The notes under the pieces: generated by a model | Seen by the model: only the letters and a program-made list of their open reading frames with translations | Database searches by the model: none | Told to the model about the DNA's origin: nothing | Position numbers and translations under genes: made by a program | Part shown: positions 1-51,535 of the stretch, piece by piece | Numbering within the stretch: position 1 is the first letter of the stretch | Layout of the letters: each line of letters opens with the position of its first letter | Origin: Candidatus Micrarchaeota archaeon | Lineage (GTDB): Archaea > Micrarchaeota > Micrarchaeia > Norongarragalinales > UBA8480 | Direction: 5' to 3' | NCBI GenBank assembly: GCA_964514805.1 | Contig: CAZERP010000001.1 | Location: forward strand, 5,967-57,501 | Length of the DNA stretch: 51,535 nucleotides

Positions 1-49
1 ACATAATCACAATAAGGACAAACTGGAGTAGTGTAAAGCTTTAACATAA

Positions 50-502
50 TTATTTCAAGTCTCTTTTGTAATTTTTAAGCGCATGAGCCAATAATTTAAT
101 GTCATCTTTATTTACTGCCCAAGAAGGCGACATACTATCTGAATGCACTGCGTGCAGTTTTCCATTTTTAAATGCCGCAATTACCAAACTAGTCTTAGAG
201 TCAAATTTTCCTAATGCACTTTTGATTCTATATGATCTTACTTCTTCAAAAGTATTATGTGGAAAGGGATTGCGATCACCAGTTAAAATTTCGTCATGCT
301 CAATTTCCCCATCTCGTATGGCACGCCACATTTTAAGTAATCCTTTAACTTTATCGTGATCATACTCAACCGCTTGAATACGCTCAGTTGGACTAGTAAT
401 TTTAAATCTATCAAATCGTTTACCCAACTTTGTTTTACCGGGCCGTACAATTACTTCTAAATTATTATGAGCATATACCACTGCACTTTTCTTAGGTTTC
501 AT
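50..502 (-). CDS. hypothetical protein (no family recognised)
   Basis: 150-aa ATG-initiated ORF. The stop of the upstream wHTH gene lies only 6 nt from its start, so the two look like an operon. No motif could be assigned. Confidence 0.55.
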   Translation of the reverse strand: MKPKKSAVVYAHNNLEVIVRPGKTKLGKRFDRFKITSPTERIQAVEYDHDKVKGLLKMWRAIRDGEIEHDEILTGDRNPFPHNTFEEVRSYRIKSALGKFDSKTSLVIAAFKNGKLHAVHSDSMSPSWAVNKDDIKLLAHALKNYKRDLK

Positions 503-508
503 GTATAA

Positions 509-967
509 TCAACTTCTTGGTTCTAGTCTTTTCCATTCGAATGCAATTTTTTCTAGGTATATTGAGAATTGTGAGCTCCATTTGACTTTCATTTTTTGAC
601 TTTCTGGTTCGCGGTGTCGTTCAATCATACCTACCCTTACTAGTCGAGGGAGGACTTTGTTGTAAAAAGTAGCCTTACTAATAGTATTTTTGGAGACGAA
701 GTCACCAATTTCAGAGCTAGACATTGAGCCGCCTTTAGAAAGAAGCTCAGCTAAAAACAAATTGGAAACGTTATAGTAAGACTCACGGTACTTCTTCGGA
801 AATACGAATTGCAATACATCCCCGATGTTCCACGAAGTAGACATTCTAATTGCGCCCTGTTTACCTAGCACTTCATCTAATGAGTCTTTTCGTGGTAAGT
901 AAAGCTGCTCACTTGAAGGAATGCCTGTCTTTGGCCTGCGACCTTTACTTTCAACATTTTCTTCCAT
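509..967 (-). CDS. winged-helix (MarR/ArsR-like) DNA-binding protein
   Basis: 152 aa. The segment SSSEIGDFVSKNTISKATFYNKVLPRLVRVGMIERH has the helix-turn-helix plus wing pattern of wHTH regulators. Basic N-terminus. Confidence 0.6.
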   Translation of the reverse strand: MEENVESKGRRPKTGIPSSEQLYLPRKDSLDEVLGKQGAIRMSTSWNIGDVLQFVFPKKYRESYYNVSNLFLAELLSKGGSMSSSEIGDFVSKNTISKATFYNKVLPRLVRVGMIERHREPESQKMKVKWSSQFSIYLEKIAFEWKRLEPRS

Positions 968-1021
968 TTTTAATACCTAACCAATAAATATCATCACAGG
1001 TTTATTTATTAACTACTTTTC

Positions 1022-2716
1022 ATGGAAACCGAATTTCTAAACCTAGGAATAGTGCTAATACTTGCAACCATAGCCGGAGCCATAGCAGTTAGATTCAAAC
1101 AACCTGCCGTACTAGGACTACTACTAGTAGGCGCAATAGTAGGTCCACATCAACTAGGACTAGTAAAATCAACCGAAGTAATTAGCTTCATAGCAGAAAT
1201 CGGCGCAGTATTACTACTATTCGCAATCGGACTAGAATTCTCCGTATCTAAACTAAAAGAACATGGATTAGCCGCAGTATTAATTGCAAGTACTAAAATG
1301 CTAGTTATATTCGTACTAGGCTACCTAATTGCATCCGTACTAGGACTAAACCAAATAACCGCACTATACCTAGGTGCAATATTGTCAATTACAAGTACAG
1401 CAATTATGATCAAAATAGTAACCGAAAAACGTTACGAAAACAGACCCGAAGTACCCGTGCTAATATCTGTACTAATCGTAGAAGACATAATTGCAATCTT
1501 TCTACTAACAATATTTTCAACACTAACTGACACCACGAGCATTACAAATGTACTAACTATAGAATTAATTTCATCAATTCTACAAGCACTATTAATCTTT
1601 GGACTATTCTACTTAGTATTTTCAAAAATTGCAACACCCATACTAGAATGGCTATTTAAGTACCAAGCAGAAGAAACCACAAGCTTAACCTCACTATCAC
1701 TTGGAATTGGACTATCAATAGTAGCAACACTACTTGGACTACCCGCCTCAATTGGAGCATTCCTTGCAGGAAACTTAATAGCGTCAGTACCACAAAGCGA
1801 TAAATTCAAACACTCAGTTGAACCATTAATCTTAGTATTCGCATCACTATTTTTCGTCTCAGTAGGCCTAACAGTTAACGTTGCAGGCGCGATGAACAAC
1901 GCGCTAATAATAATTACCCTCATCATATTTGCGATTATAATCAAATACGTCGGAATGGCATTAACCGCCTACTTATTTGGAGTTAGTGAAGAGTCAGCCG
2001 CATTTACTGGACTTGCAATGCTATCAATAGGAGAATTTTCGCTACTAATCGCAAGTCAAGCCAACCCTGCACTACTAGGCGGCTTTGACTTAATCGGCAC
2101 CACATCCATTCTCGTATTCGTACTCGCACTAGCAAGCACAATTACAATAGACCACTACCGATACATCGCCCAATTAAGTGCAAAATTCGTGCCAACCAAA
2201 TTCAAAAGAATTGGACTTCACGCGTCAAGCAGAAGCAGAATTACACTACACTTACTTGAATCAATAAGTGGAGCAAGAAGCATATTTGGTAATACGATGG
2301 GACAAGCAAAGAACTATTTAGTCGGAGCAGGCGCATTAATTGGCACACTATTTTTAGTTTACGAAGCAAAACAACTATTTCACATCGAACTACAATCAAC
2401 CATCATCACTGCAATAACCGGAATAGTACTTATCATAGCTGGATTTTTAGCACTAAACGCCATATTAATAGTCAACAAAGCATACAATCAAATTAAAAGA
2501 AACATCCACGGATCACAATACTTAGAAAAATTATCCATATTCATATTAGCCGGAATAATTGTACTTTTGATGATATTATTTGGCCCTGCTTTTGGCGTAA
2601 ATCAACCAATAATAGAAACTATCATAATCGCCGTAATTATCGCACTCTTACTTAATAGCGCACTTAAAGATAAACAAGAAGAAAAAGAATACGGCTTGAT
2701 GTTCTTCAAAAAATAA
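1022..2716 (+). CDS. cation:proton antiporter, CPA2/Kef-type Na_H_Exchanger family membrane protein
   Basis: 564 aa and polytopic. The N-terminus GIVLILATIAGAIAVRFKQPAVLGLLLVGAIVGPHQLGLV is typical of the Kef/CPA2 family. No C-terminal RCK/TrkA domain is seen; extra TM helices are present instead. Confidence 0.85.
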   Translation: METEFLNLGIVLILATIAGAIAVRFKQPAVLGLLLVGAIVGPHQLGLVKSTEVISFIAEIGAVLLLFAIGLEFSVSKLKEHGLAAVLIASTKMLVIFVLGYLIASVLGLNQITALYLGAILSITSTAIMIKIVTEKRYENRPEVPVLISVLIVEDIIAIFLLTIFSTLTDTTSITNVLTIELISSILQALLIFGLFYLVFSKIATPILEWLFKYQAEETTSLTSLSLGIGLSIVATLLGLPASIGAFLAGNLIASVPQSDKFKHSVEPLILVFASLFFVSVGLTVNVAGAMNNALIIITLIIFAIIIKYVGMALTAYLFGVSEESAAFTGLAMLSIGEFSLLIASQANPALLGGFDLIGTTSILVFVLALASTITIDHYRYIAQLSAKFVPTKFKRIGLHASSRSRITLHLLESISGARSIFGNTMGQAKNYLVGAGALIGTLFLVYEAKQLFHIELQSTIITAITGIVLIIAGFLALNAILIVNKAYNQIKRNIHGSQYLEKLSIFILAGIIVLLMILFGPAFGVNQPIIETIIIAVIIALLLNSALKDKQEEKEYGLMFFKK

Positions 2717-2733
2717 GAGGTTTAAAATATAAC

Positions 2734-3066
2734 TTGAAAATTCACGAACACGTAAAACACTACGCACATAAATTCTTCGAACACGCACGCGAACCTTTAC
2801 GCAAAAAGGAAGACGAAGCAAAACATGCCCACAAACTAGATCATGAACAGACACACACGATAACTACTAACGCAGTTGAAATGACTTATAAAAAAGCAGA
2901 ACAGCGCCACGCGTTAATTAGACACGCAGTTTCAATGCACAAAAAGCACCACTTTGCTAGAGGCCAAAGTTCACCCCGAGAATCTAATGCACATCCACTT
3001 GTAGCGCATGCAGTTAAGGGTTTTAAATCTAAACACGGCAAACCATTACAAGGTGCAAAGAAATAG
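2734..3066 (+). CDS. histidine-rich small basic protein (unknown function)
   Basis: 110-aa ORF with a TTG start and GAGGT 12-13 nt upstream. 17 His residues (HEHVKHYAHKFFEH, KHAHKLDHEQTH, MHKKHH). It fills an otherwise empty gap, and its stop lies 1 nt before the dcd ATG. Confidence 0.5.
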   Translation: MKIHEHVKHYAHKFFEHAREPLRKKEDEAKHAHKLDHEQTHTITTNAVEMTYKKAEQRHALIRHAVSMHKKHHFARGQSSPRESNAHPLVAHAVKGFKSKHGKPLQGAKK

Positions 3067-3067
3067 T

Positions 3068-3625
3068 ATGATTCTTTCAGATACGGATATTATTAAAGAA
3101 ATAAAAAAAGGCCACGTAAAAATTGAGCCATTTAATGAAGAACGCGTGCAACCTGCAAGTGTTGACTTAACATTAAAAAACAGCTTTCGTGTATTTTCAC
3201 ACCAACACGCCGCACTAATAGACCCTAAAGAAACTCTTTCAAGTTACACCGAAGAAGTAAAAATTACTGAAGGTAAACCATTCATAATTCACCCGGGAGA
3301 ATTTGTACTAGGTTCAACTAAAGAAACAGTTGAAATACCAACGGACATGGTAGCTAGAATTGAAGGCAAAAGCTCACTAGGTAGACTAGGAATAATAGTA
3401 CATGCAACTGCTGGATTTGTAGACCCGGGATTCAAAGGAGATTTAACTCTTGAAATTTCAAACGTTGGAAAAATTCCAGTCGCGTTATACCCCGACATGA
3501 GAATAGCTCAACTTTCCCTAATGTACTTATCATCACCCGCGACACACCCTTACGGAGTTAAGAATAACTACCAAGGACAAACAGGAGCAACAGAATCACG
3601 ACTAAGTAAATACCTATTCAAATAG
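3068..3625 (+). CDS. dcd: dCTP deaminase (Dcd family, possibly bifunctional dCTP deaminase/dUTPase as in some archaea)
   Basis: Motifs VQPASVDLTL, GEFVLGSTKETVEIP and GKSSLGRLGIIVHATAGFVDPGFKGDLTLEISN. Start placed at MILSDTD (ATG 3068, GGTG 14 nt upstream) rather than ORF-track 3008, which overlaps the previous ORF. Confidence 0.9.
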   Translation: MILSDTDIIKEIKKGHVKIEPFNEERVQPASVDLTLKNSFRVFSHQHAALIDPKETLSSYTEEVKITEGKPFIIHPGEFVLGSTKETVEIPTDMVARIEGKSSLGRLGIIVHATAGFVDPGFKGDLTLEISNVGKIPVALYPDMRIAQLSLMYLSSPATHPYGVKNNYQGQTGATESRLSKYLFK

Positions 3626-3647
3626 GTTTTTATCCCTCTTTTTCCTT
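3626..3647 (+). terminator. pyrimidine-tract (oligo-T) terminator candidate after dcd
   Basis: gtttttatccctctttttcctt lies directly after the stop. It shares the CCTCTTTTT core with other gene ends in the window. Confidence 0.35.
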
Positions 3648-3659
3648 ACTAATTCTCAT

Positions 3660-4397
3660 ATGTCAAGTGATAGTGGAAAATTATTTTTCTATTCAATAAT
3701 TGGCTTCTTTGGCGGATTATACATTTTTTACCTGGGATTCAAAAACTTACGTAAAAAACAATTAATAGAAAACACTCCCACCAGTAAAGTTAGAAGTATG
3801 GCTATGGGCCAAGTTGAAGTAATAGGCGCGGCGCTGCCATTTGAAAATCCGATTAAAAGTCCATTCACAAATACACCTTGCGTTTACTATAGGTGGACTG
3901 TAGAAGAGTACAGACGAAGTAAAAATAGCAGCTACTGGGCAGAAATTGCAAAAGGAGCATCAAAGAACCGATTCTACCTACAAGACGATACAGGAAAAGT
4001 GTTAATAGACCCAGACGGAGCAGAAGTTGACATACCACACGACTTACAAACTCAAATAAAAACACCAGCCATAGATGCGTTCTTAACTGCAAACAAAATA
4101 TCTTCCAAAGCATGGTTTTTTGGAAGACAACTAAGATACACTGAATACTACATAACGCCAAAAGAAACAATGTACGTATTAGGCTACGCAGGTAAAAACC
4201 CGTTAGTTAAAAGTAGCGCTAAAAATGAAGAACTAATAATGATACAAAAAGGCGCAGAAGTATACTACATAAGTGATAAACCGGAAAAGAACGTTTTATC
4301 TGGCTTAAACTGGACATCATATGGGTTTATTGCAGGAGGAATTGGCTTAAGTTTAATTTGTCTTGCAATAATTCTAGGCTATTTAAGAATACTTTAG
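3660..4397 (+). CDS. GIDE-domain membrane protein (LemA-associated)
   Basis: 245 aa with N- and C-terminal TM helices. The central segment TSKVRSMAMGQVEVIGAALPFENPIKSPFTNTPCVYYRWTVEEY matches the prokaryotic GIDE pattern. It lies directly upstream of lemA. Confidence 0.7.
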   Translation: MSSDSGKLFFYSIIGFFGGLYIFYLGFKNLRKKQLIENTPTSKVRSMAMGQVEVIGAALPFENPIKSPFTNTPCVYYRWTVEEYRRSKNSSYWAEIAKGASKNRFYLQDDTGKVLIDPDGAEVDIPHDLQTQIKTPAIDAFLTANKISSKAWFFGRQLRYTEYYITPKETMYVLGYAGKNPLVKSSAKNEELIMIQKGAEVYYISDKPEKNVLSGLNWTSYGFIAGGIGLSLICLAIILGYLRIL

Positions 4398-4449
4398 TTT
4401 AAATATTTAAAAATACTAAAAACTATCAAAGAGGTTTTATTAAAAAAAT

Positions 4450-5019
4450 ATGGCACTCGGATTAATCATCGTAATACTCGTAGCAGTTTTACTAATAGTA
4501 GTAGCATTCGCGCTATACTTTGTAATGGTTTACAACGGACTAGTACAATTAAAGAACAACATCAAAAAGTCCTTCGCAAACATCGATGTATTATTAAAAC
4601 AAAGAGCAGAAGAACTACCAAAACTAGTAGACACAGTTAAAGGATACATGAAGCACGAAAAAGAAATCCTAACCGAAGTTACAAAAGCTAGAACTGCATT
4701 CATGAACGCTAAAACAGTAGGAGAAAAAGCAGCAGCCGACAACATGATGACTGGAACACTCAAAACACTCTTCGCCGTTGCTGAAAACTACCCACAACTC
4801 AAAGCCAATGAAAACTTCAACCAACTACAAAGTCGAATCAGCGGAATTGAAAACGAACTAGCAGACAGAAGAGAATTCTACAACGATAGCGTCAACACAT
4901 ACAACATTCGAATAGCGTCATTTCCTGACATGATCATTGCAAACATGCTTCACTACACCGCAGAAGAAATGTTCAAAGCAACCGAAGAAGAAAGAAAAGA
5001 CGTCAAAATCTCATTCTAA
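4450..5019 (+). CDS. lemA: LemA family protein
   Basis: 189 aa with an N-terminal TM helix. Segments YNGLVQLKNNIKKSFANIDVLLKQRAEELPKLV, ENYPQLKANENFNQLQ and RREFYNDSVNTYN are typical of LemA. Confidence 0.9.
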   Translation: MALGLIIVILVAVLLIVVAFALYFVMVYNGLVQLKNNIKKSFANIDVLLKQRAEELPKLVDTVKGYMKHEKEILTEVTKARTAFMNAKTVGEKAAADNMMTGTLKTLFAVAENYPQLKANENFNQLQSRISGIENELADRREFYNDSVNTYNIRIASFPDMIIANMLHYTAEEMFKATEEERKDVKISF

Positions 5020-5050
5020 CTTCCCCCTCCTTTCCTCTTTTTTTCCTTTT
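5020..5050 (+). terminator. pyrimidine-tract terminator candidate after lemA
   Basis: cttccccctcctttcctctttttttcctttt, a 31-nt pure pyrimidine run starting 1 nt after the stop. Confidence 0.4.
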
Positions 5051-5154
5051 AATCTCCACGCGAACTTCTCATTTTAAAAAAAAAGCGTACTTGGTGTTTT
5101 AATACAAATTTATCATATCTAGTTTTAACAAAATAAAGGTGAAATTTTTAGTAA

Positions 5155-5529
5155 ATGACCTACGTAGACGGTTTTGTCTTAGTTATCCGTAAAGACAAAG
5201 TTAAAGATTATGAAAAAATGGCTAAACTTGGCAGTAAAGTTTGGAAAAAACACGGCGCGCTGCAATACTTTGAGTGCATTGGAGATGACATTAACCCAAA
5301 AATGGCCGGAATTAAAGGAAATTCATTTCCAAAGATGACTAAATTAAAGAAAAACGAAACAGTGTGGTTTTCTTTTATCATTTTCAAATCCAAAGCTCAC
5401 CGTGACAGTGTTAACGCGAAGGTTATGAAAGACCCAGCTATGAGCCCAGAGAATTGGAAAGATAAGCCAATGCCATTTGACATGAAAAGAATGGCATATG
5501 GTGGTTTTAAAACAATAGTCGAGGCGTAA
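5155..5529 (+). CDS. DUF1428 family protein
   Basis: MTYVDGFVLVI...HGALQYFECIGDD...ETVWFSFIIFKSKAHRDSVNAKVMKDPAM fits the DUF1428 pattern. AAGGTGA lies upstream. Confidence 0.85.
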   Translation: MTYVDGFVLVIRKDKVKDYEKMAKLGSKVWKKHGALQYFECIGDDINPKMAGIKGNSFPKMTKLKKNETVWFSFIIFKSKAHRDSVNAKVMKDPAMSPENWKDKPMPFDMKRMAYGGFKTIVEA

Positions 5530-5538
5530 AATAAAATT

Positions 5539-5937
5539 ATGAAGAAAATGAATCCAGTTGTGCATTTTGAAATGCCATACGAAAATAGCGAACGTTTAAC
5601 CAAATTCTATAACACTGTATTTGGTTGGCAACTACATGGAACCGGACCAGAAATGGGCGACTACGTAACCGCAGCTACAACCGAGACGGACGATAAAAGA
5701 ATGGTAAAAACACCTGGCGCGATAAACGGAGGTTTCTACCCTAAGTCAAGTGGAGCTCCATTAGAACCATCAGTAGTAATAGCAGTAGATGATATTGAAG
5801 CATCAATGAAAGAAATTACTCGAAACGGCGGAAAAATTCTAGGACACCCAGTTGACATACCCGGAGTAGGAAAATACGTATCATTTACTGACACAGAAGG
5901 TAACAGAGCAAGTATTTTACAACCAAAGAAAATGTAA
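5539..5937 (+). CDS. VOC (glyoxalase/bleomycin-resistance fold) family protein
   Basis: VVHFEMPYENSERLTKFYNTVFGWQL ... GKYVSFTDTEGNRASILQP, a typical single-domain VOC protein. Confidence 0.85.
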   Translation: MKKMNPVVHFEMPYENSERLTKFYNTVFGWQLHGTGPEMGDYVTAATTETDDKRMVKTPGAINGGFYPKSSGAPLEPSVVIAVDDIEASMKEITRNGGKILGHPVDIPGVGKYVSFTDTEGNRASILQPKKM

Positions 5938-5959
5938 AAAAAAGAGAGGATAAGAAAGT
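5938..5959 (-). terminator. pyrimidine-tract terminator candidate after asnS
   Basis: The minus strand reads actttcttatcctctctttttt immediately after the asnS stop. Confidence 0.35.
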
Positions 5960-7282
5960 TTATGGTGTCCATCTGTGCATTGTTCTTGGGAATGCAATGG
6001 CATCTTTAATGTTTTCCAAGCCACAGATCCATCTTACTACTCTTTCTATTCCCATTCCATAACCCGCGTGTGGAACTGAACCGTATTTTCTAAGGTCCAT
6101 ATACCACTCGTAGTTTTCTGGTTTTTCTCCTTCGCGTTCTAGTCCTTTTTTGAGTTCTTCAATGTCAATTTCACGTTGAGAACCACCGACTATTTCTCCA
6201 TACCCTTCAGGAGCTAGCATGTCAAAACAAAGAGCGGTTTTAGGATCTTTAGGGTCAGCTGGCTTGTAGAACGCCATGATTTCTTTAGGATAATTAGTTA
6301 CCACTACTGGAGTATCGAAGTGTTTCATTAGTTCTTCTTCTTCTATTGTGCGAAGATCTTTACCCCAAGGCACTTCAATCTTGCACTTGTCTTTTAGTAC
6401 TTTAAGCGCGTCAGTGTATGTGATAGTTGGGTATTCTTTTTCAAGACAAACTTTAAGTTTACTGACATCTCTGCCTAGAATTTCGACTAGTTCTTTTTCG
6501 TGTTTTTCAAGAACTCTTGTTAAAATGAACTTAATTTTTTCTTTAGCAAGTTTAGACGCGTCATCTAAGTTACCCCATGCCATTTCCATTTCGCTGTGCC
6601 AAAACTCGGTTAAGTGTCTTGACGTTTTGCTTGCTTCTGCGCGGAATGATGGTGAAACGCAGTAGATTTTTTCAAGTGCGAATATTCCTGCTTCTCCATA
6701 TAATTGCCAGCTTTGAGTTAGGTATACTTTTTCTTTGAAGTATTTAACTTCAAAAAGTGTGGCTCCTCCTTCGCAGGCGTTTGGAGTAAAGATTGGCGGG
6801 TCGAATATTAGGAAGCCTTTTTGTCTGTAAAAGTCATGAATTGCTTGGATTACTGTACTTCGAATGCGAAGGATAGTAGTCATGTATCTGCTTCTAATCC
6901 ACAAGTGGCGGTAGTTTAGTAAGTGTTCTGTGGATTGGTCTTTGGTAATTGGGTAAATTTCTGCGAAGTGAACTACTTCAAATTTAGTAGCTTGTATTTC
7001 AAAACCACCAGGCGCTCTTTTGTCTGCTACTACTTTACCGGTTACTATTACGCTGCTTTCTACTAGGGCTTTTTGTGAGTTTTCAAAGCTTGTAACGTCA
7101 ACTTTGTCTTGTTTTATTGTGCATTGTAATACACCAGTTGCGTCGCGTATTTGAACGAATGATACTCCTCCGCTTGAACGGGTTCGGTAAATCCATCCTC
7201 TAATTGTAGTAACTTTGTCGGCAAATGTACCATTTAAAACGTTTGAAATTTCCTGTATCATAATAGAAAAACTACCCTTCAT
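5960..7282 (-). CDS. asnS: asparagine--tRNA ligase (class IIb, archaeal-size)
   Basis: 440 aa. Motifs GGSQRE, YEWYMDLRKYGSVPHAGYGMGIERV and AFPRT discriminate AsnRS from AspRS. An alternative start exists at MIQEISN (7261). Confidence 0.9.
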   Translation of the reverse strand: MKGSFSIMIQEISNVLNGTFADKVTTIRGWIYRTRSSGGVSFVQIRDATGVLQCTIKQDKVDVTSFENSQKALVESSVIVTGKVVADKRAPGGFEIQATKFEVVHFAEIYPITKDQSTEHLLNYRHLWIRSRYMTTILRIRSTVIQAIHDFYRQKGFLIFDPPIFTPNACEGGATLFEVKYFKEKVYLTQSWQLYGEAGIFALEKIYCVSPSFRAEASKTSRHLTEFWHSEMEMAWGNLDDASKLAKEKIKFILTRVLEKHEKELVEILGRDVSKLKVCLEKEYPTITYTDALKVLKDKCKIEVPWGKDLRTIEEEELMKHFDTPVVVTNYPKEIMAFYKPADPKDPKTALCFDMLAPEGYGEIVGGSQREIDIEELKKGLEREGEKPENYEWYMDLRKYGSVPHAGYGMGIERVVRWICGLENIKDAIAFPRTMHRWTP

Positions 7283-7392
7283 AACTTTTTTTTAAAAAAA
7301 AGCACTAGCATATAAATTAAGAGTTTTTAATTAATATTGGTACATAAACACTAATAAAAAACCCTTTACTACCTCAAGTTAAATTCAATTCA

Positions 7393-8409
7393 GTGATTAA
7401 TAAAAAAATGGACTTAAACCTCATTCTACTTAGCATTATTGTAAGTGCAGTGACTACTTACGTGTTAACGCCTTGGATTATCTACAAAGCGCAAAAACTC
7501 AAACTCGTTGGTTTTGATGTCAATAAAAGTGACAAACGACCAGTTGCTAATTTTGGTGGTTTTGCAATAGTTGGCGCGCTAGTAACTGCAATTTTAGTCG
7601 CGATTCTAATTTTTACTTTTTACAGTAAAGATTCGAGTGTTATAATTTACTTACTTGCAAGTATTAGTTCAATTTTAATAGTAAGCATTATCGGCGTACT
7701 TGACGATCTCTTTAAGTTACATCATAAAGCTAAGGTCCTCTTACCTGTAGCAGGGGCGTTGCCATTAATGGCAATTAAAGCAGGAGAAACAATAGTCGGA
7801 ATTCCATTTATCGGTCCAGTCGACCTAGGCGTACTATACACATTCATAGTTATTCCACTTGGAATTACCGGCGCGGCAAACGCGACAAACATGGCTGCTG
7901 GCTACAATGGACTAGAAGCCGGAATTGGCGCAATAGTAGCCGCCGCATTACTCCTAATTGCAATTAACACTAACGCACTTGCACCTGCATTGATACTTGC
8001 CGCGCTTCTTGGAGCGTGCATTATGTTCCTTAAATTTAACTGGACTCCAGCTAAAGTATTCCCGGCAGATATTGGAACATATGCAATTGGAACTACAATT
8101 GCAGCGGCGGCAATTATGGGAAACATGGAAAAATACGCAGTAATCGCAATATTACCCGCGTTTTACGAATTATTAGCCACGATTTACTATGAAGCAAGGG
8201 GAGTTAAAAGAAGAGAAATATGCCACGCACCTTTAATTTCAAGTGATGGAAAAATCACGCCACCAAAAGGAAGTGAAAAATTCACACTTGCATTCTTAAC
8301 TCTTGCCGTTTTCGGAAGCGACAAGGAAAGAAACTTAGTTCTAAAATTATTATCTTTCTTTGCAATTACTTCAGTTATTAGTTTACTTATGTATTACTTT
8401 AAAGTCTAA
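7393..8409 (+). CDS. UDP-GlcNAc:dolichyl-phosphate GlcNAc-1-phosphate transferase-like (MraY/WecA/GPT family, AglH-like)
   Basis: Polytopic membrane protein with GVLDDLFKL and ANATNMAAGYNGLEAG motifs of the polyprenyl-phosphate HexNAc-1-P transferases. GTG start; an alternative ATG is at 7408. Confidence 0.85.
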   Translation: MINKKMDLNLILLSIIVSAVTTYVLTPWIIYKAQKLKLVGFDVNKSDKRPVANFGGFAIVGALVTAILVAILIFTFYSKDSSVIIYLLASISSILIVSIIGVLDDLFKLHHKAKVLLPVAGALPLMAIKAGETIVGIPFIGPVDLGVLYTFIVIPLGITGAANATNMAAGYNGLEAGIGAIVAAALLLIAINTNALAPALILAALLGACIMFLKFNWTPAKVFPADIGTYAIGTTIAAAAIMGNMEKYAVIAILPAFYELLATIYYEARGVKRREICHAPLISSDGKITPPKGSEKFTLAFLTLAVFGSDKERNLVLKLLSFFAITSVISLLMYYFKV

Positions 8410-8419
8410 TTGAATTTTT

Positions 8420-9592
8420 ATGAACGCGAAATTGCTTTGGGTTATTGACCCAAAAGATGAAATTGAGCTAAAAAAAGCTAAAATTGCAATTCCAGCAGAC
8501 GCGCTAATAATAGATTATGAAAAATTAAAGGAAAACTTTGACCCTGTTTTCACCGCGTTTAAGAAAGGTAAATATGATGGAATAGTTTATTCGCGCAATG
8601 AACAAATAAGTGGAGTAAAAATTGGAAATATTCACGGCTTTCTTAAAACTGGTTATACTTCGTTTAGTGCAATTGACCCCGAAAGTAAGTTACAAATGCC
8701 ATTAAGCGCAATAGATTTTGTCCACAAGGGCGAAGTTGTAATAAAAGCTAAAGAAGTGTCAAGCAAAAATTCTGATTTTACCTATAGTTTGATTTTTGAT
8801 TTAGAACAAATAGGTGGCGCAAAGTTTGGCCTTCCAAGAATACTTAAACTATTAGGCGAGTATAACGTACCCGCGACGTTTTTTACTACTAACATTGTTT
8901 TTGAGACATACTCTGGTCTTAAAGAAAGTATTGAAAAGTTAGGGCATGAAGTGGGCTTACATGGTTTGTATCATGAAGATTTAACTCTTCAAAGCGCCAA
9001 AGAACAATCTGAGTCCATTAAAGAAATGATTTTACTAAACAAAAATAACCAAAGCATCAAGGGCGCTAATTTTATGGGCCGGTTAAATCAAGATACTATT
9101 GGCGCCATGGCTGAAAATGGTTTAGATTATTTTGCTTTTTCTTTAAAAAATAACAACAAAAAGTTATCCGTTTACACTGAGCCTATTTTATTTGAAGGCA
9201 ATAATGGGCTAACAATTACTGGAATTCCTGTTTTTGCAGAAACTTACAACCGAAACGTAGAATCTACGATTAGAGCAATAGAAAATACATACTCGTTTAA
9301 GCAAACAAAACACGTAACTGTGCTACTTCACCCATTTAGAGATGGTAGTTTAGAAAGAATCAAAGAACTAGAAGAATTAATCAAATACTTCCAAAACAAA
9401 AACGCAACTGCACTAACGTTAAAACACGTGAAAAAAACAAACACAAAAACGAATAAAACTAAAGTAGCACATTTGAGGTTTGCAAGCAAAGGCGTATTTA
9501 ACTACGTGATTGATAGACTATATAACAACTGGCAAATCAAAAAAGCAGCTAAAAATAAAGAAAAAGGAATAGAAACTCATTTCAAAATATAA
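8420..9592 (+). CDS. polysaccharide deacetylase (CE4/NodB domain) with unknown ~130-aa N-terminal domain
   Basis: NVPATFFTTNIVFE and GHEVGLHGLYHED are NodB-type motifs in the central part of a 390-aa protein. Confidence 0.8.
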   Translation: MNAKLLWVIDPKDEIELKKAKIAIPADALIIDYEKLKENFDPVFTAFKKGKYDGIVYSRNEQISGVKIGNIHGFLKTGYTSFSAIDPESKLQMPLSAIDFVHKGEVVIKAKEVSSKNSDFTYSLIFDLEQIGGAKFGLPRILKLLGEYNVPATFFTTNIVFETYSGLKESIEKLGHEVGLHGLYHEDLTLQSAKEQSESIKEMILLNKNNQSIKGANFMGRLNQDTIGAMAENGLDYFAFSLKNNNKKLSVYTEPILFEGNNGLTITGIPVFAETYNRNVESTIRAIENTYSFKQTKHVTVLLHPFRDGSLERIKELEELIKYFQNKNATALTLKHVKKTNTKTNKTKVAHLRFASKGVFNYVIDRLYNNWQIKKAAKNKEKGIETHFKI

Positions 9593-9613
9593 CCCGAAGG
9601 TTGAACTTAACTT

Positions 9614-11098
9614 ATTTCAAAATCAATTAACTTAATTGCAAAAAGCGCAGGCATCGCGTTCATAGGCATAGCGTTATCCAAACTTTTCACCTACATTTGG
9701 AGACTAGTACTAGCCAGATACGGCCCAGAAGCATATGGCTTAATTTCAATAGCACTATCCGTAGTCATCATACTTGCAAGTATTTCAAGACTAGGTTTTA
9801 ACGCGGGAATAGAGCGCTTTGTTTCATATTACTCGGCCAATAATGACTCGGAAAAACGAGCGGCTACGTTCAAATTAGCACTCAAAATATCATTTGTAAT
9901 AGCTACTATACTTAGTATACTGCTTATTGTTTGCGCTAATTTCATTGCAAATAACGTATTCCATAAACCCGAAGTTACAATTATACTACAAATAATGGCA
10001 CTTGCAATACCCGCCATAGTACTAACTGAATTATACGCATCTGCGTTTAGAGGAATACAAAAACTCCAATACATCGTACTTACCCAAAATGTACTAGACA
10101 GCATATTTAAGATCGCAACCGCGGCAATTCCAATAGCAATAGGTTTTGGAATGATCGCACTAGCTGGCGGTTACGTAGCAGCAGTTTACTTTACTCTACT
10201 AACAATAGCCTTCGCACTTCAAAAATACGGATTCAAAATCACAGGTAAAACAGACAAAGCAGACAAGAGCATAATTTCATACTCCTTACCACTTGCATTA
10301 GCTTCAACAATAGTAACCGTAGTTCCCTTACTTGATGTTTTTATTCTTGGAATATTCAAAACCGCAGCCGAAGTAGGAATCTATAACGTCGCAGTACCAA
10401 GCGCATCACTACTCCTAATAGTACCAACTGCAATCTTTTCACTATTCTTATCACTAACCACAGACAAGTACGCTAAAAAAGACAACACTGCAATCAAAGA
10501 AATATACACCGCTGCATCCAAATGGACTTTTCTAATCAACCTACCAATACTATTATTCTTCGTCTTTTTTGCCCCCCAATTCCTATATAACTTATTTGGC
10601 GCCGAATACGCACAAGCAAGTACCGCGCTCGCAATTCTTGCCGCAGGAAACTTCATATTCTCATTCTTCTGGGCGAGCATATTCTTACTACAAATGGTCG
10701 AAAAAACTAAAGAAATCATGTACTTATCAATAATCAACTTAGTAAGCAGCGTAGCACTAAACGTAATGCTAATACCCTTAATCGGAATTAATGGCGCGGC
10801 AATTGCAACTGCATTTTCAATGTCAATATACGGCTTACTATCTTTTGGACTAGCTCAAAAATACGTAAAAGAACTGCCACTAGACAAAAAAACAATCACA
10901 TTCGGACTAGCCTCATTTGTATTCATGCTAATCTTTAGCCTAGCCGCCCAAAACCTACACATGCGACTAATAGAAATAATAGCAAGCTATGCAGTAATTT
11001 CACTAATATACTTACTCCTCTTATTTAAGCTCGGAATACTAGGCGAAACTGAAAAATCATTCATAAACGCCCTACGAGCAAGACTTTATAATAAATAA
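9614..11098 (+). CDS. Wzx-type oligosaccharide flippase (MOP superfamily); start codon non-canonical or lost
   Basis: The frame is open from 9611. The stretch 9611-9994 encodes LIAKSAGIAFIGIALSKLFTYIWRLVLARYGPEAYGLISIALSVV..., a classic Wzx N-terminus. That stretch has no in-frame ATG/GTG/TTG, and the first ATG is at 9995. ATT 9614 is proposed as the start, with GAAGGT 12-13 nt upstream. Confidence 0.75.
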   Translation: MSKSINLIAKSAGIAFIGIALSKLFTYIWRLVLARYGPEAYGLISIALSVVIILASISRLGFNAGIERFVSYYSANNDSEKRAATFKLALKISFVIATILSILLIVCANFIANNVFHKPEVTIILQIMALAIPAIVLTELYASAFRGIQKLQYIVLTQNVLDSIFKIATAAIPIAIGFGMIALAGGYVAAVYFTLLTIAFALQKYGFKITGKTDKADKSIISYSLPLALASTIVTVVPLLDVFILGIFKTAAEVGIYNVAVPSASLLLIVPTAIFSLFLSLTTDKYAKKDNTAIKEIYTAASKWTFLINLPILLFFVFFAPQFLYNLFGAEYAQASTALAILAAGNFIFSFFWASIFLLQMVEKTKEIMYLSIINLVSSVALNVMLIPLIGINGAAIATAFSMSIYGLLSFGLAQKYVKELPLDKKTITFGLASFVFMLIFSLAAQNLHMRLIEIIASYAVISLIYLLLLFKLGILGETEKSFINALRARLYNK

Positions 11099-11185
11099 GG
11101 CCTTAAAAAACTAATAAAACAACAAAAAGAATTTTTTACTAAGAAACTAATTTTTTTTTAAATAAATTAAAAAGTTGAACTATAT

Positions 11186-12013
11186 ATGACACACAAAGTT
11201 ATTGAAGGCGAAAACGACGACTTAAAAAAAGACGTTAAAAGTTTCTGGAACAGCTCAGTATGCGGAACATTTCTCGCAAAAAACGACCCAGAAACGGCAG
11301 AATACTTCAGAGAAATCGAAGACCTAAGATACGAAAAATACCCCTACGCATACGGCTACTTAAAGAAAAAAGCCGGCTTTGACAAATACGCAGGCAAAAA
11401 AGTACTAGAAATTGGATGCGGAGCAGGAACCGACCTTAGTCAATTCGCAAGAAACGGCGCATTAACAACGGGAGTTGACTTAACTGAATCAGCAATCGAC
11501 GTCACCAGAAAAAGATTCCAAGTCCTAGGACTAAAAGGAGACTTCAAAGTAGCAGACGCAGAAAACCTACCATTCAAAGACAACGAATTTGACCTAGTAT
11601 ACTCATTTGGAGTACTACACCACACGCCAAACACACAAAAAACAATAGACGAAGTATACCGCGTACTACAACCAGGCGGCAAAACCTTCATCATGCTATA
11701 CTACACCTACTCATTCGAATACCTAACACTCATACTACGCAAACTAATCCACCCAGACCGCTGGAAATGGAGCGTACAAGAAGCAGTAAACTACGAAACC
11801 GAAATGAACAAAAAAGTAGGCGGCAAAACCAACCCACTAACCAAAACATACTCCAAACAACAAGCCAAAAAGATGTTTAGTAAGTTTAAAAACGTTAAAC
11901 TATCCGTAGAATGGATAAGAGTACCAATAATAGGCGGCCACGTCCCCGAAGTAGTAACCAAACCGTTCTCAAAAGTAATCGGCTGGCACCTAATCATCGA
12001 AGCAACCAAATAA
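11186..12013 (+). CDS. class I SAM-dependent methyltransferase
   Basis: Motifs VLEIGCGAGTDL, DLVYSFGVLHH and LQPGGKTFI. Confidence 0.85.
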   Translation: MTHKVIEGENDDLKKDVKSFWNSSVCGTFLAKNDPETAEYFREIEDLRYEKYPYAYGYLKKKAGFDKYAGKKVLEIGCGAGTDLSQFARNGALTTGVDLTESAIDVTRKRFQVLGLKGDFKVADAENLPFKDNEFDLVYSFGVLHHTPNTQKTIDEVYRVLQPGGKTFIMLYYTYSFEYLTLILRKLIHPDRWKWSVQEAVNYETEMNKKVGGKTNPLTKTYSKQQAKKMFSKFKNVKLSVEWIRVPIIGGHVPEVVTKPFSKVIGWHLIIEATK

Positions 12014-12043
12014 ACGCGTACTTAAGGAGATTGACTAGAGAAT

Positions 12044-12778
12044 ATGAAAGCAGTTATACTATGCGCCGGACAAGGCAAAAGATTACTCGAACTAACCGCA
12101 GAAACTCCAAAGGTCCTACTAACCGTGCAAGGAAAAACCATACTAGAATGGTCACTTGACAACGTAATTGCCAATGGGATTAAAGACATTGCATTAGTAG
12201 TCGGCTTTCAAGAAGAAAAAATAGTCAAAAAGATCGGAAACGAATACAAAGGCGCAAAAATCACTTACATTTCAAACCCATTATACAACTTTACAAACAA
12301 TTTATTCTCAGTTTGGCTTTGCCACGAATTTAGAAAAGACGGTTTCATCTTAATCAACGGAGACGATCTTTACGACAAACAACTAATTACCGACTTAATT
12401 AAAAGCGAATACAAAGACGCAGCCGTAGTTGACCTAAGTAAAACAGACTTACCCGAGGATGCAATGAAAGCTACAATTACAAACAACAAACTAACTGAAG
12501 TAAGTAAAGTAATCCCAAGAGAAAGAATAAGCGGAGACGCAATGGGAATATACAAATTCTCAAAAGAAGGCGCAGCAGCTTTCTTTAAGACACTTAAAAC
12601 ATTTTTAACAAACGGCCAACACACTACCTGGTACTTAGCCGCACTTAACAACATGGTTAAGACATACGACTTTTACATCGTACCAACTAATGGACACTTC
12701 TGGTGCGAAGTAGATGATGTAGTAGACTATAACGCCGCGCAAGAAAAAATGGCCGCGTACCTAAAAACTAAGAAGTAA
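12044..12778 (+). CDS. LicC/PntC-like phospho-alcohol (or phosphonate) cytidylyltransferase
   Basis: MKAVILCAGQGKRL, NPLYNFTNNLFSVWL, SGDAMGIYKF and WYLAALNNMV...CEVDDVVDY run parallel to the S. pneumoniae LicC layout (recalled, not searched). Confidence 0.75.
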   Translation: MKAVILCAGQGKRLLELTAETPKVLLTVQGKTILEWSLDNVIANGIKDIALVVGFQEEKIVKKIGNEYKGAKITYISNPLYNFTNNLFSVWLCHEFRKDGFILINGDDLYDKQLITDLIKSEYKDAAVVDLSKTDLPEDAMKATITNNKLTEVSKVIPRERISGDAMGIYKFSKEGAAAFFKTLKTFLTNGQHTTWYLAALNNMVKTYDFYIVPTNGHFWCEVDDVVDYNAAQEKMAAYLKTKK

Positions 12779-12783
12779 ACTTT

Positions 12784-14577
12784 ATGTGCGGAATTTGTGG
12801 TTTTAACTGGCAAGACGAATCGCTAGTTAAACAAATTGCAAAGTCAATCGAGCACCGCGGGCCAGACCAAAGCGGCTTTTACACTAACCCATACGTTTCA
12901 CTAGGCCACAGGCGGCTTAAAATTTTAGACTTAAGCGAAAAAGGCATAAACCCCATGTCGAATAAAAAAGGGGACTTACAACTAATTTTTAACGGTGAAA
13001 TTTACAACTACAAACCGCTCCGCGCAGAACTTGAAAAAAAAGGCTACAAGTTCAAAAGCGAAACAGATACTGAAGTAATTCTTTACTTATATGAAGAAAA
13101 AGGCGCTAAATGTGTTGAATACTTAGAGGGAATGTTTGCTTTTGCTATATGGAGTGATAAAACTAAGACTCTCTTTCTTGCAACCGATCACGCAGGAATA
13201 AAGCCTATATATTATTACTTTGAAAATGGGAAATTTGTATTCGGATCTGAAATTAAATGCCTTCTAACTTCCGGAATTTCTAGTAAAATTAATTTAAGTT
13301 CACTTGTAGACATGCTTGAAAACTTACACGTGCACCCGGGCGAAACCCTTATTGAAAACGTTAAACGACTACAAGGCGGAAACTACCTACTTTACAACGC
13401 TAAAGAAAAGACTCTAACTGTAAACAGGTACTGGAAAGCTAAATACGCCCCCGTACAATACAGCGAAGATACCGCACTTGAAATGCTAGACAAAGTGATG
13501 AAAAAGTCAGTAGAATCATCCCTTGCAAGCGACGTACCCCTATCAATAGCACTTTCTGGCGGCATAGATTCAAGTCTAGTTGCTAGCTACGCGCTAAACG
13601 TAAACCCTGACATCAAAACATTTACGGTTGGTTTTGGAAGCGAAAAAGACGAGTTCAAAACCGCAAGCGTCATAGCTAAAGCACTTAACTCTAATCATTC
13701 TGAAATGATGATTAGTTTTAAAGATTCAAGCAAATATTTACAGGAAATAGTATGGCACTTGGAAACGCCCCCAACAAGAACCGCAGTACTACCAACGTTT
13801 CTATTTTCTAAAAAAGTAAAAGAAAGATCAACCGTTGTACTTCTAGGCGAAGGTGGAGATGAACTCTTTGCCGGCTACGAAAGACACGCGGTTTTTGAAA
13901 GTAAAAACTATGAACAAGCACACGGTTCACTTAAAGAGACGTTCTTTAAGAACGGATACGGAAAATACTTCGACGTAAAAGGAGCTAAAGCACACGAAAT
14001 TAACTGGCAACAATACACGACAAAAGACAGCATCAATTCGGCGTTACTCTACGAGTTTGAAAATCAAATGCCAGAAGTTCAATTAAACAGAGTAGATAAA
14101 CTCACAATGGCCGCTTCAATTGAAGCAAGAGTCCCATTCCTAAATAAGACCGTAATAGACGCGGCATTTACAATTCCAGGAAGTTTAAAAGTCAAACAAG
14201 GACAAAGTAAATACATTTTAAGAAAACTAGCGCAAACCAGAGGCATTCCTCGAGAAGTTACGCAAATGCCTAAAGTTGGCCTACAAGCTCCATTAGATGA
14301 CTGGTTTAAACAAGAATTTATGGAACTAGTACCCAGTATTTTATCTAAAGAAAACTTACGACAAACAGGAATAGTGACTGGCGAAGTTCAAAGCGCGCTT
14401 ACTAAAAGCAAAGTACTAAACAAATTTATACCCGAAATTGAAAAACTATACTCTAGTTCACTAACACAAAAAGCTAAGAATTACTACTTGGGCCGAATAT
14501 GGTTTACTTCAATGTTTGTACTATGGCACCAAATATTTATTGAAACTAAAGGAGAAAAACCTAAAACTATTTTTTAG
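12784..14577 (+). CDS. asnB: asparagine synthase (glutamine-hydrolysing) family amidotransferase
   Basis: N-terminal nucleophile MCGICGF, PP-loop LSGGIDSS and LLGEGGDELFAGY; 597 aa. Confidence 0.9.
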   Translation: MCGICGFNWQDESLVKQIAKSIEHRGPDQSGFYTNPYVSLGHRRLKILDLSEKGINPMSNKKGDLQLIFNGEIYNYKPLRAELEKKGYKFKSETDTEVILYLYEEKGAKCVEYLEGMFAFAIWSDKTKTLFLATDHAGIKPIYYYFENGKFVFGSEIKCLLTSGISSKINLSSLVDMLENLHVHPGETLIENVKRLQGGNYLLYNAKEKTLTVNRYWKAKYAPVQYSEDTALEMLDKVMKKSVESSLASDVPLSIALSGGIDSSLVASYALNVNPDIKTFTVGFGSEKDEFKTASVIAKALNSNHSEMMISFKDSSKYLQEIVWHLETPPTRTAVLPTFLFSKKVKERSTVVLLGEGGDELFAGYERHAVFESKNYEQAHGSLKETFFKNGYGKYFDVKGAKAHEINWQQYTTKDSINSALLYEFENQMPEVQLNRVDKLTMAASIEARVPFLNKTVIDAAFTIPGSLKVKQGQSKYILRKLAQTRGIPREVTQMPKVGLQAPLDDWFKQEFMELVPSILSKENLRQTGIVTGEVQSALTKSKVLNKFIPEIEKLYSSSLTQKAKNYYLGRIWFTSMFVLWHQIFIETKGEKPKTIF

Positions 14578-15220
14578 AGTGTAGCTTGAAGGTTCTTGCT
14601 ATCCAAAGTCCATTAGTCCACACTGCAAATATTCCTAGAACTACTAGCGGCGCGTTTACAATCCACCCTAAGCAAATTACTAGCATTTGTAAACCAGGGC
14701 TAAAGCCAGTAAATACTCGCACTATACTTAGTTTACTTTGAACAACGGGCGCCGCGTTGTTTTCTTTTTGAAATACAAGTTGAGCATATTGGTATGAAAA
14801 GTTTGTAATGTTAAATCCAATAACCGCAGCAAAACCTAAGACGAGTGCAAATGGCGTGTTTACATTTAGAGCCGCGATTGTTAAACCGGCAAGCGCAAAA
14901 CTTGTAACTACAGTGTCAACTAGTCCATCGAACCACTTGCCAAAAGGACTTGCAATACCCTTAAGGCGAGCAAGTTCACCATCTACGCAGTCAAAAACTA
15001 AGTAAAAATAGTAAAGCAAAGCAGCAGCCACTCGGTATTCAAATTGCGAGTGCAAAACGAACATAAGCGCAGCAGCAAGGCCTAGTATCATTGAAAATAG
15101 AGATACTTGATTAGGCGTTACGAATGTTTTTGCAAGAAGCGGAGAAATCCGCGTAGAAACTGGACGAATTATAACTAAATTAAGTGGGTCACTAGCCGGC
15201 TTTAAAATTTTCTTATCCAT
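14567..15220 (-). CDS. CDP-alcohol phosphatidyltransferase family protein
   Basis: Perfect D-G-x2-A-R-x8-G-x3-D-x3-D signature in DCVDGELARLKGIASPFGKWFDGLVD. Multi-TM protein. Confidence 0.85.
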   Translation of the reverse strand: MDKKILKPASDPLNLVIIRPVSTRISPLLAKTFVTPNQVSLFSMILGLAAALMFVLHSQFEYRVAAALLYYFYLVFDCVDGELARLKGIASPFGKWFDGLVDTVVTSFALAGLTIAALNVNTPFALVLGFAAVIGFNITNFSYQYAQLVFQKENNAAPVVQSKLSIVRVFTGFSPGLQMLVICLGWIVNAPLVVLGIFAVWTNGLWIARTFKLHSKK

Positions 15221-15324
15221 GATTTAAACAAATCCCAATAAACATTTAGAAACTTAACCTTCTAATAGGTTTTGCAGAATGCACGTAAACCATATAAAAA
15301 GAATAAAACACTAGAAAAATAGTT

Positions 15325-16434
15325 ATGAAAGTTTTGTATGTTTTTGACGTTAAGGGTCATCTTGGTGATGCTATTCGGATTAATGGCATTTTAGAGAAGT
15401 TGCGGGCCGTGGCGCAAGTTGAAACTTTGAATTTTAAGGATTATTATGGCGATGGCAAGGTGTGGAGTAATTACACCTACGCGCCAAGTCTGCTAGTCGC
15501 AGCTGCTTTTAATCCACAAGTATTCAAACACGCGGCGTACAGTAAATTGTGCGCTAAGATAATTGAAACCAAGATCAAAGCCGCGAAACCTGATTTTGTT
15601 TGGTGCGAAGGAATAGTACAAGCCGGCGCAATAGCGGATACGTGCAAAAAGTTAGGAGTAAAACTAGTAACCGATGTGCATGGTCTTGCAAGCGCAGAAT
15701 ACATAGAAAACAAGTTCATACCACATTCACAAGCAAGGTATAACTACTTATTAAAACTTGAAAAAAACGCGGCGCAAAAAAGTGAGTACATAACTACTGT
15801 TGCCAATCCTATGAATGATTACTTCGAAAAGTTAGGTGTTGATAAGAAAAAATTAGTCGCGTTACCAAACGGCGCCACGCTACACACTAAACTTGCGACC
15901 TACGAAGAGCCAATGAAAGCCATTTATGGCGGGATATTTGCTTTTTGGGAAGATATTGACTCATTTATAGACGCTGCCAAAATAGACCATAATCACAAGT
16001 ACATTCTTGCCGGCGCAGGTCCACTAAAAGATCACGTGGAAAATCGAGTCAAAACAGAAAACGTGCCACTAGAATACCTAGGAAGAGTACCTAAAGAGAA
16101 AATTATGGATACTTTTGCAAGCGCCCAAATAGGAATCGCTCCATCCGTCGACGCAGTTACACGTAGAGTCGCGTGCCCAATTAAAGTATTTGACTACTTA
16201 GCATGCGGTCTTCCTGTAATAACTCCCGATTTTGGAGAATGGGCCACTGTAATAAAGCAAAACAAATGCGGAATAGTAACAAGTGAATCTACAGGCGTGG
16301 CATTTAGAGATGCTATGAATGAAATTGATGAAGATGCCTGGAGTAAAATGTCTAAGAACGCAGTTAGTTTGATTAAAAGTAAGTGGAATTGGGACGTTTT
16401 GCTTGAACCAGTTAAAAATATCGTTAAGGATTAG
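15325..16434 (+). CDS. glycosyltransferase, GT-B fold (GT4-like)
   Basis: 369 aa. The C-terminal half (IKVFDYLACGLPVITPDFGEWATVI) resembles the Glycos_transf_1 nucleotide-sugar-binding domain. Confidence 0.75.
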   Translation: MKVLYVFDVKGHLGDAIRINGILEKLRAVAQVETLNFKDYYGDGKVWSNYTYAPSLLVAAAFNPQVFKHAAYSKLCAKIIETKIKAAKPDFVWCEGIVQAGAIADTCKKLGVKLVTDVHGLASAEYIENKFIPHSQARYNYLLKLEKNAAQKSEYITTVANPMNDYFEKLGVDKKKLVALPNGATLHTKLATYEEPMKAIYGGIFAFWEDIDSFIDAAKIDHNHKYILAGAGPLKDHVENRVKTENVPLEYLGRVPKEKIMDTFASAQIGIAPSVDAVTRRVACPIKVFDYLACGLPVITPDFGEWATVIKQNKCGIVTSESTGVAFRDAMNEIDEDAWSKMSKNAVSLIKSKWNWDVLLEPVKNIVKD

Positions 16435-17537
16435 AGTTCTTTTTCTAACACGTCTAAAATTTTAACGCTAGAGTTTAACACGTAAGGTATTTTCCAGTTC
16501 TTTTTAGATTTCATTGCTTTATCAAAAGCGCCTTTCATATTATCTAAGTCGGTTTTGCCAATGAAATTACCGCCCGCAATTACAGTTTCTGGCCTATCAG
16601 TTGTAAGTCTTATTGTAACGCATGGTGTTTTGACTACGCAAGTTTCTTCTTGAACTCCGCCAGAGTCAGTTACTACTACTTTAGCGTTTGTTTCTAGTGC
16701 TAAAAATTCTAAATATCCAATTGGATCTGCAAGAATTGCTTTGGGCGTAATGTCAAATTCGGCAAGTTTTTTAACTGTGCGAGGGTGAATTGGCCAAAGT
16801 ACTTTTAAGTCGTATTTTGTTGAAATGTAGTCTATTAGTTGACATAAGTTTTGTAAGAACTTTTCATTGTCAACGTTTTCTGCTCTGTGCGCAGTGAGTA
16901 GTATGAATTTGTCTTTTTGAACGCCATATTTTGATAGTACAGTTTGTTCGTTTTTCTTTGCTATTTCTAAGTTTTGAAGCGTAGCGTCGACAACTGTATT
17001 ACCTACGTTGTAGAGTTTAGCTTTTCCACTCCCTTCATTTGTAATATATGTGTGTACGCCAATGCCTTCTGATTTTAAGTTATCCATTGCAATATCAGTT
17101 GGCGCGAATAGAAAAGTACTGATATGATCTGCAAGTATCCTGTTGTATTCTTCTGGCATTCTTCGATCTTGTGACCTTAGCCCTGCTTCCACGTGTACTA
17201 CTTTGATTCCTAGTTTACACGCTGCAAGCGCTCCGGATAGAACAGTGTTTGTATCCCCTTGTACGATTAGCGCGTTTGGGTTTTCGTTTTGTAATATTTG
17301 TTCTATTTGGACTAGCATTTTGCTTGTTTGCGCGCCATGTGAACCAGAACCCGCGTTTAGGTTATAGTTAGGCGCAGGGAGGTGCAATTCTTCGAAGAAG
17401 ATTTTGTCCATTTCGTATGAGTAGTGTTGGTTTGTGTGGATTACGAAAAAGTTTATTTTTCTTTTTTGAAACTCACGTATGACTGGAGATAGTTTTATTA
17501 TTTCTGGTCTAGTTCCGAGTAAAATTGCGACTTTCAT
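16431..17537 (-). CDS. wecB: UDP-N-acetylglucosamine 2-epimerase (non-hydrolysing; WecB/WbpI-like)
   Basis: Motifs GTRPEIIKLSPV, VQGDTNTVL, HVEAGLRS and DSGGVQEE. Start set at ATG 17537 (MKVAILLG); ORF-track 17549 is a TTG. Confidence 0.9.
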   Translation of the reverse strand: MKVAILLGTRPEIIKLSPVIREFQKRKINFFVIHTNQHYSYEMDKIFFEELHLPAPNYNLNAGSGSHGAQTSKMLVQIEQILQNENPNALIVQGDTNTVLSGALAACKLGIKVVHVEAGLRSQDRRMPEEYNRILADHISTFLFAPTDIAMDNLKSEGIGVHTYITNEGSGKAKLYNVGNTVVDATLQNLEIAKKNEQTVLSKYGVQKDKFILLTAHRAENVDNEKFLQNLCQLIDYISTKYDLKVLWPIHPRTVKKLAEFDITPKAILADPIGYLEFLALETNAKVVVTDSGGVQEETCVVKTPCVTIRLTTDRPETVIAGGNFIGKTDLDNMKGAFDKAMKSKKNWKIPYVLNSSVKILDVLEKEL

Positions 17538-17615
17538 AAGGTTAACCAATTGTAGTAAATATTACCGTATTTAAAAGAAAGAAACTCTTAAATTTAATAC
17601 GATTACCTTAGAATT

Positions 17616-19088
17616 ATGTCGTTTAATTTTGCAGCTAAGAATTCAAAAAGCGCTTTATTTGCAAGTTCACTACTTGTAGTTTACGTATTAATGCTACTAG
17701 TTGTATCTCCACCTAGTGGCCCGTTAGTTGATAGCGCGTACTATGCAGATATCGCTCAAAATTTACTACACAGCGGCTCTTTTAGCGCTAATTTTGAAAG
17801 TACAGTAGCGCCACCAGTATTTCCGTATGTGCTAGCTGGTTTTATGGCTGTTTTTGGAACTGCTTGGGAAAAAGCGTTCTCAGTAGTTTCTGCTGTTTTG
17901 TTAATGGCAAGTTTTTATTTACTTGCAAGGGAATTTTTTGAATCCAAGAAGTCTTTATTTTTAACTGGATTATTTGCGTTCGTTCCGATTATTTTTTACC
18001 TATCAATGGAACTTTTATCAGATGGAATTTTTGTAACTTTTACACTCCTAGCATTAAAGTTTTACTTAAAAACAATTAAAGACAAACAAACAAACGTCCT
18101 GAATGTAGCATTGCTCTCGTTATTTTCAGTACTTGCAATTCTTACTAGAACAGTAGGTATGCTATTACCAGTTATTTTTGGACTTCATTTTACCGCAAGT
18201 CGATTAATGAGTAAAGAAAAGTTATTCAAAATAGACTCAAAAGCCATTACCCTAGCTATATTCATAGTAATATGTTTAGCGTCGTTTGCTACATGGTCAA
18301 TATTAGTTAAAAGTCAAGGTAATCAAGACGCCAGTAGCACATACTTGGATAAGATTACAAACGCGCCAAGAGAAGGTCAAATAAGTTTTTCAGTAAGCGA
18401 TTTTACTAAAGGTCAAGTGAGTTTAAACGCGCCGATTTCATTTAACTTAAAAGTCCCCATATTCATAGCGTATTTGTTTAGATTAATTGTATTTCTCTTA
18501 ATTTTCATAAGCCCAGTATTAGTAATAGTTAGTTTGTGGTACATACTGAAATTAAAGTCATTTAACTCACAAGAAATTTTACTCTTAATTTTCACAATAG
18601 TAATTTGCGCATTTCACGTGTTTTGGCCACTTGCATTCTCATCAAGATACATAGCACCAGTAGTCGCGCCAATTTTGATATTAAGCGCATTAGCTTTAGA
18701 TAAAGTAAAAAACACCAAAATCGTCGCATTAGCAGTGATTGCTTTTCTTTTAATTTCAAGCGCAGTCATTTTCGTCGACGTTAACTATCGCTGGAAGGAC
18801 GCTAAAACCGCAAGCGCATTATTTTCTCAAAGTGCGTCATACATAACGCAAACAGTACCACTTAACTCTAATATTTTTGTTAGTGGCTTAGCTCAAAGTA
18901 CAGCAAGTTATTACTTTAAACGCCAAGCTCAAATTTTAAATGAAAATAACCCACAAGCAGCTAACAACATACTAGTTTCTAACTATGAAAACACAAAAGA
19001 ACCAACATTACCTACGAACATAATTAAATGTCGTGAATTTACCCAAGGTAAATACACACTAAAATTCTACTCAACAGCGTGCAAATAA
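17616..19088 (+). CDS. GT-C fold glycosyltransferase (ArnT/PMT_2 family; AglS-like Dol-P-sugar-dependent transferase)
   Basis: 490 aa with about 11-12 TM helices. The N-terminal loop PLVDSAYYADIAQNLL is typical of the ArnT/PMT_2 family. It sits adjacent to a GT2 Dol-P-sugar synthase-like gene. Confidence 0.75.
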   Translation: MSFNFAAKNSKSALFASSLLVVYVLMLLVVSPPSGPLVDSAYYADIAQNLLHSGSFSANFESTVAPPVFPYVLAGFMAVFGTAWEKAFSVVSAVLLMASFYLLAREFFESKKSLFLTGLFAFVPIIFYLSMELLSDGIFVTFTLLALKFYLKTIKDKQTNVLNVALLSLFSVLAILTRTVGMLLPVIFGLHFTASRLMSKEKLFKIDSKAITLAIFIVICLASFATWSILVKSQGNQDASSTYLDKITNAPREGQISFSVSDFTKGQVSLNAPISFNLKVPIFIAYLFRLIVFLLIFISPVLVIVSLWYILKLKSFNSQEILLLIFTIVICAFHVFWPLAFSSRYIAPVVAPILILSALALDKVKNTKIVALAVIAFLLISSAVIFVDVNYRWKDAKTASALFSQSASYITQTVPLNSNIFVSGLAQSTASYYFKRQAQILNENNPQAANNILVSNYENTKEPTLPTNIIKCREFTQGKYTLKFYSTACK

Positions 19089-19092
19089 GACC

Positions 19093-19764
19093 ATGTATAA
19101 CAAATTAAAAATCACAGCAATAGTACCTGCTTTTAATGAAGAAAAAAACATACGCAAAGTAGTCGAACAAACTGCGCCTTACGTAGACGAAGTCATAGTA
19201 GTAGACGACGGCTCTAAAGATAAAACGGGCGCAATTGCTAAAGAAAGCGGAGCAGTAGTTGCAACACACATTGTTAACATGGGCTTAGGCTTTACATTAG
19301 CAACTGGCGCTGAACTTGCCATAAAACGAGGCGCAGACGTAATAGTAACAATTGACGGAGATGGACAGCACGACCCTACTGAAATTACTCATCTCGTAAA
19401 GACACTAGTTGATGAAAAATTAGATATTGTAATTGGCGCGCGTAAGTTTGATACAAATATGCCTTTTTACAAAAAGCTTGGAAACACAACGATATATACA
19501 ATGCAACATTTACTATTTAACAGCGAAGTTAAAGACACGCAATCTGGATTTAGAGCTTTTAGATCCGAAGTGTGGCCTAAACTTAAATGGACGTCAAATA
19601 GATACGCCGTTTCATCTGAAATAGTGAAAAATATCGGCGTTAATCGTTTGAAGTTTAAAGAAGTAGAAGTTAAAACTATTTACAATGATGATTACAAAGG
19701 AACTAGTATCTTTGATGGCGCAAGAATAGTGACCACGATGATATCTTGGAAACTAAAAGGTTGA
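19093..19764 (+). CDS. GT2 glycosyltransferase (Dol-P-hexose synthase / GtrB / AglD-like)
   Basis: Motifs IVPAFNEEKNI, VVDDGSKDKT and DGDGQHDP; soluble 223 aa. Confidence 0.85.
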   Translation: MYNKLKITAIVPAFNEEKNIRKVVEQTAPYVDEVIVVDDGSKDKTGAIAKESGAVVATHIVNMGLGFTLATGAELAIKRGADVIVTIDGDGQHDPTEITHLVKTLVDEKLDIVIGARKFDTNMPFYKKLGNTTIYTMQHLLFNSEVKDTQSGFRAFRSEVWPKLKWTSNRYAVSSEIVKNIGVNRLKFKEVEVKTIYNDDYKGTSIFDGARIVTTMISWKLKG

Positions 19765-19775
19765 AAAATTATTTT

Positions 19776-20105
19776 ATGGAATTAACATACCCATTACAAA
19801 TTGCAGGCGCAGTATTTTCAGTACTCATGCTGTACTTTACTCATTACACGTACAAAAGAGGCAACTTTGGACTAAAAGATGCCTTGCTTTGGGGCGTAGT
19901 TTGGGCCTGGTTCTTATTCGCATTAGTATTTACGGATGTAATTTCTAAACTATTAATTCCACTTCACATTGTTAGCATATTTGACTTGTTAATTGCAAGC
20001 GCAGTTGGAATCATAATGCTAGTATTGATGCAATTAAACAAAAGAGTTGCTCAAATTGAAAAGAAAATTGAACAAGTAGTGCGCAAAACTGCATTCGAAA
20101 AGTGA
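19776..20105 (+). CDS. DUF2304-like small membrane protein
   Basis: About 109 aa with three TM helices and a C-terminal amphipathic QLNKRVAQIEKKIEQVV helix. This architecture and the GT2 neighbourhood are typical of DUF2304. ATG 19776 is preferred over TTG 19746. Confidence 0.6.
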   Translation: MELTYPLQIAGAVFSVLMLYFTHYTYKRGNFGLKDALLWGVVWAWFLFALVFTDVISKLLIPLHIVSIFDLLIASAVGIIMLVLMQLNKRVAQIEKKIEQVVRKTAFEK

Positions 20106-20111
20106 ATTTTG

Positions 20112-20723
20112 ATGTTTGATTTCTTAAAGTCATTCTATTACAGGTATTGGTCTGATTTTCACCCTATCCGCAGGTGGGAATGGGACGTTACACGTAAGAA
20201 TTTACAAAGAAGTAAAGTACTAGACGCAGGTTGCGGCACTGGCTCACTTACACGTAAGCTTGCTAAAATGAACTTTGACGTTAAAGCTATTGATTTAGAT
20301 TCTCAAGGTTTTGAAAACGCGAAGAAGTACAACGCATTTGCCAATGTAGAGTATAAAGCGATGCGTGTTGAAGATATTAAGTACCCAAGTGAAACCTTTG
20401 ACACAGTAATGTGTATTAGTGTAATGGGGCAATGCGACAGGACCCCCGCTTTTAATGAATTGTACCGAGTTACAAAAAAGGGCGGAGTACTTATCATAAC
20501 TTCAGCTACTAAAAATATTGACTTAATACAAATTGACCCGAGTATAAAGCAAGAGCGCTACTATTCTATGAAAAACAAGTGGGTCAGATGGTTGTTTAAC
20601 TTATTTATCAACTTTAATGATAAAAGAACGCTACTCTCAATTATATTTTACCCAATTTATTGGCTAGACACTAAATTTTCAAAAGGAACTGGCGAAATTT
20701 GCGTCCTAATAATTCGCAAGTAA
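20112..20723 (+). CDS. class I SAM-dependent methyltransferase
   Basis: Motifs VLDAGCGTGSLTRKLA, AIDLD, FDTVMCISV and KKGGVLII. The ATG at 20112 lies one codon after the TTG at 20109. Confidence 0.8.
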   Translation: MFDFLKSFYYRYWSDFHPIRRWEWDVTRKNLQRSKVLDAGCGTGSLTRKLAKMNFDVKAIDLDSQGFENAKKYNAFANVEYKAMRVEDIKYPSETFDTVMCISVMGQCDRTPAFNELYRVTKKGGVLIITSATKNIDLIQIDPSIKQERYYSMKNKWVRWLFNLFINFNDKRTLLSIIFYPIYWLDTKFSKGTGEICVLIIRK

Positions 20724-20758
20724 ACTTACAACCCGCACAAAAAACTACAAGTTGTAAG
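20724..20758. terminator. inverted repeat between convergent genes
   Basis: cttacaac (20725-20732) and gttgtaag (20751-20758) are perfect 8-nt reverse complements. They lie in the 48-nt gap between the 20112 methyltransferase and the 20772 deacetylase. Confidence 0.35.
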
Positions 20759-20771
20759 ACCTTGCAAAAAG

Positions 20772-21617
20772 CTAGTCCTTGCTATTTGCAAGTAAATCTA
20801 TTACAGGGCCAAATTCAAAAGAGTCTAGTATCGAGTCTAGTTTTTTGAGTGATTTATCGCCTAGGTTCCAATACGTGATGAAATTAGAAAATGCGCTTTG
20901 CGTGTCGATTCTAGGCGTTTTGTCGTGTAATTCCCAAGGGTGCGCGTACATCACTGCTGGAATTCCTTTTCGGTTTAGTTGTTTTATTCCTTGCTTTATT
21001 ACCGTGTTTGGAAGCGCTCTTAAGTAAAAACCACCCGCGATAGGTACGTTTATCGCGCCTATTTTTGCAGTTGCCATTGGCACTTCGAAAAGTTTACCAT
21101 TAGCGTCGTGTTTTGCAACGTCATTTTTAGACGGCTTATACACATGCAGTGGCGCGTTTGGAACGCCATAAAGGTGTGTTTTGACGGGAAATATTGAAGA
21201 GTCGTATAAGTAGTCGTTGTTTTCTAAAATATCAAGTGCCCATTTGGTTGAATTGTTTATTGAAAAAGATGGCGCTCTAAAACCAAGTGGCTTAATTCCA
21301 ATGGTCTTTTGTATGAGTTTATCTGTTTCTAGTATTTCTTTTTCAAAACTTTTAGGGTTTAATTCATAGAGAATAGTGTGCGAGTAGCCATGACTTGCAA
21401 TTTCATGACCCGCGTCGTAAATTTTTCGTAAAACTTTCGGGCTTTTTTTAACTACATCCCCTAGTATGAAAAAAGTAGCTGTGATGTTTCTAGCATCTAG
21501 CGTATCTAGTATTGATTGTGTTGATTGTTCTACTAGTTCTACTTGCTTTGCTTGGCTTTTTCTAACTAGTTCAGCGTGATACCATTCTTCGATGTCAAAA
21601 CTAATCGCGTTTTTCAT
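20772..21617 (-). CDS. polysaccharide deacetylase, DUF3473-containing subfamily (type found in bacterial PEP-CTERM/EPS loci)
   Basis: Motifs ISFDIEEWYH, ATFFILGDV, GHEIASHGYSH, GFRAPSFSI, YDSSIFP, GGFYLRALP and YAHPWEL. Confidence 0.85.
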   Translation of the reverse strand: MKNAISFDIEEWYHAELVRKSQAKQVELVEQSTQSILDTLDARNITATFFILGDVVKKSPKVLRKIYDAGHEIASHGYSHTILYELNPKSFEKEILETDKLIQKTIGIKPLGFRAPSFSINNSTKWALDILENNDYLYDSSIFPVKTHLYGVPNAPLHVYKPSKNDVAKHDANGKLFEVPMATAKIGAINVPIAGGFYLRALPNTVIKQGIKQLNRKGIPAVMYAHPWELHDKTPRIDTQSAFSNFITYWNLGDKSLKKLDSILDSFEFGPVIDLLANSKD

Positions 21618-21621
21618 AAAA

Positions 21622-22593
21622 TTAACCTATTTGTTTAATTAGCCAAGGGCCAATCGTATTTGCAATTGGAGTGGGTAGTATTTTTGCCCATATTTGTGAG
21701 AGTTTTTTGTATTTGATTTCATCTCTTTGTTCTATTTTTTCTTTAAGGAAGTAATAGTAGTAAGGCATTTGAGTTTCTGCGCCGCCCCAGCCTTTTTTGT
21801 AAGTGAAAACGCCGGAGTTGTACCTGGTTCTTCCGAAGTCGAATTTTTCAAATCCTTGTTTTGAGAATTTAACTATCGCGTTCCAAATTAAGAACTCAAC
21901 TGCTCGTAGAGCAGCGTATTCTTTTAAGTAACAAGAATAAGCGTAATGCACTTCATGGTTATACGGTAAGAATACTGCGCCGGCGACGGGTTTGCCGTTT
22001 AGTTTGGCTAGGTGTATTTGGCAGTTTTCGCCTAGTATTTCTTTCATTTTTTTGAAGAATTTAAGTGATTGAGGTGGGCTGCCTAAGTTTTTCATCGTAG
22101 ACGCGTAGATTTTGTAAAATGCTTCAATATCCGTTTCGTTTTCTACGTTGCATAGTTCAAATCCTGATTTTTGTGATTTTGTAATGTCATTTCTTGTGCG
22201 TTTTTCCATGTTTTTTAAAACAAACGCAGGGTTAGTTATATCTAGTTTGAAAGTAACGTAGTCGTTTCTTTTTTCAAAACCGTTCTTTTCAAGCAAAACG
22301 CCCACGGCGTCTGAAGGGGTTCTTATTTCTACGTAGTTTACTTTTTCTTTTATTGCACATTCAATTATTCTTTTGGCAAGCGCATTTGCATCCGCTTTTA
22401 CGTTTATACTGCCATAGTCTGCAAAAGGTAGGGAAATTAAACGATTTGAAAATATTTTGCTGTTAACCTTTGCAAGTGAAACTGAGTTTGACCCTTCTTT
22501 TAAGTCAAATATTTTATAGTGATAAACTGCTTCAATAAACTCATTCCACTTTTTAGTACCATAGATTGAGTTAGGTTCACTTGCGTTTTTCAT
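21622..22593 (-). CDS. FemAB-family (GNAT-fold) aminoacyl-transferase-like protein
   Basis: 323 aa. Motifs LISLPFADYGS, two GNAT-like halves and YKKGWGGAE near the C-terminus. Its start is 4 nt upstream of the DUF3473 deacetylase. Confidence 0.7.
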   Translation of the reverse strand: MKNASEPNSIYGTKKWNEFIEAVYHYKIFDLKEGSNSVSLAKVNSKIFSNRLISLPFADYGSINVKADANALAKRIIECAIKEKVNYVEIRTPSDAVGVLLEKNGFEKRNDYVTFKLDITNPAFVLKNMEKRTRNDITKSQKSGFELCNVENETDIEAFYKIYASTMKNLGSPPQSLKFFKKMKEILGENCQIHLAKLNGKPVAGAVFLPYNHEVHYAYSCYLKEYAALRAVEFLIWNAIVKFSKQGFEKFDFGRTRYNSGVFTYKKGWGGAETQMPYYYYFLKEKIEQRDEIKYKKLSQIWAKILPTPIANTIGPWLIKQIG

Positions 22594-22793
22594 AATTAAA
22601 AAATAGCCACGCCGAAGATTTAAGTTACGCTCTAGTATTGTACGCTTTGTAAGCTATTTAAACTTACGCGTTTTAGATATTATTTAAACGACAGCCCTGT
22701 TGTTTTTACGAATACAAAAGTCACTCTTTTTTTCTTCAATATTTCACAAAAAAAATAACATTTAAACAAAACCAGGTGCATTGAACTTTATTT

Positions 22794-23585
22794 ATGGTCG
22801 AACTACAAGATTTAGATAAACTTGAACAACAAAGTATATGGGTTTTAAGAGAAGCTAAAGCTCGATTCAAAAACCTCGCCGGACTTTGGAGCATGGGAAA
22901 AGACTCAACAGTAATGCTTGCATTAGCCCGTAAAGCGTTTTTTGGCAAAGTACCATTCCCCGTAATCCACATCGACAATGGAATTGACTTCAAAGAAACA
23001 TACGATTTTAGAAAGAAACTCACCGAAGAATGGAATCTAGACTTAATCGTAGCAAATAGCATCATCAAAGACGATTTAAGTGGAATCAAATGCTGCGGTT
23101 CAAACAAAACCGACGCGCTAAAGAAACTCCTAGACGAACGCGGATTTGATGGACTTGTCGTATCAATACGAAGAGACGAACACGGCATCCGAGCAAAAGA
23201 AAGATCATTCTCACCAAGAGACAAAGACTTCAAATGGAACTACAAAGACCAACCAGCAGAAGTATGGGAATACACAAGCAAATTTGAAGACACCTCACAT
23301 ACAAGAGTTCACCCCTTACTACAATGGAACGAAATTGACATCTGGAGATACATAAAACGCGAAGGAATACCAATCAACCCGCTATACTACGCTAACAGTG
23401 AAGGAATTAGATACAGAAGTCTTGGATGCACTCAATGTACAGTAGGAGTTAAGTCAAAAGCAACTACAATTGATGAAATAATTGAAGAACTCAAAAACAC
23501 TGAAGTTGCAGAACGTTCTGGAAGAATGCAAGACAAAGAAAAAGAAAACGTAATGCAAAGACTAAGAGCACTCGGCTACATGTAA
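22794..23585 (+). CDS. cysD: sulfate adenylyltransferase subunit 2
   Basis: PP-loop WSMGKDSTVML, RRDEHGIRAKERSFSPRD, RYRSLGCTQCT and the C-terminal RLRALGYM tail. Confidence 0.9.
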   Translation: MVELQDLDKLEQQSIWVLREAKARFKNLAGLWSMGKDSTVMLALARKAFFGKVPFPVIHIDNGIDFKETYDFRKKLTEEWNLDLIVANSIIKDDLSGIKCCGSNKTDALKKLLDERGFDGLVVSIRRDEHGIRAKERSFSPRDKDFKWNYKDQPAEVWEYTSKFEDTSHTRVHPLLQWNEIDIWRYIKREGIPINPLYYANSEGIRYRSLGCTQCTVGVKSKATTIDEIIEELKNTEVAERSGRMQDKEKENVMQRLRALGYM

Positions 23586-23601
23586 AAAAAGCATCTGAAT
23601 A

Positions 23602-23622
23602 TTTTTTACCCCTCTTTTTTTT
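23602..23622 (+). terminator. pyrimidine-tract terminator/attenuator candidate after cysD
   Basis: ttttttacccctctttttttt, located in the cysD-cysN gap. Confidence 0.3.
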
Positions 23623-23656
23623 AAAAAATATATTTTAATGTAGTGAAGTTTTTTTT

Positions 23657-24919
23657 ATGGATTCTACTAAAGCAATTAACGTAGCTCTACTTGGGCACAA
23701 AGATCACGGCAAATCAACTTTAATCGGCAGATTACTATACGATACTAAATCAATTACTGAAGATCGTATTAGAGAAGCTCAAATAATGTCTAAGTCATTA
23801 GGAAAAGAATTCGAACTATGCTTTTTGCTTGACAGTTTTGAAGAAGAAAGAGAAGAAGGCTTCACATTAGATACTACAAGAGTACAAGTAGTACACCAAG
23901 GTGTCATTTACGACGTTATTGACGTTCCAGGTCACAAAGAACTTGTAAAAAACATGCTCACCGGCGCGTCACTAGCACACGCTGCGATCCTAATTATTTC
24001 AGCTAAACCAGACGAAGGACTTCAAGATGAAACTAAACTTCATATTTACCTCTCACGAATGCTTGGCATTAACAAACTAGTAATCGCAGTTAACAAAATG
24101 GACTTAATCAACTACGATAAAGCAAAGTTTGACGCGCTAACCTCACAAGTCACCGCGACGTTAGTTAATTTTGGGTTTAACGCCAAACAACTAGAATACG
24201 TGCCAATTTCTGCTAAAGATGGAGATAATGTCACGAAAAAGTCAAACAAAACCTCGTGGTATAGTGGCAAAATGATCATTGAGTACATGGAAGAATTTGC
24301 AAATTATGACTTCGAAAAAGAACTAAGCTCAAAACCCGCCCGTTTAATCGTACAAGACGTATACAACATTGACTCAAACCACGTAATCGTAGGTAAAATT
24401 GAATCCGGAACTTTCAAAGTTAAACAAGAAGTCATAATCGAACCCCTATCACTTAAAGGAAACATTGAAGAATTACACGTTGCAATGGACCGAAAAGACG
24501 CCGCGCACGCAGGCCAAAGTGTTGGCATTGTAATTAAAAGCGACGCGATTAAAAACGTGACCAGAGGTTGCGTTTGCATGCCAGTAAAAGAAGCAACCCC
24601 CACAGTAACTTCAGTTAATGCTAGAATCTTTTGTTTTCCAACCTGCGAACTTGCAACTGGAGAGAAGCTTAACTTTATTTGCGCAGCCCAAGAAGTTACA
24701 GGCAGTGTTGAATTAATAGTAGATAAAATAAACCCAATTACAGACAAAATGCCAATAAAAGTAAACGGTAGCGGATCAGTAAGTAACTCACAAGCAGCAG
24801 ATGTTAAAATTAAACTAGAAAAGCCAATGATACTTGAAAGTTTTAACAAATTGCCTCAAGTTGGTAGATTTGTAATATCTAAAAATGGCCGCATAATTGG
24901 TGTCGGCGTAGTACAATAA
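23657..24919 (+). CDS. cysN: sulfate adenylyltransferase subunit 1 (GTPase), no fused APS kinase
   Basis: G1 GHKDHGKSTLIGRLL (TLIGRLL is CysN-like, not EF-1alpha-like), DVPGH, NKMD and SAKDGDN. 420 aa, ending after the beta-barrel domains. Confidence 0.85.
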   Translation: MDSTKAINVALLGHKDHGKSTLIGRLLYDTKSITEDRIREAQIMSKSLGKEFELCFLLDSFEEEREEGFTLDTTRVQVVHQGVIYDVIDVPGHKELVKNMLTGASLAHAAILIISAKPDEGLQDETKLHIYLSRMLGINKLVIAVNKMDLINYDKAKFDALTSQVTATLVNFGFNAKQLEYVPISAKDGDNVTKKSNKTSWYSGKMIIEYMEEFANYDFEKELSSKPARLIVQDVYNIDSNHVIVGKIESGTFKVKQEVIIEPLSLKGNIEELHVAMDRKDAAHAGQSVGIVIKSDAIKNVTRGCVCMPVKEATPTVTSVNARIFCFPTCELATGEKLNFICAAQEVTGSVELIVDKINPITDKMPIKVNGSGSVSNSQAADVKIKLEKPMILESFNKLPQVGRFVISKNGRIIGVGVVQ

Positions 24920-24940
24920 AAACAAACGAGAAGGTTTAGT

Positions 24941-25696
24941 ATGTTAATAATTGGTCTTGACGGCGCAACTTGGAGTAAAATAAACGCGAATTTAGACGAA
25001 CTACCTAATTTTAAAAAATTAAAAGAAAAATACAAACACGCAGTACTAGAATGTGACGTTAGACCAGTTCACTCTGCGCCTTCTTGGACTACTATATTTA
25101 CTGGAGTTCTTCCAAGCGAGCATGGGGTTTTGGACTTTGCAATTGATGAAAAACAGAGAAGCGAATTAGAAAACCGAAGTGACTTTATTTGGAAAATTGC
25201 AAAAAGCGCAGTTGTAATGCCAGTTGCTATTGCAATACCTCCAATTGCGTACAATTTTTCATTAGATAAATGGGAGTCTTTAGTTTTTTCAATTACTAGC
25301 GAAGAAATGAACGAAAGCACTACCTATACGTTGGAAAGAACTATTGAACTATTACAAAGTAAGAATCGCCCAGAGTTAATTGTTTCAATTTTTTACGAAA
25401 CTGACCGCGCTCAACACGTTTACTGGCACGATGAAGCAAAAATAGTAGCTCACTATGCAAATATAGATAAAGCGCTAGGCAAGTTAATGCCTTTTTTTGA
25501 AAAAGAAAACTTCCTCATATTAAGTGATCATGGTTTTACAAACGCGCAAGAAACCAAAGACAACAAGTGGGACACTGTAAGAAGTAACCAAACTGGCGGC
25601 CATCACCCTAGTGGCATTGTCATCTCAAATTTAGAACCGCCACGCAAAGTAACACAAGTGTACTCTTTTATTAAGAAAGAACTCAAAATGAGTTAA
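24941..25696 (+). CDS. alkaline-phosphatase-superfamily protein (type I phosphodiesterase/NPP, COG1524-like), short paralog
   Basis: GLDGATW, SAPSWTTIFTG (nucleophile region), ETDRAQHVYWH, LSDHGF and GGHH. Confidence 0.75.
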   Translation: MLIIGLDGATWSKINANLDELPNFKKLKEKYKHAVLECDVRPVHSAPSWTTIFTGVLPSEHGVLDFAIDEKQRSELENRSDFIWKIAKSAVVMPVAIAIPPIAYNFSLDKWESLVFSITSEEMNESTTYTLERTIELLQSKNRPELIVSIFYETDRAQHVYWHDEAKIVAHYANIDKALGKLMPFFEKENFLILSDHGFTNAQETKDNKWDTVRSNQTGGHHPSGIVISNLEPPRKVTQVYSFIKKELKMS

Positions 25697-25699
25697 GGT

Positions 25700-26473
25700 A
25701 TGCTTTTTGAAATAAACCTAATATTAGCCGGCTTAGTTGTAGGCATTTGTGTTGGCCTAACTAGCATCGGACTTGGAATGATCCAACTACCCTTACTACT
25801 CGCACTTACTACACTAACTCCTTCCGCTGCTGCAAGCGTTGGCTTAATTCAAGGCAGTTTAATGAAATGGACCGGCATGTGGCGTAGTGCTAAAAAGAAA
25901 AACATAGACTATAGTGTCGTATTACCTTTTGTAGTTCTTGGAATTCCATTTACTGCACTTGGAGTTTACATGCGAAGCTATATTCCTGCAGATTTGCTTA
26001 AAAGTATTATCGGCATCACAATGGTAGCAATGGGAGTAATGCTAGTTTCTACTACGTGGTTTAGTCAAGTAAAAATTCGAGTACAAAAAATAATCGACTT
26101 CTGTCGAACACATAAAAAGTCAATATCCGTAATTGCAGGAATAATCACTGGTTTTATGGTTGGCTTAACTAGCATTGGAAGCGGCTCATTTATCATAATC
26201 ATACTATCCACCGTATTACTACTACCACCTACGATTGCAGTTGGGACTAATTTAATGATCGGCGGAATCCTAGTCGCTACTGGTGGAATCGTAAGCGCAA
26301 TTACTAGCAACATTAATTATGACATAGTAATTAGCTTGCTAATAGGTTCAATTCCCGGCGTTTTAATTGGAGGCAAAATAGCACCAAAAGTACCCGTTAA
26401 ACCAATGCGCGCTGTAATCGCAATTTTAGTCATAATAAGCGGCCTGGATATGGCTTTTAAAATAATAAAATAA
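25700..26473 (+). CDS. TauE/SafE (TSUP) family anion permease
   Basis: 257 aa with 8 predicted TM helices and a 4+4 internal repeat, each half carrying VGLTSIG(L/S)G. Confidence 0.85.
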   Translation: MLFEINLILAGLVVGICVGLTSIGLGMIQLPLLLALTTLTPSAAASVGLIQGSLMKWTGMWRSAKKKNIDYSVVLPFVVLGIPFTALGVYMRSYIPADLLKSIIGITMVAMGVMLVSTTWFSQVKIRVQKIIDFCRTHKKSISVIAGIITGFMVGLTSIGSGSFIIIILSTVLLLPPTIAVGTNLMIGGILVATGGIVSAITSNINYDIVISLLIGSIPGVLIGGKIAPKVPVKPMRAVIAILVIISGLDMAFKIIK

Positions 26474-26548
26474 ACTAAAACACTTACAAATAAAGAAAAA
26501 ATTTCGCTTTTGAAAAATAAATATTAACGAGGTAGAATTTCAACACTA

Positions 26549-26749
26549 ATGTCTAAATCTATTACACTAAAGGACGCGACTTTTACTCGCGCGGAAAAAG
26601 AAGCTAAAGCTAACGGTTTTAGTGACGTTTCAGAATACGTTTCAAGCGTATTAGAAGAAATTTTTAGCGCAATAGATGAAGAAAAAAGCGCAGATGTTGA
26701 TGACGATGACGTAAAGAAACGTTTACGCGCGCTAGGTTACAAAGATTAA
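26549..26749 (+). CDS. small RHH(CopG)-like protein with acidic linker and CysD-like RLRALGY C-terminal tail
   Basis: 66 aa. SITLKDATFTRAEKEAKANGFSDVSEYVSSVLEEIF has a strand-helix-helix pattern, followed by DEEKSADVDDDD and then KKRLRALGYKD. GAGGT lies upstream. Confidence 0.5.
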   Translation: MSKSITLKDATFTRAEKEAKANGFSDVSEYVSSVLEEIFSAIDEEKSADVDDDDVKKRLRALGYKD

Positions 26750-26762
26750 GAGCTAGATAAAC

Positions 26763-28397
26763 ATGACGAAACGCGTACTAGTAATTGGAATTGACTCGGG
26801 TACTTTTGACTTGATAAAACCATGGGCAAAAGCAGGACACTTACCTAACTTAGGTAAATTAATTGAAAGCGGAGTACACGGCAGTTTTGTTGACTCATGG
26901 CTTCCAATAACCGCGCCAAGATGGACTACTATTTCTACTGGCAAAAATCCCGGCAAGCATGGAATTTTTGACTTTAGTAACATGCTAACAAATTACAAAA
27001 CTAAACCCGTTTCAAGCAAAGATATAGACGCAAAACCACTATACTCCCTTATTTCAGATGCAGGTAAAAAAGTCTTAGTACTAAACTACCCCATCACATA
27101 TCCATGTACTTGCGTAGATGGACATATGGTTGCCGGAATGCCAGCACCGATGTTAAATGAAAAAGCAGTTTATCCCCTAGAAATTCTTGAAGAAATTAAA
27201 GCTAGAAATTACAAAATTCTACCCGAAGAAGTTTATGACGGTACAAATGAAGAGTCAATACTCAAAGAATTACATGAAGTAATTGACAACCAATGTACAC
27301 TAGCTAAAGAATTCGTAACTACAAAGGAATGGGAATTTTGCTTTAACGTTTTCTTTAACACAGACATTGCAGGTCACTGGTTTTGGAAGCACATGGATGA
27401 AACCCATCCTGAGCACAACCAAAGAGCCGCTAAATACAAAGACGCGATTTTAGATGTTTACAAAAAAGCCGACAAAAGTGTAGGCGAGTTAATACAAGCC
27501 GCAGGCAAAGACACTACAGTATTCATAGTTTCAGATCACGGCATGGGCCCATTATACAAGGACATTTTTATCAACAACTGGCTATTGCAAAAAGGGTTTT
27601 TGAAATTAAAGAAAAACGCGATCAGCCGATTAAAATACGCAATGCACAAAGGCGGTTTTACTCTTGAAAACATGTATTCTATTGTCAAAAAGACAGGCCT
27701 TGCAAAACTTACCGCTAAAAATTCAGACGAAGCAGAAAACGCCAGGCAGTTTATTTTGAATAACTTTTTCATTTCATTTGATGACGTAGACTGGAGCAAA
27801 ACAGTAGCATTTTCATCTACTAACTATGGCCCGATTTTTATTAACCTTAAAGGCCGACAAGCGCAAGGAATTGTAAACCCGGGCGAAGAGTATGAAAAGG
27901 TTTGCCGCGAAGTTGCTAATTCATTGCTTGAAATTAAAGACGAAAAAGGAGAACAAGTTGTCGAAGTAGTAAAAGTTAAAAGCGAAATTGTAAGTGGAGA
28001 TCACCTAAACCAAGCACCAGACATAGTTTTTAGAATTAAAGGCATGAAATACACGACTAATCGTTATTTCGAATTTGGTTCAAACAAACTCTTCGGAAGC
28101 CCACACAGAGGAATGTCTGGAGATCATAGAGATAATGGAATTTTCATAGCAAATGGCCCGGATATTAAAAAGTCAAGCGAACAAGTTACTTTTAGGATGA
28201 TTGACCTTGCCCCTACTATATTGCACTTACTTGAATTGCCAATTCCAAACGACATGGACGGCGCAGCAGTCACCAGCATATTTGATGAAAATAGCCCTGT
28301 TTTTAAGAGAAAAATTGAAATTAACTCCAAAGTGCCAACTGTTAAAAAGTACGGCCGCGAAATGATTAAAAGAGTAATTTCAAAGATCAAACACTAA
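26763..28397 (+). CDS. alkaline-phosphatase-superfamily protein (type I phosphodiesterase/NPP, COG1524-like), long paralog
   Basis: GIDSGTF, TAPRWTTISTG, NTDIAGHWFWKH, VSDHGMGP and SGDHRDNG. The N-terminus is paralogous to 24941-25696. Confidence 0.8.
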   Translation: MTKRVLVIGIDSGTFDLIKPWAKAGHLPNLGKLIESGVHGSFVDSWLPITAPRWTTISTGKNPGKHGIFDFSNMLTNYKTKPVSSKDIDAKPLYSLISDAGKKVLVLNYPITYPCTCVDGHMVAGMPAPMLNEKAVYPLEILEEIKARNYKILPEEVYDGTNEESILKELHEVIDNQCTLAKEFVTTKEWEFCFNVFFNTDIAGHWFWKHMDETHPEHNQRAAKYKDAILDVYKKADKSVGELIQAAGKDTTVFIVSDHGMGPLYKDIFINNWLLQKGFLKLKKNAISRLKYAMHKGGFTLENMYSIVKKTGLAKLTAKNSDEAENARQFILNNFFISFDDVDWSKTVAFSSTNYGPIFINLKGRQAQGIVNPGEEYEKVCREVANSLLEIKDEKGEQVVEVVKVKSEIVSGDHLNQAPDIVFRIKGMKYTTNRYFEFGSNKLFGSPHRGMSGDHRDNGIFIANGPDIKKSSEQVTFRMIDLAPTILHLLELPIPNDMDGAAVTSIFDENSPVFKRKIEINSKVPTVKKYGREMIKRVISKIKH

Positions 28398-28403
28398 AAC
28401 GAC

Positions 28404-29591
28404 ATGAAGATTTGCATTATTGGCCTAGAAATATCTCCACCTTGGACTGAAGGTGTGAAGAATAACGCGTTTAACTTAGCTAAACATTTGAAAAAACAAG
28501 GAGTAGACGTTTTTGTTTTAACAATGTCACGAGTACTACCCGAAGAATCTGTAATTGAAGGGGTTAAGTTTTACGCAGTCAAAACTGCAGATTTTGATAA
28601 CAAAAAAGAACTATACCAATCCCTACCTAATTTACCTAAGTTCATTAAATTTAGCCGAAAAGTCATTGAAAAAGAAAAACCAGATGTTATTCATGGAAAT
28701 CACTACGTGTTATCCATGGGCGTAATTGACAAACTTGTAAATTCTACTGGCGCTAAGTGCGTAGAGACTATTTATGGCGATTTTTATGACCTTAGTTCAA
28801 TGACTAGCGTGAATGGTTTTACTTTTGTAAGCGAACAACTGCCTCACTTACTGATAAATAATCCACTAGTAACCTACTTGGCGTCAACGCAATATGACGC
28901 AGTTTTAACGCCAAATAATTACTTGAAAAATAAACTCTTAAACGCAGCTAAGACTATTGAAGTTATTCCAAACGGAGTAGATACTAAAAAATTTAGGCCA
29001 TTAAAAAGTTACGATTCTTTTTACAAACAGCATAAAATTAACCCAAAAGAACCTAAAGTTATTTACTTAGGTCATTTAACTTACGCTAAAGGAGTTAAAT
29101 TCTTAATAGAATCATTTGCCAAATTTACAAAAACATATCCTAAAGCGCAGTTAATTATCGCGTGGAGCGGCGCGGGTACGCAAAATGAAGAAGTTTTCAA
29201 TTTAATTAAAAGCAAAGGAATTGAAAAAAACATAATAAAAATTGGCGTAGTGGATGTAAACGAAGCTATGGGTTGTGCGGACGTTTTTGTGTTACCTCGA
29301 ACTTATGCGTTTGGCACAGTTATAATTCCTAACACCATACTAGAAGCGCTAGCGTGTTCAACTCCCGTAATAACAACTAATTTAGGCGGGATTAATGAAA
29401 TAATTAACGGAGAAAATGGATACACCGTAGCGCCAAGAGACTCAAATGCTCTGACGCGGGCAATGCTTGAACTGTTCTCGAATAAAAATAAAGATTCATT
29501 TAGAGCAAATGCAAGAAAAACAGCGGAAAAATACAGCTGGGTAGAAATTGCTAAGAAAACAAAACGTTTTTACGGAGAGTTATTAAAATGA
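28404..29591 (+). CDS. GT4 glycosyltransferase
   Basis: GT-B fold with the EX7E-type region PNTILEALACSTPVITTNLGGINEIINGENGY. Confidence 0.85.
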   Translation: MKICIIGLEISPPWTEGVKNNAFNLAKHLKKQGVDVFVLTMSRVLPEESVIEGVKFYAVKTADFDNKKELYQSLPNLPKFIKFSRKVIEKEKPDVIHGNHYVLSMGVIDKLVNSTGAKCVETIYGDFYDLSSMTSVNGFTFVSEQLPHLLINNPLVTYLASTQYDAVLTPNNYLKNKLLNAAKTIEVIPNGVDTKKFRPLKSYDSFYKQHKINPKEPKVIYLGHLTYAKGVKFLIESFAKFTKTYPKAQLIIAWSGAGTQNEEVFNLIKSKGIEKNIIKIGVVDVNEAMGCADVFVLPRTYAFGTVIIPNTILEALACSTPVITTNLGGINEIINGENGYTVAPRDSNALTRAMLELFSNKNKDSFRANARKTAEKYSWVEIAKKTKRFYGELLK

Positions 29592-30322
29592 TAAACGAAA
29601 AAGAAATTCAAAACTACTACCAAGACGAAAAAGTAACCGGAAAATATGACAATTTTCGTTTCAAAAAAGGCGGCGGATTAGTAGTTGACGAAACTGAAAA
29701 AAATGCAGTTTTAAAACTCGTCGGCAGTGAAAAGAAAAACATACTAGATGTAGCTACTGGAACCGGGCGATTTGCAGCAATTCTTGCTAAAAAAGGCAAC
29801 AATGTTACAGGCGTTGATTTGTCAAATGAAATGTTAAAAATTGCCAAACGCACATTCGAAATGGAGAAGGTAGACGTAAAACTAGTTGTAGGAGATGCTA
29901 CTAAACTTCCATTTAATGACAACTCATTTGACGCAGTAATTTCAATGCGACTATTAATTCATATTGACGATTTAGATAAATTTGTGAAAGAATTTGCGCG
30001 TGTTTCTAAAAAAGAAGTTATTTTTGACACAGTAAACGTTTGGAGTTTGAAGGCAATTCAAATTGTAATCGCAAACGCGTTATCTGGCTTACTTGGCTTA
30101 TCGCCTGTTTCAATGCACAGCGCCGGCGAAGTGGAACACGTAGCTAAAAGAAATGGGCTAAAACTTAAAAGAAGAGAGAACACTTTCTTTATCCCACCCG
30201 CAGTTTACTTATTCTTACCTACTTTTGTTAGTAAAGGTTTAAAGAAAATAGACTCCGGTGTACTAAAAGTTACTGGCGGTAGACTCGCTTCAAGCCACAC
30301 ATGGCTTTTTGAAAAAGGATAA
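29588..30322 (+). CDS. class I SAM-dependent methyltransferase
   Basis: Motifs ILDVATGTGRFAAILAKKG, GVDLSNEML and FDAVISMRLLIH. ATGA start/stop overlap with the upstream GT4. Confidence 0.85.
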   Translation: MINEKEIQNYYQDEKVTGKYDNFRFKKGGGLVVDETEKNAVLKLVGSEKKNILDVATGTGRFAAILAKKGNNVTGVDLSNEMLKIAKRTFEMEKVDVKLVVGDATKLPFNDNSFDAVISMRLLIHIDDLDKFVKEFARVSKKEVIFDTVNVWSLKAIQIVIANALSGLLGLSPVSMHSAGEVEHVAKRNGLKLKRRENTFFIPPAVYLFLPTFVSKGLKKIDSGVLKVTGGRLASSHTWLFEKG

Positions 30323-30328
30323 AACAAT

Positions 30329-31387
30329 ATGATTTTTGTTCACGCGCCAGTTTTGAAAATAAAAGACTTAACGACTAAAAGTAGCGCTACTTTTGAAAAC
30401 ACGCTAAAAAGCTATAACGATAAAGATAATATTAGTTTTACAGTCGATGGTAGAAACGCGTTGTACTTAATTTTGAAGTCAATGAACTTGAAAAAAACTG
30501 ACGAAGTAATACTACCCGCGTTTACGTGTCGGGCAGTTAGAGCTGCAACTGAAGCGGTTTGTACGCCAGTTTACGCGGATGTTTTAGATGATACTTTTTG
30601 TATTTCTCCAAAAGAAGTAAAAAGTAAAATAACTAAAAAAACTAAAGCAGTAGTAGCCGTTCATTCTTTTGGAAACCCTTGCGCAATTAATAACATTTCT
30701 AAAATATGCAAAGACGCAGACGTTTCGTTAATTGAAGACTGCGCGCAATCACTAGGCGCGACGTATAACGATAAACCAGTGGGCTCTTTTGGAGATTATT
30801 CGTTCTTTAGTTTTAGATTTTCTAAAGACATAACTTCATTTACGGGCGGCGCGGCTCTAAGTAACTCAAAGCTAATCAAATACGAAGCCACTACTAGTAA
30901 GTATAGCGCTTTTGCTAAACTTGGACTCGTAAAAACAGCGTCATACTTCCCTAACTATTCAAAAAAGGCGTACAAGTACATATTTGGCGCAAAAGAATCT
31001 CAAACCTTTAGCGCTAACGAAGAGACACTTAGCGCGTTTCAACGCTCGTGCTTACAAAATCAATTCAACGCTTTTGAAAAAATTGTTGACATACGCAGAA
31101 CTAATGCCGAGATTTATAATTCTCTTCTTAAAAAAGTTCAGCTCATTAAAAGTGAAAAAGAAGCTAAGAATAGCTACTACCGCTACCCTATACTCTCAAA
31201 AAATAGAAGCGAGTTAATAGCAAAACTTACAAGTGAAGGTATTGAAACTGAAGTTATGTACCCCTACGCATTAGATGATTGTAAAGTTGCAAGTAGATTA
31301 TCTCGCGAAGTGTTAAACATTCCCGTGAATCAAAAAGTAAGCGAAGTAGACTTACAAAAAATAATCACTACTATTAATGACTTTTAA
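30329..31387 (+). CDS. DegT/DnrJ/EryC1/StrS-family PLP enzyme (divergent)
   Basis: Motifs DEVILPAFTCRAV, VVAVHSFGNPC, IEDCAQSLGA and SFRFSKDITSFTGGA (candidate PLP lysine). Confidence 0.7.
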   Translation: MIFVHAPVLKIKDLTTKSSATFENTLKSYNDKDNISFTVDGRNALYLILKSMNLKKTDEVILPAFTCRAVRAATEAVCTPVYADVLDDTFCISPKEVKSKITKKTKAVVAVHSFGNPCAINNISKICKDADVSLIEDCAQSLGATYNDKPVGSFGDYSFFSFRFSKDITSFTGGAALSNSKLIKYEATTSKYSAFAKLGLVKTASYFPNYSKKAYKYIFGAKESQTFSANEETLSAFQRSCLQNQFNAFEKIVDIRRTNAEIYNSLLKKVQLIKSEKEAKNSYYRYPILSKNRSELIAKLTSEGIETEVMYPYALDDCKVASRLSREVLNIPVNQKVSEVDLQKIITTINDF

Positions 31388-32271
31388 TCTTTAGTTAACA
31401 TAAAACCAATGTAACTTAGAACACTAAAAACTACTCTTACTATAAGCGAAGTTGCAACCACAACTTCCGCCGGCACACTAAACTGCGCAAATAAAGCTAT
31501 CATTGTAACTTCTCTTGAACCAATTCCAGCGGGTAGTCCGGATAAAAAGCCGACTAGAAGTCCAGCGGAAATAATTGAAAGGATTACTACCGGATCTAAA
31601 TTTATGCTAAAAGCTTGAAAAATTGCTTGATATGCAAAAGCTCCGAGAAATAAAGCGATAAAAGTAACTAATATAGACACGGCAAATGTTTGAAGTGATA
31701 CTGATTTTATTCCTTCTTTAAAGTCGCGTAAGTTTTTTGAAATAAAACTTAAAAATGAAGGTATTTTTGAGACGAATTTCTCAGGAACTACTAATACGAA
31801 GATGAAACCAAAGGCAATTGCAGCTACTAGTAGTATTGAAAGCGGTAGTAGCTTAGGGTCGATTTGTGAGAGTATTAGAAAAGAAAAAGCAATTGCAAAT
31901 ATGAAATCTTGAACTCTTTCAAGTATTACTACCGCTAGTGATTTTGAAACAGGTATTTTTTTAGTTTTAAATAAAGCGCTTTTAGAAACTTCACCAAGAG
32001 CAGCCACAGTCCCCTGGTTTATGAGTTGACTAAAACAAAGTACGCTAAATGCTTGCTTGAATGAAATTTCGCCGAGTTTGCGAGTTAGAATGTAAAATCT
32101 AAGCCCGTTGAGTAAAATTATTACTAGTATTACTGCCGCGCCTAAAAGTAGCATTTTGAAGTCTGCTTTTAATAACGCGTCCAATATTTTTTGTGGGCCT
32201 GCAAAGTAGATAATTGCAAGTATCAAAATTAATCCTAGTATGGATAGTATGTTTGTGAGTTTTTTATACAT
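31384..32271 (-). CDS. flippase-like membrane protein (UPF0104 / LPG_synthase_TM family)
   Basis: 295 aa with about 8 TM helices. GLPAGIGSREV near the C-terminus is typical of the family. Confidence 0.65.
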   Translation of the reverse strand: MYKKLTNILSILGLILILAIIYFAGPQKILDALLKADFKMLLLGAAVILVIILLNGLRFYILTRKLGEISFKQAFSVLCFSQLINQGTVAALGEVSKSALFKTKKIPVSKSLAVVILERVQDFIFAIAFSFLILSQIDPKLLPLSILLVAAIAFGFIFVLVVPEKFVSKIPSFLSFISKNLRDFKEGIKSVSLQTFAVSILVTFIALFLGAFAYQAIFQAFSINLDPVVILSIISAGLLVGFLSGLPAGIGSREVTMIALFAQFSVPAEVVVATSLIVRVVFSVLSYIGFMLTKD

Positions 32272-32361
32272 TTTTTAAACTTAAACCTGTACTAAATAGT
32301 ATAAAGAAAGTACTGATTTAATAGTATATCAATTAAGTGTGGAAGTGATAAAAATTTTCAT

Positions 32362-32895
32362 ATGCATAAAAATGTTAAAATTCATTCAACCGCGCAAGTA
32401 TCAGACCAAGCTAAAATAGGCGAAGGCACTAGTATTTGGAACTGGGCTCAAGTTCGTGAAAATTGCGAAATTGGAAAAAACTGCGTAATATCAAAAGGAG
32501 TATACATTGATACCGACGTAAAAGTTGGAGACAACTGCAAAGTCCAAAACAACGTTTCAATTTACCACGGAGTTACCATCGAAAAGGGCGTTTTCGTAGG
32601 ACCACACGTGTGTTTTACTAATGACTTACAACCCAGAGCAGTAAACCCAGACTTAAGTTTGAAAAGTGCTAGCGATTGGACTGTGAGTAAAACAGTAGTA
32701 AAAGAAGGCGCAGCGCTAGGCGCCAATAGTACAATTAGATGCGGTATTACCATAGGTAAATGGGCTATGATTGGATCAGGTAGCGTAGTTACTAAAGACG
32801 TTCCAGACTATGGCCTTGTTTACGGCAACCCAGCTAAACTACACGGATACGTAAATAAAGAAGGAAAACGAGTAAAAGAACAACCAAAAAACTAA
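32362..32895 (+). CDS. left-handed beta-helix N-acetyltransferase (WbpD/WlbB-like)
   Basis: Hexapeptide repeats IGEGTSIWNWAQVRENCEIGKNCVISKGVYIDTDVKVGDNCKVQNNVSIY; 177 aa. Confidence 0.85.
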   Translation: MHKNVKIHSTAQVSDQAKIGEGTSIWNWAQVRENCEIGKNCVISKGVYIDTDVKVGDNCKVQNNVSIYHGVTIEKGVFVGPHVCFTNDLQPRAVNPDLSLKSASDWTVSKTVVKEGAALGANSTIRCGITIGKWAMIGSGSVVTKDVPDYGLVYGNPAKLHGYVNKEGKRVKEQPKN

Positions 32896-32925
32896 AATTA
32901 TTTTTAATACGGTGAGAAAATTATT

Positions 32926-34002
32926 ATGATTAGTATTGCAGCGCCCATGGTAGGCGAAGAAGAAAAAAAGAAAGTCCTCGAAGCAATTGACAGTGGCTTT
33001 CTAACACACGGGCCATTTACTGATGAGTTCGAAAAGAAACTAGCAGAATACAGCGGCTACAAACATGCAATTGCAGTAAATAGCGGAACTGCCGCGCTAC
33101 ACGTTGCGCTCATGGCCGCGGGTTTTAATGAAAAAAGCAGAATTGCAATTCCAGACTTTTCATTTATCGCAAGCGCTAACGCAGTCAAATACATAGGCGC
33201 AACTCCCGTTTACGTAGATATTGATGAAAAAACATTCAACATGTCCCCAGAAGCGCTACGCGCAGTGCTACGAAAAGAGAAAGTTGACGCGATTATGCCT
33301 GTTTCTCTTTATGGCCAGCCATATGATGTTGATGCGATTAATGCTATTGCTAAAGAAGCAGGAATACCTGTAATTAGTGATAACTGTCAGTCAATTGGAG
33401 CAAAATGGAATGGAAAGCGCAATTTAGGCGATTTAGCTGCGTGTCTTTCATTCTACCCAACTAAGAATATGACTACCGGAGAAGGCGGCGCTATACTTAC
33501 AGACAGTGATGATTTAGCCGCTAAAGCTAAAATTATCAAAAACGTAGGAATGCGTGCTAGATATGAATACTTATACGTTGGTTTTAACTATCGTATGACT
33601 AACACTGCTGCGGCAATTGGTCTTGAACAATTAAAGAAGCTTCCTGGTTTTACTTCTACTCGTCAATCTAACGCGAGTAAACTAAACGCGCTACTACGCG
33701 AAGTTAAAGAAGTTCAAACTCCGTATTGCGATGCTAAGGCAGAGCACGTCTACCACCAATACACGATTAAAGCTAAGGACCGTGATGGGCTTAAAGCGCA
33801 CTTAGAAAAGTTAGGAATTGGATGCGCGGTTTACTACCCCGCGCCGTTGCACACTATAGGCGTCTTAAAAGCAGGCGCGGTTAACTGCCCAGTTACTGAA
33901 AAAGTAGGCCGTGAAGTTTTATCACTTCCAGTACACCCTAAGTTAACTACTAGTAATTTAGAGGAAATAGCAAACGCGATTAAATCTTTTTATAAGGTTT
34001 AA
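32926..34002 (+). CDS. DegT-family sugar aminotransferase (WbpE-like)
   Basis: Motifs NSGTAALHVAL, SDNCQSIGA and SFYPTKNMTTGEGGAI (PLP lysine). GGTGAG lies upstream. Confidence 0.9.
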   Translation: MISIAAPMVGEEEKKKVLEAIDSGFLTHGPFTDEFEKKLAEYSGYKHAIAVNSGTAALHVALMAAGFNEKSRIAIPDFSFIASANAVKYIGATPVYVDIDEKTFNMSPEALRAVLRKEKVDAIMPVSLYGQPYDVDAINAIAKEAGIPVISDNCQSIGAKWNGKRNLGDLAACLSFYPTKNMTTGEGGAILTDSDDLAAKAKIIKNVGMRARYEYLYVGFNYRMTNTAAAIGLEQLKKLPGFTSTRQSNASKLNALLREVKEVQTPYCDAKAEHVYHQYTIKAKDRDGLKAHLEKLGIGCAVYYPAPLHTIGVLKAGAVNCPVTEKVGREVLSLPVHPKLTTSNLEEIANAIKSFYKV

Positions 34003-34988
34003 AAGTTTATTTTTTCCATTTTGCCGCTTTGCGCAGATTGCGCGGCGGCTTCCACAGCAGCTAGCGCGAGTAGTCCATCGTTTGTTGTTACTATTGGCTC
34101 TTCTCCGTTTTGAACGCAGTCTAAAAAGTGACTTAGTTCGACTTTGAGTGGCTCGTCTTTTGTAAAGTATGGCTTGTATTCTGCGCCTTTGCCCATGATT
34201 GTGACTATTTCGTCAAATGAGCTGAATTTGGATGGAATGTCTTCGGATGTTATTATTCGTAAGTCTTGAGTTACGTAGTCTAGTTTGGCAATGCCTTTAG
34301 TTCCAAGGATGATTAAGTCCCTGTTTTTAACTTTACTTACTCGGTTGGATTCTATTGTGGCCATAAATTCGCCGTAGTCAAATATTGCAGTGCAAAGGTC
34401 TGCGCTGTCTTTTTCTAGTATTTTCTTTTCTCTTGCCATTACTTGTTTTGGTGTTGAACCAGTTAAGTATACTAAAACGTCTACGTCGTGTACTGCTTGA
34501 TCTATGAAAGCAGATCCTACTTTTCTAGTCGTAGGTACGCCGAATCGGTGTACTGATGCGTAGAATATTTCTCCTAGCATATGAATGTTTTTCTTTAATG
34601 CTTGAACTGCGGGGTTGAAGCGTTCGATGTGTCCTACGGTTACGAAGACTTTGTGTTTGGCTGCTAGTTCTTGGAGTTTTTTGCCTTCATCTACTGTATT
34701 AGTAATTGGTTTTTCGATTAGGAAGGGTATTTTCTTTTCAATTAGTTCGACTGCTACTTTATAGTGTAAAGCGGTTGGGACTATGACGCTTGCCGCGTTT
34801 ATTTTGGTTAGGTCTACGTCTGAGAGTTTTTCTGCTACTGTGACTTTTTTGAAGTTAGCGTCAAGTACTCTTTTACGATTTTGCGCATCTGGTTCTACTA
34901 CGGTTATGTTTTTTACTTGTTTTAATTGTGAAAAAGTTCTAACGTGGTTAAAACCCATTAATCCGGCTCCGATTACTAATACGTGCAT
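33999..34988 (-). CDS. Gfo/Idh/MocA-family NAD-dependent sugar oxidoreductase (WbpB-like)
   Basis: Rossmann N-terminus VLVIGAGLMGFNH and EKP motif FLIEKPI; 329 aa. Confidence 0.85.
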   Translation of the reverse strand: MHVLVIGAGLMGFNHVRTFSQLKQVKNITVVEPDAQNRKRVLDANFKKVTVAEKLSDVDLTKINAASVIVPTALHYKVAVELIEKKIPFLIEKPITNTVDEGKKLQELAAKHKVFVTVGHIERFNPAVQALKKNIHMLGEIFYASVHRFGVPTTRKVGSAFIDQAVHDVDVLVYLTGSTPKQVMAREKKILEKDSADLCTAIFDYGEFMATIESNRVSKVKNRDLIILGTKGIAKLDYVTQDLRIITSEDIPSKFSSFDEIVTIMGKGAEYKPYFTKDEPLKVELSHFLDCVQNGEEPIVTTNDGLLALAAVEAAAQSAQSGKMEKINF

Positions 34989-35020
34989 AAATATTTTACA
35001 TCTCAGTTTATTTCTTTTTT

Positions 35021-35941
35021 TTAGTTTTGTTTGTAGTAGAAAATTGTTTCTTTTATCCCATCTGATAGTTTTATTTTAGGTGAGAAGTTTAGTTCTTTTT
35101 TGGCTTTCGTGTTTGAAAGGCAACTGCGGTAAATATCACCAGGTCTTGGTTTGCCTTTTACTAGGTTAACTTTAAGGCCGGATGCTTCTTGCGCTATTTC
35201 TACTAGTTTAGCAAGGGTAGTTTCTTGGCCTGAGCTTATTTGAAATAGTCCAGTTGCATTTGAAGTTGCTGCTTGTATGTTGGCATCTGCTACGTCACTT
35301 ACGTGGATGAAATCTCGAGTGTGTGACCCGTCTCCGTTTATTGTGAATTTTTCTCCTTTTAGCATCGCGTTTAGTAGTATTGGCACTACTCCGCCTTCTC
35401 CGTTAGTTAGTTGTTGTCCTGGACCGTAGAGGTTTGAGTATCTAAGTGCTACTGGTCTTGTCTGGGTTCCTTTTGTTATGACCCATAGGTATTTTTCCGC
35501 AGTTAGTTTGCTTAAACCGTAAGGCGCTATTGGTTCGCAAGGCGTGTTTTCAGTTACTGGAATTTCTTTTGTATCTCCATAAACCGCGGCTGAAGATGAA
35601 AATATGATTGCGTTACATTTGCAGTCTACTGCTGCTTTGAATATGTTAATTGAACCGATGATGTTAACTTGAGCGTCGAATGCAGGTTCTTTTAATGAAA
35701 GGGGCGCGTTGATTTGAGCCGCTAGGTGAAACACGACGTCTGGTTTTTCTTGAGTGAAAATTGCGCTTACTTCTTTAGCATTTTCAATTTTTACATTATA
35801 AAGTTTAGCTTTTGAGGGGACTTTTTTCTTAGAACCGCTCGATAAGTCATCGATTATAACTACTTGGTTTCCTTGCGCGAGTAATTTTTCTACTAAATAA
35901 ACTCCGACAAATCCTGCTCCGCCCGTAACTAATGCTTTCAT
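35021..35941 (-). CDS. NAD-dependent nucleotide-sugar epimerase/dehydratase (GalE-like SDR)
   Basis: VTGGAGFVG and the YGLSKLTAE (YxxxK) motif; 306 aa. Confidence 0.85.
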   Translation of the reverse strand: MKALVTGGAGFVGVYLVEKLLAQGNQVVIIDDLSSGSKKKVPSKAKLYNVKIENAKEVSAIFTQEKPDVVFHLAAQINAPLSLKEPAFDAQVNIIGSINIFKAAVDCKCNAIIFSSSAAVYGDTKEIPVTENTPCEPIAPYGLSKLTAEKYLWVITKGTQTRPVALRYSNLYGPGQQLTNGEGGVVPILLNAMLKGEKFTINGDGSHTRDFIHVSDVADANIQAATSNATGLFQISSGQETTLAKLVEIAQEASGLKVNLVKGKPRPGDIYRSCLSNTKAKKELNFSPKIKLSDGIKETIFYYKQN

Positions 35942-36024
35942 AAATAAATCAGCTTTTTTTGCGAGTACTTTTTCTAAGACTCTAGTTATTAATAATAAAG
36001 AAAATGTACTATTAATTTAGTATT

Positions 36025-37260
36025 ATGAGTGTTTTAATTACTGACGCTTCTAAAAGAGCGGCGCTTGCAGCTATTAGGTCTATTGGTAGCAAAGGAGTTG
36101 AAGTTACCGCTGCTAGTGATGAGACTAATTGCGCAGGTTTCTTATCTAAGTACGCGACTCGTAAAGTAATTACTACTAATCCGCAAGTAGATTCTGAGAC
36201 GTTTTTGGATGAAATTGAAAAAGAACTACGAGTAAAAAAGCAGGATTGTTTGCTTCCAATTCATGATTTTAGTTTAATTCCTGTACTTAAGGAAAAGAAG
36301 CGATTTGACGCGCTAACTAGCGTTCCTTTTTGTGATTTTAAGACTTTTGAAAAGACTTGGGATAAAGAAGAAACTCTAAAAGTAGCTAAACTAGCTAACG
36401 TTCCAATTCCAAAAACTATGACTGTAACTTCTATGAAAGAAGTTGAAAAACTCTCAGACGTGGATTTTGAATACCCTGTCGTAGTAAAACCAGCTAGTCA
36501 AACTCAATTGGAAAATAAAGGCGCGAAGACTAGTTATGTTTCTAGTAAGAATTATTGTCACTCAATTAAAGACGTACAACTAATAGCAAGTCAAATAGTT
36601 TCTGACTCAGGTAAAGCGTTAATTCAAGAATACATCCAGGGAAACGGAGTTGGAGTCGCTGCGCTTTTCAATAAAGGTAAACCAAGAGCGCTCTTTTCCT
36701 ACAAGCGAGTTCGCGAGTATCCAATTACTGGCGGGCCAAGTACATTACGTGAAAGTACAGATGATTACAAGTTAAAAGAATACGCGAGTAATTTGCTTGA
36801 AAAACTCAAATGGCATGGCCTTGCGATGGTAGAATTCAAACAAACTCCAACAGGTAAGTATTACTTAATGGAAATTAATGGCAGGTTTTGGGGCAGTGTA
36901 GCTCTTGCAATTAATTCCGGAGTTGATTTTCCATATTTATTATACGAAATGGGAACTAAAGGAGATGTAAACGAAGTTACTAGCTACAAAGTAGGCGTAT
37001 TACAAAAATGGCTCCTACCCGGAGATGTTTTGCATTTCGGCGCTAGATTCAAAAAAGAAAAACTCGCATCTAAGCCAGGCGTCGCATTCGATTTTGTAAA
37101 GTCGATTTTTGAACCAGCAAGTGAAGATTACTTATCTTTAGATGACCCCTTGCCTGCATTTGGCGCTTTGAAAACGGGCGCGGGCTACTTTGCAAACTTT
37201 TTAGCAGGCAAGCGTACGATGTCTGGTGAGTACAAAAAAGAAAAGAAGGTTAAGCATTAA
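36025..37260 (+). CDS. ATP-grasp carboxylate-amine ligase-like protein
   Basis: Motifs YPVVVKPA, LIQEYIQG and MVEFKQTPTGKYYLMEINGRFWGS. Confidence 0.8.
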   Translation: MSVLITDASKRAALAAIRSIGSKGVEVTAASDETNCAGFLSKYATRKVITTNPQVDSETFLDEIEKELRVKKQDCLLPIHDFSLIPVLKEKKRFDALTSVPFCDFKTFEKTWDKEETLKVAKLANVPIPKTMTVTSMKEVEKLSDVDFEYPVVVKPASQTQLENKGAKTSYVSSKNYCHSIKDVQLIASQIVSDSGKALIQEYIQGNGVGVAALFNKGKPRALFSYKRVREYPITGGPSTLRESTDDYKLKEYASNLLEKLKWHGLAMVEFKQTPTGKYYLMEINGRFWGSVALAINSGVDFPYLLYEMGTKGDVNEVTSYKVGVLQKWLLPGDVLHFGARFKKEKLASKPGVAFDFVKSIFEPASEDYLSLDDPLPAFGALKTGAGYFANFLAGKRTMSGEYKKEKKVKH

Positions 37261-37923
37261 ATGGATTTTAAGATTGATTTTCACGTACATACAAGTAAAT
37301 CTTTTGATAGCATAGCAGATGTAAAGTCAGTTGTTCGAATAGCTAAAAGTAAAGGACTTGACGCGATTTGTGTAACCGATCATGATGTTTACACTGAATT
37401 TGAAAATCTTGACTTGACTGTTTTTCGCGGTTGTGAAATTACTACAGATGCAGGAGATCTGCTTGGAGTTTTTATTAAAAGTCCAGTTAAAAGTGGCAAA
37501 TGGCAAGATGTTATTCAGCAAGTTCATAAGCAAGGCGGGCTAGTAATACTACCGCACCCGTATAATCATCATACGCTAAGTGCGGAACTTATTAGACGCG
37601 TTGACGCGATTGAAGTGTATAATTCAAGAGTAAAACCGGAATTAAACAAAAAAGCATTCGAATTAGCTAAAAAATACGACAAACCCACAGTAGCAAGTAG
37701 CGATGCTCATTTTGCAAGCGACGTAGGCAACTCATACACAGTTGTTGACTCTAAGTCGCTTAAAGAAAATGACGTTAAAAACGCGCTCTTAAAAAATAAA
37801 ACCAAAACACACTACCGCGCGTCCAATCGTAACAAAATTCACATTAATCGCGCAATTAAACTAGTTAAATTAAGACAATTCAATAAAATTTTGCCGTTTA
37901 TTAAAAAAAAGATTTTAAACTAA
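37261..37923 (+). CDS. PHP-domain metal-dependent phosphoesterase (TrpH/YciV-like)
   Basis: Motifs DFHVHTSKS, AICVTDHD, LPHPY and SSDAH. The ATG directly abuts the ATP-grasp stop. Confidence 0.8.
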   Translation: MDFKIDFHVHTSKSFDSIADVKSVVRIAKSKGLDAICVTDHDVYTEFENLDLTVFRGCEITTDAGDLLGVFIKSPVKSGKWQDVIQQVHKQGGLVILPHPYNHHTLSAELIRRVDAIEVYNSRVKPELNKKAFELAKKYDKPTVASSDAHFASDVGNSYTVVDSKSLKENDVKNALLKNKTKTHYRASNRNKIHINRAIKLVKLRQFNKILPFIKKKILN

Positions 37924-38946
37924 AGCGCCGCTTTTGTCAATTACTCGTAGCATTTTAGAGTAATCGTCTACAAAATGTTCAAGCGTGTCCGAATACACTT
38001 TAAGCCCGTCTTTTGAACCGCTGTCTTTTTCATCAGGGTGAGTAAGTAGCGTAACTAAGCCATTGTTTTCTACTATAAAGTCCGCCATTGACGTATAATA
38101 CTCCGTTATTTGTGTGGGCGTGCACGCGTAGCGATTGTAGAACGCGTAGTCTTGCGTTAATGTTACCGGGTGTTCAGTAAAGCTTGCAATTTTGCCGTTT
38201 TGTAGAATTGGTTTGAATGAAATCAAGTCCCCGCAACCGCCTGGCGATATGAATGGAGTTATTTCTTCAAAAGTTGGAATAGACGAGTCGTGCTTAAAGC
38301 CTGTTTTTTCAAGCACGTCAAAAAGTGCCGGCGAGTGATGTAACCAAGGCGCTCTAAAACCCTGATTAATAGCATAACGCGGGACTTGTTTTTCGAATTC
38401 TTTCAAATTAGCAAGTAAAGTGCCGCTGTGATTTACCCCGTGCAAAAATGTGTGCTTTTCTAATTCAGGGTACTTTTCTAAGAATTGTTTTTGAATTTCT
38501 CCAACTACATACCAAACAGAAGTTACTCCTAAAGATTTTTCTATTTCGAGTACTTGGCGTATTTTTTTGAATGAGTCAAGGCTATCTACATCGTGCGTAA
38601 CTAGTATGCTTGGCTTGTTTTTTTTCAAACTTACAACTCTGCTCGCGTGTTTTTCAAATTCGACCCTAAATTTTAAACCGGCGTAGTTTTGAGTTGGAGG
38701 AAATGAGAGTTTTTTGCGTTTGTTTTTTAAGAAATGTAAAACGAAGTCCGTTCTCGTTTTTTTAATTATGTTAAAAGGAAGGTAAAGTTTAGTAGTCGCT
38801 CGATTATACCCAGATATTTGTTTTAAGTAAGGCGCAACTCCATCTAATATCTCTGCAGGTAGTTCTTCAGTAAGTTCGGCTATGTTTTTTTGAGAAAAGC
38901 CATAACCAAGCGCGTCATTTAATTTAACTAGTGAATCTTTTGACAT
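37915..38946 (-). CDS. putative CE4-like polysaccharide deacetylase (divergent)
   Basis: ILVTHDVDS and LHGVNHSG resemble NodB motifs 1 and 2. Start set at ATG 38946 (MSKDSL); ORF-track 38958 is a TTG. Confidence 0.5.
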   Translation of the reverse strand: MSKDSLVKLNDALGYGFSQKNIAELTEELPAEILDGVAPYLKQISGYNRATTKLYLPFNIIKKTRTDFVLHFLKNKRKKLSFPPTQNYAGLKFRVEFEKHASRVVSLKKNKPSILVTHDVDSLDSFKKIRQVLEIEKSLGVTSVWYVVGEIQKQFLEKYPELEKHTFLHGVNHSGTLLANLKEFEKQVPRYAINQGFRAPWLHHSPALFDVLEKTGFKHDSSIPTFEEITPFISPGGCGDLISFKPILQNGKIASFTEHPVTLTQDYAFYNRYACTPTQITEYYTSMADFIVENNGLVTLLTHPDEKDSGSKDGLKVYSDTLEHFVDDYSKMLRVIDKSGALV

Positions 38947-38976
38947 ACAAAAATGCAAACCTTTTTTTCCTTCTAT

Positions 38977-40089
38977 TTACTTTGATAGTTTCTCGCATAA
39001 GTTCGCGTACAACTTAGCGGTTTTTTTCCAGTTGAAGTTATCTTTAGCAAATTCAAAAGCATTGGCTGAGAGTTTTGAGCGTAATTTCTCGTCTTTTAAT
39101 TTTTCTAGCGCGTGAGTAATCGCTTTAGCGTTTCTTACGGGTACTACTAAGCCAGTTTTTTCATTAACTACAGGTAAGTTAATGTCAGTGCATACTATTG
39201 CAAGTTTAGATGCCATAGCTTCGAGTAAAACTAATGGTAGTCCTTCTGAAATAGAGGGTAATACGAACACGTCGCTGTGTTTGAAATATTCTTGTGGCGT
39301 TTTAGAAAAACCAACAAATAACACTTTATCCATTATGCCTAGTTCGTTAGCGTAATCGTGTAGCTCTTTTTCTTGAGGGCCGCTTCCAACAATAGTTAAA
39401 TTAACGTCTATTTTTTTGATTGCTTCAAGTAAATACTTAACTCCTTTAACTTCAATTAAGCGACCAACGAATAGAACTTGTAATCTTTTTGAGTCGGTTT
39501 TTTTGACTGGTTTAAAGTCATCAAAATTAACCCCCGTGTAGATAACTTGTGACTGAGCTGGGCTAAAACCAAGTAGTTTTTTGAATTTTTCTTTTTCTTC
39601 ATTAGATAAAAACACAACCGCGTCCGCGCTTTTAGCGGTAAACTTTTCTATTTGTTTTAAAACACGTCTAAGAAAAGCCGGGTACTGCGGTTGAGTAAAG
39701 CTAAAGCCGGCCGGGATGAAAATCACTTTACGCCCCGTAAAGACGCGCAATGCGAGTGCAAATAAGCCAGAAACAAAGCCATTAGCAATTACTACATCAT
39801 GTTTTACCTTTAATGCTTTTAGAAAAGCAAAGAAGTTGAACGAAATGTTACGAAAGTAAAAACCACTAGCCCAATTTACCCTGTGAACTTCAACTCCGTC
39901 TAGCACTTCAAAGGCGCAAGTACATTCAAAAGAGCGGGTAATTACCACAGGTGTGATTTTTAGTTCAACTAAATTAGCCGCTAAGTCTGATACGAATTTT
40001 TCAAAACCACCAGAGGTAATTTTATCTGTACTTACCCCTAGTGGGTATTCTTTTGACCCTAGTATCAATACACGTAACTGTTCTGGCAT
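38977..40089 (-). CDS. GT4 glycosyltransferase
   Basis: GT-B fold with PSISEGLPLVLLEAMASKLAIVCTD. Confidence 0.85.
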   Translation of the reverse strand: MPEQLRVLILGSKEYPLGVSTDKITSGGFEKFVSDLAANLVELKITPVVITRSFECTCAFEVLDGVEVHRVNWASGFYFRNISFNFFAFLKALKVKHDVVIANGFVSGLFALALRVFTGRKVIFIPAGFSFTQPQYPAFLRRVLKQIEKFTAKSADAVVFLSNEEKEKFKKLLGFSPAQSQVIYTGVNFDDFKPVKKTDSKRLQVLFVGRLIEVKGVKYLLEAIKKIDVNLTIVGSGPQEKELHDYANELGIMDKVLFVGFSKTPQEYFKHSDVFVLPSISEGLPLVLLEAMASKLAIVCTDINLPVVNEKTGLVVPVRNAKAITHALEKLKDEKLRSKLSANAFEFAKDNFNWKKTAKLYANLCEKLSK

Positions 40090-40105
40090 AATTGTGGATT
40101 AAAAG

Positions 40106-42925
40106 TTAAGGCTTTTGGTATTCAAAAATCTTAACTTCACCAGTTGGAGATGTGTAAACTAGTTTGTAGCCCGGTAAGTTGTTAAAGAAGTATAACCTAA
40201 CGTAAGCTGAGTCTAGAATTGCACTCGATTTGTTAACTAGTCTAAAGTCTGGGTTGGCGTTGATTAGAGATTGCTGTGATACTGGTAGCAAGTAAGACAT
40301 ATTTGCGTCTACGACAGTCTTGTTTTGTGATTGTAGTGATATTATTGAAAAGTCTCTTGCTAAGTCTGATCTCAAACCAGAATTGTCTATTGGTATGATT
40401 TGATTTTGGTTTAGACAGTATGAAAGTCCAAAGCTGCTTTGCGCAAGGGTTAGTCCTTGTGCGAATGGGCATTGTTGGTTAACCAAGTTGATTGTTTCAA
40501 AGTAGTGGAATAGTTCGTATTCGCTTGAACCTGCTCCTTTTTGCCAGTCTTGGATACTTGGTTGGTTTGGACACGCAGGTAGCTCTATTGGGATGTAGTC
40601 TACTGGTCCTTTTTGACATGTTCCAGATAAGTATACTAACGCGCCCCATTTTTGAATGAGTTCGAAGTCTACGAGTACGTGAGTTGCTTGGTGGTAGTCC
40701 ATAGCGTATTTTAAGTCGTTTGCGTCATCTACGAATCCGTGTGCTACTTGGTGATCGAAGTATGCTCTACTGTTTGTTGGGTCGAGTACGGTTTTGGTTT
40801 CTCCAAGGAACATAGTCCAGTGGCCGTAGTCCCACCAGCTCATTACTCTACAAGAGTGTCCGAATTTAGCTTGGCAGTTGCTTTCGGTTTCTGGGTTTAA
40901 GTAACTGGTGTTATTCTTTAGCCATTGCATTGCAAGTAGCCAGTCTTTTGAAATGGTTGATTGCTTTAAGCCATTAGCCGTAGTTAGCGCGCCGTTGAAT
41001 GCTCCGGTTGCGCCGGTTGCTTGCACTATTCCTGCAAGGCCTCCGAGTAGTAATGTGAATGCAATTACAAATGTTGTAACATGAGTTGAGTTTGTAGTGT
41101 GTTTGAATAGTTTGACTTCGCTGCCTATTTTTTCTAATACTCTTGCAAGTTCAGCAAGTAGTACAGGTAATGCAAATGCGAGTACGATTGCCAAGTGTAG
41201 TATGAATTTGATTTTGTTAAGTCCAATGAATGCTACTGGAAATATTATTAGTACACTTAGGAGTTGATAGTGGACTGAGTCGTTGTCTTTGAGGTTTAAA
41301 GCCGCGACTAGTAGTATTGAAATGATTGATATTATGAACGGCGCGAATACTGGGCTTTGTGTGAAGCTTTCCATTCCAACGCTAAGTGATGCACTGAGAA
41401 GTGAGGCGACTTGGGATGCAAATAAGCTCAACAGTATACATAGTATTGCGTATCCGGCTGCGTTTTTGTATTCTTTTCTTGAAGTAAAAGCATGGACTGC
41501 CCATAATGCAAATGCTAGTGCAAGGCCGTTGAATAGAACGTATGGGTTTAGTACTCCGAATGCACTTGCGAATACTCCTTCAAAAGTTGGGTTTTCTTCT
41601 GCGATTGTGTTACTTAGTGGCGCTCCGTTTTTAGCGATTTTTGCATAGTTAGAAAATAAGCCAAATGGACTTGTGCCGCCAGGTAGTATTGGTAGTAAAC
41701 TAAATACAAGGAAGATTAGTACTAGTACGCCTAGGAATTTGGTTTTGCCCATTGCTTTGACTTGAGGTAATTTGTTTAACGCAAATAGTATTACGCTTGG
41801 TATTAGTGATAGTGCAAATAGTATTGAGACTATTGGGAATCCAATAGTAGGTTCATACGCGCCTAGTATTGCACCTGCGAGTAAGCCGCTGAGTGCAAAT
41901 ATTGCGTTAATTATGATTTTCTTTTCAGTTAGTTTTTCGGTTAAGAAGTCAATTATTGTTGATAGTAGGAAGTATCCTGCGAATACTGCAAATGGCCAGA
42001 TGTATTGTTGTCCTCCAAGTAATGCGGCGGCAGTTACTACTCCTCCGATGAGTGCGAATCTGTAGCTTTGTCTTTTAGTTGCAAGTACGTAAAGTGCAAA
42101 CATTGCAAATGCACTATAGACTCCCCATGGTTGTAATTCAGATACTCCTGATGCGAATTTTTGGATGATTTGTGGCGTGAATGCCATGAATACTGCGCCT
42201 ATTACTCCTGCAGTTTCATCGTATTGTTCTTTTAGAAGCCAGTATGCTACGATTGATAGCATTGCGCCTACGACTGGGGGGTAGATGTTTGAAATTAGGA
42301 TTAAAGTTCCTTTGTCGAAGGCAGTTCCGCTGAATAGTTGGTGTAGTAGCGTCCATGATCCGGTTAAGTATTGAACTAAAGGATGTGTCCTAAATATTTC
42401 TCCAACGGGAAAATAGCTGATATCTAGTGTGTGAGGTACTTGTCCGAATCTAATTAAGAATTCGGTTAACATGTTGTAGTAGTAAGGGTCAAATTCGAAG
42501 AAGCTTGTTGATAGAGGAATTATTTTTATTAGAAAACTTGCAATTGCAATAAGTGCGACTACGATAATTGGCGCGTTTTTTGGAAGGGTTTTTGGGTTAA
42601 ATGTTTTAATTTCTTTGATTTTGTTTTTAACCGCTGCCATTGCATCGCCTTGAATTGCATACGCAGCAATTCCGAGTATAGTTAGAAGCACGACGTTTGC
42701 TAATATCATAGTCGTGTCAAATTTAAGTCCTATTAAGAAGTACTCTAAAAATAGCGCTAGTGGTACTGCTATTAGTGACATTGCAAATGATAGTAGTAGT
42801 TTGTCGGAAAAGTTTGCGCCAGTTTTACGCAAAGCGGCAAATGTTAAACTTGCAGCTGGAATAAACATTAAGATAAAAGACGCTAAAAGCGCAAATGCGT
42901 TAATCATAAGAAAAAAACTATACAA
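40106..42925 (-). CDS. aglB: oligosaccharyltransferase AglB (STT3 family)
   Basis: About 13 TM helices followed by a large soluble domain. It has the WWDYGHW catalytic motif and an EFDPYYY first-loop acidic motif. ORF-track start 42925 is a TTG; the first ATG is at 42907 (MINAF). Confidence 0.9.
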   Translation of the reverse strand: MYSFFLMINAFALLASFILMFIPAASLTFAALRKTGANFSDKLLLSFAMSLIAVPLALFLEYFLIGLKFDTTMILANVVLLTILGIAAYAIQGDAMAAVKNKIKEIKTFNPKTLPKNAPIIVVALIAIASFLIKIIPLSTSFFEFDPYYYNMLTEFLIRFGQVPHTLDISYFPVGEIFRTHPLVQYLTGSWTLLHQLFSGTAFDKGTLILISNIYPPVVGAMLSIVAYWLLKEQYDETAGVIGAVFMAFTPQIIQKFASGVSELQPWGVYSAFAMFALYVLATKRQSYRFALIGGVVTAAALLGGQQYIWPFAVFAGYFLLSTIIDFLTEKLTEKKIIINAIFALSGLLAGAILGAYEPTIGFPIVSILFALSLIPSVILFALNKLPQVKAMGKTKFLGVLVLIFLVFSLLPILPGGTSPFGLFSNYAKIAKNGAPLSNTIAEENPTFEGVFASAFGVLNPYVLFNGLALAFALWAVHAFTSRKEYKNAAGYAILCILLSLFASQVASLLSASLSVGMESFTQSPVFAPFIISIISILLVAALNLKDNDSVHYQLLSVLIIFPVAFIGLNKIKFILHLAIVLAFALPVLLAELARVLEKIGSEVKLFKHTTNSTHVTTFVIAFTLLLGGLAGIVQATGATGAFNGALTTANGLKQSTISKDWLLAMQWLKNNTSYLNPETESNCQAKFGHSCRVMSWWDYGHWTMFLGETKTVLDPTNSRAYFDHQVAHGFVDDANDLKYAMDYHQATHVLVDFELIQKWGALVYLSGTCQKGPVDYIPIELPACPNQPSIQDWQKGAGSSEYELFHYFETINLVNQQCPFAQGLTLAQSSFGLSYCLNQNQIIPIDNSGLRSDLARDFSIISLQSQNKTVVDANMSYLLPVSQQSLINANPDFRLVNKSSAILDSAYVRLYFFNNLPGYKLVYTSPTGEVKIFEYQKP

Positions 42926-42984
42926 CCCCTTTTTTTATTGATTTTAAAAATAAATAGATTTGAAAAAAATTAAGAGTTTTAAAG

Positions 42985-43009
42985 TTTTAAAACCCCCCGG
43001 ACTAACGGG
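42985..43009 (-). terminator. weak GC hairpin plus T-run after galU
   Basis: The minus strand reads cccgttagtccgggg followed by ggtttt. The stem is only 4 bp. Confidence 0.2.
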
Positions 43010-43015
43010 AATTAC

Positions 43016-43894
43016 CTATAATTTTAGGGTTTTTAGGTATGCTTTTAACTCTTGCTTTGTGTCTTCTCGTTGCATTGCGAATTCAATAGTAGTTTTCAAA
43101 AAGCCGATTTTTGACCCGCAGTCATACCATTTTCCATCGAGTTCTTTAGCGTAAAAGTCTTGACCGTATTCTTTCATTAGAACTTTGGCGACATCAGGCC
43201 ACCATTTTTCTCCACCTTTACCCGCGGAGGTTTTTTCTGTGGCTTCGAAGTATTCGGGGGTAAATACATATGGACTCATAGCCGCTAAGTTACTTGGGGC
43301 TTTTTCAACTGCTGGTTTTTCTACTAGTTCGTTTACTTTGTAGACTCCTTTTTCTACTTCTTTGCCACCAATGCAGCCGTATTTGTAAATTTCTTCTTTT
43401 GGAACTTTCATAACTCCAACACAGCTTGAGTCATATTTGCTGGCGGTTTTAATTACTGTTTTTAAGAAAGGTTCTCCATTAGCAGTTCGTATGATTTCAT
43501 CTCCGGATATTACTACAAAGGGTTCATCTCCTACGTGTTTTCGCGCGTAATATGTGGCGTCTGGCATTCCTGCACTTAATTTCTTTTGGCGTACATAGTG
43601 AACGTCGACCATTTCTGCAATTTCAGCTACTTTCTCTAATTTCTCGTGGTCTTTTTTCTTTTCTAGTAAGTGTTCTAGTTCAAAGCTATGATCAAAATGA
43701 TTCTCAATAGCCGACTTACCCCTACCCGTTACGAAGATAATATCCTCAATTCCACTTGCAATAACATCCTCAACCACATATTGAAGAATCGGAGTGTCAA
43801 TAATAGGAAGCATCTCCTTAGGCATAGCCTTAGTAAATGGAAGGAATCTTGTTCCAGCACCCGCGACAAGAATAACCGCTTTCTTAACTTTCAT
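43016..43894 (-). CDS. galU: UTP--glucose-1-phosphate uridylyltransferase
   Basis: KAVILVAGAGTRFLPFTKAMPKEMLPI and VHYVRQKK...GDEPFVVISGDE; 292 aa. Confidence 0.9.
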   Translation of the reverse strand: MKVKKAVILVAGAGTRFLPFTKAMPKEMLPIIDTPILQYVVEDVIASGIEDIIFVTGRGKSAIENHFDHSFELEHLLEKKKDHEKLEKVAEIAEMVDVHYVRQKKLSAGMPDATYYARKHVGDEPFVVISGDEIIRTANGEPFLKTVIKTASKYDSSCVGVMKVPKEEIYKYGCIGGKEVEKGVYKVNELVEKPAVEKAPSNLAAMSPYVFTPEYFEATEKTSAGKGGEKWWPDVAKVLMKEYGQDFYAKELDGKWYDCGSKIGFLKTTIEFAMQREDTKQELKAYLKTLKL

Positions 43895-43954
43895 AAAAAT
43901 AACCTCTAAAGTATAATTGTAATAATAAATAGAGTAAAAAGCCGCCTTTAAACC

Positions 43955-44497
43955 TTACACTTGAACTGCGTTAATTACAACTATTCCTCTTTCTTTGCCA
44001 TCGCATTGGGTGCTGATTGCGGTTTTTAGTAGGTCTAGGCTTGTTTGCCAGCATTTTGGCGCGTCAATTGCCGGGTCACAAATAGTTACAGCACCGTCTT
44101 TAAATTCGTCGATTAAAACAAAATGGCCCCAGTTTTTCCCATTCTTGAACGGCGCGTGATGAATGTTAACAATTACGTCACAATTAGCTAAGTTATTTTC
44201 TATAAATTCTTTAAAGTCCGTAATTTGGCTAGTCTTGTAAACTTTAGCAGCTAATCCAAACTGAGCAAAGTACGTCTGGGCGCTTTTTGATTCAAATTCA
44301 TCAATATTCAAGCCCGGGTCATCATCATTTACTAGTAAACCTTTACAATCGCAAGCATCTTTACTAGTTACTCGTGTACCAAGCGCTTTAGCTACATCTA
44401 ACTCGTCTACTAAATAGCCTCTTCTTTGAAGCGCCATTTTAACACAAGCCGCACTACAACAGCAGGGCTTTTGAACACAAGGAGAATAACGAGACAT
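43955..44497 (-). CDS. stand-alone papain-like (peptidase C39-like) cysteine peptidase domain protein
   Basis: QKPCCCSAACVKMAL fits the Gln plus catalytic Cys context of C39. NWGHFVLIDE fits the catalytic His strand. 180 aa, with no transporter domain. Confidence 0.5.
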   Translation of the reverse strand: MSRYSPCVQKPCCCSAACVKMALQRRGYLVDELDVAKALGTRVTSKDACDCKGLLVNDDDPGLNIDEFESKSAQTYFAQFGLAAKVYKTSQITDFKEFIENNLANCDVIVNIHHAPFKNGKNWGHFVLIDEFKDGAVTICDPAIDAPKCWQTSLDLLKTAISTQCDGKERGIVVINAVQV

Positions 44498-44505
44498 TGA
44501 CGTAA

Positions 44506-45213
44506 TTACACTTCTTTTATTTGATGAAAAAGTGGAACTTCAATTACAAGTACTTTGGATTCTTTTGTTGATTTGAATTGGAATTCCTTTGTGTTACTTA
44601 TTTGTACAGCGTCGCTTTTTTGTAGTTTTTGCTTTTCGAATTCTATTTCTCCATTTATTACAAATATATAGGCGCCGTTTTGTTCTTTTAACTCGTATTT
44701 TTGCAAGTCGCCTTTTTGCATTACGCAAATTGAAAGTTTAGCATCTTGATTGATTTGTAACGTGCTGCTGCCGTTTACGATTTCGTTGAGTCCTTTTTTA
44801 AAAGTGAATTTCTTTTGATCGTAGCGAGGTTTGATGTTTTGTTTTGCAGTGTGAATCCAAATTTGAAGTAAATGAACCGACGTAGTTTTGGACGGGTTTT
44901 TTTCCGAGTGCCTAACTCCACTACCTGCACTCATAACCTGCACTTCGTTTTCATGTATAACCCCGTGACCGCCTGTACTGTCTTTGTGCTCTAATTCTCC
45001 GCTTAGCACGATAGTCACGATTTCCATATTATCATGCGAATGAGTATCAAAACCACTACTTGGAGCTACGATGTCTTCGTTTAGTACTCTTAGCGCGCCA
45101 AACCCCATTCTATTTTTATCATAATAGTCTGCAAAAGAAAAAGAATAACGAGTAGAAAGCCAATCTAATTCAGCTACTCCTCTGGTATTTGCTCGAATAA
45201 TTTCAAAGTTCAT
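44506..45213 (-). CDS. pirin family protein
   Basis: Motifs GFDTHSHDNMEIVTIVLSGELEHKDS and GSGVRHSE (cupin metal site). Confidence 0.9.
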   Translation of the reverse strand: MNFEIIRANTRGVAELDWLSTRYSFSFADYYDKNRMGFGALRVLNEDIVAPSSGFDTHSHDNMEIVTIVLSGELEHKDSTGGHGVIHENEVQVMSAGSGVRHSEKNPSKTTSVHLLQIWIHTAKQNIKPRYDQKKFTFKKGLNEIVNGSSTLQINQDAKLSICVMQKGDLQKYELKEQNGAYIFVINGEIEFEKQKLQKSDAVQISNTKEFQFKSTKESKVLVIEVPLFHQIKEV

Positions 45214-45247
45214 AAATAGAATTAAACCAGATTAAAAGTTTAAAGAG

Positions 45248-45318
45248 TGCGTTTGCCGGGAATCGAACCCGGAGCTCAACCTTGGGAAGGTCGTACGTTA
45301 CCACTACACCACAAACGC
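45248..45318 (-). tRNA. tRNA-Gly (anticodon CCC)
   Basis: The reverse complement GCGTTTGTGGTGTAGTGGTAACGTACGACCTTCCCAAGGTTGAGCTCCGGGTTCGATTCCCGGCAAACGCA folds as a cloverleaf. It has a perfect 7-bp acceptor stem, a 5-bp T stem with a TTCGATT loop, an anticodon loop TTCCCAA and discriminator A73. No CCA is encoded. Confidence 0.9.
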
Positions 45319-45333
45319 TTTTATTCGTAGTGT

Positions 45334-45350
45334 AAAAAGAAAAAAGAGAG
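45334..45350 (-). terminator. pyrimidine-tract terminator candidate after glyA
   Basis: The minus strand reads ctctcttttttcttttt between glyA and tRNA-Gly. Confidence 0.3.
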
Positions 45351-45358
45351 TTTTAAAA

Positions 45359-46660
45359 TCAATATTCTAGTTCCGGATATAGCGGGAATTGTTTGGTTAG
45401 CTGCAGGACTTCGTCCTTTGTTTTTGCTGCGAGTTCGTCGGTTGGGTTGTTTAAGAGTTTAGCTATCATTTCTGCGATTTGTTGCATTTCTTTTTCTTTC
45501 ATTCCCCTAGTTGTAAGCGCGGGAGTACCTAGACGTAGTCCGGATGGTTTGAGCGGCGGCGCTGTGTCATACGGCACAGAGTTCATATTGGCGAAAATGC
45601 CTGCTTTTTCTAGTATTAAAGAAGCTTCTTTGCCTGCCGCGACTTTAGTTCCCCTACAGTCGATTATCATCAAATGAGTATCCGTGCCGCCCGTTACTAA
45701 CCTAAGCCCGTTATTCATTAGTGTTTGCGCTAGTGCTTTGGCGTTTTTTGCAATTTGCTTTTGGTAAACTAGAAAGTCTGGTTGCATTGCTTCTTTGAAG
45801 GCTATTGCTTTAGCAGCGATTACGTGCTCTAGTGGTCCTCCTTGAGTTCCTGGAAAAACTGCCCAATCGACAATACGCGCTAAGTCTCTTTTTTCATCTG
45901 GGCGATATTTTTCTTTTAATCTATCCTCTTTTTTTGAAAGTATAATAGCACTTCTAGGTCCTCTGAGTGTTTTAGTCGTAGTAGTCATTACTATGTCATG
46001 GCTAGGTACTGGATTTTGGTGCACACCGGCAAGACAAAGTCCTACTATGTGTGATATGTCTGCCATTGCGTACGCGCCGACGTCTTTTGCAATCTCGCTA
46101 AATTCCTTAAAATCTAAAGAGCGTGGATATGCAGTAGTTCCAGAGAGTAGTACTTTGGGTTTTTCTGCTTCGGCTAGTTTTCTTACTTTATCCATGTCTA
46201 TTGTTTCAGTGTCTTGGTCTACCCCATAATTAACGAAGTTATACGTGCGGCCTGAAAAGTTAACTGGATTACCGTGAGTTAAGTGACCACCATGCGCAAG
46301 GTGGAATCCTAGTATTTTATCGCCCGGTTTAGCTATTGACATGTAGCATGCCATATTCGCTCCACTTCCAGAGTGTGGTTGTACGTTTGCGTGTTCTGCT
46401 TGAAAGAGCGTTTTAGCTCTTTCTATTGCGATAGTTTCTATTGGGTCTATGAATTCATGTCCTGAGTAGTAACGTTTTCCTGGGTATCCTTCGGCATACT
46501 TCATGTTAAGTACGGTTCCAAGTGCTTGCATTACCGCTATTGATGGATAGTTTTCGCTTGGAATCATAGCTAGGCCGTCTTGTTGTCTTGCAAGTTCTCC
46601 TTTCATTAGAGTTGCAATTTCTGAGTCAAATTTTTGAACCGCGTCAATAGAACTACTCAT
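45359..46660 (-). CDS. glyA: serine hydroxymethyltransferase
   Basis: Motifs PSENY, YAEGYPGKRYY, VQPHSGSGAN and TTTTKTLRGPR (PLP lysine). ATG 46660 has AAGGTG 14 nt upstream; ORF-track 46687 is a TTG. Confidence 0.95.
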   Translation of the reverse strand: MSSSIDAVQKFDSEIATLMKGELARQQDGLAMIPSENYPSIAVMQALGTVLNMKYAEGYPGKRYYSGHEFIDPIETIAIERAKTLFQAEHANVQPHSGSGANMACYMSIAKPGDKILGFHLAHGGHLTHGNPVNFSGRTYNFVNYGVDQDTETIDMDKVRKLAEAEKPKVLLSGTTAYPRSLDFKEFSEIAKDVGAYAMADISHIVGLCLAGVHQNPVPSHDIVMTTTTKTLRGPRSAIILSKKEDRLKEKYRPDEKRDLARIVDWAVFPGTQGGPLEHVIAAKAIAFKEAMQPDFLVYQKQIAKNAKALAQTLMNNGLRLVTGGTDTHLMIIDCRGTKVAAGKEASLILEKAGIFANMNSVPYDTAPPLKPSGLRLGTPALTTRGMKEKEMQQIAEMIAKLLNNPTDELAAKTKDEVLQLTKQFPLYPELEY

Positions 46661-46750
46661 TTTTTTAGAATAACACCTTTTTTTCAAATTACTAACGAAG
46701 GAAAAATAGTTAAAACAATGTTACTCGCATGTAACAACTGCATGAATTTG

Positions 46751-46779
46751 TTTAAATTTACTAGCTACGTTTACGTAGT
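46751..46779 (+). promoter_or_regulatory. TATA-like box plus palindrome abutting the start codon of the 46780 operon
   Basis: tttaaattta (46751-46760) lies about 25 nt upstream of the ATG, suggesting a leaderless or near-leaderless transcript. The palindrome ctacgt-tt-acgtag (46765-46778) sits between the box and the ATG. Confidence 0.3.
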
Positions 46780-47520
46780 ATGCCTAAAAAGACGCCGTTC
46801 GTAGTACTGGACTTATTGTGTGGAGCTATGCCTGTACTCGATGGACTAGCACATAGAAACGTTTTTGGGCCTGAAAAGAAACTTCACTTAGTTTATCATG
46901 GAGTCGATGAAGATAAACCCGGATACGAAAAACACGTATCCGAAAGGTTAGCTAGGCTTGAAAAACACGCATCATTAGGCGAAATTAACTTTCATAGGGA
47001 AAGAGTTCACTTCTGGCAGCCTGAAATCTTTGAAGGTCAACTAGATCGCGTGCTAAATGGCGAAAAAGCAAACGAAATTTGGACCGTAATGCACAATTCA
47101 ACCCAATACTATAAAGGTAGTTCTACTCTTGAAAAACTCGCTGGTAAACTAAAAAAAGGCGGCAGGTTATACGTAATTGAAGAAAATCACGATAACCCAG
47201 ATAGCATTCTAGGCACCGCGCTTCTAAGTTTATACTCACCAAAAGGTAGACAACATGGAATTGACTACCCAGAAAGAGTAATTGATGAAAACACTGCCCG
47301 TGAAATTCACGCGACTATGTCGAAGTACATTCAAGAACACGCCGCTAGATTTGGTTTAGAGTTAGAACACTATGGTACTAGAATGAACGAAAATGAATGG
47401 TACTACGCGCCCGGAAAACCATACGCACAGAAATATCAAGGCGATTTAAACGAGAGAATAAAAATGCACACGCGATTTCCCCAATACGCGGCGCATTACA
47501 TTGTTTTAAAAAAGAAGTGA
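46780..47520 (+). CDS. divergent Rossmann-fold methyltransferase-like protein, paralog A
   Basis: PFVVLDLLCG (motif I-like, GxG degraded), YHGVDED, EIWTVMH and LKKGGRLYVIE. It shares these blocks with the next gene. Confidence 0.5.
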   Translation: MPKKTPFVVLDLLCGAMPVLDGLAHRNVFGPEKKLHLVYHGVDEDKPGYEKHVSERLARLEKHASLGEINFHRERVHFWQPEIFEGQLDRVLNGEKANEIWTVMHNSTQYYKGSSTLEKLAGKLKKGGRLYVIEENHDNPDSILGTALLSLYSPKGRQHGIDYPERVIDENTAREIHATMSKYIQEHAARFGLELEHYGTRMNENEWYYAPGKPYAQKYQGDLNERIKMHTRFPQYAAHYIVLKKK

Positions 47521-47527
47521 AACCAAC

Positions 47528-48211
47528 ATGACTGAAAAGAAACCGTTTGTAGTTTTAGACCTTCTTTGCGGAGATGGACAAGTAGCGCACGCAGTCAAAG
47601 ACAGAATAAAAGACCGCCCGCTAAAGTACATCGGCATAGATGATAAAAGATACCGCGTATTTGGAAAAAAATTCCCGTGGCCAAGCGGACCTGAATTCAT
47701 ATTTCACGCAAGTACAATTGATTTTAAAACGGAAGAAAAACTAAAAGCTAAACTAGACGAACTACTACAAGGCGAAAAAGCAGACGAAATTTACCTAAAC
47801 ATGCCAGACATTGACGTAAATGTAACTCCCCCACACGTACTTAAGTTAATTCACGCGGCGCTAAAACCCGGCGGGAGATTTTACCATATGGTTGACTCTG
47901 ATTGTCAAAGCGCGTACGGACAACTACGTGATTTACACCCGCCATTCGGAGACAAACCCGGACAAATTTTTGAAGTGAACAAACAAATAATAAGAGCCCG
48001 CGCAGAACCACTTGGCTTTAAACTTGACAAATATGGAGTCAAAAGTTACTCTAACAAAACAGGAAACGAATACTGGTACACCGGACCAAATAGAAATAAA
48101 ACAGCGAAAAGAAAAACAGATGAAGTAGTAGAAAAACACACTGGCTACCCATTAATTGGATTTGAAGGGCCATACTTAATGCACTTTATAATAGCAAAAA
48201 AAGTTGAATGA
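47528..48211 (+). CDS. divergent Rossmann-fold methyltransferase-like protein, paralog B
   Basis: PFVVLDLLCGDGQ, YIGIDDK, EIYLNMPD and LKPGGRFYHMV. It begins 7 nt after paralog A. Confidence 0.5.
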   Translation: MTEKKPFVVLDLLCGDGQVAHAVKDRIKDRPLKYIGIDDKRYRVFGKKFPWPSGPEFIFHASTIDFKTEEKLKAKLDELLQGEKADEIYLNMPDIDVNVTPPHVLKLIHAALKPGGRFYHMVDSDCQSAYGQLRDLHPPFGDKPGQIFEVNKQIIRARAEPLGFKLDKYGVKSYSNKTGNEYWYTGPNRNKTAKRKTDEVVEKHTGYPLIGFEGPYLMHFIIAKKVE

Positions 48212-48215
48212 AAAT

Positions 48216-48716
48216 ATGAAGCGTAAAATTATTGTTAATGATTCTTTCCAGAAAGACTACGTTTACTATTTAACTGAAATGCCAGGTAAGAATTTTGACC
48301 CTGAGTTTAAACCTGAATTAACTCCGCGAGAAATGCTTGAACTAGGTGTATTTGACGGTAAATACCTAAACGAATGCACGGGCGAGTTTCCAAAGGAGTG
48401 GTTTAAACGCGCAAAACTAAGCGAAGAACCAAACCCCTCGCTAAATTATTTTAAAGTACACGCATCCAAACCATTACAATACTGGCTAGATAAACTTTGG
48501 ATTCACCCACAAGACCCGAGAGGCTGGTTCCAATGGTACGCTCGTTACTACATGGGCCGAAGAAGTGAAGATGACGCGCGTCAAATCAAAAGATGGAAGG
48601 CAATGAAAAGACACATCGCGCAACTTCAAAAACACTGCCCCGCCGGCGCGCTAATGTGCAGACCCGTACAAAGACAAGCGCTTTTGCACTGGGCGTATGA
48701 CTCGAGAAAAATGTGA
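48216..48716 (+). CDS. conserved hypothetical protein (DPRGWFQWY...GRR..DD..QIKRW motif)
   Basis: About 166 aa. FDGKYLNECTGEFPKEWF and DPRGWFQWYARYYMGRRSEDDARQIKRWKA look like a conserved family that I cannot name. ATG 48216 is preferred over TTG 48204. Confidence 0.6.
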   Translation: MKRKIIVNDSFQKDYVYYLTEMPGKNFDPEFKPELTPREMLELGVFDGKYLNECTGEFPKEWFKRAKLSEEPNPSLNYFKVHASKPLQYWLDKLWIHPQDPRGWFQWYARYYMGRRSEDDARQIKRWKAMKRHIAQLQKHCPAGALMCRPVQRQALLHWAYDSRKM

Positions 48717-48722
48717 ATTATT

Positions 48723-49184
48723 ATGAAGTTAATGACCCTTTGTTATTTGAAAAAAGACGGTAAGACTTTGATGCTTAATGTCACTAAGAAGGATTCCATT
48801 TCTACGGGTTTTTGGAACGGTTTGGGCGGCAAGTTTGAAGAAGGTGAAACACCAGAAGAATGCGTCGCGCGTGAAGTTTTAGAAGAAAGCAACCTTACGA
48901 TTAAAGATCCTGTTTTGAAAGGTCGGATAACTTTTACAGACATAGAAAAAGGTAGCAAAAATAACGGCCACGTATACGTGTTTGTCGCAACCCAATTTAC
49001 GGGCACGATTGAGAACTCTACGGAAGGTATTTTAGAATGGATCGACGACTCAAAACTAAATACATTAAAGAGACATCAAGCCGATGCTGTTTTTAGCAAA
49101 TGGCTTTCCGGAGATAAATTCTTCTCTGCTAAGTTCACATACCAAGGAGAAAAACTAATCAACCACAAAGTAAACTTCTACTGA
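48723..49184 (+). CDS. NUDIX hydrolase (MutT-like)
   Basis: Nudix box GGKFEEGETPEECVAREVLEESNL. Confidence 0.9.
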   Translation: MKLMTLCYLKKDGKTLMLNVTKKDSISTGFWNGLGGKFEEGETPEECVAREVLEESNLTIKDPVLKGRITFTDIEKGSKNNGHVYVFVATQFTGTIENSTEGILEWIDDSKLNTLKRHQADAVFSKWLSGDKFFSAKFTYQGEKLINHKVNFY

Positions 49185-50005
49185 GTAAATTTTAATCTTT
49201 CGACTAAATTTTTAGGTAGCGGAATTTGTTTACCTCTAAAGAATAATGTAACTCCTCGTTTGTTTATTCTAAAAGTTAAATGCTCAAGCATTCCAAAACT
49301 TTGATCTAATTCTGCCGTTATTCTATTTTTAGTATTATACTGCCTACTACCAGTAGTATTTACTATTCCTATTCCCCCGAAATAAGTTGTTTGACCCTCT
49401 TGTCTTTTTCCGGGAATTGGAAGCGTATCTTTAGACATTACACCGTCAGAGGGCATAGAATAACGTACATCTGAATTTATCTTAGTTAGTTCGTGCAACA
49501 AGGGTGAAATAATTTCCGCATGCGATACTAGTACTAAATGCCTAGACTTACGGGAATTACCTCCCGCGCCGTATTGATCAAATGCATCTTTTATCTCTTG
49601 AGGAAGTATAAAACCATCGTGTACATTACCTCTGCTACTTGGTTGACGAGGAATGTTTAAGTTTGGAGTAATTTTAATGCGACGTGATTGTAATTTTTCA
49701 ACAACACCTTCAGGTACATCTTGCGCTAAATACGCATCATCTAAATCTTCAAAGTGTGGTTTTTCTTTCGTATTAGAAACTAAATGAGTAGATAAACCAT
49801 AAGCTGTTTGCATAGCTCTTGGGTTAGGCGAAGTTAGAAATTCAAATTCACTACCCGGATATTTACGCTTCAAAGCAAGCCCTTTACGCCTAGCACCATC
49901 AAACTCTTCCTCAGTTAAATGAATACCACCCATGTGTGGCATTCGAGTCTCCGCTCGATTATGCGGGGAGTGTCGAACTAAAGTAACGTAAAGAGTTTTT
50001 GCCAT
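49178..50005 (-). CDS. histidine-phosphatase-superfamily (PGAM/SixA-like) protein with C-terminal extension
   Basis: Motifs LVRHSPHN (RH), TSPNPRAMQTA and LVLVSHAEII. About 90 extra C-terminal residues. Confidence 0.65.
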   Translation of the reverse strand: MAKTLYVTLVRHSPHNRAETRMPHMGGIHLTEEEFDGARRKGLALKRKYPGSEFEFLTSPNPRAMQTAYGLSTHLVSNTKEKPHFEDLDDAYLAQDVPEGVVEKLQSRRIKITPNLNIPRQPSSRGNVHDGFILPQEIKDAFDQYGAGGNSRKSRHLVLVSHAEIISPLLHELTKINSDVRYSMPSDGVMSKDTLPIPGKRQEGQTTYFGGIGIVNTTGSRQYNTKNRITAELDQSFGMLEHLTFRINKRGVTLFFRGKQIPLPKNLVERLKFTQ

Positions 50006-50041
50006 AATATATTTACTTTAACTAAAAAGGATTTAGAGTTT

Positions 50042-51535
50042 TTATCCTTTTACTACTCCGATTGGTGTTAGTCTGCATACTGGTTTGGATATGCCGGATT
50101 GGCGTACGCTTTCGATTACTTGGTCTACGTCTTTGTATGCGGCGCCTGCTTCTTCTGCGATGCTTTTCATGTTTGGCGCTCTTATTCCAATGCCGTGTTT
50201 TGCCATATCCGCTACTAAGTCTTCGCCTTTGAAAGTACGAATAGCTTCAGCCCGTGACATTACTCTGCCCGCTCCGTGGTTACTTGAACCCATGGATATT
50301 TTTCCACTAGGCGTTCCGACAAGCATATACGAGGCAGTTGACATTGAACCTGGAATTACTACTGGTTGTCCAACTTTACGATAAGCCTTGGGCACTTCTT
50401 TGCGACCAGCCCAAAGCGCTCTTGTAGCGCCCTTACGGTGCACGCATAGGCTTTGCATTTTGCCGTCAACTTCGTGATCTTCAAACTTAGCGATATTATG
50501 GCACACGTCATAAACCGTTTTCACGTTTAAGTCACTTTCCCATTCGCGTTTGAAAACTTCAGTAAGCGTCTCGCGAGTCCACTGCGCCATAATGTGGCGA
50601 TTACTAAATGCGAAGTTAATCGCGCAATTCATAGCCGCGAAATAATTGTCTGCTTCTTTGGTTCCAAGCGGTGCACACACTAAATTACGGTCAGGGAGTT
50701 CGATTTTGTATTTTTTAACCGCATCTACGAATTCGCGAACGTAGTCACTACAAATTTGATGACCAAAACCCCTTGAGCCAGAGTGTATCATTATGGTAAC
50801 TTGTCCTTTCTTAGTTATTCCAAACGCTTTAGCTGTTTCTTTGTCGTATATTTCGTCGACTTTTTGAAGTTCTAAAAAGTGATTACCGCTTCCAAGAGTT
50901 CCAAATTGAGGGCCCCCTCTCTTGCGTGCCATTTCTGAAACTTTACTTAAATCCGCGCCATCCATGTGCGCGTTTTCTTCACAGTGTTCCATATCTTCTT
51001 TGAGGCCAAGACCTTGATCTATGAAGTATTTTGGACCTTGTGTGACTGCGTCTTCAAATTCTTGATCTTTTAAGCGAATACGTCCTTTGCTTCCAACCCC
51101 GCAGGGTACGTTTTTGTAAAGTGCGTTTAAAAGATCTTTAATTTTAGGTTTAACTTCATCGTAAGTAAGATCAGTTCGAAGCATACGAACTCCGCAATTA
51201 ATATCGTAACCTACTCCACCTGGGCTTACAATCCCGTCATTTTCAGGATCAAAAGCAGCTACTCCACCAATTGGAAAACCATATCCTTCATGACCATCTG
51301 GCATTACCATTGACGCGCCTACAATTCCAGGAAGACAAGCTACGTTTCGTGCTTGTTTTAATGTACGGTCATTTTTCATCTGGTTAAGCATAGCTTTTGT
51401 AGCAAAGACTCTTACCGGAACGTTCATCTTGCCGCTTTTGGGTAATTCCCAGACTGCATTTTCTACTTCAGTAAAATCTAAACTCTCATCAAAAGTAAAC
51501 TCAGATTCAATATTTTCCTTAATATCCTCAACCAT
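50042..51535 (-). CDS. rtcB: RNA-splicing ligase RtcB
   Basis: Motifs GYDINCGVR, GSGNHFLE, HSGSRGFGHQ, CHNIA and SNHGAGR. The ATG is exactly at the window edge, so the true start cannot be confirmed. Confidence 0.93.
   Translation of the reverse strand: MVEDIKENIESEFTFDESLDFTEVENAVWELPKSGKMNVPVRVFATKAMLNQMKNDRTLKQARNVACLPGIVGASMVMPDGHEGYGFPIGGVAAFDPENDGIVSPGGVGYDINCGVRMLRTDLTYDEVKPKIKDLLNALYKNVPCGVGSKGRIRLKDQEFEDAVTQGPKYFIDQGLGLKEDMEHCEENAHMDGADLSKVSEMARKRGGPQFGTLGSGNHFLELQKVDEIYDKETAKAFGITKKGQVTIMIHSGSRGFGHQICSDYVREFVDAVKKYKIELPDRNLVCAPLGTKEADNYFAAMNCAINFAFSNRHIMAQWTRETLTEVFKREWESDLNVKTVYDVCHNIAKFEDHEVDGKMQSLCVHRKGATRALWAGRKEVPKAYRKVGQPVVIPGSMSTASYMLVGTPSGKISMGSSNHGAGRVMSRAEAIRTFKGEDLVADMAKHGIGIRAPNMKSIAEEAGAAYKDVDQVIESVRQSGISKPVCRLTPIGVVKG

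What the first reader, a model, noticed from the sequence alone, without database searches (positions are those of the whole stretch)
20772..22593. FemAB-like aminoacyl-transferase plus DUF3473 deacetylase pair (hallmark of bacterial PEP-CTERM/exosortase EPS loci) in an archaeal N-glycosylation island
Seen in sequence. Two minus-strand genes lie 4 nt apart. One is a CE4 deacetylase with the full DUF3473-type motif series (FDIEEWYH, ATFFILGDV, GHEIASHGYSH, GFRAPSFSI, YDSSIFP, GGFYLRALP, YAHPWEL). The other is a 323-aa FemAB-family protein (LISLPFADYGS, YKKGWGGAE).

Established knowledge. This exact pairing was defined as PEP-CTERM-locus-associated subfamilies in bacteria, and its substrate is still unknown. 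Fem-family enzymes use aminoacyl-tRNA to acylate amines.

Inference. Deacetylation of an N-acetyl-hexosamine could expose an amine that is then aminoacylated from a charged tRNA. That would give an amino-acid-decorated archaeal glycan. No exosortase or archaeosortase is visible in the window, so the pair is uncoupled from its usual bacterial context, which suggests lateral acquisition.
Basis: partly seen in the sequence, partly recalled or inferred. Interest (0 to 1): 0.6.

Follow-up and report, generated by a model that had tools for sequence, protein, structure and literature searches.

The report
Archaeal sugar deacetylase plus tRNA-type aminoacyl transferase
Two tightly linked genes in a tiny wastewater archaeon most likely strip the acetyl group from a surface amino sugar and replace it with an amino acid taken from a charged tRNA; this chemistry is known genetically from one bacterial pathway but has not been described in archaea.

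Summary
A 323-aa Fem-type gene and a 281-aa CE4/DUF3473 deacetylase gene lie 4 nt apart on the minus strand, and every quoted motif is present.

Both proteins match TIGR03019 and TIGR03006 over their full length but score below the cut-offs. In the tree they fall in a mostly archaeal clade (plus Dehalococcoidia) that is sister to the exosortase-linked bacterial pair.

The pairing holds across DPANN, Thermoproteota, Bathyarchaeia, Hydrothermarchaeota and Chloroflexota. The two domains are fused into one protein in at least four separate cases.

The Fem-like protein models with confidence as a FemX-type double GNAT. Its nearest solved structures are all aminoacyl-tRNA-dependent transferases, and it keeps the aromatic-Lys catalytic dyad.

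New here, the pair's conserved neighbours are a PpgS/GacI-like polyprenyl-phosphate sugar synthase, its DUF2304 partner, a GT-C transferase and an MprF-type flippase. These point to editing of a dolichyl-phosphate-HexNAc carrier.

There is no linkage to an archaeosortase and no sign of recent transfer from bacteria.

The parts
21622..22593 (-). Fem-type (FemX-like double-GNAT) transferase, 323 aa; predicted aminoacyl-tRNA-dependent N-aminoacyl transferase
   Evidence: TIGR03019 179.2 bits, below cut-off. PF13480, PF02388 and PF04339 all pass. AF2 model pLDDT 92.9. Foldseek ranks 1-26 are all aa-tRNA-dependent transferases. Invariant K266, preceded by Y265, aligns with FemX F304-K305.
20772..21617 (-). 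CE4 (NodB) + DUF3473 de-N-acetylase, 281 aa, no signal peptide; starts 4 nt after the Fem stop codon
   Evidence: TIGR03006 249.1 bits, below cut-off. PF01522 and PF11959 pass. Invariant D8, E10, H76, H80, R114, H226. AF2 model pLDDT 90.3; fold nearest 3rxz, HpPgdA and PuuE, with ArnD at TM 0.60.
19093..19764 (+). GT2 polyprenyl-phosphate sugar synthase (PpgS/GacI/AglJ-like), 223 aa; proposed maker of Dol-P-HexNAc
   Evidence: Best NCBIfam hit PpgS, 127.7 bits, full length, below cut-off. PDB relatives are Dol-P-Man synthase and ArnC. The same GT2 type lies next to the pair in 8 of 8 other lineages tested.
19746..20105 (+). DUF2304 small three-TM protein (GacJ/Rv3632-like activator of the GT2)
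   Evidence: PF10066 47 bits, above 25.5. The role of GacJ and Rv3632 is taken from bioRxiv 10.1101/180810. Conserved in L006.
17616..19088 (+). PMT_2-type GT-C glycosyltransferase (ArnT/GacL-like), 490 aa; proposed extracellular transfer of the edited sugar
   Evidence: PF13231 41.3 bits, above 26.1. Conserved beside the pair in L006 and L009, and as GT-C genes of about 900 aa in the Aminicenantes loci.
31384..32271 (-). LPG_synthase_TM (MprF-type) flippase-like membrane protein; candidate flippase for the aminoacylated lipid-linked sugar
   Evidence: PF03706 116 bits; TIGR00374. Homologs lie near Fem in L005, L006 and L007 and directly upstream of Fem in L019. Fused to a Fem domain in P0241.
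20109..20723 (+). SAM methyltransferase, last gene of the PMT_2-GT2-DUF2304 operon, convergent on the pair; role unknown
   Evidence: PF08241 68.5 bits. No counterpart at this position in L006.
32362..34988 (.). WbpD/WbpE/WbpB-like trio (hexapeptide acetyltransferase +, DegT aminotransferase +, UDP-GlcNAc 3-dehydrogenase -): alternative source of the substrate, a 2,3-diacetamido sugar
   Evidence: Conserved in L005, L006 and L009. No WbpA-type dehydrogenase in the genome.
40106..42925 (-). AglB/STT3 oligosaccharyltransferase; marks the region as an N-glycosylation island
   Evidence: PF02516 45.7 bits and PF22627 27.5 bits; TIGR04154 95 bits, below cut-off. Single copy in the genome.

Best explanation
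The two genes form a co-transcribed, cytoplasmic 'swap acetyl for amino acid' cassette. The CE4/DUF3473 enzyme removes the N-acetyl group from an amino sugar. The FemX-like enzyme then transfers an amino acid from an aminoacyl-tRNA onto the freed amine, forming an amide. The product is an N-aminoacyl hexosamine that ends up on the cell-surface glycan. The favoured carrier (about 0.45) is dolichyl-phosphate-HexNAc, in five steps: (1) the neighbouring PpgS/GacI-like GT2 and its DUF2304 partner make Dol-P-HexNAc; (2) the deacetylase removes the acetyl group; (3) the Fem-like enzyme adds the amino acid; (4) the MprF-type flippase-like protein flips the lipid-linked sugar; (5) the PMT_2 GT-C enzyme transfers it outside the cell. 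Shown: gene anatomy, family and fold, conserved pairing, fusions, conserved neighbours. Inferred: donor, acceptor, carrier and which amino acid.
For: Coupling: 4-nt gap; adjacency in about 21 loci across at least 6 phyla; broadly congruent Fem and deacetylase trees; single-ORF fusions in L013 (617 aa), P0225 and P0157, plus a fusion to a different CE4 in P0189. aa-tRNA donor: profile hits in the PDB are FemX, FmhB, Sbb17/Sba18 and FemA. Foldseek ranks 1-26 are all aa-tRNA-dependent enzymes; the best TM (0.70, rmsd 3.0) is Sbb17/Sba18, solved with the amino-sugar substrate streptothrisamine, while acetyl-CoA tandem GNATs reach only TM 0.4-0.47. Invariant K266 with Y/F265 aligns with the catalytic Lys305 and tRNA-contacting Phe304 of FemX. 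Genetic precedent: swapping vimA changes Ser to Gly on the C-2 amine (PMC7468200). Active deacetylase: invariant D8/E10, H76/H80, R114, H226. Cytoplasmic: neither protein has an N-terminal signal or TM segment. Lipid carrier: the convergent PMT_2/GT2/DUF2304 operon has the same layout in L006 and L009. The GT2 beside the pair is a polyprenyl-P sugar synthase type in 8 of 8 lineages. An Aminicenantes clade shows GT2-Fem-(deacetylase)-GT-C. The LPG_synthase_TM flippase lies near Fem in all four members of the window's subclade, is adjacent in L019, and is fused to Fem in P0241.
Against: There is no biochemistry for any member of this clade, and the donor of VimA itself has not been shown in the literature I could reach. 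All specific family matches (PpgS, TIGR03006, TIGR03019) are below cut-off, so the sugar is not identified. If the GT2 makes Dol-P-hexose, as AglJ does, there is no acetyl group to remove. In P. gingivalis the finished sugar is thought to be transferred by VimF, which implies a nucleotide-sugar substrate, and the island also has WbpB/E/D-like genes. The deacetylase fold does not favour ArnD over the soluble PuuE/HpPgdA-type enzymes. No dedicated tRNA or aaRS was found.
Confidence: 0.55

Rival explanations
1. Same chemistry on a soluble nucleotide sugar, as in Wbp/Vim. The WbpB/WbpE/WbpD-like enzymes of the island make a UDP-2,3-diacetamido-2,3-dideoxy-hexose. The pair replaces its 2-N-acetyl group with an amino acid, and a GT4 enzyme builds the product into the dolichol-linked N-glycan that AglB transfers.
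For: The VimE/VimA precedent and the proposed VimF transfer of the finished sugar. A WbpB-like, DegT and hexapeptide acetyltransferase trio is in the island and is conserved in L005, L006 and L009. DegT genes lie near the pair in 9 of 20 loci, and GT4 genes flank it in the Thermoproteota loci. AglB is in the island. An AsnB (WbpS-like) gene is present.
Against: No WbpA-type UDP-sugar 6-dehydrogenase in the genome, which is only 78% complete. AsnB scores 370 against a cut-off of 817 for the WbpS-type model TIGR03108. The Dehalococcoidia pair loci have the GT2 but no Wbp-like genes within reach. The flippase-Fem fusion P0241 and the adjacency in L019 argue for a lipid substrate.
Confidence: 0.3
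2. An N-acyl swap that does not use tRNA. The Fem-like protein is a GNAT that uses an acyl-CoA or acyl-ACP donor to re-acylate the deacetylated amine with a group other than an amino acid.
For: The best Pfam hit is Acetyltransf_6, a GNAT family, and NCBI names many homologs 'GNAT family N-acetyltransferase'. No donor has been shown for any TIGR03019-like protein.
Against: Acetyl-CoA tandem GNATs appear only from Foldseek rank 27, with TM 0.4-0.47 against 0.64-0.70 for aa-tRNA enzymes. The aromatic-Lys dyad of Fem transferases is invariant. The vimA swap changes the amino acid that is incorporated. No acyl-carrier or fatty-acid genes lie beside the pair here.
Confidence: 0.13
3. Sortase handle. 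The aminoacyl sugar supplies a free alpha-amine that the genome's archaeosortase-family enzyme uses as the nucleophile to anchor surface proteins. This would parallel PorU and the T9SS linking sugar, and the role proposed for exosortase.
For: T9SS cargo is amide-bonded to the seryl or glycyl sugar made by VimE/VimA. In bacteria the pair sits about 1 kb from the exosortase (L035, L059). The window's genome has an archaeosortase-family gene (TIGR04178, 42 bits) and about 8 secreted proteins with a C-terminal TM helix and a basic tail.
Against: 9 of 20 pair-bearing genomes have no exosortase or archaeosortase domain, including all five Thermoproteota. In every archaeal or Chloroflexota case the sortase gene is on another contig or about 200 kb away. 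Here it lies next to CarS, which fits a lipid nucleophile better. No shared sorting motif was found and PGF-CTERM scored only 13 bits.
Confidence: 0.08

Closest known systems
VimE / VimA of the Wbp/Vim pathway (Porphyromonas gingivalis, Tannerella forsythia; PMC7468200, PMC13086638)
   Same: A CE4 deacetylase gene lies next to a transferase that matches TIGR03019. The proposed order is de-N-acetylation, then amino-acid transfer to the freed sugar amine. An AsnB-type amidotransferase (WbpS) and WbpB/E/D genes are associated with it.
   Different: It is bacterial and feeds T9SS cargo anchoring. Its substrate is a 2,3-diamino uronic acid, whereas this genome shows no WbpA. The finished sugar is thought to be moved by the cytoplasmic GT VimF. 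I could not compare sequences directly, because no VimA or VimE sequence was available to me. The neighbours here point to a Dol-P carrier.
TIGR03019 / TIGR03006, the XrtA/PEP-CTERM-associated FemAB-family protein and polysaccharide deacetylase
   Same: These are the best and full-length HMM matches for both proteins. The pairing is the same and the deacetylase has the same DUF3473 tail.
   Different: Scores are below the curated cut-offs (179 vs 260; 249 vs 276). The window's proteins fall in a sister clade. There is no exosortase linkage and no PEP-CTERM proteins were detected.
FemX of Weissella viridescens and the FemXAB family (PDB 1ne9, 4ii9, 6snr, 1lrz)
   Same: A double-GNAT fold (TM 0.64), no coiled-coil arm (as in FemX), and an aromatic-Lys catalytic/tRNA-contact dyad.
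   Different: The acceptor there is the Lys epsilon-amine of a peptidoglycan precursor. Identity is only about 14%. FemX is not paired with a deacetylase.
Sbb17 / Sba18 / Orf11, aminoacyl-tRNA-dependent peptide synthases of streptothricin-type antibiotics (PDB 9wqw, 9wqx, 9wqy; PMC12945691)
   Same: They are the best structural match (TM 0.70, rmsd 3.0 A). They aminoacylate an amine on an amino-sugar-containing molecule (streptothrisamine) from Gly-tRNA.
   Different: They belong to Streptomyces secondary metabolism, are shorter (about 290 aa), and have no lipid carrier and no deacetylase partner.
Three-component lipid-carrier glycosylation: GacI/GacJ/GacL, PpgS/Rv3632/Rv3779, ArnC/ArnD/ArnT
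   Same: A GT2 polyprenyl-P sugar synthase, a DUF2304 activator and a GT-C transferase. In the Arn system a CE4 enzyme (ArnD) edits the N-acyl group of the lipid-linked sugar before it is flipped.
   Different: None of these systems adds an amino acid. The carrier here would be dolichol in an archaeon. All matches to the specific families are below cut-off.
MprF (aminoacyl-phosphatidylglycerol synthase fused to a flippase)
   Same: A Fem-like double-GNAT domain that uses aa-tRNA on a lipid substrate, combined with an LPG_synthase_TM flippase. Here the two are separate genes; in relative P0241 they are fused.
   Different: MprF forms an ester on the glycerol of PG, not an amide on a sugar amine. 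Its synthase domain belongs to DUF2156, not PF13480/PF02388.

Membership tests
TIGR03019 FemAB family XrtA/PEP-CTERM system-associated protein (equivalog) | HMM score at or above the curated cut-off (260.35 bits) | tested here: not met
   179.2 bits over positions 13-330 of 330. Archaeal-clade relatives score 140-203. Only the exosortase-adjacent L035 passes, at 434.
TIGR03019 FemAB family XrtA/PEP-CTERM system-associated protein (equivalog) | Genomic association with an XrtA exosortase and PEP-CTERM proteins | tested here: not met
   The only exosortase/archaeosortase-family gene is on contig C16, not C1. The PEP-CTERM search found nothing, but its controls were silent too. The protein falls in a sister clade to the exosortase-adjacent proteins.
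TIGR03006 XrtA system polysaccharide deacetylase (equivalog) | HMM score at or above the curated cut-off (276.2 bits) | tested here: not met
   249.1 bits over positions 1-271 of 272.
CE4 / NodB deacetylases with a DUF3473 tail (PF01522 + PF11959) | Both Pfam domains above gathering score, and the catalytic and metal-binding residues present | tested here: met
   PF01522 88.0 bits and PF11959 113.3 bits. D8, E10, H76, H80, R114 and H226 are invariant across 16-22 homologs.
Fem aminoacyl-tRNA-dependent transferases (PF02388; FemX fold) | Pfam FemAB above gathering score and a double-GNAT fold | tested here: met
   PF02388 48.1 bits, above 24. The AF2 model (pLDDT 92.9) matches FemX at TM 0.64, Sbb17 at 0.70 and FemA at 0.63.
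Fem aminoacyl-tRNA-dependent transferases (PF02388; FemX fold) | Catalytic Lys (FemX K305) preceded by the conserved aromatic residue (F304) | tested here: met
   K266 is invariant in 22 sequences, and Y265 (F in the clade consensus) precedes it. The profile alignment places them on FemX F304-K305. The roles of these residues come from PMC12945691 and PMC9723616.
Fem aminoacyl-tRNA-dependent transferases (PF02388; FemX fold) | Use of aminoacyl-tRNA as the donor | not testable with these tools
   This needs an in vitro assay. No dedicated tRNA or aaRS was found in the genome.
Wbp/Vim pathway (VimE + VimA) | A CE4 deacetylase adjacent to a TIGR03019-like transferase | tested here: met
   That VimA matches TIGR03019 and VimE is a CE4 enzyme comes from PMC7468200. 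Direct sequence comparison with VimA or VimE was not possible.
Wbp/Vim pathway (VimE + VimA) | A complete WbpA/B/E/D route to a 2,3-diacetamido uronic acid | tested here: not met
   WbpB-, WbpE- and WbpD-like genes are present, but PF03721 (WbpA-type dehydrogenase) is absent from the genome, which is only 78% complete.
Three-component lipid-carrier glycosylation (GacI/GacJ/GacL type) | A GT2 polyprenyl-phosphate HexNAc synthase | tested here: inconclusive
   The best match is PpgS at 127.7 bits, below the 370 cut-off, followed by AglJ at 93. PDB relatives are Dol-P-Man synthase and ArnC. The sugar specificity is not determined.
Three-component lipid-carrier glycosylation (GacI/GacJ/GacL type) | A DUF2304 partner and a GT-C transferase in the same operon | tested here: met
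   PF10066 47 bits, above 25.5. PMT_2 41.3 bits, above 26.1. The genes overlap or abut at 17616-20105.

The most novel reading that the evidence does not exclude
The pair belongs to a self-contained five-step dolichyl-phosphate sugar-editing pathway: (1) a PpgS/GacI-like synthase with its DUF2304 partner; (2) the CE4/DUF3473 de-N-acetylase; (3) the FemX-like aminoacyl-tRNA transferase; (4) an MprF-type flippase; (5) a GT-C transferase. It would place an N-aminoacyl hexosamine on the archaeal cell surface. That would be the first tRNA-dependent glycan modification in Archaea and a previously undescribed use of aminoacyl-tRNA on a polyprenyl-phosphate sugar. The free alpha-amine might also serve as an anchoring point for surface proteins.
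Probability: 0.3. Interest if true: 0.75.

Novelty: new variant of a known kind. Interest (0 to 1): 0.5.

Why it matters
Aminoacyl-tRNA use outside translation is known for peptidoglycan bridges, lipid aminoacylation (MprF), protein N-end tagging and a few antibiotics. For sugars, the only evidence is genetic and comes from one bacterial pathway, Wbp/Vim.

This locus gives three things:
- The cassette exists as a distinct clade across many archaeal phyla and has no link to any sortase.
- Repeated natural fusions show that the deacetylase and the transferase work on the same molecule.
- The conserved neighbours give a concrete hypothesis about the carrier that can be tested at the bench, namely a polyprenyl-phosphate HexNAc.

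If confirmed, this would add a new class of archaeal surface-glycan decoration: a cationic or zwitterionic aminoacyl sugar. That is relevant to DPANN-host contact and to virus receptors. It would also give the large, unassigned TIGR03006/TIGR03019 family a function.

Tried and rejected
1. Membership in the XrtA/PEP-CTERM equivalogs: rejected, because both scores are below cut-off, the proteins sit in a sister clade, and there is no exosortase linkage.

2. Recent transfer from a bacterial donor: rejected. The nearest relatives are DPANN archaea, the island is collinear with L006/G001, and GC/GC3 is native.

3. A dedicated tRNA or aaRS: none. The aaRS at 5960-7282 is one of two ordinary class-IIb paralogs, and all 32 tRNAs are single copy.

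4. Sorting signals: the PGF-CTERM model gave only 13.3 bits. The PEP-CTERM search was uninformative because the controls were silent. My own scan found about 8 C-terminally anchored secreted proteins with no common motif.

5. Using the deacetylase fold to choose the carrier: ArnD (TM 0.60) is no better than the soluble PuuE/HpPgdA-type enzymes (0.60-0.63).

6. A full Wbp uronic-acid route: no WbpA-type dehydrogenase was found.

7. Direct sequence comparison with VimA and VimE: not possible, because no sequence was held in the accessible collections and I did not write one from memory.

9. The iterative GT2 HMM became generic, with 75 hits, so I relied on ORF length and NCBIfam best hits instead.
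Full report
OBSERVATION

The Fem-like gene is at 21622-22593 (-) and encodes 323 aa. The deacetylase gene is at 20772-21617 (-) and encodes 281 aa. Every quoted motif is in the translations. The junction reads TAA-TTTT-ATG, a 4-nt gap, so the genes are almost certainly co-transcribed. Two TTTAAATA boxes lie upstream of the Fem start.

- TIGR03006: 249.1 bits, positions 1-271 of 272, cut-off 276.2.
- TIGR03019: 179.2 bits, positions 13-330 of 330, cut-off 260.35.
- Pfam DUF3473, Polysacc_deac_1, Acetyltransf_6, FemAB and FemAB_like all pass their gathering scores.

The named families are therefore the best and full-length matches, but neither protein reaches equivalog level.

ORGANISM AND CONTEXT

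The window is C1:5967-57501 of a 0.9-Mb MAG that is 78% complete. The genome is archaeal: it has a CarS gene (181 bits).

The second genome of the phylum that holds the gene is G001:C2:17954-18943. By coordinates this is the contig of locus L006, Candidatus Micrarchaeota archaeon CG1_02_51_15. It belongs to the same GTDB family as the window's genome, so the organism is a Micrarchaeota (DPANN). This agrees with earlier notes.

The pair sits in a glycan island of about 36 kb, running from an AglH-like initiating GT4 at 7393 to GalU at 43894. The island holds:
- AglB/STT3, three GT4 genes and a Wzx-like flippase;
- WecB and an AsnB-type amidotransferase;
- a WbpB/WbpE/WbpD-like trio;
- CysDN with phosphatase-fold enzymes;
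- an ATP-grasp/PHP pair;
- an LPG_synthase_TM flippase-like gene.

IS THE PAIRING REAL?

A pattern scan of one genome per prokaryotic species returned 80 loci with Fem-like genes. A DUF3473 deacetylase lies on the same strand, 8-240 nt away, in 19 of them, and within 900 nt in 2 more. These loci come from Nanohaloarchaea, Micrarchaeota, Hydrothermarchaeota, Methanobacterium, Methanomicrobiales, Bathyarchaeia, Thermoproteales/Thermofilaceae, Dehalococcoidia, Thermodesulfobacteriota and Gammaproteobacteria. The more distant Fem-like genes of Acidobacteriota and Ktedonobacteria lack the deacetylase.

The Fem tree and the deacetylase tree recover the same groups, so the two genes move as a unit.

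Natural fusions exist:
- L013 encodes one 617-aa ORF with DUF3473 deacetylase and Fem domains.
- A scan of 1.84 billion representative proteins found P0225 (NodB + DUF3473 + Fem) and P0157 (DUF3473 + Fem).
- It also found P0189, in which a different CE4 deacetylase is fused to Fem.

This is strong evidence that both enzymes act on one molecule.

RELATION TO THE PEP-CTERM PAIR

In the Fem tree the window falls in a 21-row clade (SH-aLRT 96) made of archaea plus Dehalococcoidia. Its nearest neighbours are Nanohaloarchaea, an uncultured archaeon and Micrarchaeota.

The Thermodesulfobacteriota/Pseudomonadota proteins form a separate sister clade. Only L035, from that clade, clears the TIGR03019 cut-off at 434 bits; archaeal-clade proteins score 140-203.

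An exosortase/archaeosortase domain (TIGR04178) is found in only 11 of 20 pair-bearing genomes. It is absent from all five Thermoproteota, from the Methanobacterium and from two Dehalococcoidia. These are MAGs, so absence is not proof.

Contig lengths show the sortase gene lies about 1 kb from the pair only in the bacterial loci L059 and L035. In every archaeal or Chloroflexota case it is on another contig, or about 200 kb away in Hydrothermarchaeum.

The window's genome has one small archaeosortase-family gene (167 aa). It scores 42 bits on TIGR04178, above the cut-off of 23, and its closest specific model is 'pacearchaeosortase' at 41 bits, below 80. It lies on contig C16 directly downstream of CarS. 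PGF-CTERM scored 13 bits. The PEP-CTERM search was uninformative. About 8 C-terminally anchored secreted proteins share no motif.

The pair is therefore not a conventional sortase-linked locus.

LATERAL ACQUISITION?

The gene is very patchy:
- 2 of 12 genomes of the family;
- no close homolog in 29 further genomes of the order, though two of them (G014, G021) hold distant Fem-like genes of about 50 bits;
- 2 of 301 genomes of the phylum;
- 1 of 81 Methanobacteriaceae;
- 3 of 4 in a Thermofilaceae-type family.

On the other hand, the island is collinear with that of the same-family genome L006. The pair's GC (0.36-0.38) and GC3 match the neighbours and the genome (0.39). The nearest relatives are archaeal. 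So this is an old, mobile accessory module within an archaeal/Chloroflexota pool, not a recent import from PEP-CTERM bacteria.

The Methanobacterium fusion nests among Dehalococcoidia sequences, so that contig is either a transfer or mis-binned.

MECHANISM: THE TRANSFERASE

The AF2 model is confident (pLDDT 92.9, pTM 0.90).

Foldseek ranks 1-26 are all aminoacyl-tRNA-dependent enzymes:
- FemX, TM 0.64;
- Sbb17/Sba18, TM 0.70 and rmsd 3.0, solved with the amino-sugar substrate streptothrisamine;
- MprF and other aa-PG synthases, about 0.6;
- FemA, 0.63.

Acetyl-CoA tandem GNATs follow only from rank 27, at TM 0.4-0.47.

The sequence profile finds the same proteins. It places the invariant K266, preceded by Y265 (F in the clade consensus), on FemX F304-K305. 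K305 is the catalytic residue. F304 is described as 'conserved in all Fem transferases' and contacts the C75 ribose of the tRNA (PMC12945691; PMC9723616).

There is no FemA-type coiled-coil arm.

MECHANISM: THE DEACETYLASE

The family keeps D8, E10, H76, H80, R114 and H226 invariant. The model (pLDDT 90.3) belongs to the cytoplasmic PuuE/HpPgdA-like branch of CE4, with ArnD equally close at TM 0.60.

Neither protein has a signal peptide or a TM segment. An aa-tRNA donor also requires the cytoplasm. The chemistry therefore happens on the cytoplasmic side.

WHAT IS ALREADY KNOWN

Veith et al. 2020 (PMC7468200) showed that T9SS cargo is amide-bonded to 2-N-seryl-3-N-acetylglucuronamide in P. gingivalis and to 2-N-glycyl-3-N-acetylmannuronic acid in T. 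forsythia. Exchanging vimA changes Ser to Gly. VimA matches TIGR03019, and VimE is a CE4 enzyme proposed to remove the 2-N-acetyl group.

The authors had already speculated that the PEP-CTERM FemAB proteins make amino-acid-modified sugars. They also noted vimA-vimE pairs in bacteria that lack an exosortase.

The amino-acid donor has not been shown biochemically in the papers I could reach. No paper in the library links Fem-type enzymes to archaeal glycosylation.

WHICH CARRIER?

This is the part that is new here.

Convergent on the pair is an operon of three genes:
- a PMT_2 GT-C enzyme;
- a 223-aa GT2, whose best family is the mycobacterial polyprenyl-P-GalNAc synthase PpgS (128 bits, full length, below cut-off) and whose solved relatives are Dol-P-Man synthase and ArnC;
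- a DUF2304 protein.

DUF2304 proteins (GacJ, Rv3632) are activators of the HexNAc-P-polyprenol synthases GacI and PpgS, and a GT-C enzyme (GacL) then transfers the sugar outside the cell (bioRxiv 10.1101/180810).

The same convergent layout occurs in L006 and L009. The GT2 beside the pair is of the polyprenyl-phosphate sugar synthase type in 8 of 8 other lineages tested: PpgS is best in 6, ArnC/PgfS in one and AglJ in one. An Aminicenantes clade shows the order GT2, Fem, (deacetylase), GT-C.

An MprF-type flippase domain (LPG_synthase_TM) is encoded in the island. It lies near Fem in all four members of the window's subclade, directly upstream of Fem in L019, and fused to a Fem domain in P0241. 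That fusion has the architecture of MprF, which aminoacylates a lipid and then flips it.

Together these suggest the following path:
1. Dol-P-HexNAc is made.
2. It is de-N-acetylated to Dol-P-HexN.
3. It is aminoacylated to Dol-P-HexN-aminoacyl.
4. It is flipped across the membrane.
5. The GT-C enzyme transfers the sugar outside the cell.

The logic parallels ArnC/ArnD/ArnT, with an added tRNA-dependent step.

The main alternative is a nucleotide-sugar substrate, as in Wbp/Vim, supplied by the WbpB/E/D-like genes. It cannot be excluded, although no WbpA-type dehydrogenase is present.

VERDICT

This is a distinct, sortase-independent archaeal/Chloroflexota variant of a known but biochemically uncharacterised cassette. 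The chemistry is well supported. The carrier hypothesis is new, testable and only moderately supported.

My estimates:
- the two genes are functionally coupled: 0.95;
- the acceptor is a de-N-acetylated amino sugar: 0.75;
- the donor is aminoacyl-tRNA: 0.7;
- the carrier is Dol-P-HexNAc: 0.45.

Noticed in passing
G000:C16:16325-16828 (L001:1624-2127), with CarS at L001:1096-1617: A 167-aa archaeosortase-family protein (IPDCTG Cys, NLLRL Arg, ELIHL His; TIGR04178 42 bits) lies 7 nt downstream of CDP-archaeol synthase. This linkage would fit a lipid-derived nucleophile for the sortase, and it lies about 400 bp from the contig end.
   Followed up: partly
L013:9119-10972: A single 617-aa ORF fuses the DUF3473 deacetylase to the Fem-like domain in a MAG labelled Methanobacterium. 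Its Fem part nests among Dehalococcoidia sequences and no other of 80 Methanobacteriaceae genomes has the gene, so the contig is either a transfer or mis-binned.
   Followed up: partly
P0241 (639 aa), P0189 (688 aa), P0225 (647 aa), P0157 (526 aa), from the representative library: P0241 fuses an MprF-type LPG_synthase_TM flippase domain to a Fem-like domain. P0189 fuses a CE4 deacetylase without DUF3473 to Fem. P0225 and P0157 are further DUF3473-Fem fusions. Their genomic contexts were not examined.
   Followed up: partly
window:36025-37923: An ATP-grasp ligase and a PHP-family metallohydrolase abut (stop at 37260, start at 37261). In L030 (Methanomicrobiales) the same two genes lie directly upstream of the deacetylase-Fem pair. 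Homologs of the ATP-grasp gene occur in 16 of 60 loci with distant Fem-like genes. This may be a second, ATP-dependent amide-forming route in the same island.
   Followed up: no
window:37915-38958 (-): A 347-aa ORF with no Pfam or NCBIfam match has tblastn homologs in 16 of the 60 Fem loci that lack the deacetylase (mostly Acidobacteriota) and in none of the 20 pair loci. It is a conserved unknown that travels with the other branch of the Fem-like family.
   Followed up: no
window:9611-11098 (+): The Wzx-like flippase reading frame is open for 495 aa from 9611 but has no ATG, GTG or TTG before 9995. Either it uses a non-canonical start codon or the N-terminal third is not translated.
   Followed up: partly
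window:8420-9592 (+): A second, divergent CE4-like protein (390 aa; NodB domain only at residues 123-203, weak ArnD-like hit) follows the AglH-like initiating enzyme. It is conserved in the L006 island (207 bits).
   Followed up: no
window:12044-15220: A block of NTP-transferase, AsnB-type amidotransferase and CDP-alcohol phosphatidyltransferase (archaetidylinositol-phosphate-synthase-like) has no counterpart in the otherwise collinear L006 island. AsnB has no obvious uronic-acid substrate, because the genome shows no UDP-sugar 6-dehydrogenase.
   Followed up: partly
L055, L063, L069, L078, L079, L072 (Aminicenantes and relatives): A bacterial clade has the fixed order short PpgS-like GT2, Fem-like gene, GT-C of about 900 aa. 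The DUF3473 deacetylase lies between them only in L072. The others may act on a sugar that already carries a free amine.
   Followed up: no
G000, several contigs (e.g. C11:21786-25118, C4:15960-18734, C14:20160-22295, C2:32792-34027): About eight large secreted proteins end in a hydrophobic helix followed by a Lys-rich tail. They share no PGF- or PEP-like motif. They are candidate clients of the small archaeosortase.
   Followed up: partly

Follow-up and report, generated by a model that had tools for sequence, protein, structure and literature searches.

A candidate glycan-sulfation module pairing CysDN-type sulfate activation with alkaline-phosphatase-superfamily enzymes in an archaeal N-glycosylation island

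Introduction

What is done with activated sulfate in an archaeal gene array which combines CysD and a CysN-type GTPase with two proteins of the alkaline-phosphatase (AP) superfamily? The question was raised by six genes in the window, i.e. the whole 51.5-kb stretch of DNA that was analysed. In earlier studies, Agl7 was found to be required for the sulfation of a Dol-P-hexose (PMC3892788), and genetics published in 2025 identified the sulfatase-like AP-superfamily proteins Agl30 and Agl31 as archaeal sulfotransferases that modify N-glycans while these are still bound to Dol-P (PMC11980604). The two AP proteins of the present array, AP-251 and AP-544, belong to the same superfamily as Agl30 and Agl31, whose role is that of N-glycan sulfotransferases (PMC11980604).

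Results and Discussion

Organization of the module and its genomic setting

The ORF calls have reproduced the coordinates and gaps of the six-gene array described in the earlier note (Table 1). All the genes from cysD to the GT4 gene lie on the same strand, separated by 71, 21, 3, 75, 13 and 6 nt, and the GT4 gene is likely to be on the same transcript as the module. The motifs quoted for the encoded proteins were all present in the translations: WSMGKDS in CysD; GHKDHGKSTLIGRLL, DVPGH and NKMD in the CysN-like GTPase; GLDGATW, SAPSWTTIFTG, HGVLDF and SDHG in AP-251; and GIDSGTF, TAPRWTTISTG, HGIFDF and SDHG in AP-544. Profile search has also borne out the proposed Pfam families (PAPS_reduct, GTP_EFTU, PF01663 twice, TauE and GT4). 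Sequence inspection of the presumed promoter region located the TATA-like boxes upstream of cysD, TATTTAAAC twice and CATTTAAAC about 30 nt before the ATG.

Table 1. Coordinates of the module genes and neighbouring features in the window.
Feature	Position	Strand	Remarks
GT2 (polyprenyl-phosphate hexosyltransferase-like) and overlapping DUF2304 membrane protein	19093..20105	+	PF00535, PF10066
Polysaccharide deacetylase (DUF3473) and FemAB-like acetyltransferase	20772..22593	-	Divergent from cysD
Presumed promoter region of the module	22594..22793	Upstream of cysD	AT-rich, divergent intergenic; three TTTAAAC-type TATA-like boxes
CysD, ATP sulfurylase small subunit, short type	22794..23585	+	263 aa; PP-loop SMGKDS; C-terminal tail MQRLRALGYM
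EF-1alpha-like GTPase paired with CysD (CysN-type)	23657..24919	+	420 aa; GTP_EFTU, D2 and C-terminal domains
AP-251, minimal NPP-fold AP-superfamily enzyme	24941..25696	+	PF01663 1.6e-27
TauE/SafE (TSUP) anion permease	25700..26473	+	257 aa; PF01925 3.7e-39
66-aa protein: RHH-like N-terminal domain, acidic linker, tail KKRLRALGYKD	26549..26749	+	
AP-544, COG3379-type NPP-fold enzyme, no own tail, basic C-terminus	26763..28397	+	PF01663 4.7e-38
GT4 glycosyltransferase	28404..29591	+	Glycos_transf_1 and Glyco_transf_4
AglB/STT3 oligosaccharyltransferase, anchors the island	40106..42925	-	PF02516 and PF22627

The proposed glycosylation-island setting was confirmed by profile matches, which identify an AglB-anchored N-glycosylation island. 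It spans about 7.4-44 kb, with glycosyltransferase, flippase, aminotransferase and epimerase genes around AglB, and includes a CDP-alcohol phosphatidyltransferase and nucleotidyltransferases. GT2/DUF2304 is repeatedly found near CysDN-AP modules: the GT2 cluster (c4) was found in 13 of 25 clustered sequences (the window and 24 loci), and DUF2304 adjoins GT2 in Syntrophorhabdus and deltaproteobacterial loci. Deacetylase and FemAB-like partners also flank the haloarchaeal COG3379 genes (L072-L074), which are located in glycan clusters without any sulfate-activation genes.

The sulfate-activating pair and the missing downstream enzymes

CysD matched PF01507 (PAPS_reduct) at 5.6e-37 and passed the NCBIfam model NF003587 with 301 bits against a cut-off of 195, while remaining below the equivalog cut-offs of TIGR02039 and NF009214. 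Its alignment with 1ZUN_A (193 bits) is full-length and includes the C-terminal tail, with a ~32-aa insertion missing. Among the Micrarchaeota loci, CysD identity is 77-83%. The CysN assignment of the partner GTPase holds for its motifs, its pairing with CysD and the lack of a fused APS-kinase domain (only GTP_EFTU, D2 and C-terminal domains were found with Pfam), but by score the protein resembles archaeal EF-1alpha more than bacterial CysN. In NCBIfam it scored 337 bits with EF-1alpha versus 236 bits with CysN, under both curated cut-offs, and in the PDB 264 bits with 1JNY versus 165 bits with 1ZUN_B.

Profile search of the window's ORFs of at least 110 aa revealed no APS kinase, Sulfotransfer_* domain, APS/PAPS reductase or sulfite reductase, and the absence of the first three reported earlier thus stands within these 51.5 kb of the genome. 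A tblastn probe and a motif scan likewise found no APS kinase in the window; this result covers 51.5 kb, and a distal cysC is possible. APS kinase and classical sulfotransferases were also missing from all 16 AP-251 loci.

Fold and active site of the AP enzymes

Homologue alignments have shown that both AP proteins keep the nucleophile and the two-metal ligands, as had been proposed. The residues D7, S45, D155, H159, D196, H197, H221 and H222 are invariant among the relatives of AP-251, and D11, D201, H205, D258, H259 and H455 among the homologues of AP-544, in which T50 is at least 90% conserved. Structure prediction points to NPP-type folds in both cases: the AF2 model of AP-251 (pLDDT 95.6) matched ENPP1/3 and Xac NPP in Foldseek with a TM of about 0.7, and the model of an AP-544 homologue (pLDDT 90.4) also gave NPP-type structural matches. 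The two proteins had been described as paralogues. They do belong to the same superfamily, PF01663 in both, but with only 24% identity (E 2e-12) and a ~190-aa insertion of AP-544 that AP-251 lacks, they are distant members and not recent duplicates.

No signal peptide or TM segment was found on scanning either sequence, and both proteins look cytoplasmic. The formylglycine motif C/S-x-P-x-R is absent from both sequences, and Pfam gave weak, sub-threshold Sulfatase/SGSH_C matches in AP-544. The C-terminus of AP-544 is basic, with 11 K/R within the last 40 residues. Among the homologues of AP-544 there are fusions with DUF2304, which partners polyprenyl-P GT2 enzymes. AP-251 is a candidate for a sulfotransferase that consumes APS, or for an obligate partner of CysDN, and AP-544 is a candidate sulfotransferase for a glycan or lipid-linked sugar. 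Our literature search found no paper on the COG3379 family and no reported acceptor, product or activity for its members. NPP-fold enzymes usually attack phosphorus, which on APS gives AMP and sulfate, i.e. hydrolysis; this usual mode of attack speaks against sulfuryl transfer.

Conserved linkage of AP genes with CysDN

The cysDN-AP neighbourhood was found to recur when approached from either side. CysD is present in 16/16 genome loci of AP-251 relatives (Micrarchaeota, Bilamarchaeum and Patescibacteria), and CysN directly adjoins AP-251 in all 15 loci with a complete CysD gene; in the 16th, L006, the sequence ends inside CysD. AP-251 is single-copy and always attached to CysN, in the orders CysD-CysN-AP251 and AP251-CysD-CysN. 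In Syntrophorhabdus, a deltaproteobacterium, Victivallales and Nanoarchaeota, CysDN adjoins more distant COG3379 genes, and individual loci hold two to five AP paralogues. On the CysD side 80 metagenome loci were surveyed, and CysN follows CysD in each of the 47 with enough sequence to score the order, as it does in the 15 AP-251 loci with a complete CysD gene. Of the 24 loci having at least 3 kb beyond CysN, 20 carry an AP-superfamily gene (PF01663 in 14, PF00884 sulfatase-like in three and, between CysD and CysN, a 230-aa mini-AP in three) and four do not. A CysN-CysC kinase fusion is present in two of the 80 loci (L140 and L141), neither with an AP gene, and L141 is also the only one of the 24 with an APS kinase. 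A Skermanella plasmid provides a contrast: its short CysD and its CysNC are accompanied by a classical sulfotransferase, and it has no AP gene.

The comparative loci show that the gene arrangement exceeds chance, and a strongly conserved functional link between CysD/CysN and the AP superfamily is supported. The nearest homologues of AP-544 (56-58% identity) are not adjacent to cysDN. Elsewhere, the AP family adjoins APS kinase in Armatimonadota (in the order Sat-CysC-AP, seen once), Gemmatimonadota and Nanoarchaeota. PAPS may therefore be the donor in those lineages, and APS in place of PAPS is held here as a candidate donor only.

The RLRxLGY tail and the 66-aa protein

CysD ends in an RLRxLGY tail, and so do the 66-aa protein, most COG3379 AP enzymes and some APS kinases; in the 66-aa protein it is the same motif as at the CysD C-terminus. 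The tail was found on 106/120 homologues of AP-544, on 114/120 haloarchaeal homologues, and also on PF00884 proteins, two APS kinases and small proteins. In the monomer model the tail is predicted to be undocked (pLDDT 49-69). The 66-aa protein is conserved beside AP-544 homologues or beside CysD. Of the 25 clustered sequences (the window and 24 loci), 14 contain its family. The protein had been called a tailed RHH protein; the tail is confirmed, but the RHH assignment is weak, with no Pfam match and sub-threshold RHH_1 in 3/18 relatives. It is a candidate adaptor: the tail, present in cis on most COG3379 enzymes, would be delivered by it in trans.

Proposed mechanism and alternatives

We consider it moderately probable that the locus functions in glycan sulfation as part of the AglB-anchored N-glycosylation island of an archaeon, probably a member of Micrarchaeota (DPANN), and that CysDN-type APS synthesis here feeds NPP-fold AP enzymes serving as transferases. 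The short-type CysD and its EF-1alpha-like, kinase-less GTPase would convert ATP and sulfate to APS, driven by GTP hydrolysis, and TauE would serve as a lineage-specific sulfate (anion) permease. The activated sulfate, in this reading APS rather than PAPS, would be consumed in the cytoplasm by AP-251 and AP-544, with the Ser45 or Thr50 nucleophile at the two-metal site taking the sulfuryl group and AMP being released. Ahead of flipping and AglB transfer, the sulfuryl group would then pass to a hydroxyl group on a sugar or glycan linked to polyprenyl phosphate, the acceptor sugar being a product of the adjacent GT2/DUF2304 and GT4 enzymes. AP-251, as an obligate and probably complex-forming partner of CysDN, would pull the unfavourable sulfurylase equilibrium in place of APS kinase, whereas acceptor specificity would come from AP-544-type paralogues. 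The RLRxLGY tail, provided in trans by the 66-aa protein, may be a docking peptide uniting sulfate activation with transfer.

It is rather unlikely that the AP enzymes are housekeeping hydrolases, either PAP/APS phosphatases or pyrophosphatases analogous to CysQ or a pyrophosphatase pulling ATP sulfurylase, with the true sulfotransferase elsewhere. The NPP-type fold (NPPs cleave nucleotide pyrophosphate bonds), the single-copy AP-251 strictly attached to CysN, and the resemblance of the Armatimonadota order to sat-cysC-cysQ operons agree with such a role. However, kinase-less loci make no PAP, and APS hydrolysis would be futile. Moreover, the multiple paralogues per locus, the DUF2304 fusions and the haloarchaeal copies whose glycan clusters lack activation genes do not fit housekeeping hydrolases, the window offers no other sulfotransferase candidate, and Agl30/Agl31 show that AP-fold proteins can be transferases (PMC11980604). 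Papers on DPANN metagenomes list sulfate adenylyltransferase (sat) and arylsulfatase (atsA) genes as sulfur metabolism (PMC8091004, PMC12153355). Read that way, the AP enzymes would be sulfatases freeing sulfate from organosulfates, with TauE moving the anion and CysDN starting assimilation, and both the weak Sulfatase/SGSH_C matches and an ABC transporter with a PBP-like binding protein adjoining one CysD locus (L093) favour this. We regard such scavenging as quite improbable, as neither the window nor the loci contain an APS/PAPS reductase, a sulfite reductase or a cysteine synthase, the AP enzymes lack signal peptides and the formylglycine motif, their predicted folds are of NPP and not S1 sulfatase type, and the module is located within a glycan assembly island.

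Transferases of the AP superfamily that use a Thr nucleophile are familiar, and the AP enzymes may instead add phospho-groups to glycans (phosphoglycerol, phosphoethanolamine, phosphocholine or sugar-phosphate) in the manner of EptA/LtaS/OpgB, the proximity of cysDN reflecting a shared glycan island. The haloarchaeal and nearest AP-544 homologues without cysDN nearby, along with the CDP-alcohol phosphatidyltransferase and nucleotidyltransferases of the island, are in line with this. It is nevertheless improbable, because it leaves unexplained the linkage on the AP-251 and CysD sides across phyla and gene orders, the Sat/CysC adjacency in other phyla, and the tail common to CysD and APS kinases. 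There is, finally, only a slim chance that the CysD/EF-1alpha-like pair has a function other than that of an ATP sulfurylase and activates another anion or substrate (e.g. selenate, or PP-loop adenylation of a different acceptor) whose product the AP enzymes process. The sub-cut-off scores of both subunits, the GTPase's nearness to EF-1alpha and the insertion missing from CysD would allow it, but the NF003587 match, the full-length alignment with 1ZUN_A including the tail, the linkage of the AP family elsewhere to bona fide Sat and APS kinase, and a sulfur-anion permease within the operon oppose it.

For the glycan-sulfation reading, the pairing of cysDN with AP genes across many uncultured archaea and bacteria points to an unrecognised route for sulfating cell-surface sugars. 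The common RLRxLGY tail, the lack of conservation of TauE and the Armatimonadota AP family after Sat-CysC are new observations of this study.

The TauE permease

The earlier note had included the TSUP permease in the module, but the comparison does not support it as a defining part: beyond the window TauE occurs only in the near-identical contigs L070/L071, is confined to this lineage, and was found in none of the other ~150 related loci examined. It is lineage-specific cargo with a possible role in sulfate uptake. The protein has multiple hydrophobic segments, and the duplicated VGLTSIG motif noted earlier was located at residues 18 and 154.

Gene content and family assignment

The module is best supported as a system for the sulfation of a glycan or of a lipid-linked sugar. 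The arrangement described in the earlier note, six same-strand genes with a GT4 gene next in line, was borne out by the gene calls, as were the gaps of 71, 21, 3, 75, 13 and 6 nt between the genes and all the motifs quoted from the translations. The profile check gave the Pfam families PAPS_reduct, GTP_EFTU with domains 2 and 3, PF01663 (two proteins), TauE and GT4. The best matches of CysD, AP-251 and AP-544 were found in Micrarchaeota MAGs, which makes a DPANN archaeon the most likely source.

Location of the features discussed in the text (window coordinates, or locus and coordinates for the comparison loci)
Feature	Location	Remark
GT2, polyprenyl-phosphate hexosyltransferase type	19093-19764	
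DUF2304 membrane protein	19746-20105	19-nt overlap with GT2
Polysaccharide deacetylase (DUF3473) and FemAB-like Acetyltransf_6	20772-22593	
Three copies of (T/C)ATTTAAAC	22656-22770	5' of cysD
CysD	22794-23585	+ strand
CysN-like GTPase	23657-24919	+ strand
AP-251	24941-25696	+ strand
TauE	25700-26473	+ strand
66-aa small protein	26549-26749	+ strand
AP-544	26763-28397	+ strand
GT4	28404-29591	
ATP-grasp protein and PHP-domain phosphoesterase	36025-37923	within the island
AglB/STT3	40106-42925	
CysD with intein	L008:1975-3993	Micrarchaeota MAG
Sat, APS kinase, PF01663 protein	L025:8199-11305	Armatimonadetes MAG
APS kinase, PF01663 protein, ASST-like, CysD	L037:2288-8450	Nanoarchaeota
APS kinase ORF with tail	L038:4683-6254	
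APS kinase ORF with tail	L048:6944-7855	
GIY-YIG nuclease ORF	L081:10846-11073	75 aa
Mini-AP	L092:2761-3453	230 aa
Mini-AP	L099:3299-3991	230 aa
Mini-AP	L100:8552-9244	230 aa

The identity of CysD was upheld. Its PP-loop (SMGKDS) fits SxGKDS, and the protein scored 127.9 bits with PF01507 (Pfam) and 301 bits with the NCBIfam CysD subfamily model NF003587 (cut-off 195), while staying under the narrower TIGR02039 and NF009214 cut-offs (NCBIfam). In comparison to Pseudomonas CysD (1ZUN_A, 193 bits) an insertion of ~32 residues is missing. The naming of its partner as CysN was found to hold in part. The 420-aa GTPase has intact G1-G4 motifs, EF-Tu-like domains II and III and, as claimed, no kinase domain, but it missed the CysN threshold (TIGR02034, 236 bits, cut-off 336) and is nearer to EF-1alpha (337 bits in NCBIfam, also below the cut-off of that model); in the PDB comparison archaeal EF-1alpha 1JNY gave 264 bits versus 165 bits for CysN 1ZUN_B. 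The name EF-1alpha-like CysN-type GTPase suits it best, its CysN-like role being read from the gene context.

TauE was confirmed with 135.2 bits to PF01925 (Pfam cut-off 32.6), a duplicated VGLTSIG motif and several hydrophobic segments. As a conserved part of the module it was rejected, no homologue being present in any related locus; it appears to be a lineage-specific add-on, possibly for sulfate uptake. In one Micrarchaeota MAG (L008) the CysD gene is split in frame by a ~385-aa intein with Intein_splicing and LAGLIDADG homing endonuclease domains, while the C-terminal MQRLRALGYM of the host ORF is kept. The 200-nt divergent intergenic region 5' of cysD holds three copies of (T/C)ATTTAAAC, two of them spaced 25 nt, which could be the TATA boxes of both divergent transcripts or operator sites.

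Family, catalytic residues and fold of AP-251 and AP-544

Both proteins passed PF01663 (Pfam cut-off 23) with 97.4 bits for AP-251 and 132.1 bits for AP-544. Their description as paralogs stands as far as homology is concerned, but the relationship is remote (24% identity, E 2e-12). The ~190-aa insertion of AP-544 is missing from AP-251, a minimal core that belongs to a small family of ~250-aa proteins in Micrarchaeota, Bilamarchaeum and Patescibacteria (54 matches) with D7, S45, D155, H159, D196, H197, H221 and H222 invariant. The nucleophile and the two-metal site anticipated in the earlier note are both present: the Asp/His ligands are invariant in both families, S45 is invariant and T50 is at least 90% conserved. 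AP-544 falls in COG3379, which has >4,000 matches and is plentiful on haloarchaeal megaplasmids. Many AP-544 homologues are fused to DUF2304, which links this type of enzyme to the lipid-linked sugar step.

No solved structure of a close homologue was found for either protein. The model of AP-251 (pLDDT 95.6) has ENPP1/3 and Xanthomonas NPP as its nearest solved structures (TM ~0.7, 12-16% identity). The fold of AP-544 was read from P0007, a tail-bearing homologue of 50% identity chosen to show both the family fold and the tail; its model (pLDDT 90.4) is nearest to ENPP6, NPP3 and Xac NPP. The Foldseek probability to ENPPs and Xac NPP was 1.00 for both models. Because the best neighbours of the models are NPPs, both AP proteins are placed in the NPP branch rather than among the S1 sulfatases. 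An S1 sulfatase identity was rejected: the C/S-x-P-x-R formylglycine motif is missing, its positions reading T-A-P-R-W in AP-544 and S-A-P-S-W in AP-251, and the best folds are NPP and not sulfatase. With the PF00884 Sulfatase profile (Pfam cut-off 25) AP-544 reached 19.6 bits and AP-251 gave no match. Apart from TauE, none of the five module proteins has a signal peptide or a TM-like segment.

Conserved linkage to the sulfate-activation genes

The AP-251 scan, with one genome per species, gave 16 true family members (L005-L020). CysD is present in 16/16 of these loci and the GTPase in all 15 with a complete CysD gene, L006 ending inside CysD. The AP-251 gene is directly adjacent to CysD/GTPase in 15 of the 16; in L006, CysD lies ~5 kb off at the contig end. 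Two gene orders were observed, [small]-CysD-CysN-AP251 in archaea and AP251-CysD-CysN in Patescibacteria. CysDN also has more distant COG3379 genes for neighbours in Victivallales, in a Nanoarchaeota MAG, in a deltaproteobacterium and in three Syntrophorhabdus genomes. For the nearest AP-544 homologues (56-58% identity) no cysDN lies close by, and the small protein is the sole neighbour kept. Among 25 clustered sequences (the window and 24 loci) the recurrent neighbours are the small tail protein (14), GT2 with an adjoining DUF2304 (13) and a Wzx/MATE-type flippase (11).

The linkage was also recovered from the CysD side, where a profile of the window subtype gave 80 loci in metagenome contigs (51-78% identity). 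The GTPase follows CysD in all 47 loci with enough sequence. An AP-superfamily gene is present in 20 of the 24 loci having at least 3 kb beyond the GTPase: 14 PF01663-type, 3 PF00884 sulfatase-like (L078, L080 and L081) and 3 mini-AP. The mini-AP genes, located between CysD and the GTPase, are highly divergent, with the N-terminus MIILA[LM]DALD and weak PF01663 matches only. In L081 a GIY-YIG nuclease ORF separates CysD from the GTPase; downstream, the PF00884 gene is accompanied by a GT10 fucosyltransferase-like gene. A CysN-CysC fusion is found in L140 and L141 only, neither having an AP gene. In the cultured contrast, a Skermanella plasmid, a short CysD and a CysNC fusion occur together with a classical sulfotransferase, and no AP gene is present. 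The pattern is that the kinase goes with a classical sulfotransferase, and the lack of the kinase goes with an AP-fold enzyme. Haloarchaeal plasmids were considered as carriers of this CysD subtype and rejected, since the best 30 of 361 records are bacterial, several being of the short type with CysNC, and none is haloarchaeal.

APS or PAPS as the sulfate donor

The claim that APS kinase, classical sulfotransferase and APS/PAPS reductase are missing from the 51.5-kb window was confirmed by the Pfam sweep; for the classical PAPS pathway (PF01583 and Sulfotransfer_1/2/3), neither part was found there. The APS-kinase probe gave no match in the window or in L005-L020, although kinases were readily found in other loci. 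A cysC gene elsewhere in this genome is possible, as the window is only a part of it.

In other phyla the AP family stands beside CysC. The AP gene is immediately 3' of APS kinase in six Armatimonadota loci, in one of which (L025) Sat, APS kinase and a 446-aa PF01663 protein are consecutive on the same strand, and an AP-family gene adjoins CysC in Gemmatimonadaceae. In a Nanoarchaeota locus (L037) a 6-kb stretch encodes APS kinase, a 624-aa PF01663 protein and CysD, with an ASST-like gene between the AP gene and CysD; this locus mixes PAPS-dependent and PAPS-independent sulfation parts. The association of the AP family is therefore with activated sulfate as such, and in some lineages the donor may be PAPS.

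The tail motif and the small protein

The small protein ends in KKRLRALGYKD and CysD in MQRLRALGYM, both containing the tail motif [KR]L[KRA]xLGY followed by 0-3 residues. Every CysD of the window subtype carries the tail, and canonical CysD has a degenerate version of it (..KKRQGYF, 1ZUN_A). The tail also forms the C-terminus of 106/120 AP-544-family homologues and 114/120 haloarchaeal COG3379 proteins, and occurs on PF00884 proteins (L021, L075), on small proteins of 62-130 aa and, as ..RL+xLGY, on two APS kinase ORFs (L048, L038). AP-251 and the GTPase have no tail, and AP-544 of the window ends in a K/R-rich stretch instead. Where an AP-544-type enzyme is tail-less, the gene of a small tail protein adjoins either its gene or that of CysD (Micrarchaeota and Patescibacteria, the window included).

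The presence of the tail on activation enzymes and candidate transferases alike suggests complex formation, and it is read as a docking peptide that would couple sulfate activation and transfer. In the AF2 monomer of P0007 the tail is a low-confidence helix and undocked, which does not favour intramolecular docking; therefore it probably binds a partner in trans. No receptor for the tail was identified. A role of the invariant tail Tyr as a sulfo-carrier was considered and set aside. As to the "tailed RHH protein" of the earlier note, the tail is real and the RHH character of the N-terminal domain is weakly supported: the sequence pattern is RHH-compatible and RHH_1 matched 3/18 relatives sub-threshold (best E 0.0015). 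The 66-aa protein matched no Pfam or NCBIfam family, and a profile search of the PDB returned nothing significant.

Glycosylation context

A Pfam sweep of all window ORFs of at least 110 aa places an archaeal N-glycosylation island at ~7.4-44 kb. Besides the tabulated genes, among them an ATP-grasp protein and a PHP-domain phosphoesterase, the island encodes a GT4-family phosphosugar transferase, flippase-like proteins and several enzymes of the GT4, GT2 and GT-C types. DegT aminotransferases, epimerases, methyltransferases and an Asn-synthase-type amidotransferase are present as well. In several phyla the GT2-DUF2304 pair turns up again close to the CysDN-AP module, which may hint at what DUF2304 does. 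In haloarchaea, tail-bearing COG3379 genes are abundant on megaplasmids and chromosomes within glycan clusters, their partners being FemAB-like acetyltransferases, polysaccharide deacetylases, GTs and flippases. The DUF3473 deacetylase and Acetyltransf_6 flank COG3379 both in the window and in haloarchaea (L072, L073 and L074, plasmids and chromosomes), which suggests a wider conserved glycan-modification set.

Proposed function and alternatives

O-sulfation in the textbook view requires PAPS and a classical sulfotransferase. For the present system we infer sulfuryl transfer from APS to a glycan or lipid-linked sugar: sulfate would be activated by the kinase-less CysD and the EF-1alpha-like GTPase, the NPP-fold AP enzymes would be the sulfotransferases and the small protein would be an adaptor giving the tail in trans. 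The conserved linkage to sulfate-activation genes supports an AP-superfamily glycan sulfotransferase class as a candidate. The fuller scheme is offered tentatively and is on balance rather doubtful: a PAPS-independent O-sulfation in which APS made by CysD/GTPase passes directly to NPP-fold, elsewhere sulfatase-fold, AP sulfotransferases assembled via the RLRxLGY docking tail, carried in cis on CysD and most COG3379 enzymes and supplied in trans via the small adaptor in DPANN and CPR. If true, DPANN archaea, CPR, haloarchaea and several uncultured bacterial phyla would sulfate their glycans mainly by this route. The conserved linkage also allows a function to be proposed for the large uncharacterised COG3379 family. 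Since haloarchaea are genetically tractable and have tail-bearing COG3379 in glycan clusters, the idea is directly testable.

In fold, two-metal site and Thr/Ser nucleophile the AP proteins are like ENPP1/3/6 and Xanthomonas NPP, and NPPs bind AMP-containing substrates; it is possible that the AP enzymes are hydrolases. This fits the comparative data less well than sulfotransfer. Unlike the secreted NPPs the window proteins are predicted to be cytoplasmic, they share 12-16% identity with them and differ in architecture (minimal core, or inserted ~190 aa), and their genomic neighbourhood speaks for sulfuryl chemistry rather than phosphodiester hydrolysis. Phosphotransferases are another possible reading with a poorer fit. 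The mechanistic analogue is provided by EptA/MCR-1, LtaS and OpgB, which take a charged group off an activated donor and pass it in ping-pong fashion, through a covalent Thr intermediate, to a glycan or lipid; their relation to the window proteins is considered at superfamily level. Unlike the window enzymes they are anchored in the membrane, act in the periplasm, draw on lipid donors and move phospho-groups.

The module could also serve sulfate scavenging. In DPANN surveys, genes for sulfate adenylyltransferase and arylsulfatase are entered, unconnected, under sulfur metabolism (PMC8091004, PMC12153355). No sulfite reductase was found among ORFs of at least 110 aa in the 51.5-kb window, and scavenging agrees less well with the comparative data than glycan sulfation, under which sat/cysDN and 'arylsulfatase' genes in DPANN/CPR surveys would mean cell-surface glycan decoration and not sulfur catabolism. 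Lastly, the CysD/GTPase pair may possibly not be a sulfurylase, the GTPase being nearer to EF-1alpha; set against the comparative data, this too is a weaker fit than sulfate activation.

Comparison with known systems

Canonical bacterial sulfation consists of CysD, CysN(-CysC) and a PAPS-dependent sulfotransferase (NodPQ/NodH type). The window shares with it a PP-loop CysD, a C-terminal GY[FM] tail, a GTPase partner and a probable role in glycan decoration rather than assimilation. Canonical loci add a classical sulfotransferase and an APS kinase that in many cases forms one protein with CysN (Skermanella plasmid; kinase fusion in L141), whereas the window has neither, its GTPase is nearer to EF-1alpha and AP-fold enzymes are present instead.

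The closest precedent is Agl30 (VNG1056C) and Agl31 (VNG1057C) of Halobacterium salinarum, sulfatase-like N-glycan sulfotransferases of the AP superfamily whose genes lie in the aglB cluster and whose substrate is the Dol-P-bound glycan, with no classical sulfotransferase fold involved. Their activity was demonstrated through gene deletion and through heterologous expression in Hfx. volcanii (Zaretsky et al. 2025, PMC11980604). No sulfate donor is named in that report, and APS, PAPS and CysD are not mentioned (PMC11980604); the donor and the reach of the chemistry were left open. The window AP proteins likewise belong to the AP superfamily and lie in an aglB-anchored N-glycosylation cluster. 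Agl30/Agl31 are PF00884-type (closest structures 5G2U and 6HHM), unlike the NPP-type PF01663 proteins of the window. The chief finding for the window is the link to a kinase-less CysD/CysN together with a shared tail motif. PF00884 proteins of the Agl30/Agl31 branch do adjoin CysDN and carry the tail in other loci. What is new is the different AP branch, the explicit donor-pathway link and the shared docking motif. The linkage offers a testable donor pathway (CysD/GTPase to APS to AP-fold enzyme) in organisms apparently lacking APS kinase. A literature search on COG3379, APS-dependent O-sulfotransferases and AP proteins in sulfated-polysaccharide clusters found none.

Agl7 (HVO_2046) of Haloferax volcanii is required to sulfate Dol-P-hexose (PMC3892788). 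A homologue search from a Hfx. mediterranei COG3379 protein gave no entry named Agl7 among the best 120, and neither of two Haloferax loci looked at is the agl5-agl15 cluster. The likeness is one of proposed function and neighbours: in the Agl7 system the lipid-linked first sugar is sulfated, in a cluster with GT2 enzymes and a flippase, and the window-type module has GT2/DUF2304 neighbours and, in 11 loci, a Wzx-like flippase.

Follow-up and report, generated by a model that had tools for sequence, protein, structure and literature searches.

Toxin-antitoxin systems provide known examples of small ribbon-helix-helix (RHH) regulators whose tails bind a partner. The antitoxins ParD, RelB, CcdA and FitA, as well as NikR, have an N-terminal RHH domain and a C-terminal extension, which binds the toxin, or nickel, and modulates repression. 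Enzymes of the PAPS-reductase fold also have mobile tails, ECGLH in CysH and ...GY[FM] in CysD. A regulator gene in a sulfate cluster has been described from Pyrococcus yayanosii. [quoted passage not shown] The factor is named as putative only, and no tail, operator or function is given for it (PMC8268124).

The gene studied here lies in a stretch of 51,535 nt from a Candidatus Micrarchaeota archaeon, which as a whole is called the window, and encodes a protein of 66 aa. It resembles PYCH_17520 in being a small gene of the CopG/RHH type within a sulfate cluster, a likeness of description and not of compared sequences, but the Pyrococcus cluster has Sat, whereas here CysDN is found, an APS kinase is not detectable and the gene is placed mid-operon. 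Thermococcus metagenome-assembled genomes (L094, L099) carry a member of the same tailed family, with a PF01663-type gene 2.3 kb downstream. In fold, the ParD, FitA and NikR group gives the best matches to the 66-aa protein. Unlike the RHH antitoxins it has a permease and an AlkP-type enzyme as neighbours and no toxin gene; a type II antitoxin would be expected to have its cognate toxin gene next to it in a two-gene operon, and neither of the adjoining genes (TauE permease and a 544-aa PF01663 enzyme) belongs to a toxin family. Unlike both the antitoxins and NikR, it ends in no more than a 12-residue helix, which sits on a charged tether and is shared with metabolic enzymes. Its last 8–12 residues match those of CysD, but it has neither the ER-GR--DKE motif nor the catalytic fold of that enzyme, and the tail persists in genomes without CysD.

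The operon has the order cysD-cysN-PF01663-tauE-ORF-PF01663-glycosyltransferase, and those of its genes given in the following with positions are on the forward (+) strand. The cysD gene is of the short type (22794–23585, 263 aa) and was recognised by NF003587 with 301 bits against a cut-off of 195, by its PAPS_reduct domain and by its match to 1zun_A (E = 5e-56). It is followed by cysN (23657–24919), an EF-1alpha-like GTPase gene without a fused APS kinase, which has GTP_EFTU domains and matches CysN and EF-1alpha models. Next come a 251-aa enzyme of the PF01663 type I phosphodiesterase/alkaline-phosphatase superfamily (24941–25696), assigned by its PF01663 domain, and a TauE/SafE-type anion permease, assigned by a domain match (25700–26473). 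The small ORF (26549–26749, stop included) is located mid-operon, 3 kb downstream of cysDN and between tauE and the gene of the 544-aa enzyme (26763–28397, PF01663 domain), which starts 13 nt past its stop. This placing of the small gene, after tauE and 3 kb from cysD, has a similar counterpart in G244. The gene of the 251-aa enzyme is also found after cysN in loci of Dehalococcoidia, ANME-1 and the candidate phyla radiation, and in Archaeoglobi, Asgard and other loci the gene that comes next after the small one encodes a homologue of the 544-aa enzyme. When APS kinase was sought in the whole genome, which is 78% complete, no convincing candidate was found, the best PF01583 match having 22.8 bits. 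It may be that APS rather than PAPS feeds both PF01663 enzymes, or that cysC sits in the missing part of the genome. The window has a single tRNA gene at 45248–45318 (-), which is also its sole Rfam match.

CysD and the 66-aa protein have the heptapeptide RLRALGY in common, near both C-termini. The CysD C-terminus reads ...KENVMQRLRALGYM, with the tail VMQRLRALGYM at 23550–23582, and that of the small protein, which is translated as MSKSITLKDATFTRAEKEAKANGFSDVSEYVSSVLEEIFSAIDEEKSADVDDDDVKKRLRALGYKD, reads ...DDDDVKKRLRALGYKD. In cysD the heptapeptide is encoded by aga cta aga gca ctc ggc tac, in the small ORF by cgt tta cgc gcg cta ggt tac; 6 of the 7 codons differ. A sequence-only reading of this DNA had pointed out the shared ending and its different codons, and had taken it to be kept at the protein level and not to be a recent DNA copy; the translations, the codons and the selection described below agree with it on all of these points. 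It had also called for a search with the pattern [KR]L[KR]xLGY, and a six-frame scan of the 899-kb (0.9-Mb) genome, covering 12,948 stop-to-stop ORFs of at least 30 aa, found the pattern only in CysD and the small ORF, 1 and 2 residues from the respective C-termini. From the genome's own amino-acid frequencies, RLRALGY is expected in about 1e-3 copies anywhere in the genome and about 2e-5 near a C-terminus. As only two ORFs carry the motif against this expectation of about 1e-3, the shared heptapeptide is real and not due to chance.

Two orthologous clusters, P0001 with 97% and P0002 with 68% identity to the 66-aa protein, have the gene order of the window (cysN, PF01663 gene, tauE, ORF, PF01663 gene). 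Compared with the 68%-identical orthologue, the small ORF has a dN/dS of 0.15, and the protein sequence of the tail is identical although 4 of the 7 tail codons differ, all of them synonymously. Because a syntenic orthologue at this distance gives such a ratio, with synonymous changes inside the tail codons, 26549–26749 is, judged by these comparisons, a genuine coding gene under purifying selection, as its roughly 45 full-length small homologues also indicate. The protein's own clade, which ends in 'LGYKD', is represented by these two clusters only among 5.8 billion proteins, and no further relatives of the clade were found in two metagenome scans.

The AlphaFold2 model, built from a 42-sequence family alignment, has a pLDDT above 90 (91–94) for residues 1–40 (26549–26668), with residues 1–8 extended, a helix from 9 to 21 and a second helix from 27. 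The best Foldseek matches are all RHH proteins (1y9b, NikR, ParD, MazE9, FitA and Arc) with probabilities up to 0.99, and NikR superposes on the small protein at an rmsd of 1.0 Å over 40 residues. The NGFSDVS turn, read from the sequence, corresponds to the G-x-S/T cap that helix 2 of RHH proteins usually has, and the β-strand, SITLKD, deviates from the family consensus. Thus the strand-helix-helix pattern that had been read from the N-terminus is reproduced by the model and by its structural matches, and residues 1–40 are predicted to fold as an RHH DNA-binding domain. On its own, the 66-aa protein matched no family in Pfam or NCBIfam at E <= 0.1. Among the 42 family members, 9 match RHH_1, 4 RHH_5, 3 FitA-like and 11 NikR profiles, all weakly, and a paralogue in L056 matches RHH_1 above the cut-off. 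Two other identities were rejected: CheR_N, which is matched by 22 of the 42 members, always below the gathering score and over RHH helix 2 only, and PG_binding_2 or POTRA, whose weak sub-threshold matches over the tail reflect a generic L..LGY helix cap.

A HMMER search of 1.8 billion representatives gave about 45 homologues of 61–78 aa that align over their full length with the 66-aa protein (phmmer E = 1.6e-6 to 1e-3), and all of them end in RLRxLGY[LMI][DE] behind a charged linker. Some long 'homologues' (P0003–P0005, P0017 and P0044) are without the LGY motif, and look like spurious matches caused by repeats or composition. The layout of the family, 60–80 aa with an RHH domain, a charged linker of variable length and a [KR]L[KR]xLGY tail 0–3 residues from the end, is also that of the 66-aa protein. 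Here the linker, AIDEEKSADVDDDD, is acidic as read from the sequence and covers residues 41–54 (26669–26710), while the tail, VKKRLRALGYKD, covers residues 55–66 (26711–26746); both have a pLDDT of 60–70. Just four columns are invariant in the 42-member alignment, L59, L62, G63 and Y64, and all four lie in the tail. The LGY tail is a tethered amphipathic helix of 12 residues; by this alignment nothing else in the family is so well conserved, the DNA-binding domain included. In terms of sequence, the 66-aa protein is a divergent member of a large and widespread family which has neither a name nor a curated model.

In the family loci, a pattern [LIVM]xx[LIVMF]GY at most 4 residues from the end was found in 218 of 19,939 ORFs, as compared to 7 in a control shifted 20 residues upstream, an approximately 30-fold enrichment at the C-terminus. 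The 218 ORFs encode 136 RHH proteins, 57 CysD, 8 APS kinases, 4 sulfatase or PF01663 enzymes and 13 unassigned proteins, the last being about the background number. The tail is a trait of the small-protein family itself and no copy of a CysD feature; it occurs also on APS kinases and on enzymes of the sulfatase/alkaline-phosphatase type. Malate dehydrogenases end in LKKLGY. Haloarchaeal sulfatase and PF01663 enzymes were observed to end in tails behind acidic linkers, for example RLEALGYK and RLRGLGYIE (L071 8651–9904, 16061–17575 and 18124–20043; L088 10299–11963), and one Haloferax locus holds several LGY-tailed enzymes. The PF01663 enzymes of about 540 aa (window 28320–28394; L055, L066, L084 and L096) end in a basic amphipathic helix, KKYGREMIKRVISKIKH in the window and K-RI--LK-SG-I elsewhere, which is loosely similar to the LGY tail.

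Among the 120 nearest homologues of CysD, 115 end in L..LGY[ML], with labels including Nitrospirae, Patescibacteria, Micrarchaeota and Methanothrix, and the Pseudomonas CysD (1ZUN) ends in ...EEKKRQGYF at the aligned position. Since both the homologues and the Pseudomonas enzyme share such an ending, the G-Y-hydrophobic terminus is, on this alignment, native to CysD. In the AlphaFold2 monomer of CysD the core is above 90, and residues 240–263, many of them invariant, have a pLDDT below 50. The 1zun_A coordinates hold 204 of 325 residues according to Foldseek, in agreement with the first aligned stretch (residues 25–233), from which we infer that the C-terminal approximately 90 residues, tail included, are not in the coordinates. 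Conserved, with a low pLDDT in the monomer and apparently unmodelled in 1ZUN, the CysD tail looks like a mobile element, as far as can be judged from models. 1zun is the sole crystal structure of CysD with CysN, and the conserved C-terminal third of CysD is without an experimental structure.

A profile-profile comparison of CysD with the small family gave an hhalign probability of 87% (E = 3.8e-6); the match extends over 64 columns and owes its strength mainly to the tail, and common descent of the tail module in the two is possible. The C-terminal region of CysD is marked by an ER-GR--DKE motif followed by M-x-x-[LK]-[RK]-x-x-G-Y-[MF] at the end. The ER-GR--DKE motif is invariant in 72 CysD sequences and absent from the small protein, which shares only the last part of CysD, V-K-K-R-L-R-A-L-G-Y, and not its C-terminal region as such. 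The CysD tail is also kept where the small protein is missing, as in a Nitrospiria cluster made up of a NusG paralogue, CysD, CysN and a PF01663 gene. In L115 (5359–9330) the Nitrospiria cysD-cysN-PF01663 genes are placed in a polysaccharide locus, with the NusG paralogue ahead of them instead of an RHH protein.

The sequence-only reading had proposed a test of linkage to cysDN, and within the phylum this linkage is very strong. The family profile matches 132 of 301 phylum genomes; in 6 of these only a CysD C-terminus was matched, which leaves 126 genomes with the small protein. Most of the 126 have a second, weaker match at the C-terminus of an ORF of about 265 aa located about 1 kb away, and in about 85 genomes the second-best match of the profile is the C-terminus of CysD. 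CysD is present in 114 and absent in 12 of the genomes with the small protein, and present in 6 and absent in 169 of those without it (Fisher's exact p = 2e-60, with the reservation that the genomes are related and the samples not independent). In 23 of 29 foreign loci the flanks of the small gene, taken to 1.5 kb, contain CysD, which ends in [KR]L[RK]x[LF]GY[MLF]; the usual order is small gene, cysD and cysN on one strand.

Three relatives within the phylum are without CysD, and in them the gene right after the small one encodes a Sat-type ATP sulfurylase (PF01747 plus PUA_2). The places concerned are L127 7040–8394, L128 8047–9399 and L126 6891–8293. By gene order and domain content, the regulator has been kept in these relatives and the ATP sulfurylase behind it displaced by a non-orthologous enzyme. 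In a fourth CysD-less genome the small gene adjoins a sulfatase and a PAPS-reductase paralogue ending in KKLRELGYN, and a match to CysN was sought beside this paralogue in a stretch of 16.5 kb, with none found. Two PAPS-reductase-fold paralogues, at 5445–6236 in L125 and 1205–2041 in L111, end in RELGY[NM] and match CysD by phmmer with E = 3e-18 and 2e-29, respectively; no CysN match was found near them within 16.5 kb in L125 and 3.9 kb in L111.

Outside the phylum, 80 loci were collected from named genomes of Dehalococcoidia, ANME-1/Methanophagales, Archaeoglobi, Hadarchaeota, Thermococcus, Asgard, Nitrososphaerales, haloarchaea and Desulfotomaculum; Methanothrix and one bacterium of the candidate phyla radiation also carry the family. 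A typical cluster opens with another RHH paralogue, whose tail is ERLRRLGYL, and goes on with the small protein, CysD, CysN and a PF01663 gene, and the type found in Archaeoglobi has the small protein, a PF01663 gene and an APS kinase with the tail KLKELGYL. Of 50 loci of at least 8 kb from other phyla, 31 have AlkP-type genes, 19 CysD and 12 APS kinase; at least one of the three is present in 36, while 14 have none of them near the family member. AlkP-type enzymes, either PF01663 or sulfatase-like, are thus the most frequent neighbours, yet not universal. Taken by gene content, the family tracks sulfate activation with either CysDN or Sat as the ATP sulfurylase. It was also observed that a second RHH paralogue (MxDKVTIKIPRELY..., tail EEVKAIRERLRRLGYL) is encoded directly upstream of the small gene in Dehalococcoidia and ANME-1, often overlapping it (loci L035–L091, for example L056 9777–9992 and L082 273–482), and has a palindrome of its own, ACTACAATTAGAGT.

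To compare upstream DNA, the family members were grouped by the sequence of their RHH β-strand, and each strand-defined subfamily turned out to have its own palindrome about 20–35 nt upstream of the start codon. In the KYTTITIP subfamily AATGTTATAACATT is found in 16 of 20 members, as compared to 1 of 122 others, and in the printed upstream sequences it comes after a TATA-like element. The KVTIKIP paralogue has the palindrome named above in 15 of 29 members (1 of 113 others), and the KYTTVSIP subfamily has two or more copies of TAATTA in 8 of 13 (2 of 129 others). Since the recognition strand pairs with its own operator-like sequence in each subfamily, these candidate operators point to autoregulating repressors in the sister subfamilies. 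For the small protein's own clade, only short and unconvincing repeats were found in the window, both ahead of cysD and ahead of the ORF. Even against the 97%-identical relative, conservation is poor in the 75 nt before the small ORF. The non-coding region upstream of cysD (22594–22793) is a candidate control region, and it has a block of about 90 nt (22627–22720) that is approximately 95% identical to L002, with diverging flanks. Within the block are TATA-like TATTTAAA elements with GTAAG/CTTAC on their flanks. The T(T)ACGC repeats in front of cysD were rejected as an operator, all three carrying a substitution in L002, the 97% relative.

It is probable, though far from certain, that the 66-aa protein is an RHH repressor or autoregulator which acts on the sulfate-activation/sulfation operon and whose enzyme-like tail, on its tether, contacts a component of the pathway. 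The RHH domain would repress or autoregulate the operon, the tail, which resembles the mobile C-terminal tail of short-type CysD, would touch a pathway component, either a protein or possibly an effector-bound state, and transcription of the operon would then track the state of the pathway. A more specific form of this prediction is tentative and in our view rather doubtful. In it the LGY tail is a pathway-wide feedback peptide, and the repressor bears a tethered copy of the mobile lid or arm that is used by CysD and, elsewhere, by APS kinase and AlkP-type enzymes. The copy would fit into the site that the enzymes' own arm occupies on an enzyme of the sulfate pathway, or would bind the activated-sulfate ligand which that arm binds, so that transcription is set by the occupancy of the enzymes.

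The tail could instead dock on the AlkP-superfamily enzymes of the cluster, and in this way bring the regulator, as well as CysD and APS kinase, into contact with the consumer of activated sulfate by a tether. The frequency of AlkP-type neighbours (31 of 50 long loci) speaks for such docking, as do the 13 nt between the small ORF and the PF01663 gene, the position of the small gene directly upstream of a PF01663 or AlkP-type gene in Archaeoglobi, Asgard and Desulfotomaculum, and the PF01663 genes in cysDN clusters of Nitrospiria and the candidate phyla radiation. We find it unlikely, however, when some AlkP-type enzymes in Halobacteriaceae and Haloferax bear the tail themselves, when 19 of the 50 long loci are without a recognised AlkP-type gene (phmmer, with the two PF01663 enzymes of the window and one sulfatase as queries), and when in a Methanothrix cysDN locus none was called within 6 kb.

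There may also be no shared partner at all. Other RHH repressors, such as Mnt, tetramerise via C-terminal extensions, and this counts for a reading where the tail self-associates, or caps its helix, and oligomerises the repressor on DNA, its likeness to CysD and APS kinase being convergent. L-x-x-L-G-Y suits a generic helix C-cap that recurs in unrelated folds, the tails of APS kinase and CysD are native to their own families, and bacterial CysD ends in ...KKRQGYF, making G-Y-hydrophobic ancestral there. We regard this reading as quite unlikely, however: the only two motif ORFs of the genome lie in one operon, the pattern is enriched about 30-fold at the C-terminus in the family loci, the tail is conserved above the DNA-binding domain, and the profile-profile match to CysD reaches past the cap.

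The sequence-only reading had favoured CysN as the shared partner, with the tail as a docking peptide common to CysD and the RHH protein, which would compete for CysN or sense the assembly of CysD with CysN. The co-occurrence and adjacency with cysDN in the phylum agree with this, as do the second-best profile matches to CysD and a conserved CysD tail that has no structure in the model of the monomer and is left unmodelled in the crystal of the complex. The wider survey did not bear it out. Among 18 genomes with a tailed protein and no cysD nearby, 17 have no CysD above the model cut-off anywhere, and the tail is essentially the same. Because tailed proteins persist in CysD-less genomes and Sat loci, and the CysD tail is kept in Nitrospiria without the small protein, CysN is unlikely to be the partner as a general rule. 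The tails of APS kinases and sulfatase/AlkP-type enzymes, and those of the PAPS-reductase-fold paralogues with no CysN match nearby, also argue against it, and so do L-to-F changes that are found in one tail of a locus and have no counterpart in its second tail; inspection by eye showed no co-variation between the two. Docking on CysN is therefore a very unlikely explanation for the tail, and a local interaction with CysN or CysD in this organism is possible. A likeness to the C-terminal tail of the archaeal ribosomal stalk protein P1, which binds EF-1alpha-type GTPases, was also considered.

That the tail is a C-terminal degron or a membrane-targeting helix, giving the regulator and the enzymes a shared turnover or a location at the permease, is hardly credible: it is a basic-amphipathic helix at the extreme C-terminus after a flexible linker, and the TauE permease gene adjoins the ORF, but membrane-targeting helices do not typically have an invariant G-Y or, as is frequent here, an acidic residue at the end, and the tail is confined to proteins of the pathway. 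As known motifs, the HbYX of the proteasome was rejected on a Tyr that is not penultimate, the PIP box of PCNA on conserved positions that do not fit, and a MinD-type membrane helix on the invariant G-Y.

A full-text search of the literature for the tail motif strings and the gene combination returned nothing relevant, and the searchable literature does not describe a regulator that has, as its best-conserved element, a peptide in common with the metabolic enzymes of the pathway it accompanies. The family ranges over small-genome archaea, ANME-1, Archaeoglobi, Thermococcus, Asgard, haloarchaea, Dehalococcoidia and bacteria of the candidate phyla radiation. If the feedback prediction is true, it would be a circuit of mimicry between regulator and enzyme that is conserved across archaea and several bacterial phyla. 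The identity of the tail receptor would explain how sulfate activation for the sulfation of glycans is controlled, and also what role is played by the conserved and structurally unresolved C-terminus of CysD.

Follow-up and report, generated by a model that had tools for sequence, protein, structure and literature searches.

Trm6–Trm61 and METTL3–METTL14 are heterodimers of paralogous methyltransferases in which one subunit is inactive. Among Nudix hydrolases, MTH1 accepts oxidized and methylated purine dNTPs, and Trp-117 and Asp-119 of the human enzyme touch the base (PMC7152754). Here, we analyzed a cluster of four genes (A to D) located in a stretch of 51,535 nucleotides, hereafter the window, which derives from an uncultured archaeon of wastewater or activated sludge. 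We favor, with moderate confidence, a reading in which a lineage-specific array of methyltransferases is followed by an MTH1-like Nudix hydrolase and gene C is an autonomous insertion; substrates, co-transcription, and a hetero-oligomer are proposed below.

Locus organization and flanking genes

The cluster (46780-49184) comprises four open reading frames, all on the + strand and separated by 7, 4, and 6 nt (Table 1). The ORF coordinates thus confirm the compact, same-strand packing described in an earlier note on this DNA. A TATA-like element precedes gene A and would make the cluster transcript near-leaderless. Coverage of C and D by two short metatranscriptome contigs (48288-48424 and 48766-48957, possibly contaminating DNA) gives thin support for transcription; that the four genes share a transcript we infer.

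Table 1. Features of the cluster and its convergent neighbor, in window coordinates
Feature	Coordinates	Strand	Description
Candidate archaeal TATA box TTTAAA	46751..46756	+	24 nt 5' of gene A start codon; sequence reading
Gene A, 246 aa	46780..47520	+	Paralog in a rare class I SAM-methyltransferase-like family
Gene B, 227 aa	47528..48211	+	Paralog in the same rare methyltransferase-like family as A
Gene C, 166 aa (ATG 48216; 170 aa if TTG 48204)	48216..48716	+	Large unnamed basic Trp/Arg-rich family
Gene D, 153 aa	48723..49184	+	MTH1/NUDT1-like Nudix hydrolase; Pfam NUDIX and PDB 5otn matches
RtcB RNA ligase	50042..51535	-	Convergent to cluster, reaches window end; Pfam RtcB E 5.4e-172

The neighbors had been named as glyA, a histidine phosphatase, and rtcB. 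The first is supported by a strong SHMT profile match (E 7e-151) and RtcB is likewise secure, but the phosphatase is represented by a weak His_Phos_1 match (E 3e-5) and is not conserved, being absent from the closest relative contig, L081. The housekeeping flanks glyA, tRNA-Gly, and RtcB keep their order relative to L081, and RtcB lies beside the cluster in both L081 and a second related contig, L087. An archaeal context is marked by AglB/STT3 and an eEF1A-type elongation factor, both found in the window and in its relative.

Genes A and B are diverged methyltransferase-like paralogs

A and B align over their full length with 28% identity (BLASTP, E 5e-20), confirming that they are true paralogs, and a search of the rest of the window for a further copy found none. 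The shared sequence blocks quoted for the pair hold in most cases (PFVVLDLLCG, L(N/Q)GEKA(N/D)EI, LK(K/P)GGR(L/F)Y, and HYIV/HFII near the C-terminus); the exception is the block said to begin with FG, where B reads LGFKLDKYG.

An AlphaFold model of B, built from five input sequences and moderately confident (pLDDT 70.8, pTM 0.79), displays alternating beta-alpha elements. Foldseek aligned this model with 298 PDB entries at E<=1e-3; among the best 50, nearly all are class I SAM-dependent methyltransferases and the remainder are enzymes of the same fold. The top matches are the 16S rRNA m1A1408 methyltransferases 5d1n and 4rx1 (E 2e-8, TM 0.45-0.5). By sequence, the A/B family profile matches motifs I-II of BamL (E 1.2e-5), and Methyltransf_31/23 is matched by 16 of 43 family members, some relatives reaching E 1e-7 to 1e-6. 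The model thus indicates that B is of the class I SAM-methyltransferase fold and, through its full-length alignment to modeled B, A as well, which upholds the fold assignment of the earlier note. Neither protein reaches the gathering score of any Pfam methyltransferase model: the best match of B, Methyltransf_23, scores 17.3 bits where 27 would be needed, and the Pfam scan of A returned no methyltransferase. PF24675 (NpmA/KamB) matched neither A nor B and only one of the 43 relatives (E 4.6e-4).

The family is rare, with 55 clusters among 1.84 billion representatives, and basic (median pI 9.6). Its sources are archaeal wherever the flanking genes tell (archaeal ribosomal and RNase P neighbors). 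Scanning metagenomes with an alignment of B orthologs for further copies of the cluster yielded a single distant match. These methyltransferases would most likely modify nucleic acid, specifically RNA, or possibly a nucleotide; since the B model is only moderate and its TM values to rRNA methyltransferases are about 0.45-0.5, the RNA substrate is weakly suggested.

The earlier note had described the glycine-rich loop of A as eroded and suggested that a catalytically degenerate paralog might serve as a partner subunit. In motif I, A (VLDLLCGAM) retains the middle Gly alone, with Met at the third Gly, while B (VLDLLCGDG) retains the second and third Gly, with Leu at the first. Across the family, only C14 and G15 of this motif are nearly invariant: no member keeps the first Gly of GxGxG, and the third is variable (CGPM, CGQM, CGLA, and others). 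Both A and B (YIGID in B) carry the motif II Asp (Y-x-G-(I/V)-D), a residue that is nearly invariant in the family. In motif IV, Glu87 (DEI) is invariant, and A (NEIWTVMH) carries N-E-I in place of the D-E-I found in B (DEIYLNMP), which also has LKPGGRFY; the HxH consensus of the family is missing from both. In sum, A lacks the third Gly in motif I together with the Asp, HxH, and Pro of motif IV, whereas HxH is the sole loss in B, and a third paralog present in L081 and the partial contig L175 keeps HxH but lacks MP and the GG of GGR. Because the third Gly varies family-wide and HxH is lost in A and B alike, the asymmetry between them is not clear-cut, and the case for A as the degenerate partner is weakened. 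It is further weakened by the occurrence of A-type motif I loss in family members that have no adjoining paralog on their contigs, and by the departure of B itself from the motif IV consensus. On the other side, strong purifying selection acts on A even with its changed motif I, and inactive-subunit heterodimers of the Trm6–Trm61 and METTL3–METTL14 kind offer a possible analogy. Since the motif losses are complementary among the paralogs, we suggest that these may act together as a hetero-oligomer.

Gene D encodes an MTH1-like Nudix hydrolase

The assignment of D as a MutT-type Nudix hydrolase was confirmed, as it matches Pfam NUDIX PF00293 at 46 bits, above the gathering score of 21.1 (E 6.9e-12). 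Its Nudix box, GKFEEGETPEECVAREVLEESNL (residues 36-58), fits GX5EX7REUXEEXGU save for the last G, which is N. Zebrafish NUDT1 is the best PDB match (5otn, E 8.4e-15, residues 2-150), and mammalian MTH1 chains follow at 2e-11 to 3e-9. D resembles MTH1/NUDT1 in the WNGxGGK segment that holds the Asn-33 equivalent, in the Asp-120 equivalent, and in the C-terminal F-x-(F/Y)-QG. It differs at the last Nudix-box Gly (Asn) and at two base-pocket positions, where Trp-117 is His and Asp-119 is Ala, so MTH1-like substrates are not to be assumed. The most likely substrate of D would be a purine nucleoside triphosphate of non-canonical form, such as an oxidized or methylated one.

The cluster in related contigs

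The methyltransferase array with a Nudix gene was found in four closely related contigs only, one of which lacks C. L081 has the order A-B-C-(extra paralog)-Nudix and L175 has C-paralog-Nudix, bearing out operon-like packing with synteny in close relatives. L087 carries B, then an A-like gene, together with the Nudix gene and no C. Tandem A/B-type pairs recur in L081, L087, and L090, and a methyltransferase paralog lies directly 5' of the Nudix gene in L081, L087, and L175. Among remoter members of the methyltransferase family, neither a Nudix gene nor C adjoins. The conserved core would be two or three tandem paralogs of rare basic class I methyltransferases followed by an MTH1-like Nudix gene, in a cluster that is lineage-specific and probably co-transcribed.

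Measured against L081, dN/dS is 0.066 for A, 0.075 for B, 0.067 for C, and 0.137 for D; this purifying selection marks all four as real genes rather than chance ORFs. Judged from sequence identities, the cluster appears to have a mosaic history: identity to the L081 counterparts is 90-98% for glyA, A, B, and C, whereas D shares 69% with the D of L081 and 87% with that of L087.

These data bear on the model of the earlier note, a co-translated four-gene module with one shared substrate that contains a nucleotide, be it a nucleotide sugar, a dinucleotide, or an RNA 5' end, and with A as the dead partner of B. It draws on the short gaps and the single upstream promoter-like element, on the arrangements in L081 and L175, and on the recurrent A-like and B-like tandem pairs. 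Yet L087 has the array and the Nudix gene without C, gene order is not constant, with A preceding B in the window but B preceding the A-like gene in L087, and D has an evolutionary history unlike that of A-C. In genomes of other species searched with tblastn, moreover, no A/B homolog lies near C in any of 80, and a D-like Nudix gene lies within 5 kb in two; the expected co-occurrence of the C family with methyltransferase and Nudix genes was not borne out. We consider a single four-gene module rather doubtful. A narrower proposal, lineage-specific functional coupling of C to the array, is possible, given that three of the four related contigs have C inside the array, 4-7 nt from its neighbors. 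Under the reading we prefer, C would be a copy of a widespread autonomous family prone to horizontal transfer that here lies within the array by chance, with no dedicated partner among the methyltransferases or in the Nudix enzyme.

Gene C belongs to a large family without a name

Aligned homologs of C begin M-x-K-K-(I/V)-x-V-N-D at ATG 48216, and the gene as called in L081 begins at the equivalent ATG, which settles the start in favor of this codon over TTG 48204. The core motifs are PELTPxEMLxLGVFGGKY, DPRGWFQWYCRYYxGRR, RW..RH, and CRxxQRQALLHW; the striking block DPRGWFQWYARYYMGRRSEDDARQIKRW spans residues 100-127. The family comprises at least 8000 clusters, and its members are still 65-75% identical between very distant bacterial and archaeal phyla. 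It is basic and rich in tryptophan (median pI 9.7, Trp 4.2%), with Arg, Trp, Asp, and Gln among the residues that never vary. Very diverse genomes have the gene on the chromosome as a single copy; it is retained in small-genome CPR and DPANN-type lineages and also occurs on rhizobial megaplasmids. Carriers include Rhizobium etli (p42e; RHE_RS25990), Sinorhizobium, Geomonas, and Sphingobacterium, as well as the phages YerA41 and Carin-5. Homologs in 15 large phages share 26-43% identity over 80-98% of the length, and the gene is present on 176 viral contigs of IMG/VR, among them many giant-virus bins.

The view that C represents a conserved family without a name was borne out, as none of the libraries tested names it. 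It has no match in Pfam, NCBIfam, or PHROGs, the source records met for the family all read 'hypothetical protein', and a literature search on its motifs found nothing. Three different sequence or profile queries of the PDB returned nothing below E 0.02; the weak match that recurs (E 0.026) aligns residues 8-63 with 2p7h, itself deposited as 'Hypothetical protein', and serves as a lead only. A confident AlphaFold model of C found no fold neighbor in the PDB by Foldseek (best E 1.3, TM 0.20), and its BFVD match is the unnamed viral model A0A6B7ERE2 (E 8e-8, TM 0.66). Two other candidates were set aside: the PADLOC match to UzuA (E 3.9e-4) proved spurious, occurring in 1 of 46 family members, and DruM matches (E 4e-4 to 0.025, residues 56-143) were taken as noise.

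Genomic surroundings and possible roles of gene C

When the neighbors at 80 cellular and 80 viral C loci were clustered and 73 upstream neighbors were scanned with Pfam, no neighbor proved conserved across clades. Synteny of C is clade-bound, with DnaB in Smithellaceae, an HhH protein in Anaerolineae, and TspO in rhizobia. Of 74 loci, 58 have the upstream neighbor in the same orientation as C and 46 have the downstream neighbor on the other strand, so that C usually ends a gene run. From its composition and distribution, C would most likely act by itself in binding or processing a nucleotide or nucleic acid.

One might instead place C in deoxypyrimidine or modified-nucleotide metabolism, as an enzyme or an accessory factor, and suppose that it stands beside D because both serve nucleotide-pool quality. 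Viral gene neighborhoods speak for such a role. In phage YerA41, gp065 directly follows nrdB-nrdA, with a dUTPase three genes downstream; in Vibrio phage pVa-21, the homolog lies just upstream of thymidylate synthase; and near C in giant-virus-type IMG/VR contigs, ThyX occurs at 17 loci (about 3.4 kb) and dUTPase at 8 (about 2.3 kb). YerA41 and Carin-5, the two best phage matches of C, have hypermodified thymidine, in papers that leave the C homolog unmentioned (PMC9023294, PMC12686479), and the persistence of the family in small CPR/DPANN-type genomes fits as well. Gene order in the giant viruses reflects shared ancestry, however, which reduces those loci to roughly one observation, and nucleotide-metabolism genes are abundant and clustered in large phages. 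The neighbors of C in phages Carin-5, immuto, and BONAISHI are all hypothetical, the 73 cellular upstream neighbors show no enrichment of nucleotide-metabolism genes, and no catalytic motif was recognized in C. We regard this role, with its link to D, as unlikely. A broader view can be entertained tentatively: C may represent a new fold and an unnamed family that acts autonomously on nucleotides or nucleic acid, possibly with a part in the metabolism of deoxypyrimidines or modified nucleotides, and that was recruited repeatedly by jumbo phages, hypermodified-thymidine phages, and algal giant viruses.

The combination of methyltransferase, Nudix, and virus-shared genes could also be taken for a mobile defense or counter-defense islet. 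Weak PADLOC matches of B to mad2 (E 1.4e-5) and of D to the candidate PDC-S07 (E 4e-14), the presence of C in both phages and giant viruses, and the mosaic gene content among relatives would be consistent with this idea. These matches fall on very large superfamily domains (methyltransferase and Nudix), however, and the UzuA match of C is spurious. No nuclease, integrase, or other island hallmark is present, the glyA, tRNA-Gly, and RtcB flanks are housekeeping genes in conserved order, and C is chromosomal and single-copy across very diverse genomes, which together make a defense islet very improbable.

The cluster as such is a local curiosity, a rare tandem of complementarily degenerate methyltransferases with an MTH1-like Nudix gene in an uncultured archaeon. 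Its wider value lies in the gene C family, which has thousands of members, is unusually conserved between domains of life and large DNA viruses, and is absent from Pfam, NCBIfam, and PHROGs, without a solved structure or recognizable fold neighbor. Families of this profile have often proved to be missing enzymes of nucleotide or nucleic-acid metabolism. The function of C is directly testable, as tractable hosts carry the family (rhizobia, Geomonas, Sphingobacterium, and phages YerA41 and Carin-5).

Comparison with known systems

By fold, the nearest relatives of A and B are the m1A1408 methyltransferases NpmA, KamB, and Kmr, which are similar to the A/B family in size (about 220 aa) and likewise basic; a comparison of sequence profiles points to the plantazolicin methyltransferase BamL as the closest. 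The family shares with class I methyltransferases in general the strand-2 Asp (YxGID), an acidic motif IV (DEI), and the LKPGGR strand; its motif I (hhDxxCGxG) resembles theirs in part, and it is set apart by signatures of its own, namely FDEIHxHMP, GLxLxxYG, an invariant Trp, and the C-terminal HFxIxRKP. Like Trm6–Trm61 and METTL3–METTL14, A and B are diverged paralogs, here adjacent, of which at least one is altered in the SAM loop and both are under purifying selection. They differ from these heterodimers in that motif losses are spread across all paralogs and homology is limited to the common fold. For C, the comparison leads to viruses: YerA41 gp065 is a homolog for which 'structural protein' is a mere GenBank annotation, and the phage versions lack the conserved cysteines of C. 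Common to C and its phage and viral homologs is the core PxLxPxEMxxxGxFxGxY, DPxGW.xWY...GRR, RW, and Q.LL.W.

Layout and source of the cluster

An earlier note on this DNA placed four open reading frames between SHMT/glyA and RtcB, and the ORFs, at the same coordinates and all on one strand, and both flanks were as it described. The four genes are separated by 7, 4 and 6 nt. Gene C starts at its ATG, exactly where homologs open with M-x-K-K-(I/V)-x-V-N-D. The histidine phosphatase neighbor lies on the opposite strand and is a weak match to its family, and a TTTAAA upstream of gene A looks like an archaeal TATA box.

Features of the gene cluster and its surroundings in the window
Feature	Positions	Strand	Remarks
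AglB/STT3 oligosaccharyltransferase	40106-42925	-	939 aa
C39-like cysteine peptidase	43955-44497	-	stand-alone; Peptidase_C39_2, E 5e-8; between GalU and pirin
Interval corresponding to the 430-aa L081 gene	45214-45358
tRNA-Gly(CCC)	45247-45318	-
TTTAAA	46751-46756		24 nt upstream of the gene A start codon; candidate archaeal TATA box
Gene A	46780-47520	+	ORF
Gene B	47528-48211	+	ORF
Gene C	48216-48716	+	ORF
Gene D	48723-49184	+	ORF
Histidine-phosphatase-family gene	49178-50005	-	His_Phos_1, E 3e-5; 7-nt overlap with the Nudix end
RtcB	50042-51535		497 aa; runs to the window end

Genes for AglB/STT3 and for an eEF1A-type elongation factor mark the window as archaeal, and near-identical sequence occurs in wastewater and activated-sludge metagenomes. 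Metatranscriptome contigs from two wastewater assemblies cover 137 nt of gene C (48288-48424, 0 mismatches) and 192 nt of gene D (48766-48957, 2 mismatches); these short contigs are weak evidence for in situ expression of both genes. Several glycosyltransferases are also encoded upstream and, together with AglB/STT3 and the C39-like peptidase, suggest a surface-glycosylation region.

Conservation of gene order

The proposal of a single four-gene module finds no support outside one narrow lineage. In L081, the closest related contig, the order is glyA(-), A, B, C, a third A/B-family paralog, Nudix and an intein-containing RtcB(-), with glyA, A, B and C 90-98% identical to the window; L081 has no histidine phosphatase gene, and RtcB comes directly after Nudix. 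The related contig L175 carries C, the third paralog and Nudix, while L087 runs B, an A-like paralog, Nudix, a 428-aa gene of no assigned function and RtcB(-), with gene C absent. In L090, an A-like gene is followed 6 nt on by a B ortholog, and more distant A/B-family members occur singly, with neither Nudix nor C beside them. In 80 other C-bearing genomes, the 5 kb around C contain no A/B homolog, and a D-like Nudix gene lies in that range in just two of them. C typically closes a co-directional gene run, with no neighbors conserved across clades. The conserved unit, confined to one narrow lineage, is therefore the array of methyltransferases together with Nudix and a convergent RtcB, and C is a variable insert in this array.

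Gene D is 69% identical to its L081 counterpart and 87% to that of L087, despite only 60% identity between the B genes of L087 and the window. D has a separate history, and the cluster looks recombined at its right end. L081 also differs elsewhere: its RtcB ortholog (L081:13093-16023, 976 aa) contains an intein with a LAGLIDADG homing endonuclease, and the window RtcB has no intein at that site. Between pirin and glyA, L081 encodes a 430-aa protein (L081:7285-8577) with faint Pfam matches to sigma-70 region 4 and HTH models; the corresponding window interval has only tRNA-Gly(CCC).

Gene C

The gene that deserves follow-up is C, a member of a large, highly conserved family that cells share with large DNA viruses and for which the libraries searched offer no annotation, solved structure or fold neighbor. 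Its earlier description as an unnamed conserved family was borne out: sequence or profile searches of Pfam, NCBIfam, PHROGs and PDB returned nothing, and the sole name found on homologs is "hypothetical protein." The homology search gave at least 8000 scored candidates at E<=1e-3. The best 120 of these are full-length, mostly 67-75% identical (one near-identical relative, 93%) and free of Pfam domains; those with a source name come from Anaerolineae, Patescibacteria, Woesearchaeota, Nanoarchaeota, Geomonas, Simkania and Bacteroidales. At least 571 species-representative genomes carry relatives (571 of the 600 pattern matches listed), the best 80 spanning Methanosarcinales, CPR phyla, Desulfobacterota, Planctomycetota, Verrucomicrobiota, Gammaproteobacteria and others at 65-73% identity. 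Homologs also occur in 15 large or jumbo phages (YerA41, vB_Yru_GN1, Carin-5, pVa-21, immuto phages, BONAISHI, Yong phages and pir03; 26-43% identity), 176 IMG/VR contigs, many from giant-virus bins (44-62%), and 50 rhizobial megaplasmids. In both megaplasmid records examined, from Rhizobium etli p42e and a Mesorhizobium plasmid (L179:4507-5501, L180:4465-5501), C lies directly 3' of TspO/MBR, with a 4-nt overlap between the two in R. etli. Thirteen of 73 genomes, every one from the Smithellaceae-type syntenic group, have the homolog after dnaB, which itself follows rpsF-rpsR-rplI.

The family is basic and Trp-rich (median pI 9.7, 4.2% Trp). Cellular and viral members share a Gly-rich PxLxPxEMLxxGxFGGKY, DPRGWFQWY..GRR and QRQ..L.W, together with D120, Q123, R126, W127, R132 and H133. 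Residue 109 of the window protein is Ala (GCT, 48540-48542), a position at which ~96% of cellular homologs and 94% of viral ones, as well as the L081 and L175 proteins, have Cys (WYCRYY). The family's three conserved cysteines are dispensable, and YerA41 gp065 has none of them.

In a confident AlphaFold model (pLDDT 86.9, pTM 0.82), C is mainly helical and also has long ordered loops and a hairpin at the N-terminus. Foldseek with this model finds no neighbor in the PDB (best E 1.3, TM 0.20) and just one match in BFVD, to a viral homolog that has no name. A weak, non-significant match recurs between the Gly-rich segment EMLELGVFGGKY (residues 7-63, window 48234-48404) and residues 12-68 of PDB 2p7h, a "Hypothetical protein" chain in which NLLELGSFKGDF is aligned, moving from E 1.1 to 0.026 with a more diverse profile. 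The similarity could reflect chance or a common nucleotide-binding loop.

In YerA41, the C homolog directly follows nrdB-nrdA and precedes a dUTPase by three genes; the pVa-21 homolog sits immediately 5' of thymidylate synthase, and giant-virus contigs encode ThyX and dUTPase within a few kb. YerA41 and Carin-5 contain hypermodified thymidine (PMC9023294, PMC12686479). These viral neighborhoods point loosely to deoxypyrimidine or modified-nucleotide metabolism, a lead weakened by shared ancestry and by the tendency of such genes to cluster in large viruses; cellular neighborhoods of C do not echo this context. Hints of a defense role were rejected.

Methyltransferase paralogs A and B

BLASTP aligns A and B along their full length at 28% identity (E 5e-20); they are paralogs and share the sequence blocks reported earlier. 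Neither reaches a curated Pfam threshold: A lacks any match, and B has sub-threshold matches to Methyltransf_23/31/12/25. A word-indexed search of 5.8 billion proteins found nothing beyond near-identical orthologs. A full HMMER search of 1.84 billion representatives with an A+B profile recovered 55 clusters at E<=1e-3, nearly all of 200-280 aa. Generic methyltransferase Pfam models match 16 of 43 relatives, and a family profile matches the methyltransferase BamL across motifs I-II (E 1.2e-5). The AlphaFold model of B (pLDDT 70.8, pTM 0.79) shows beta-alpha alternation and has 298 Foldseek matches in the PDB at E<=1e-3; class I SAM methyltransferases make up nearly all of the best 50, and the few remaining enzymes share the fold. 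The closest are the 16S rRNA m1A1408 enzymes 5d1n and Kmr 4rx1 (E about 2e-8, TM 0.45-0.5). Profile, Pfam and Foldseek matches thus support the methyltransferase fold proposed for A and B, which are a new subfamily within a known methyltransferase kind.

The family signature comprises VLDLxCGxG, YxGID, FDEIHxHMP, LKPGGRxYH, GLxLxxYG, an invariant Trp and a C-terminal HFxIxRKP, and its members are basic (median pI 9.6). Wherever flanking genes tell the source, contigs are archaeal, with ribosomal proteins L15e, L10e and P1, RNase P subunits and a TtuA-like gene. One representative, P0146 (2118 aa, eight matched stretches), appears to be a multi-repeat form of the domain.

That A is the dead subunit is not established, and to call A alone degenerate is too simple: motif losses are spread over the paralogs. 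The third Gly of motif I varies throughout the family, and the HxH of motif IV is gone from both A and B; in the third paralog, found in relatives, HxH survives but MP and the GG of GGR do not. Such complementary losses would be compatible with a hetero-oligomer. Purifying selection acts on all copies.

Gene D

Gene D matches Pfam NUDIX above threshold, confirming its assignment, and is an ordinary MTH1-like enzyme. Its closest solved relatives are NUDT1/MTH1, led by zebrafish 5otn (E 8.4e-15, residues 2-150), with mammalian chains at E 2e-11 to 3e-9. The Nudix box is complete save for its last Gly, replaced by Asn. D shares the equivalents of MTH1 Asn-33 and Asp-120 but has His for Trp-117 and Ala for Asp-119, the two residues that in human MTH1 contact the base (PMC7152754). 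D can thus be called MTH1-like, but this likeness does not reveal its specificity. MTH1 also clears methylated purine dNTPs (PMC7152754), which makes a methyltransferase-plus-sanitizer pairing of A/B with D conceivable, as speculation.
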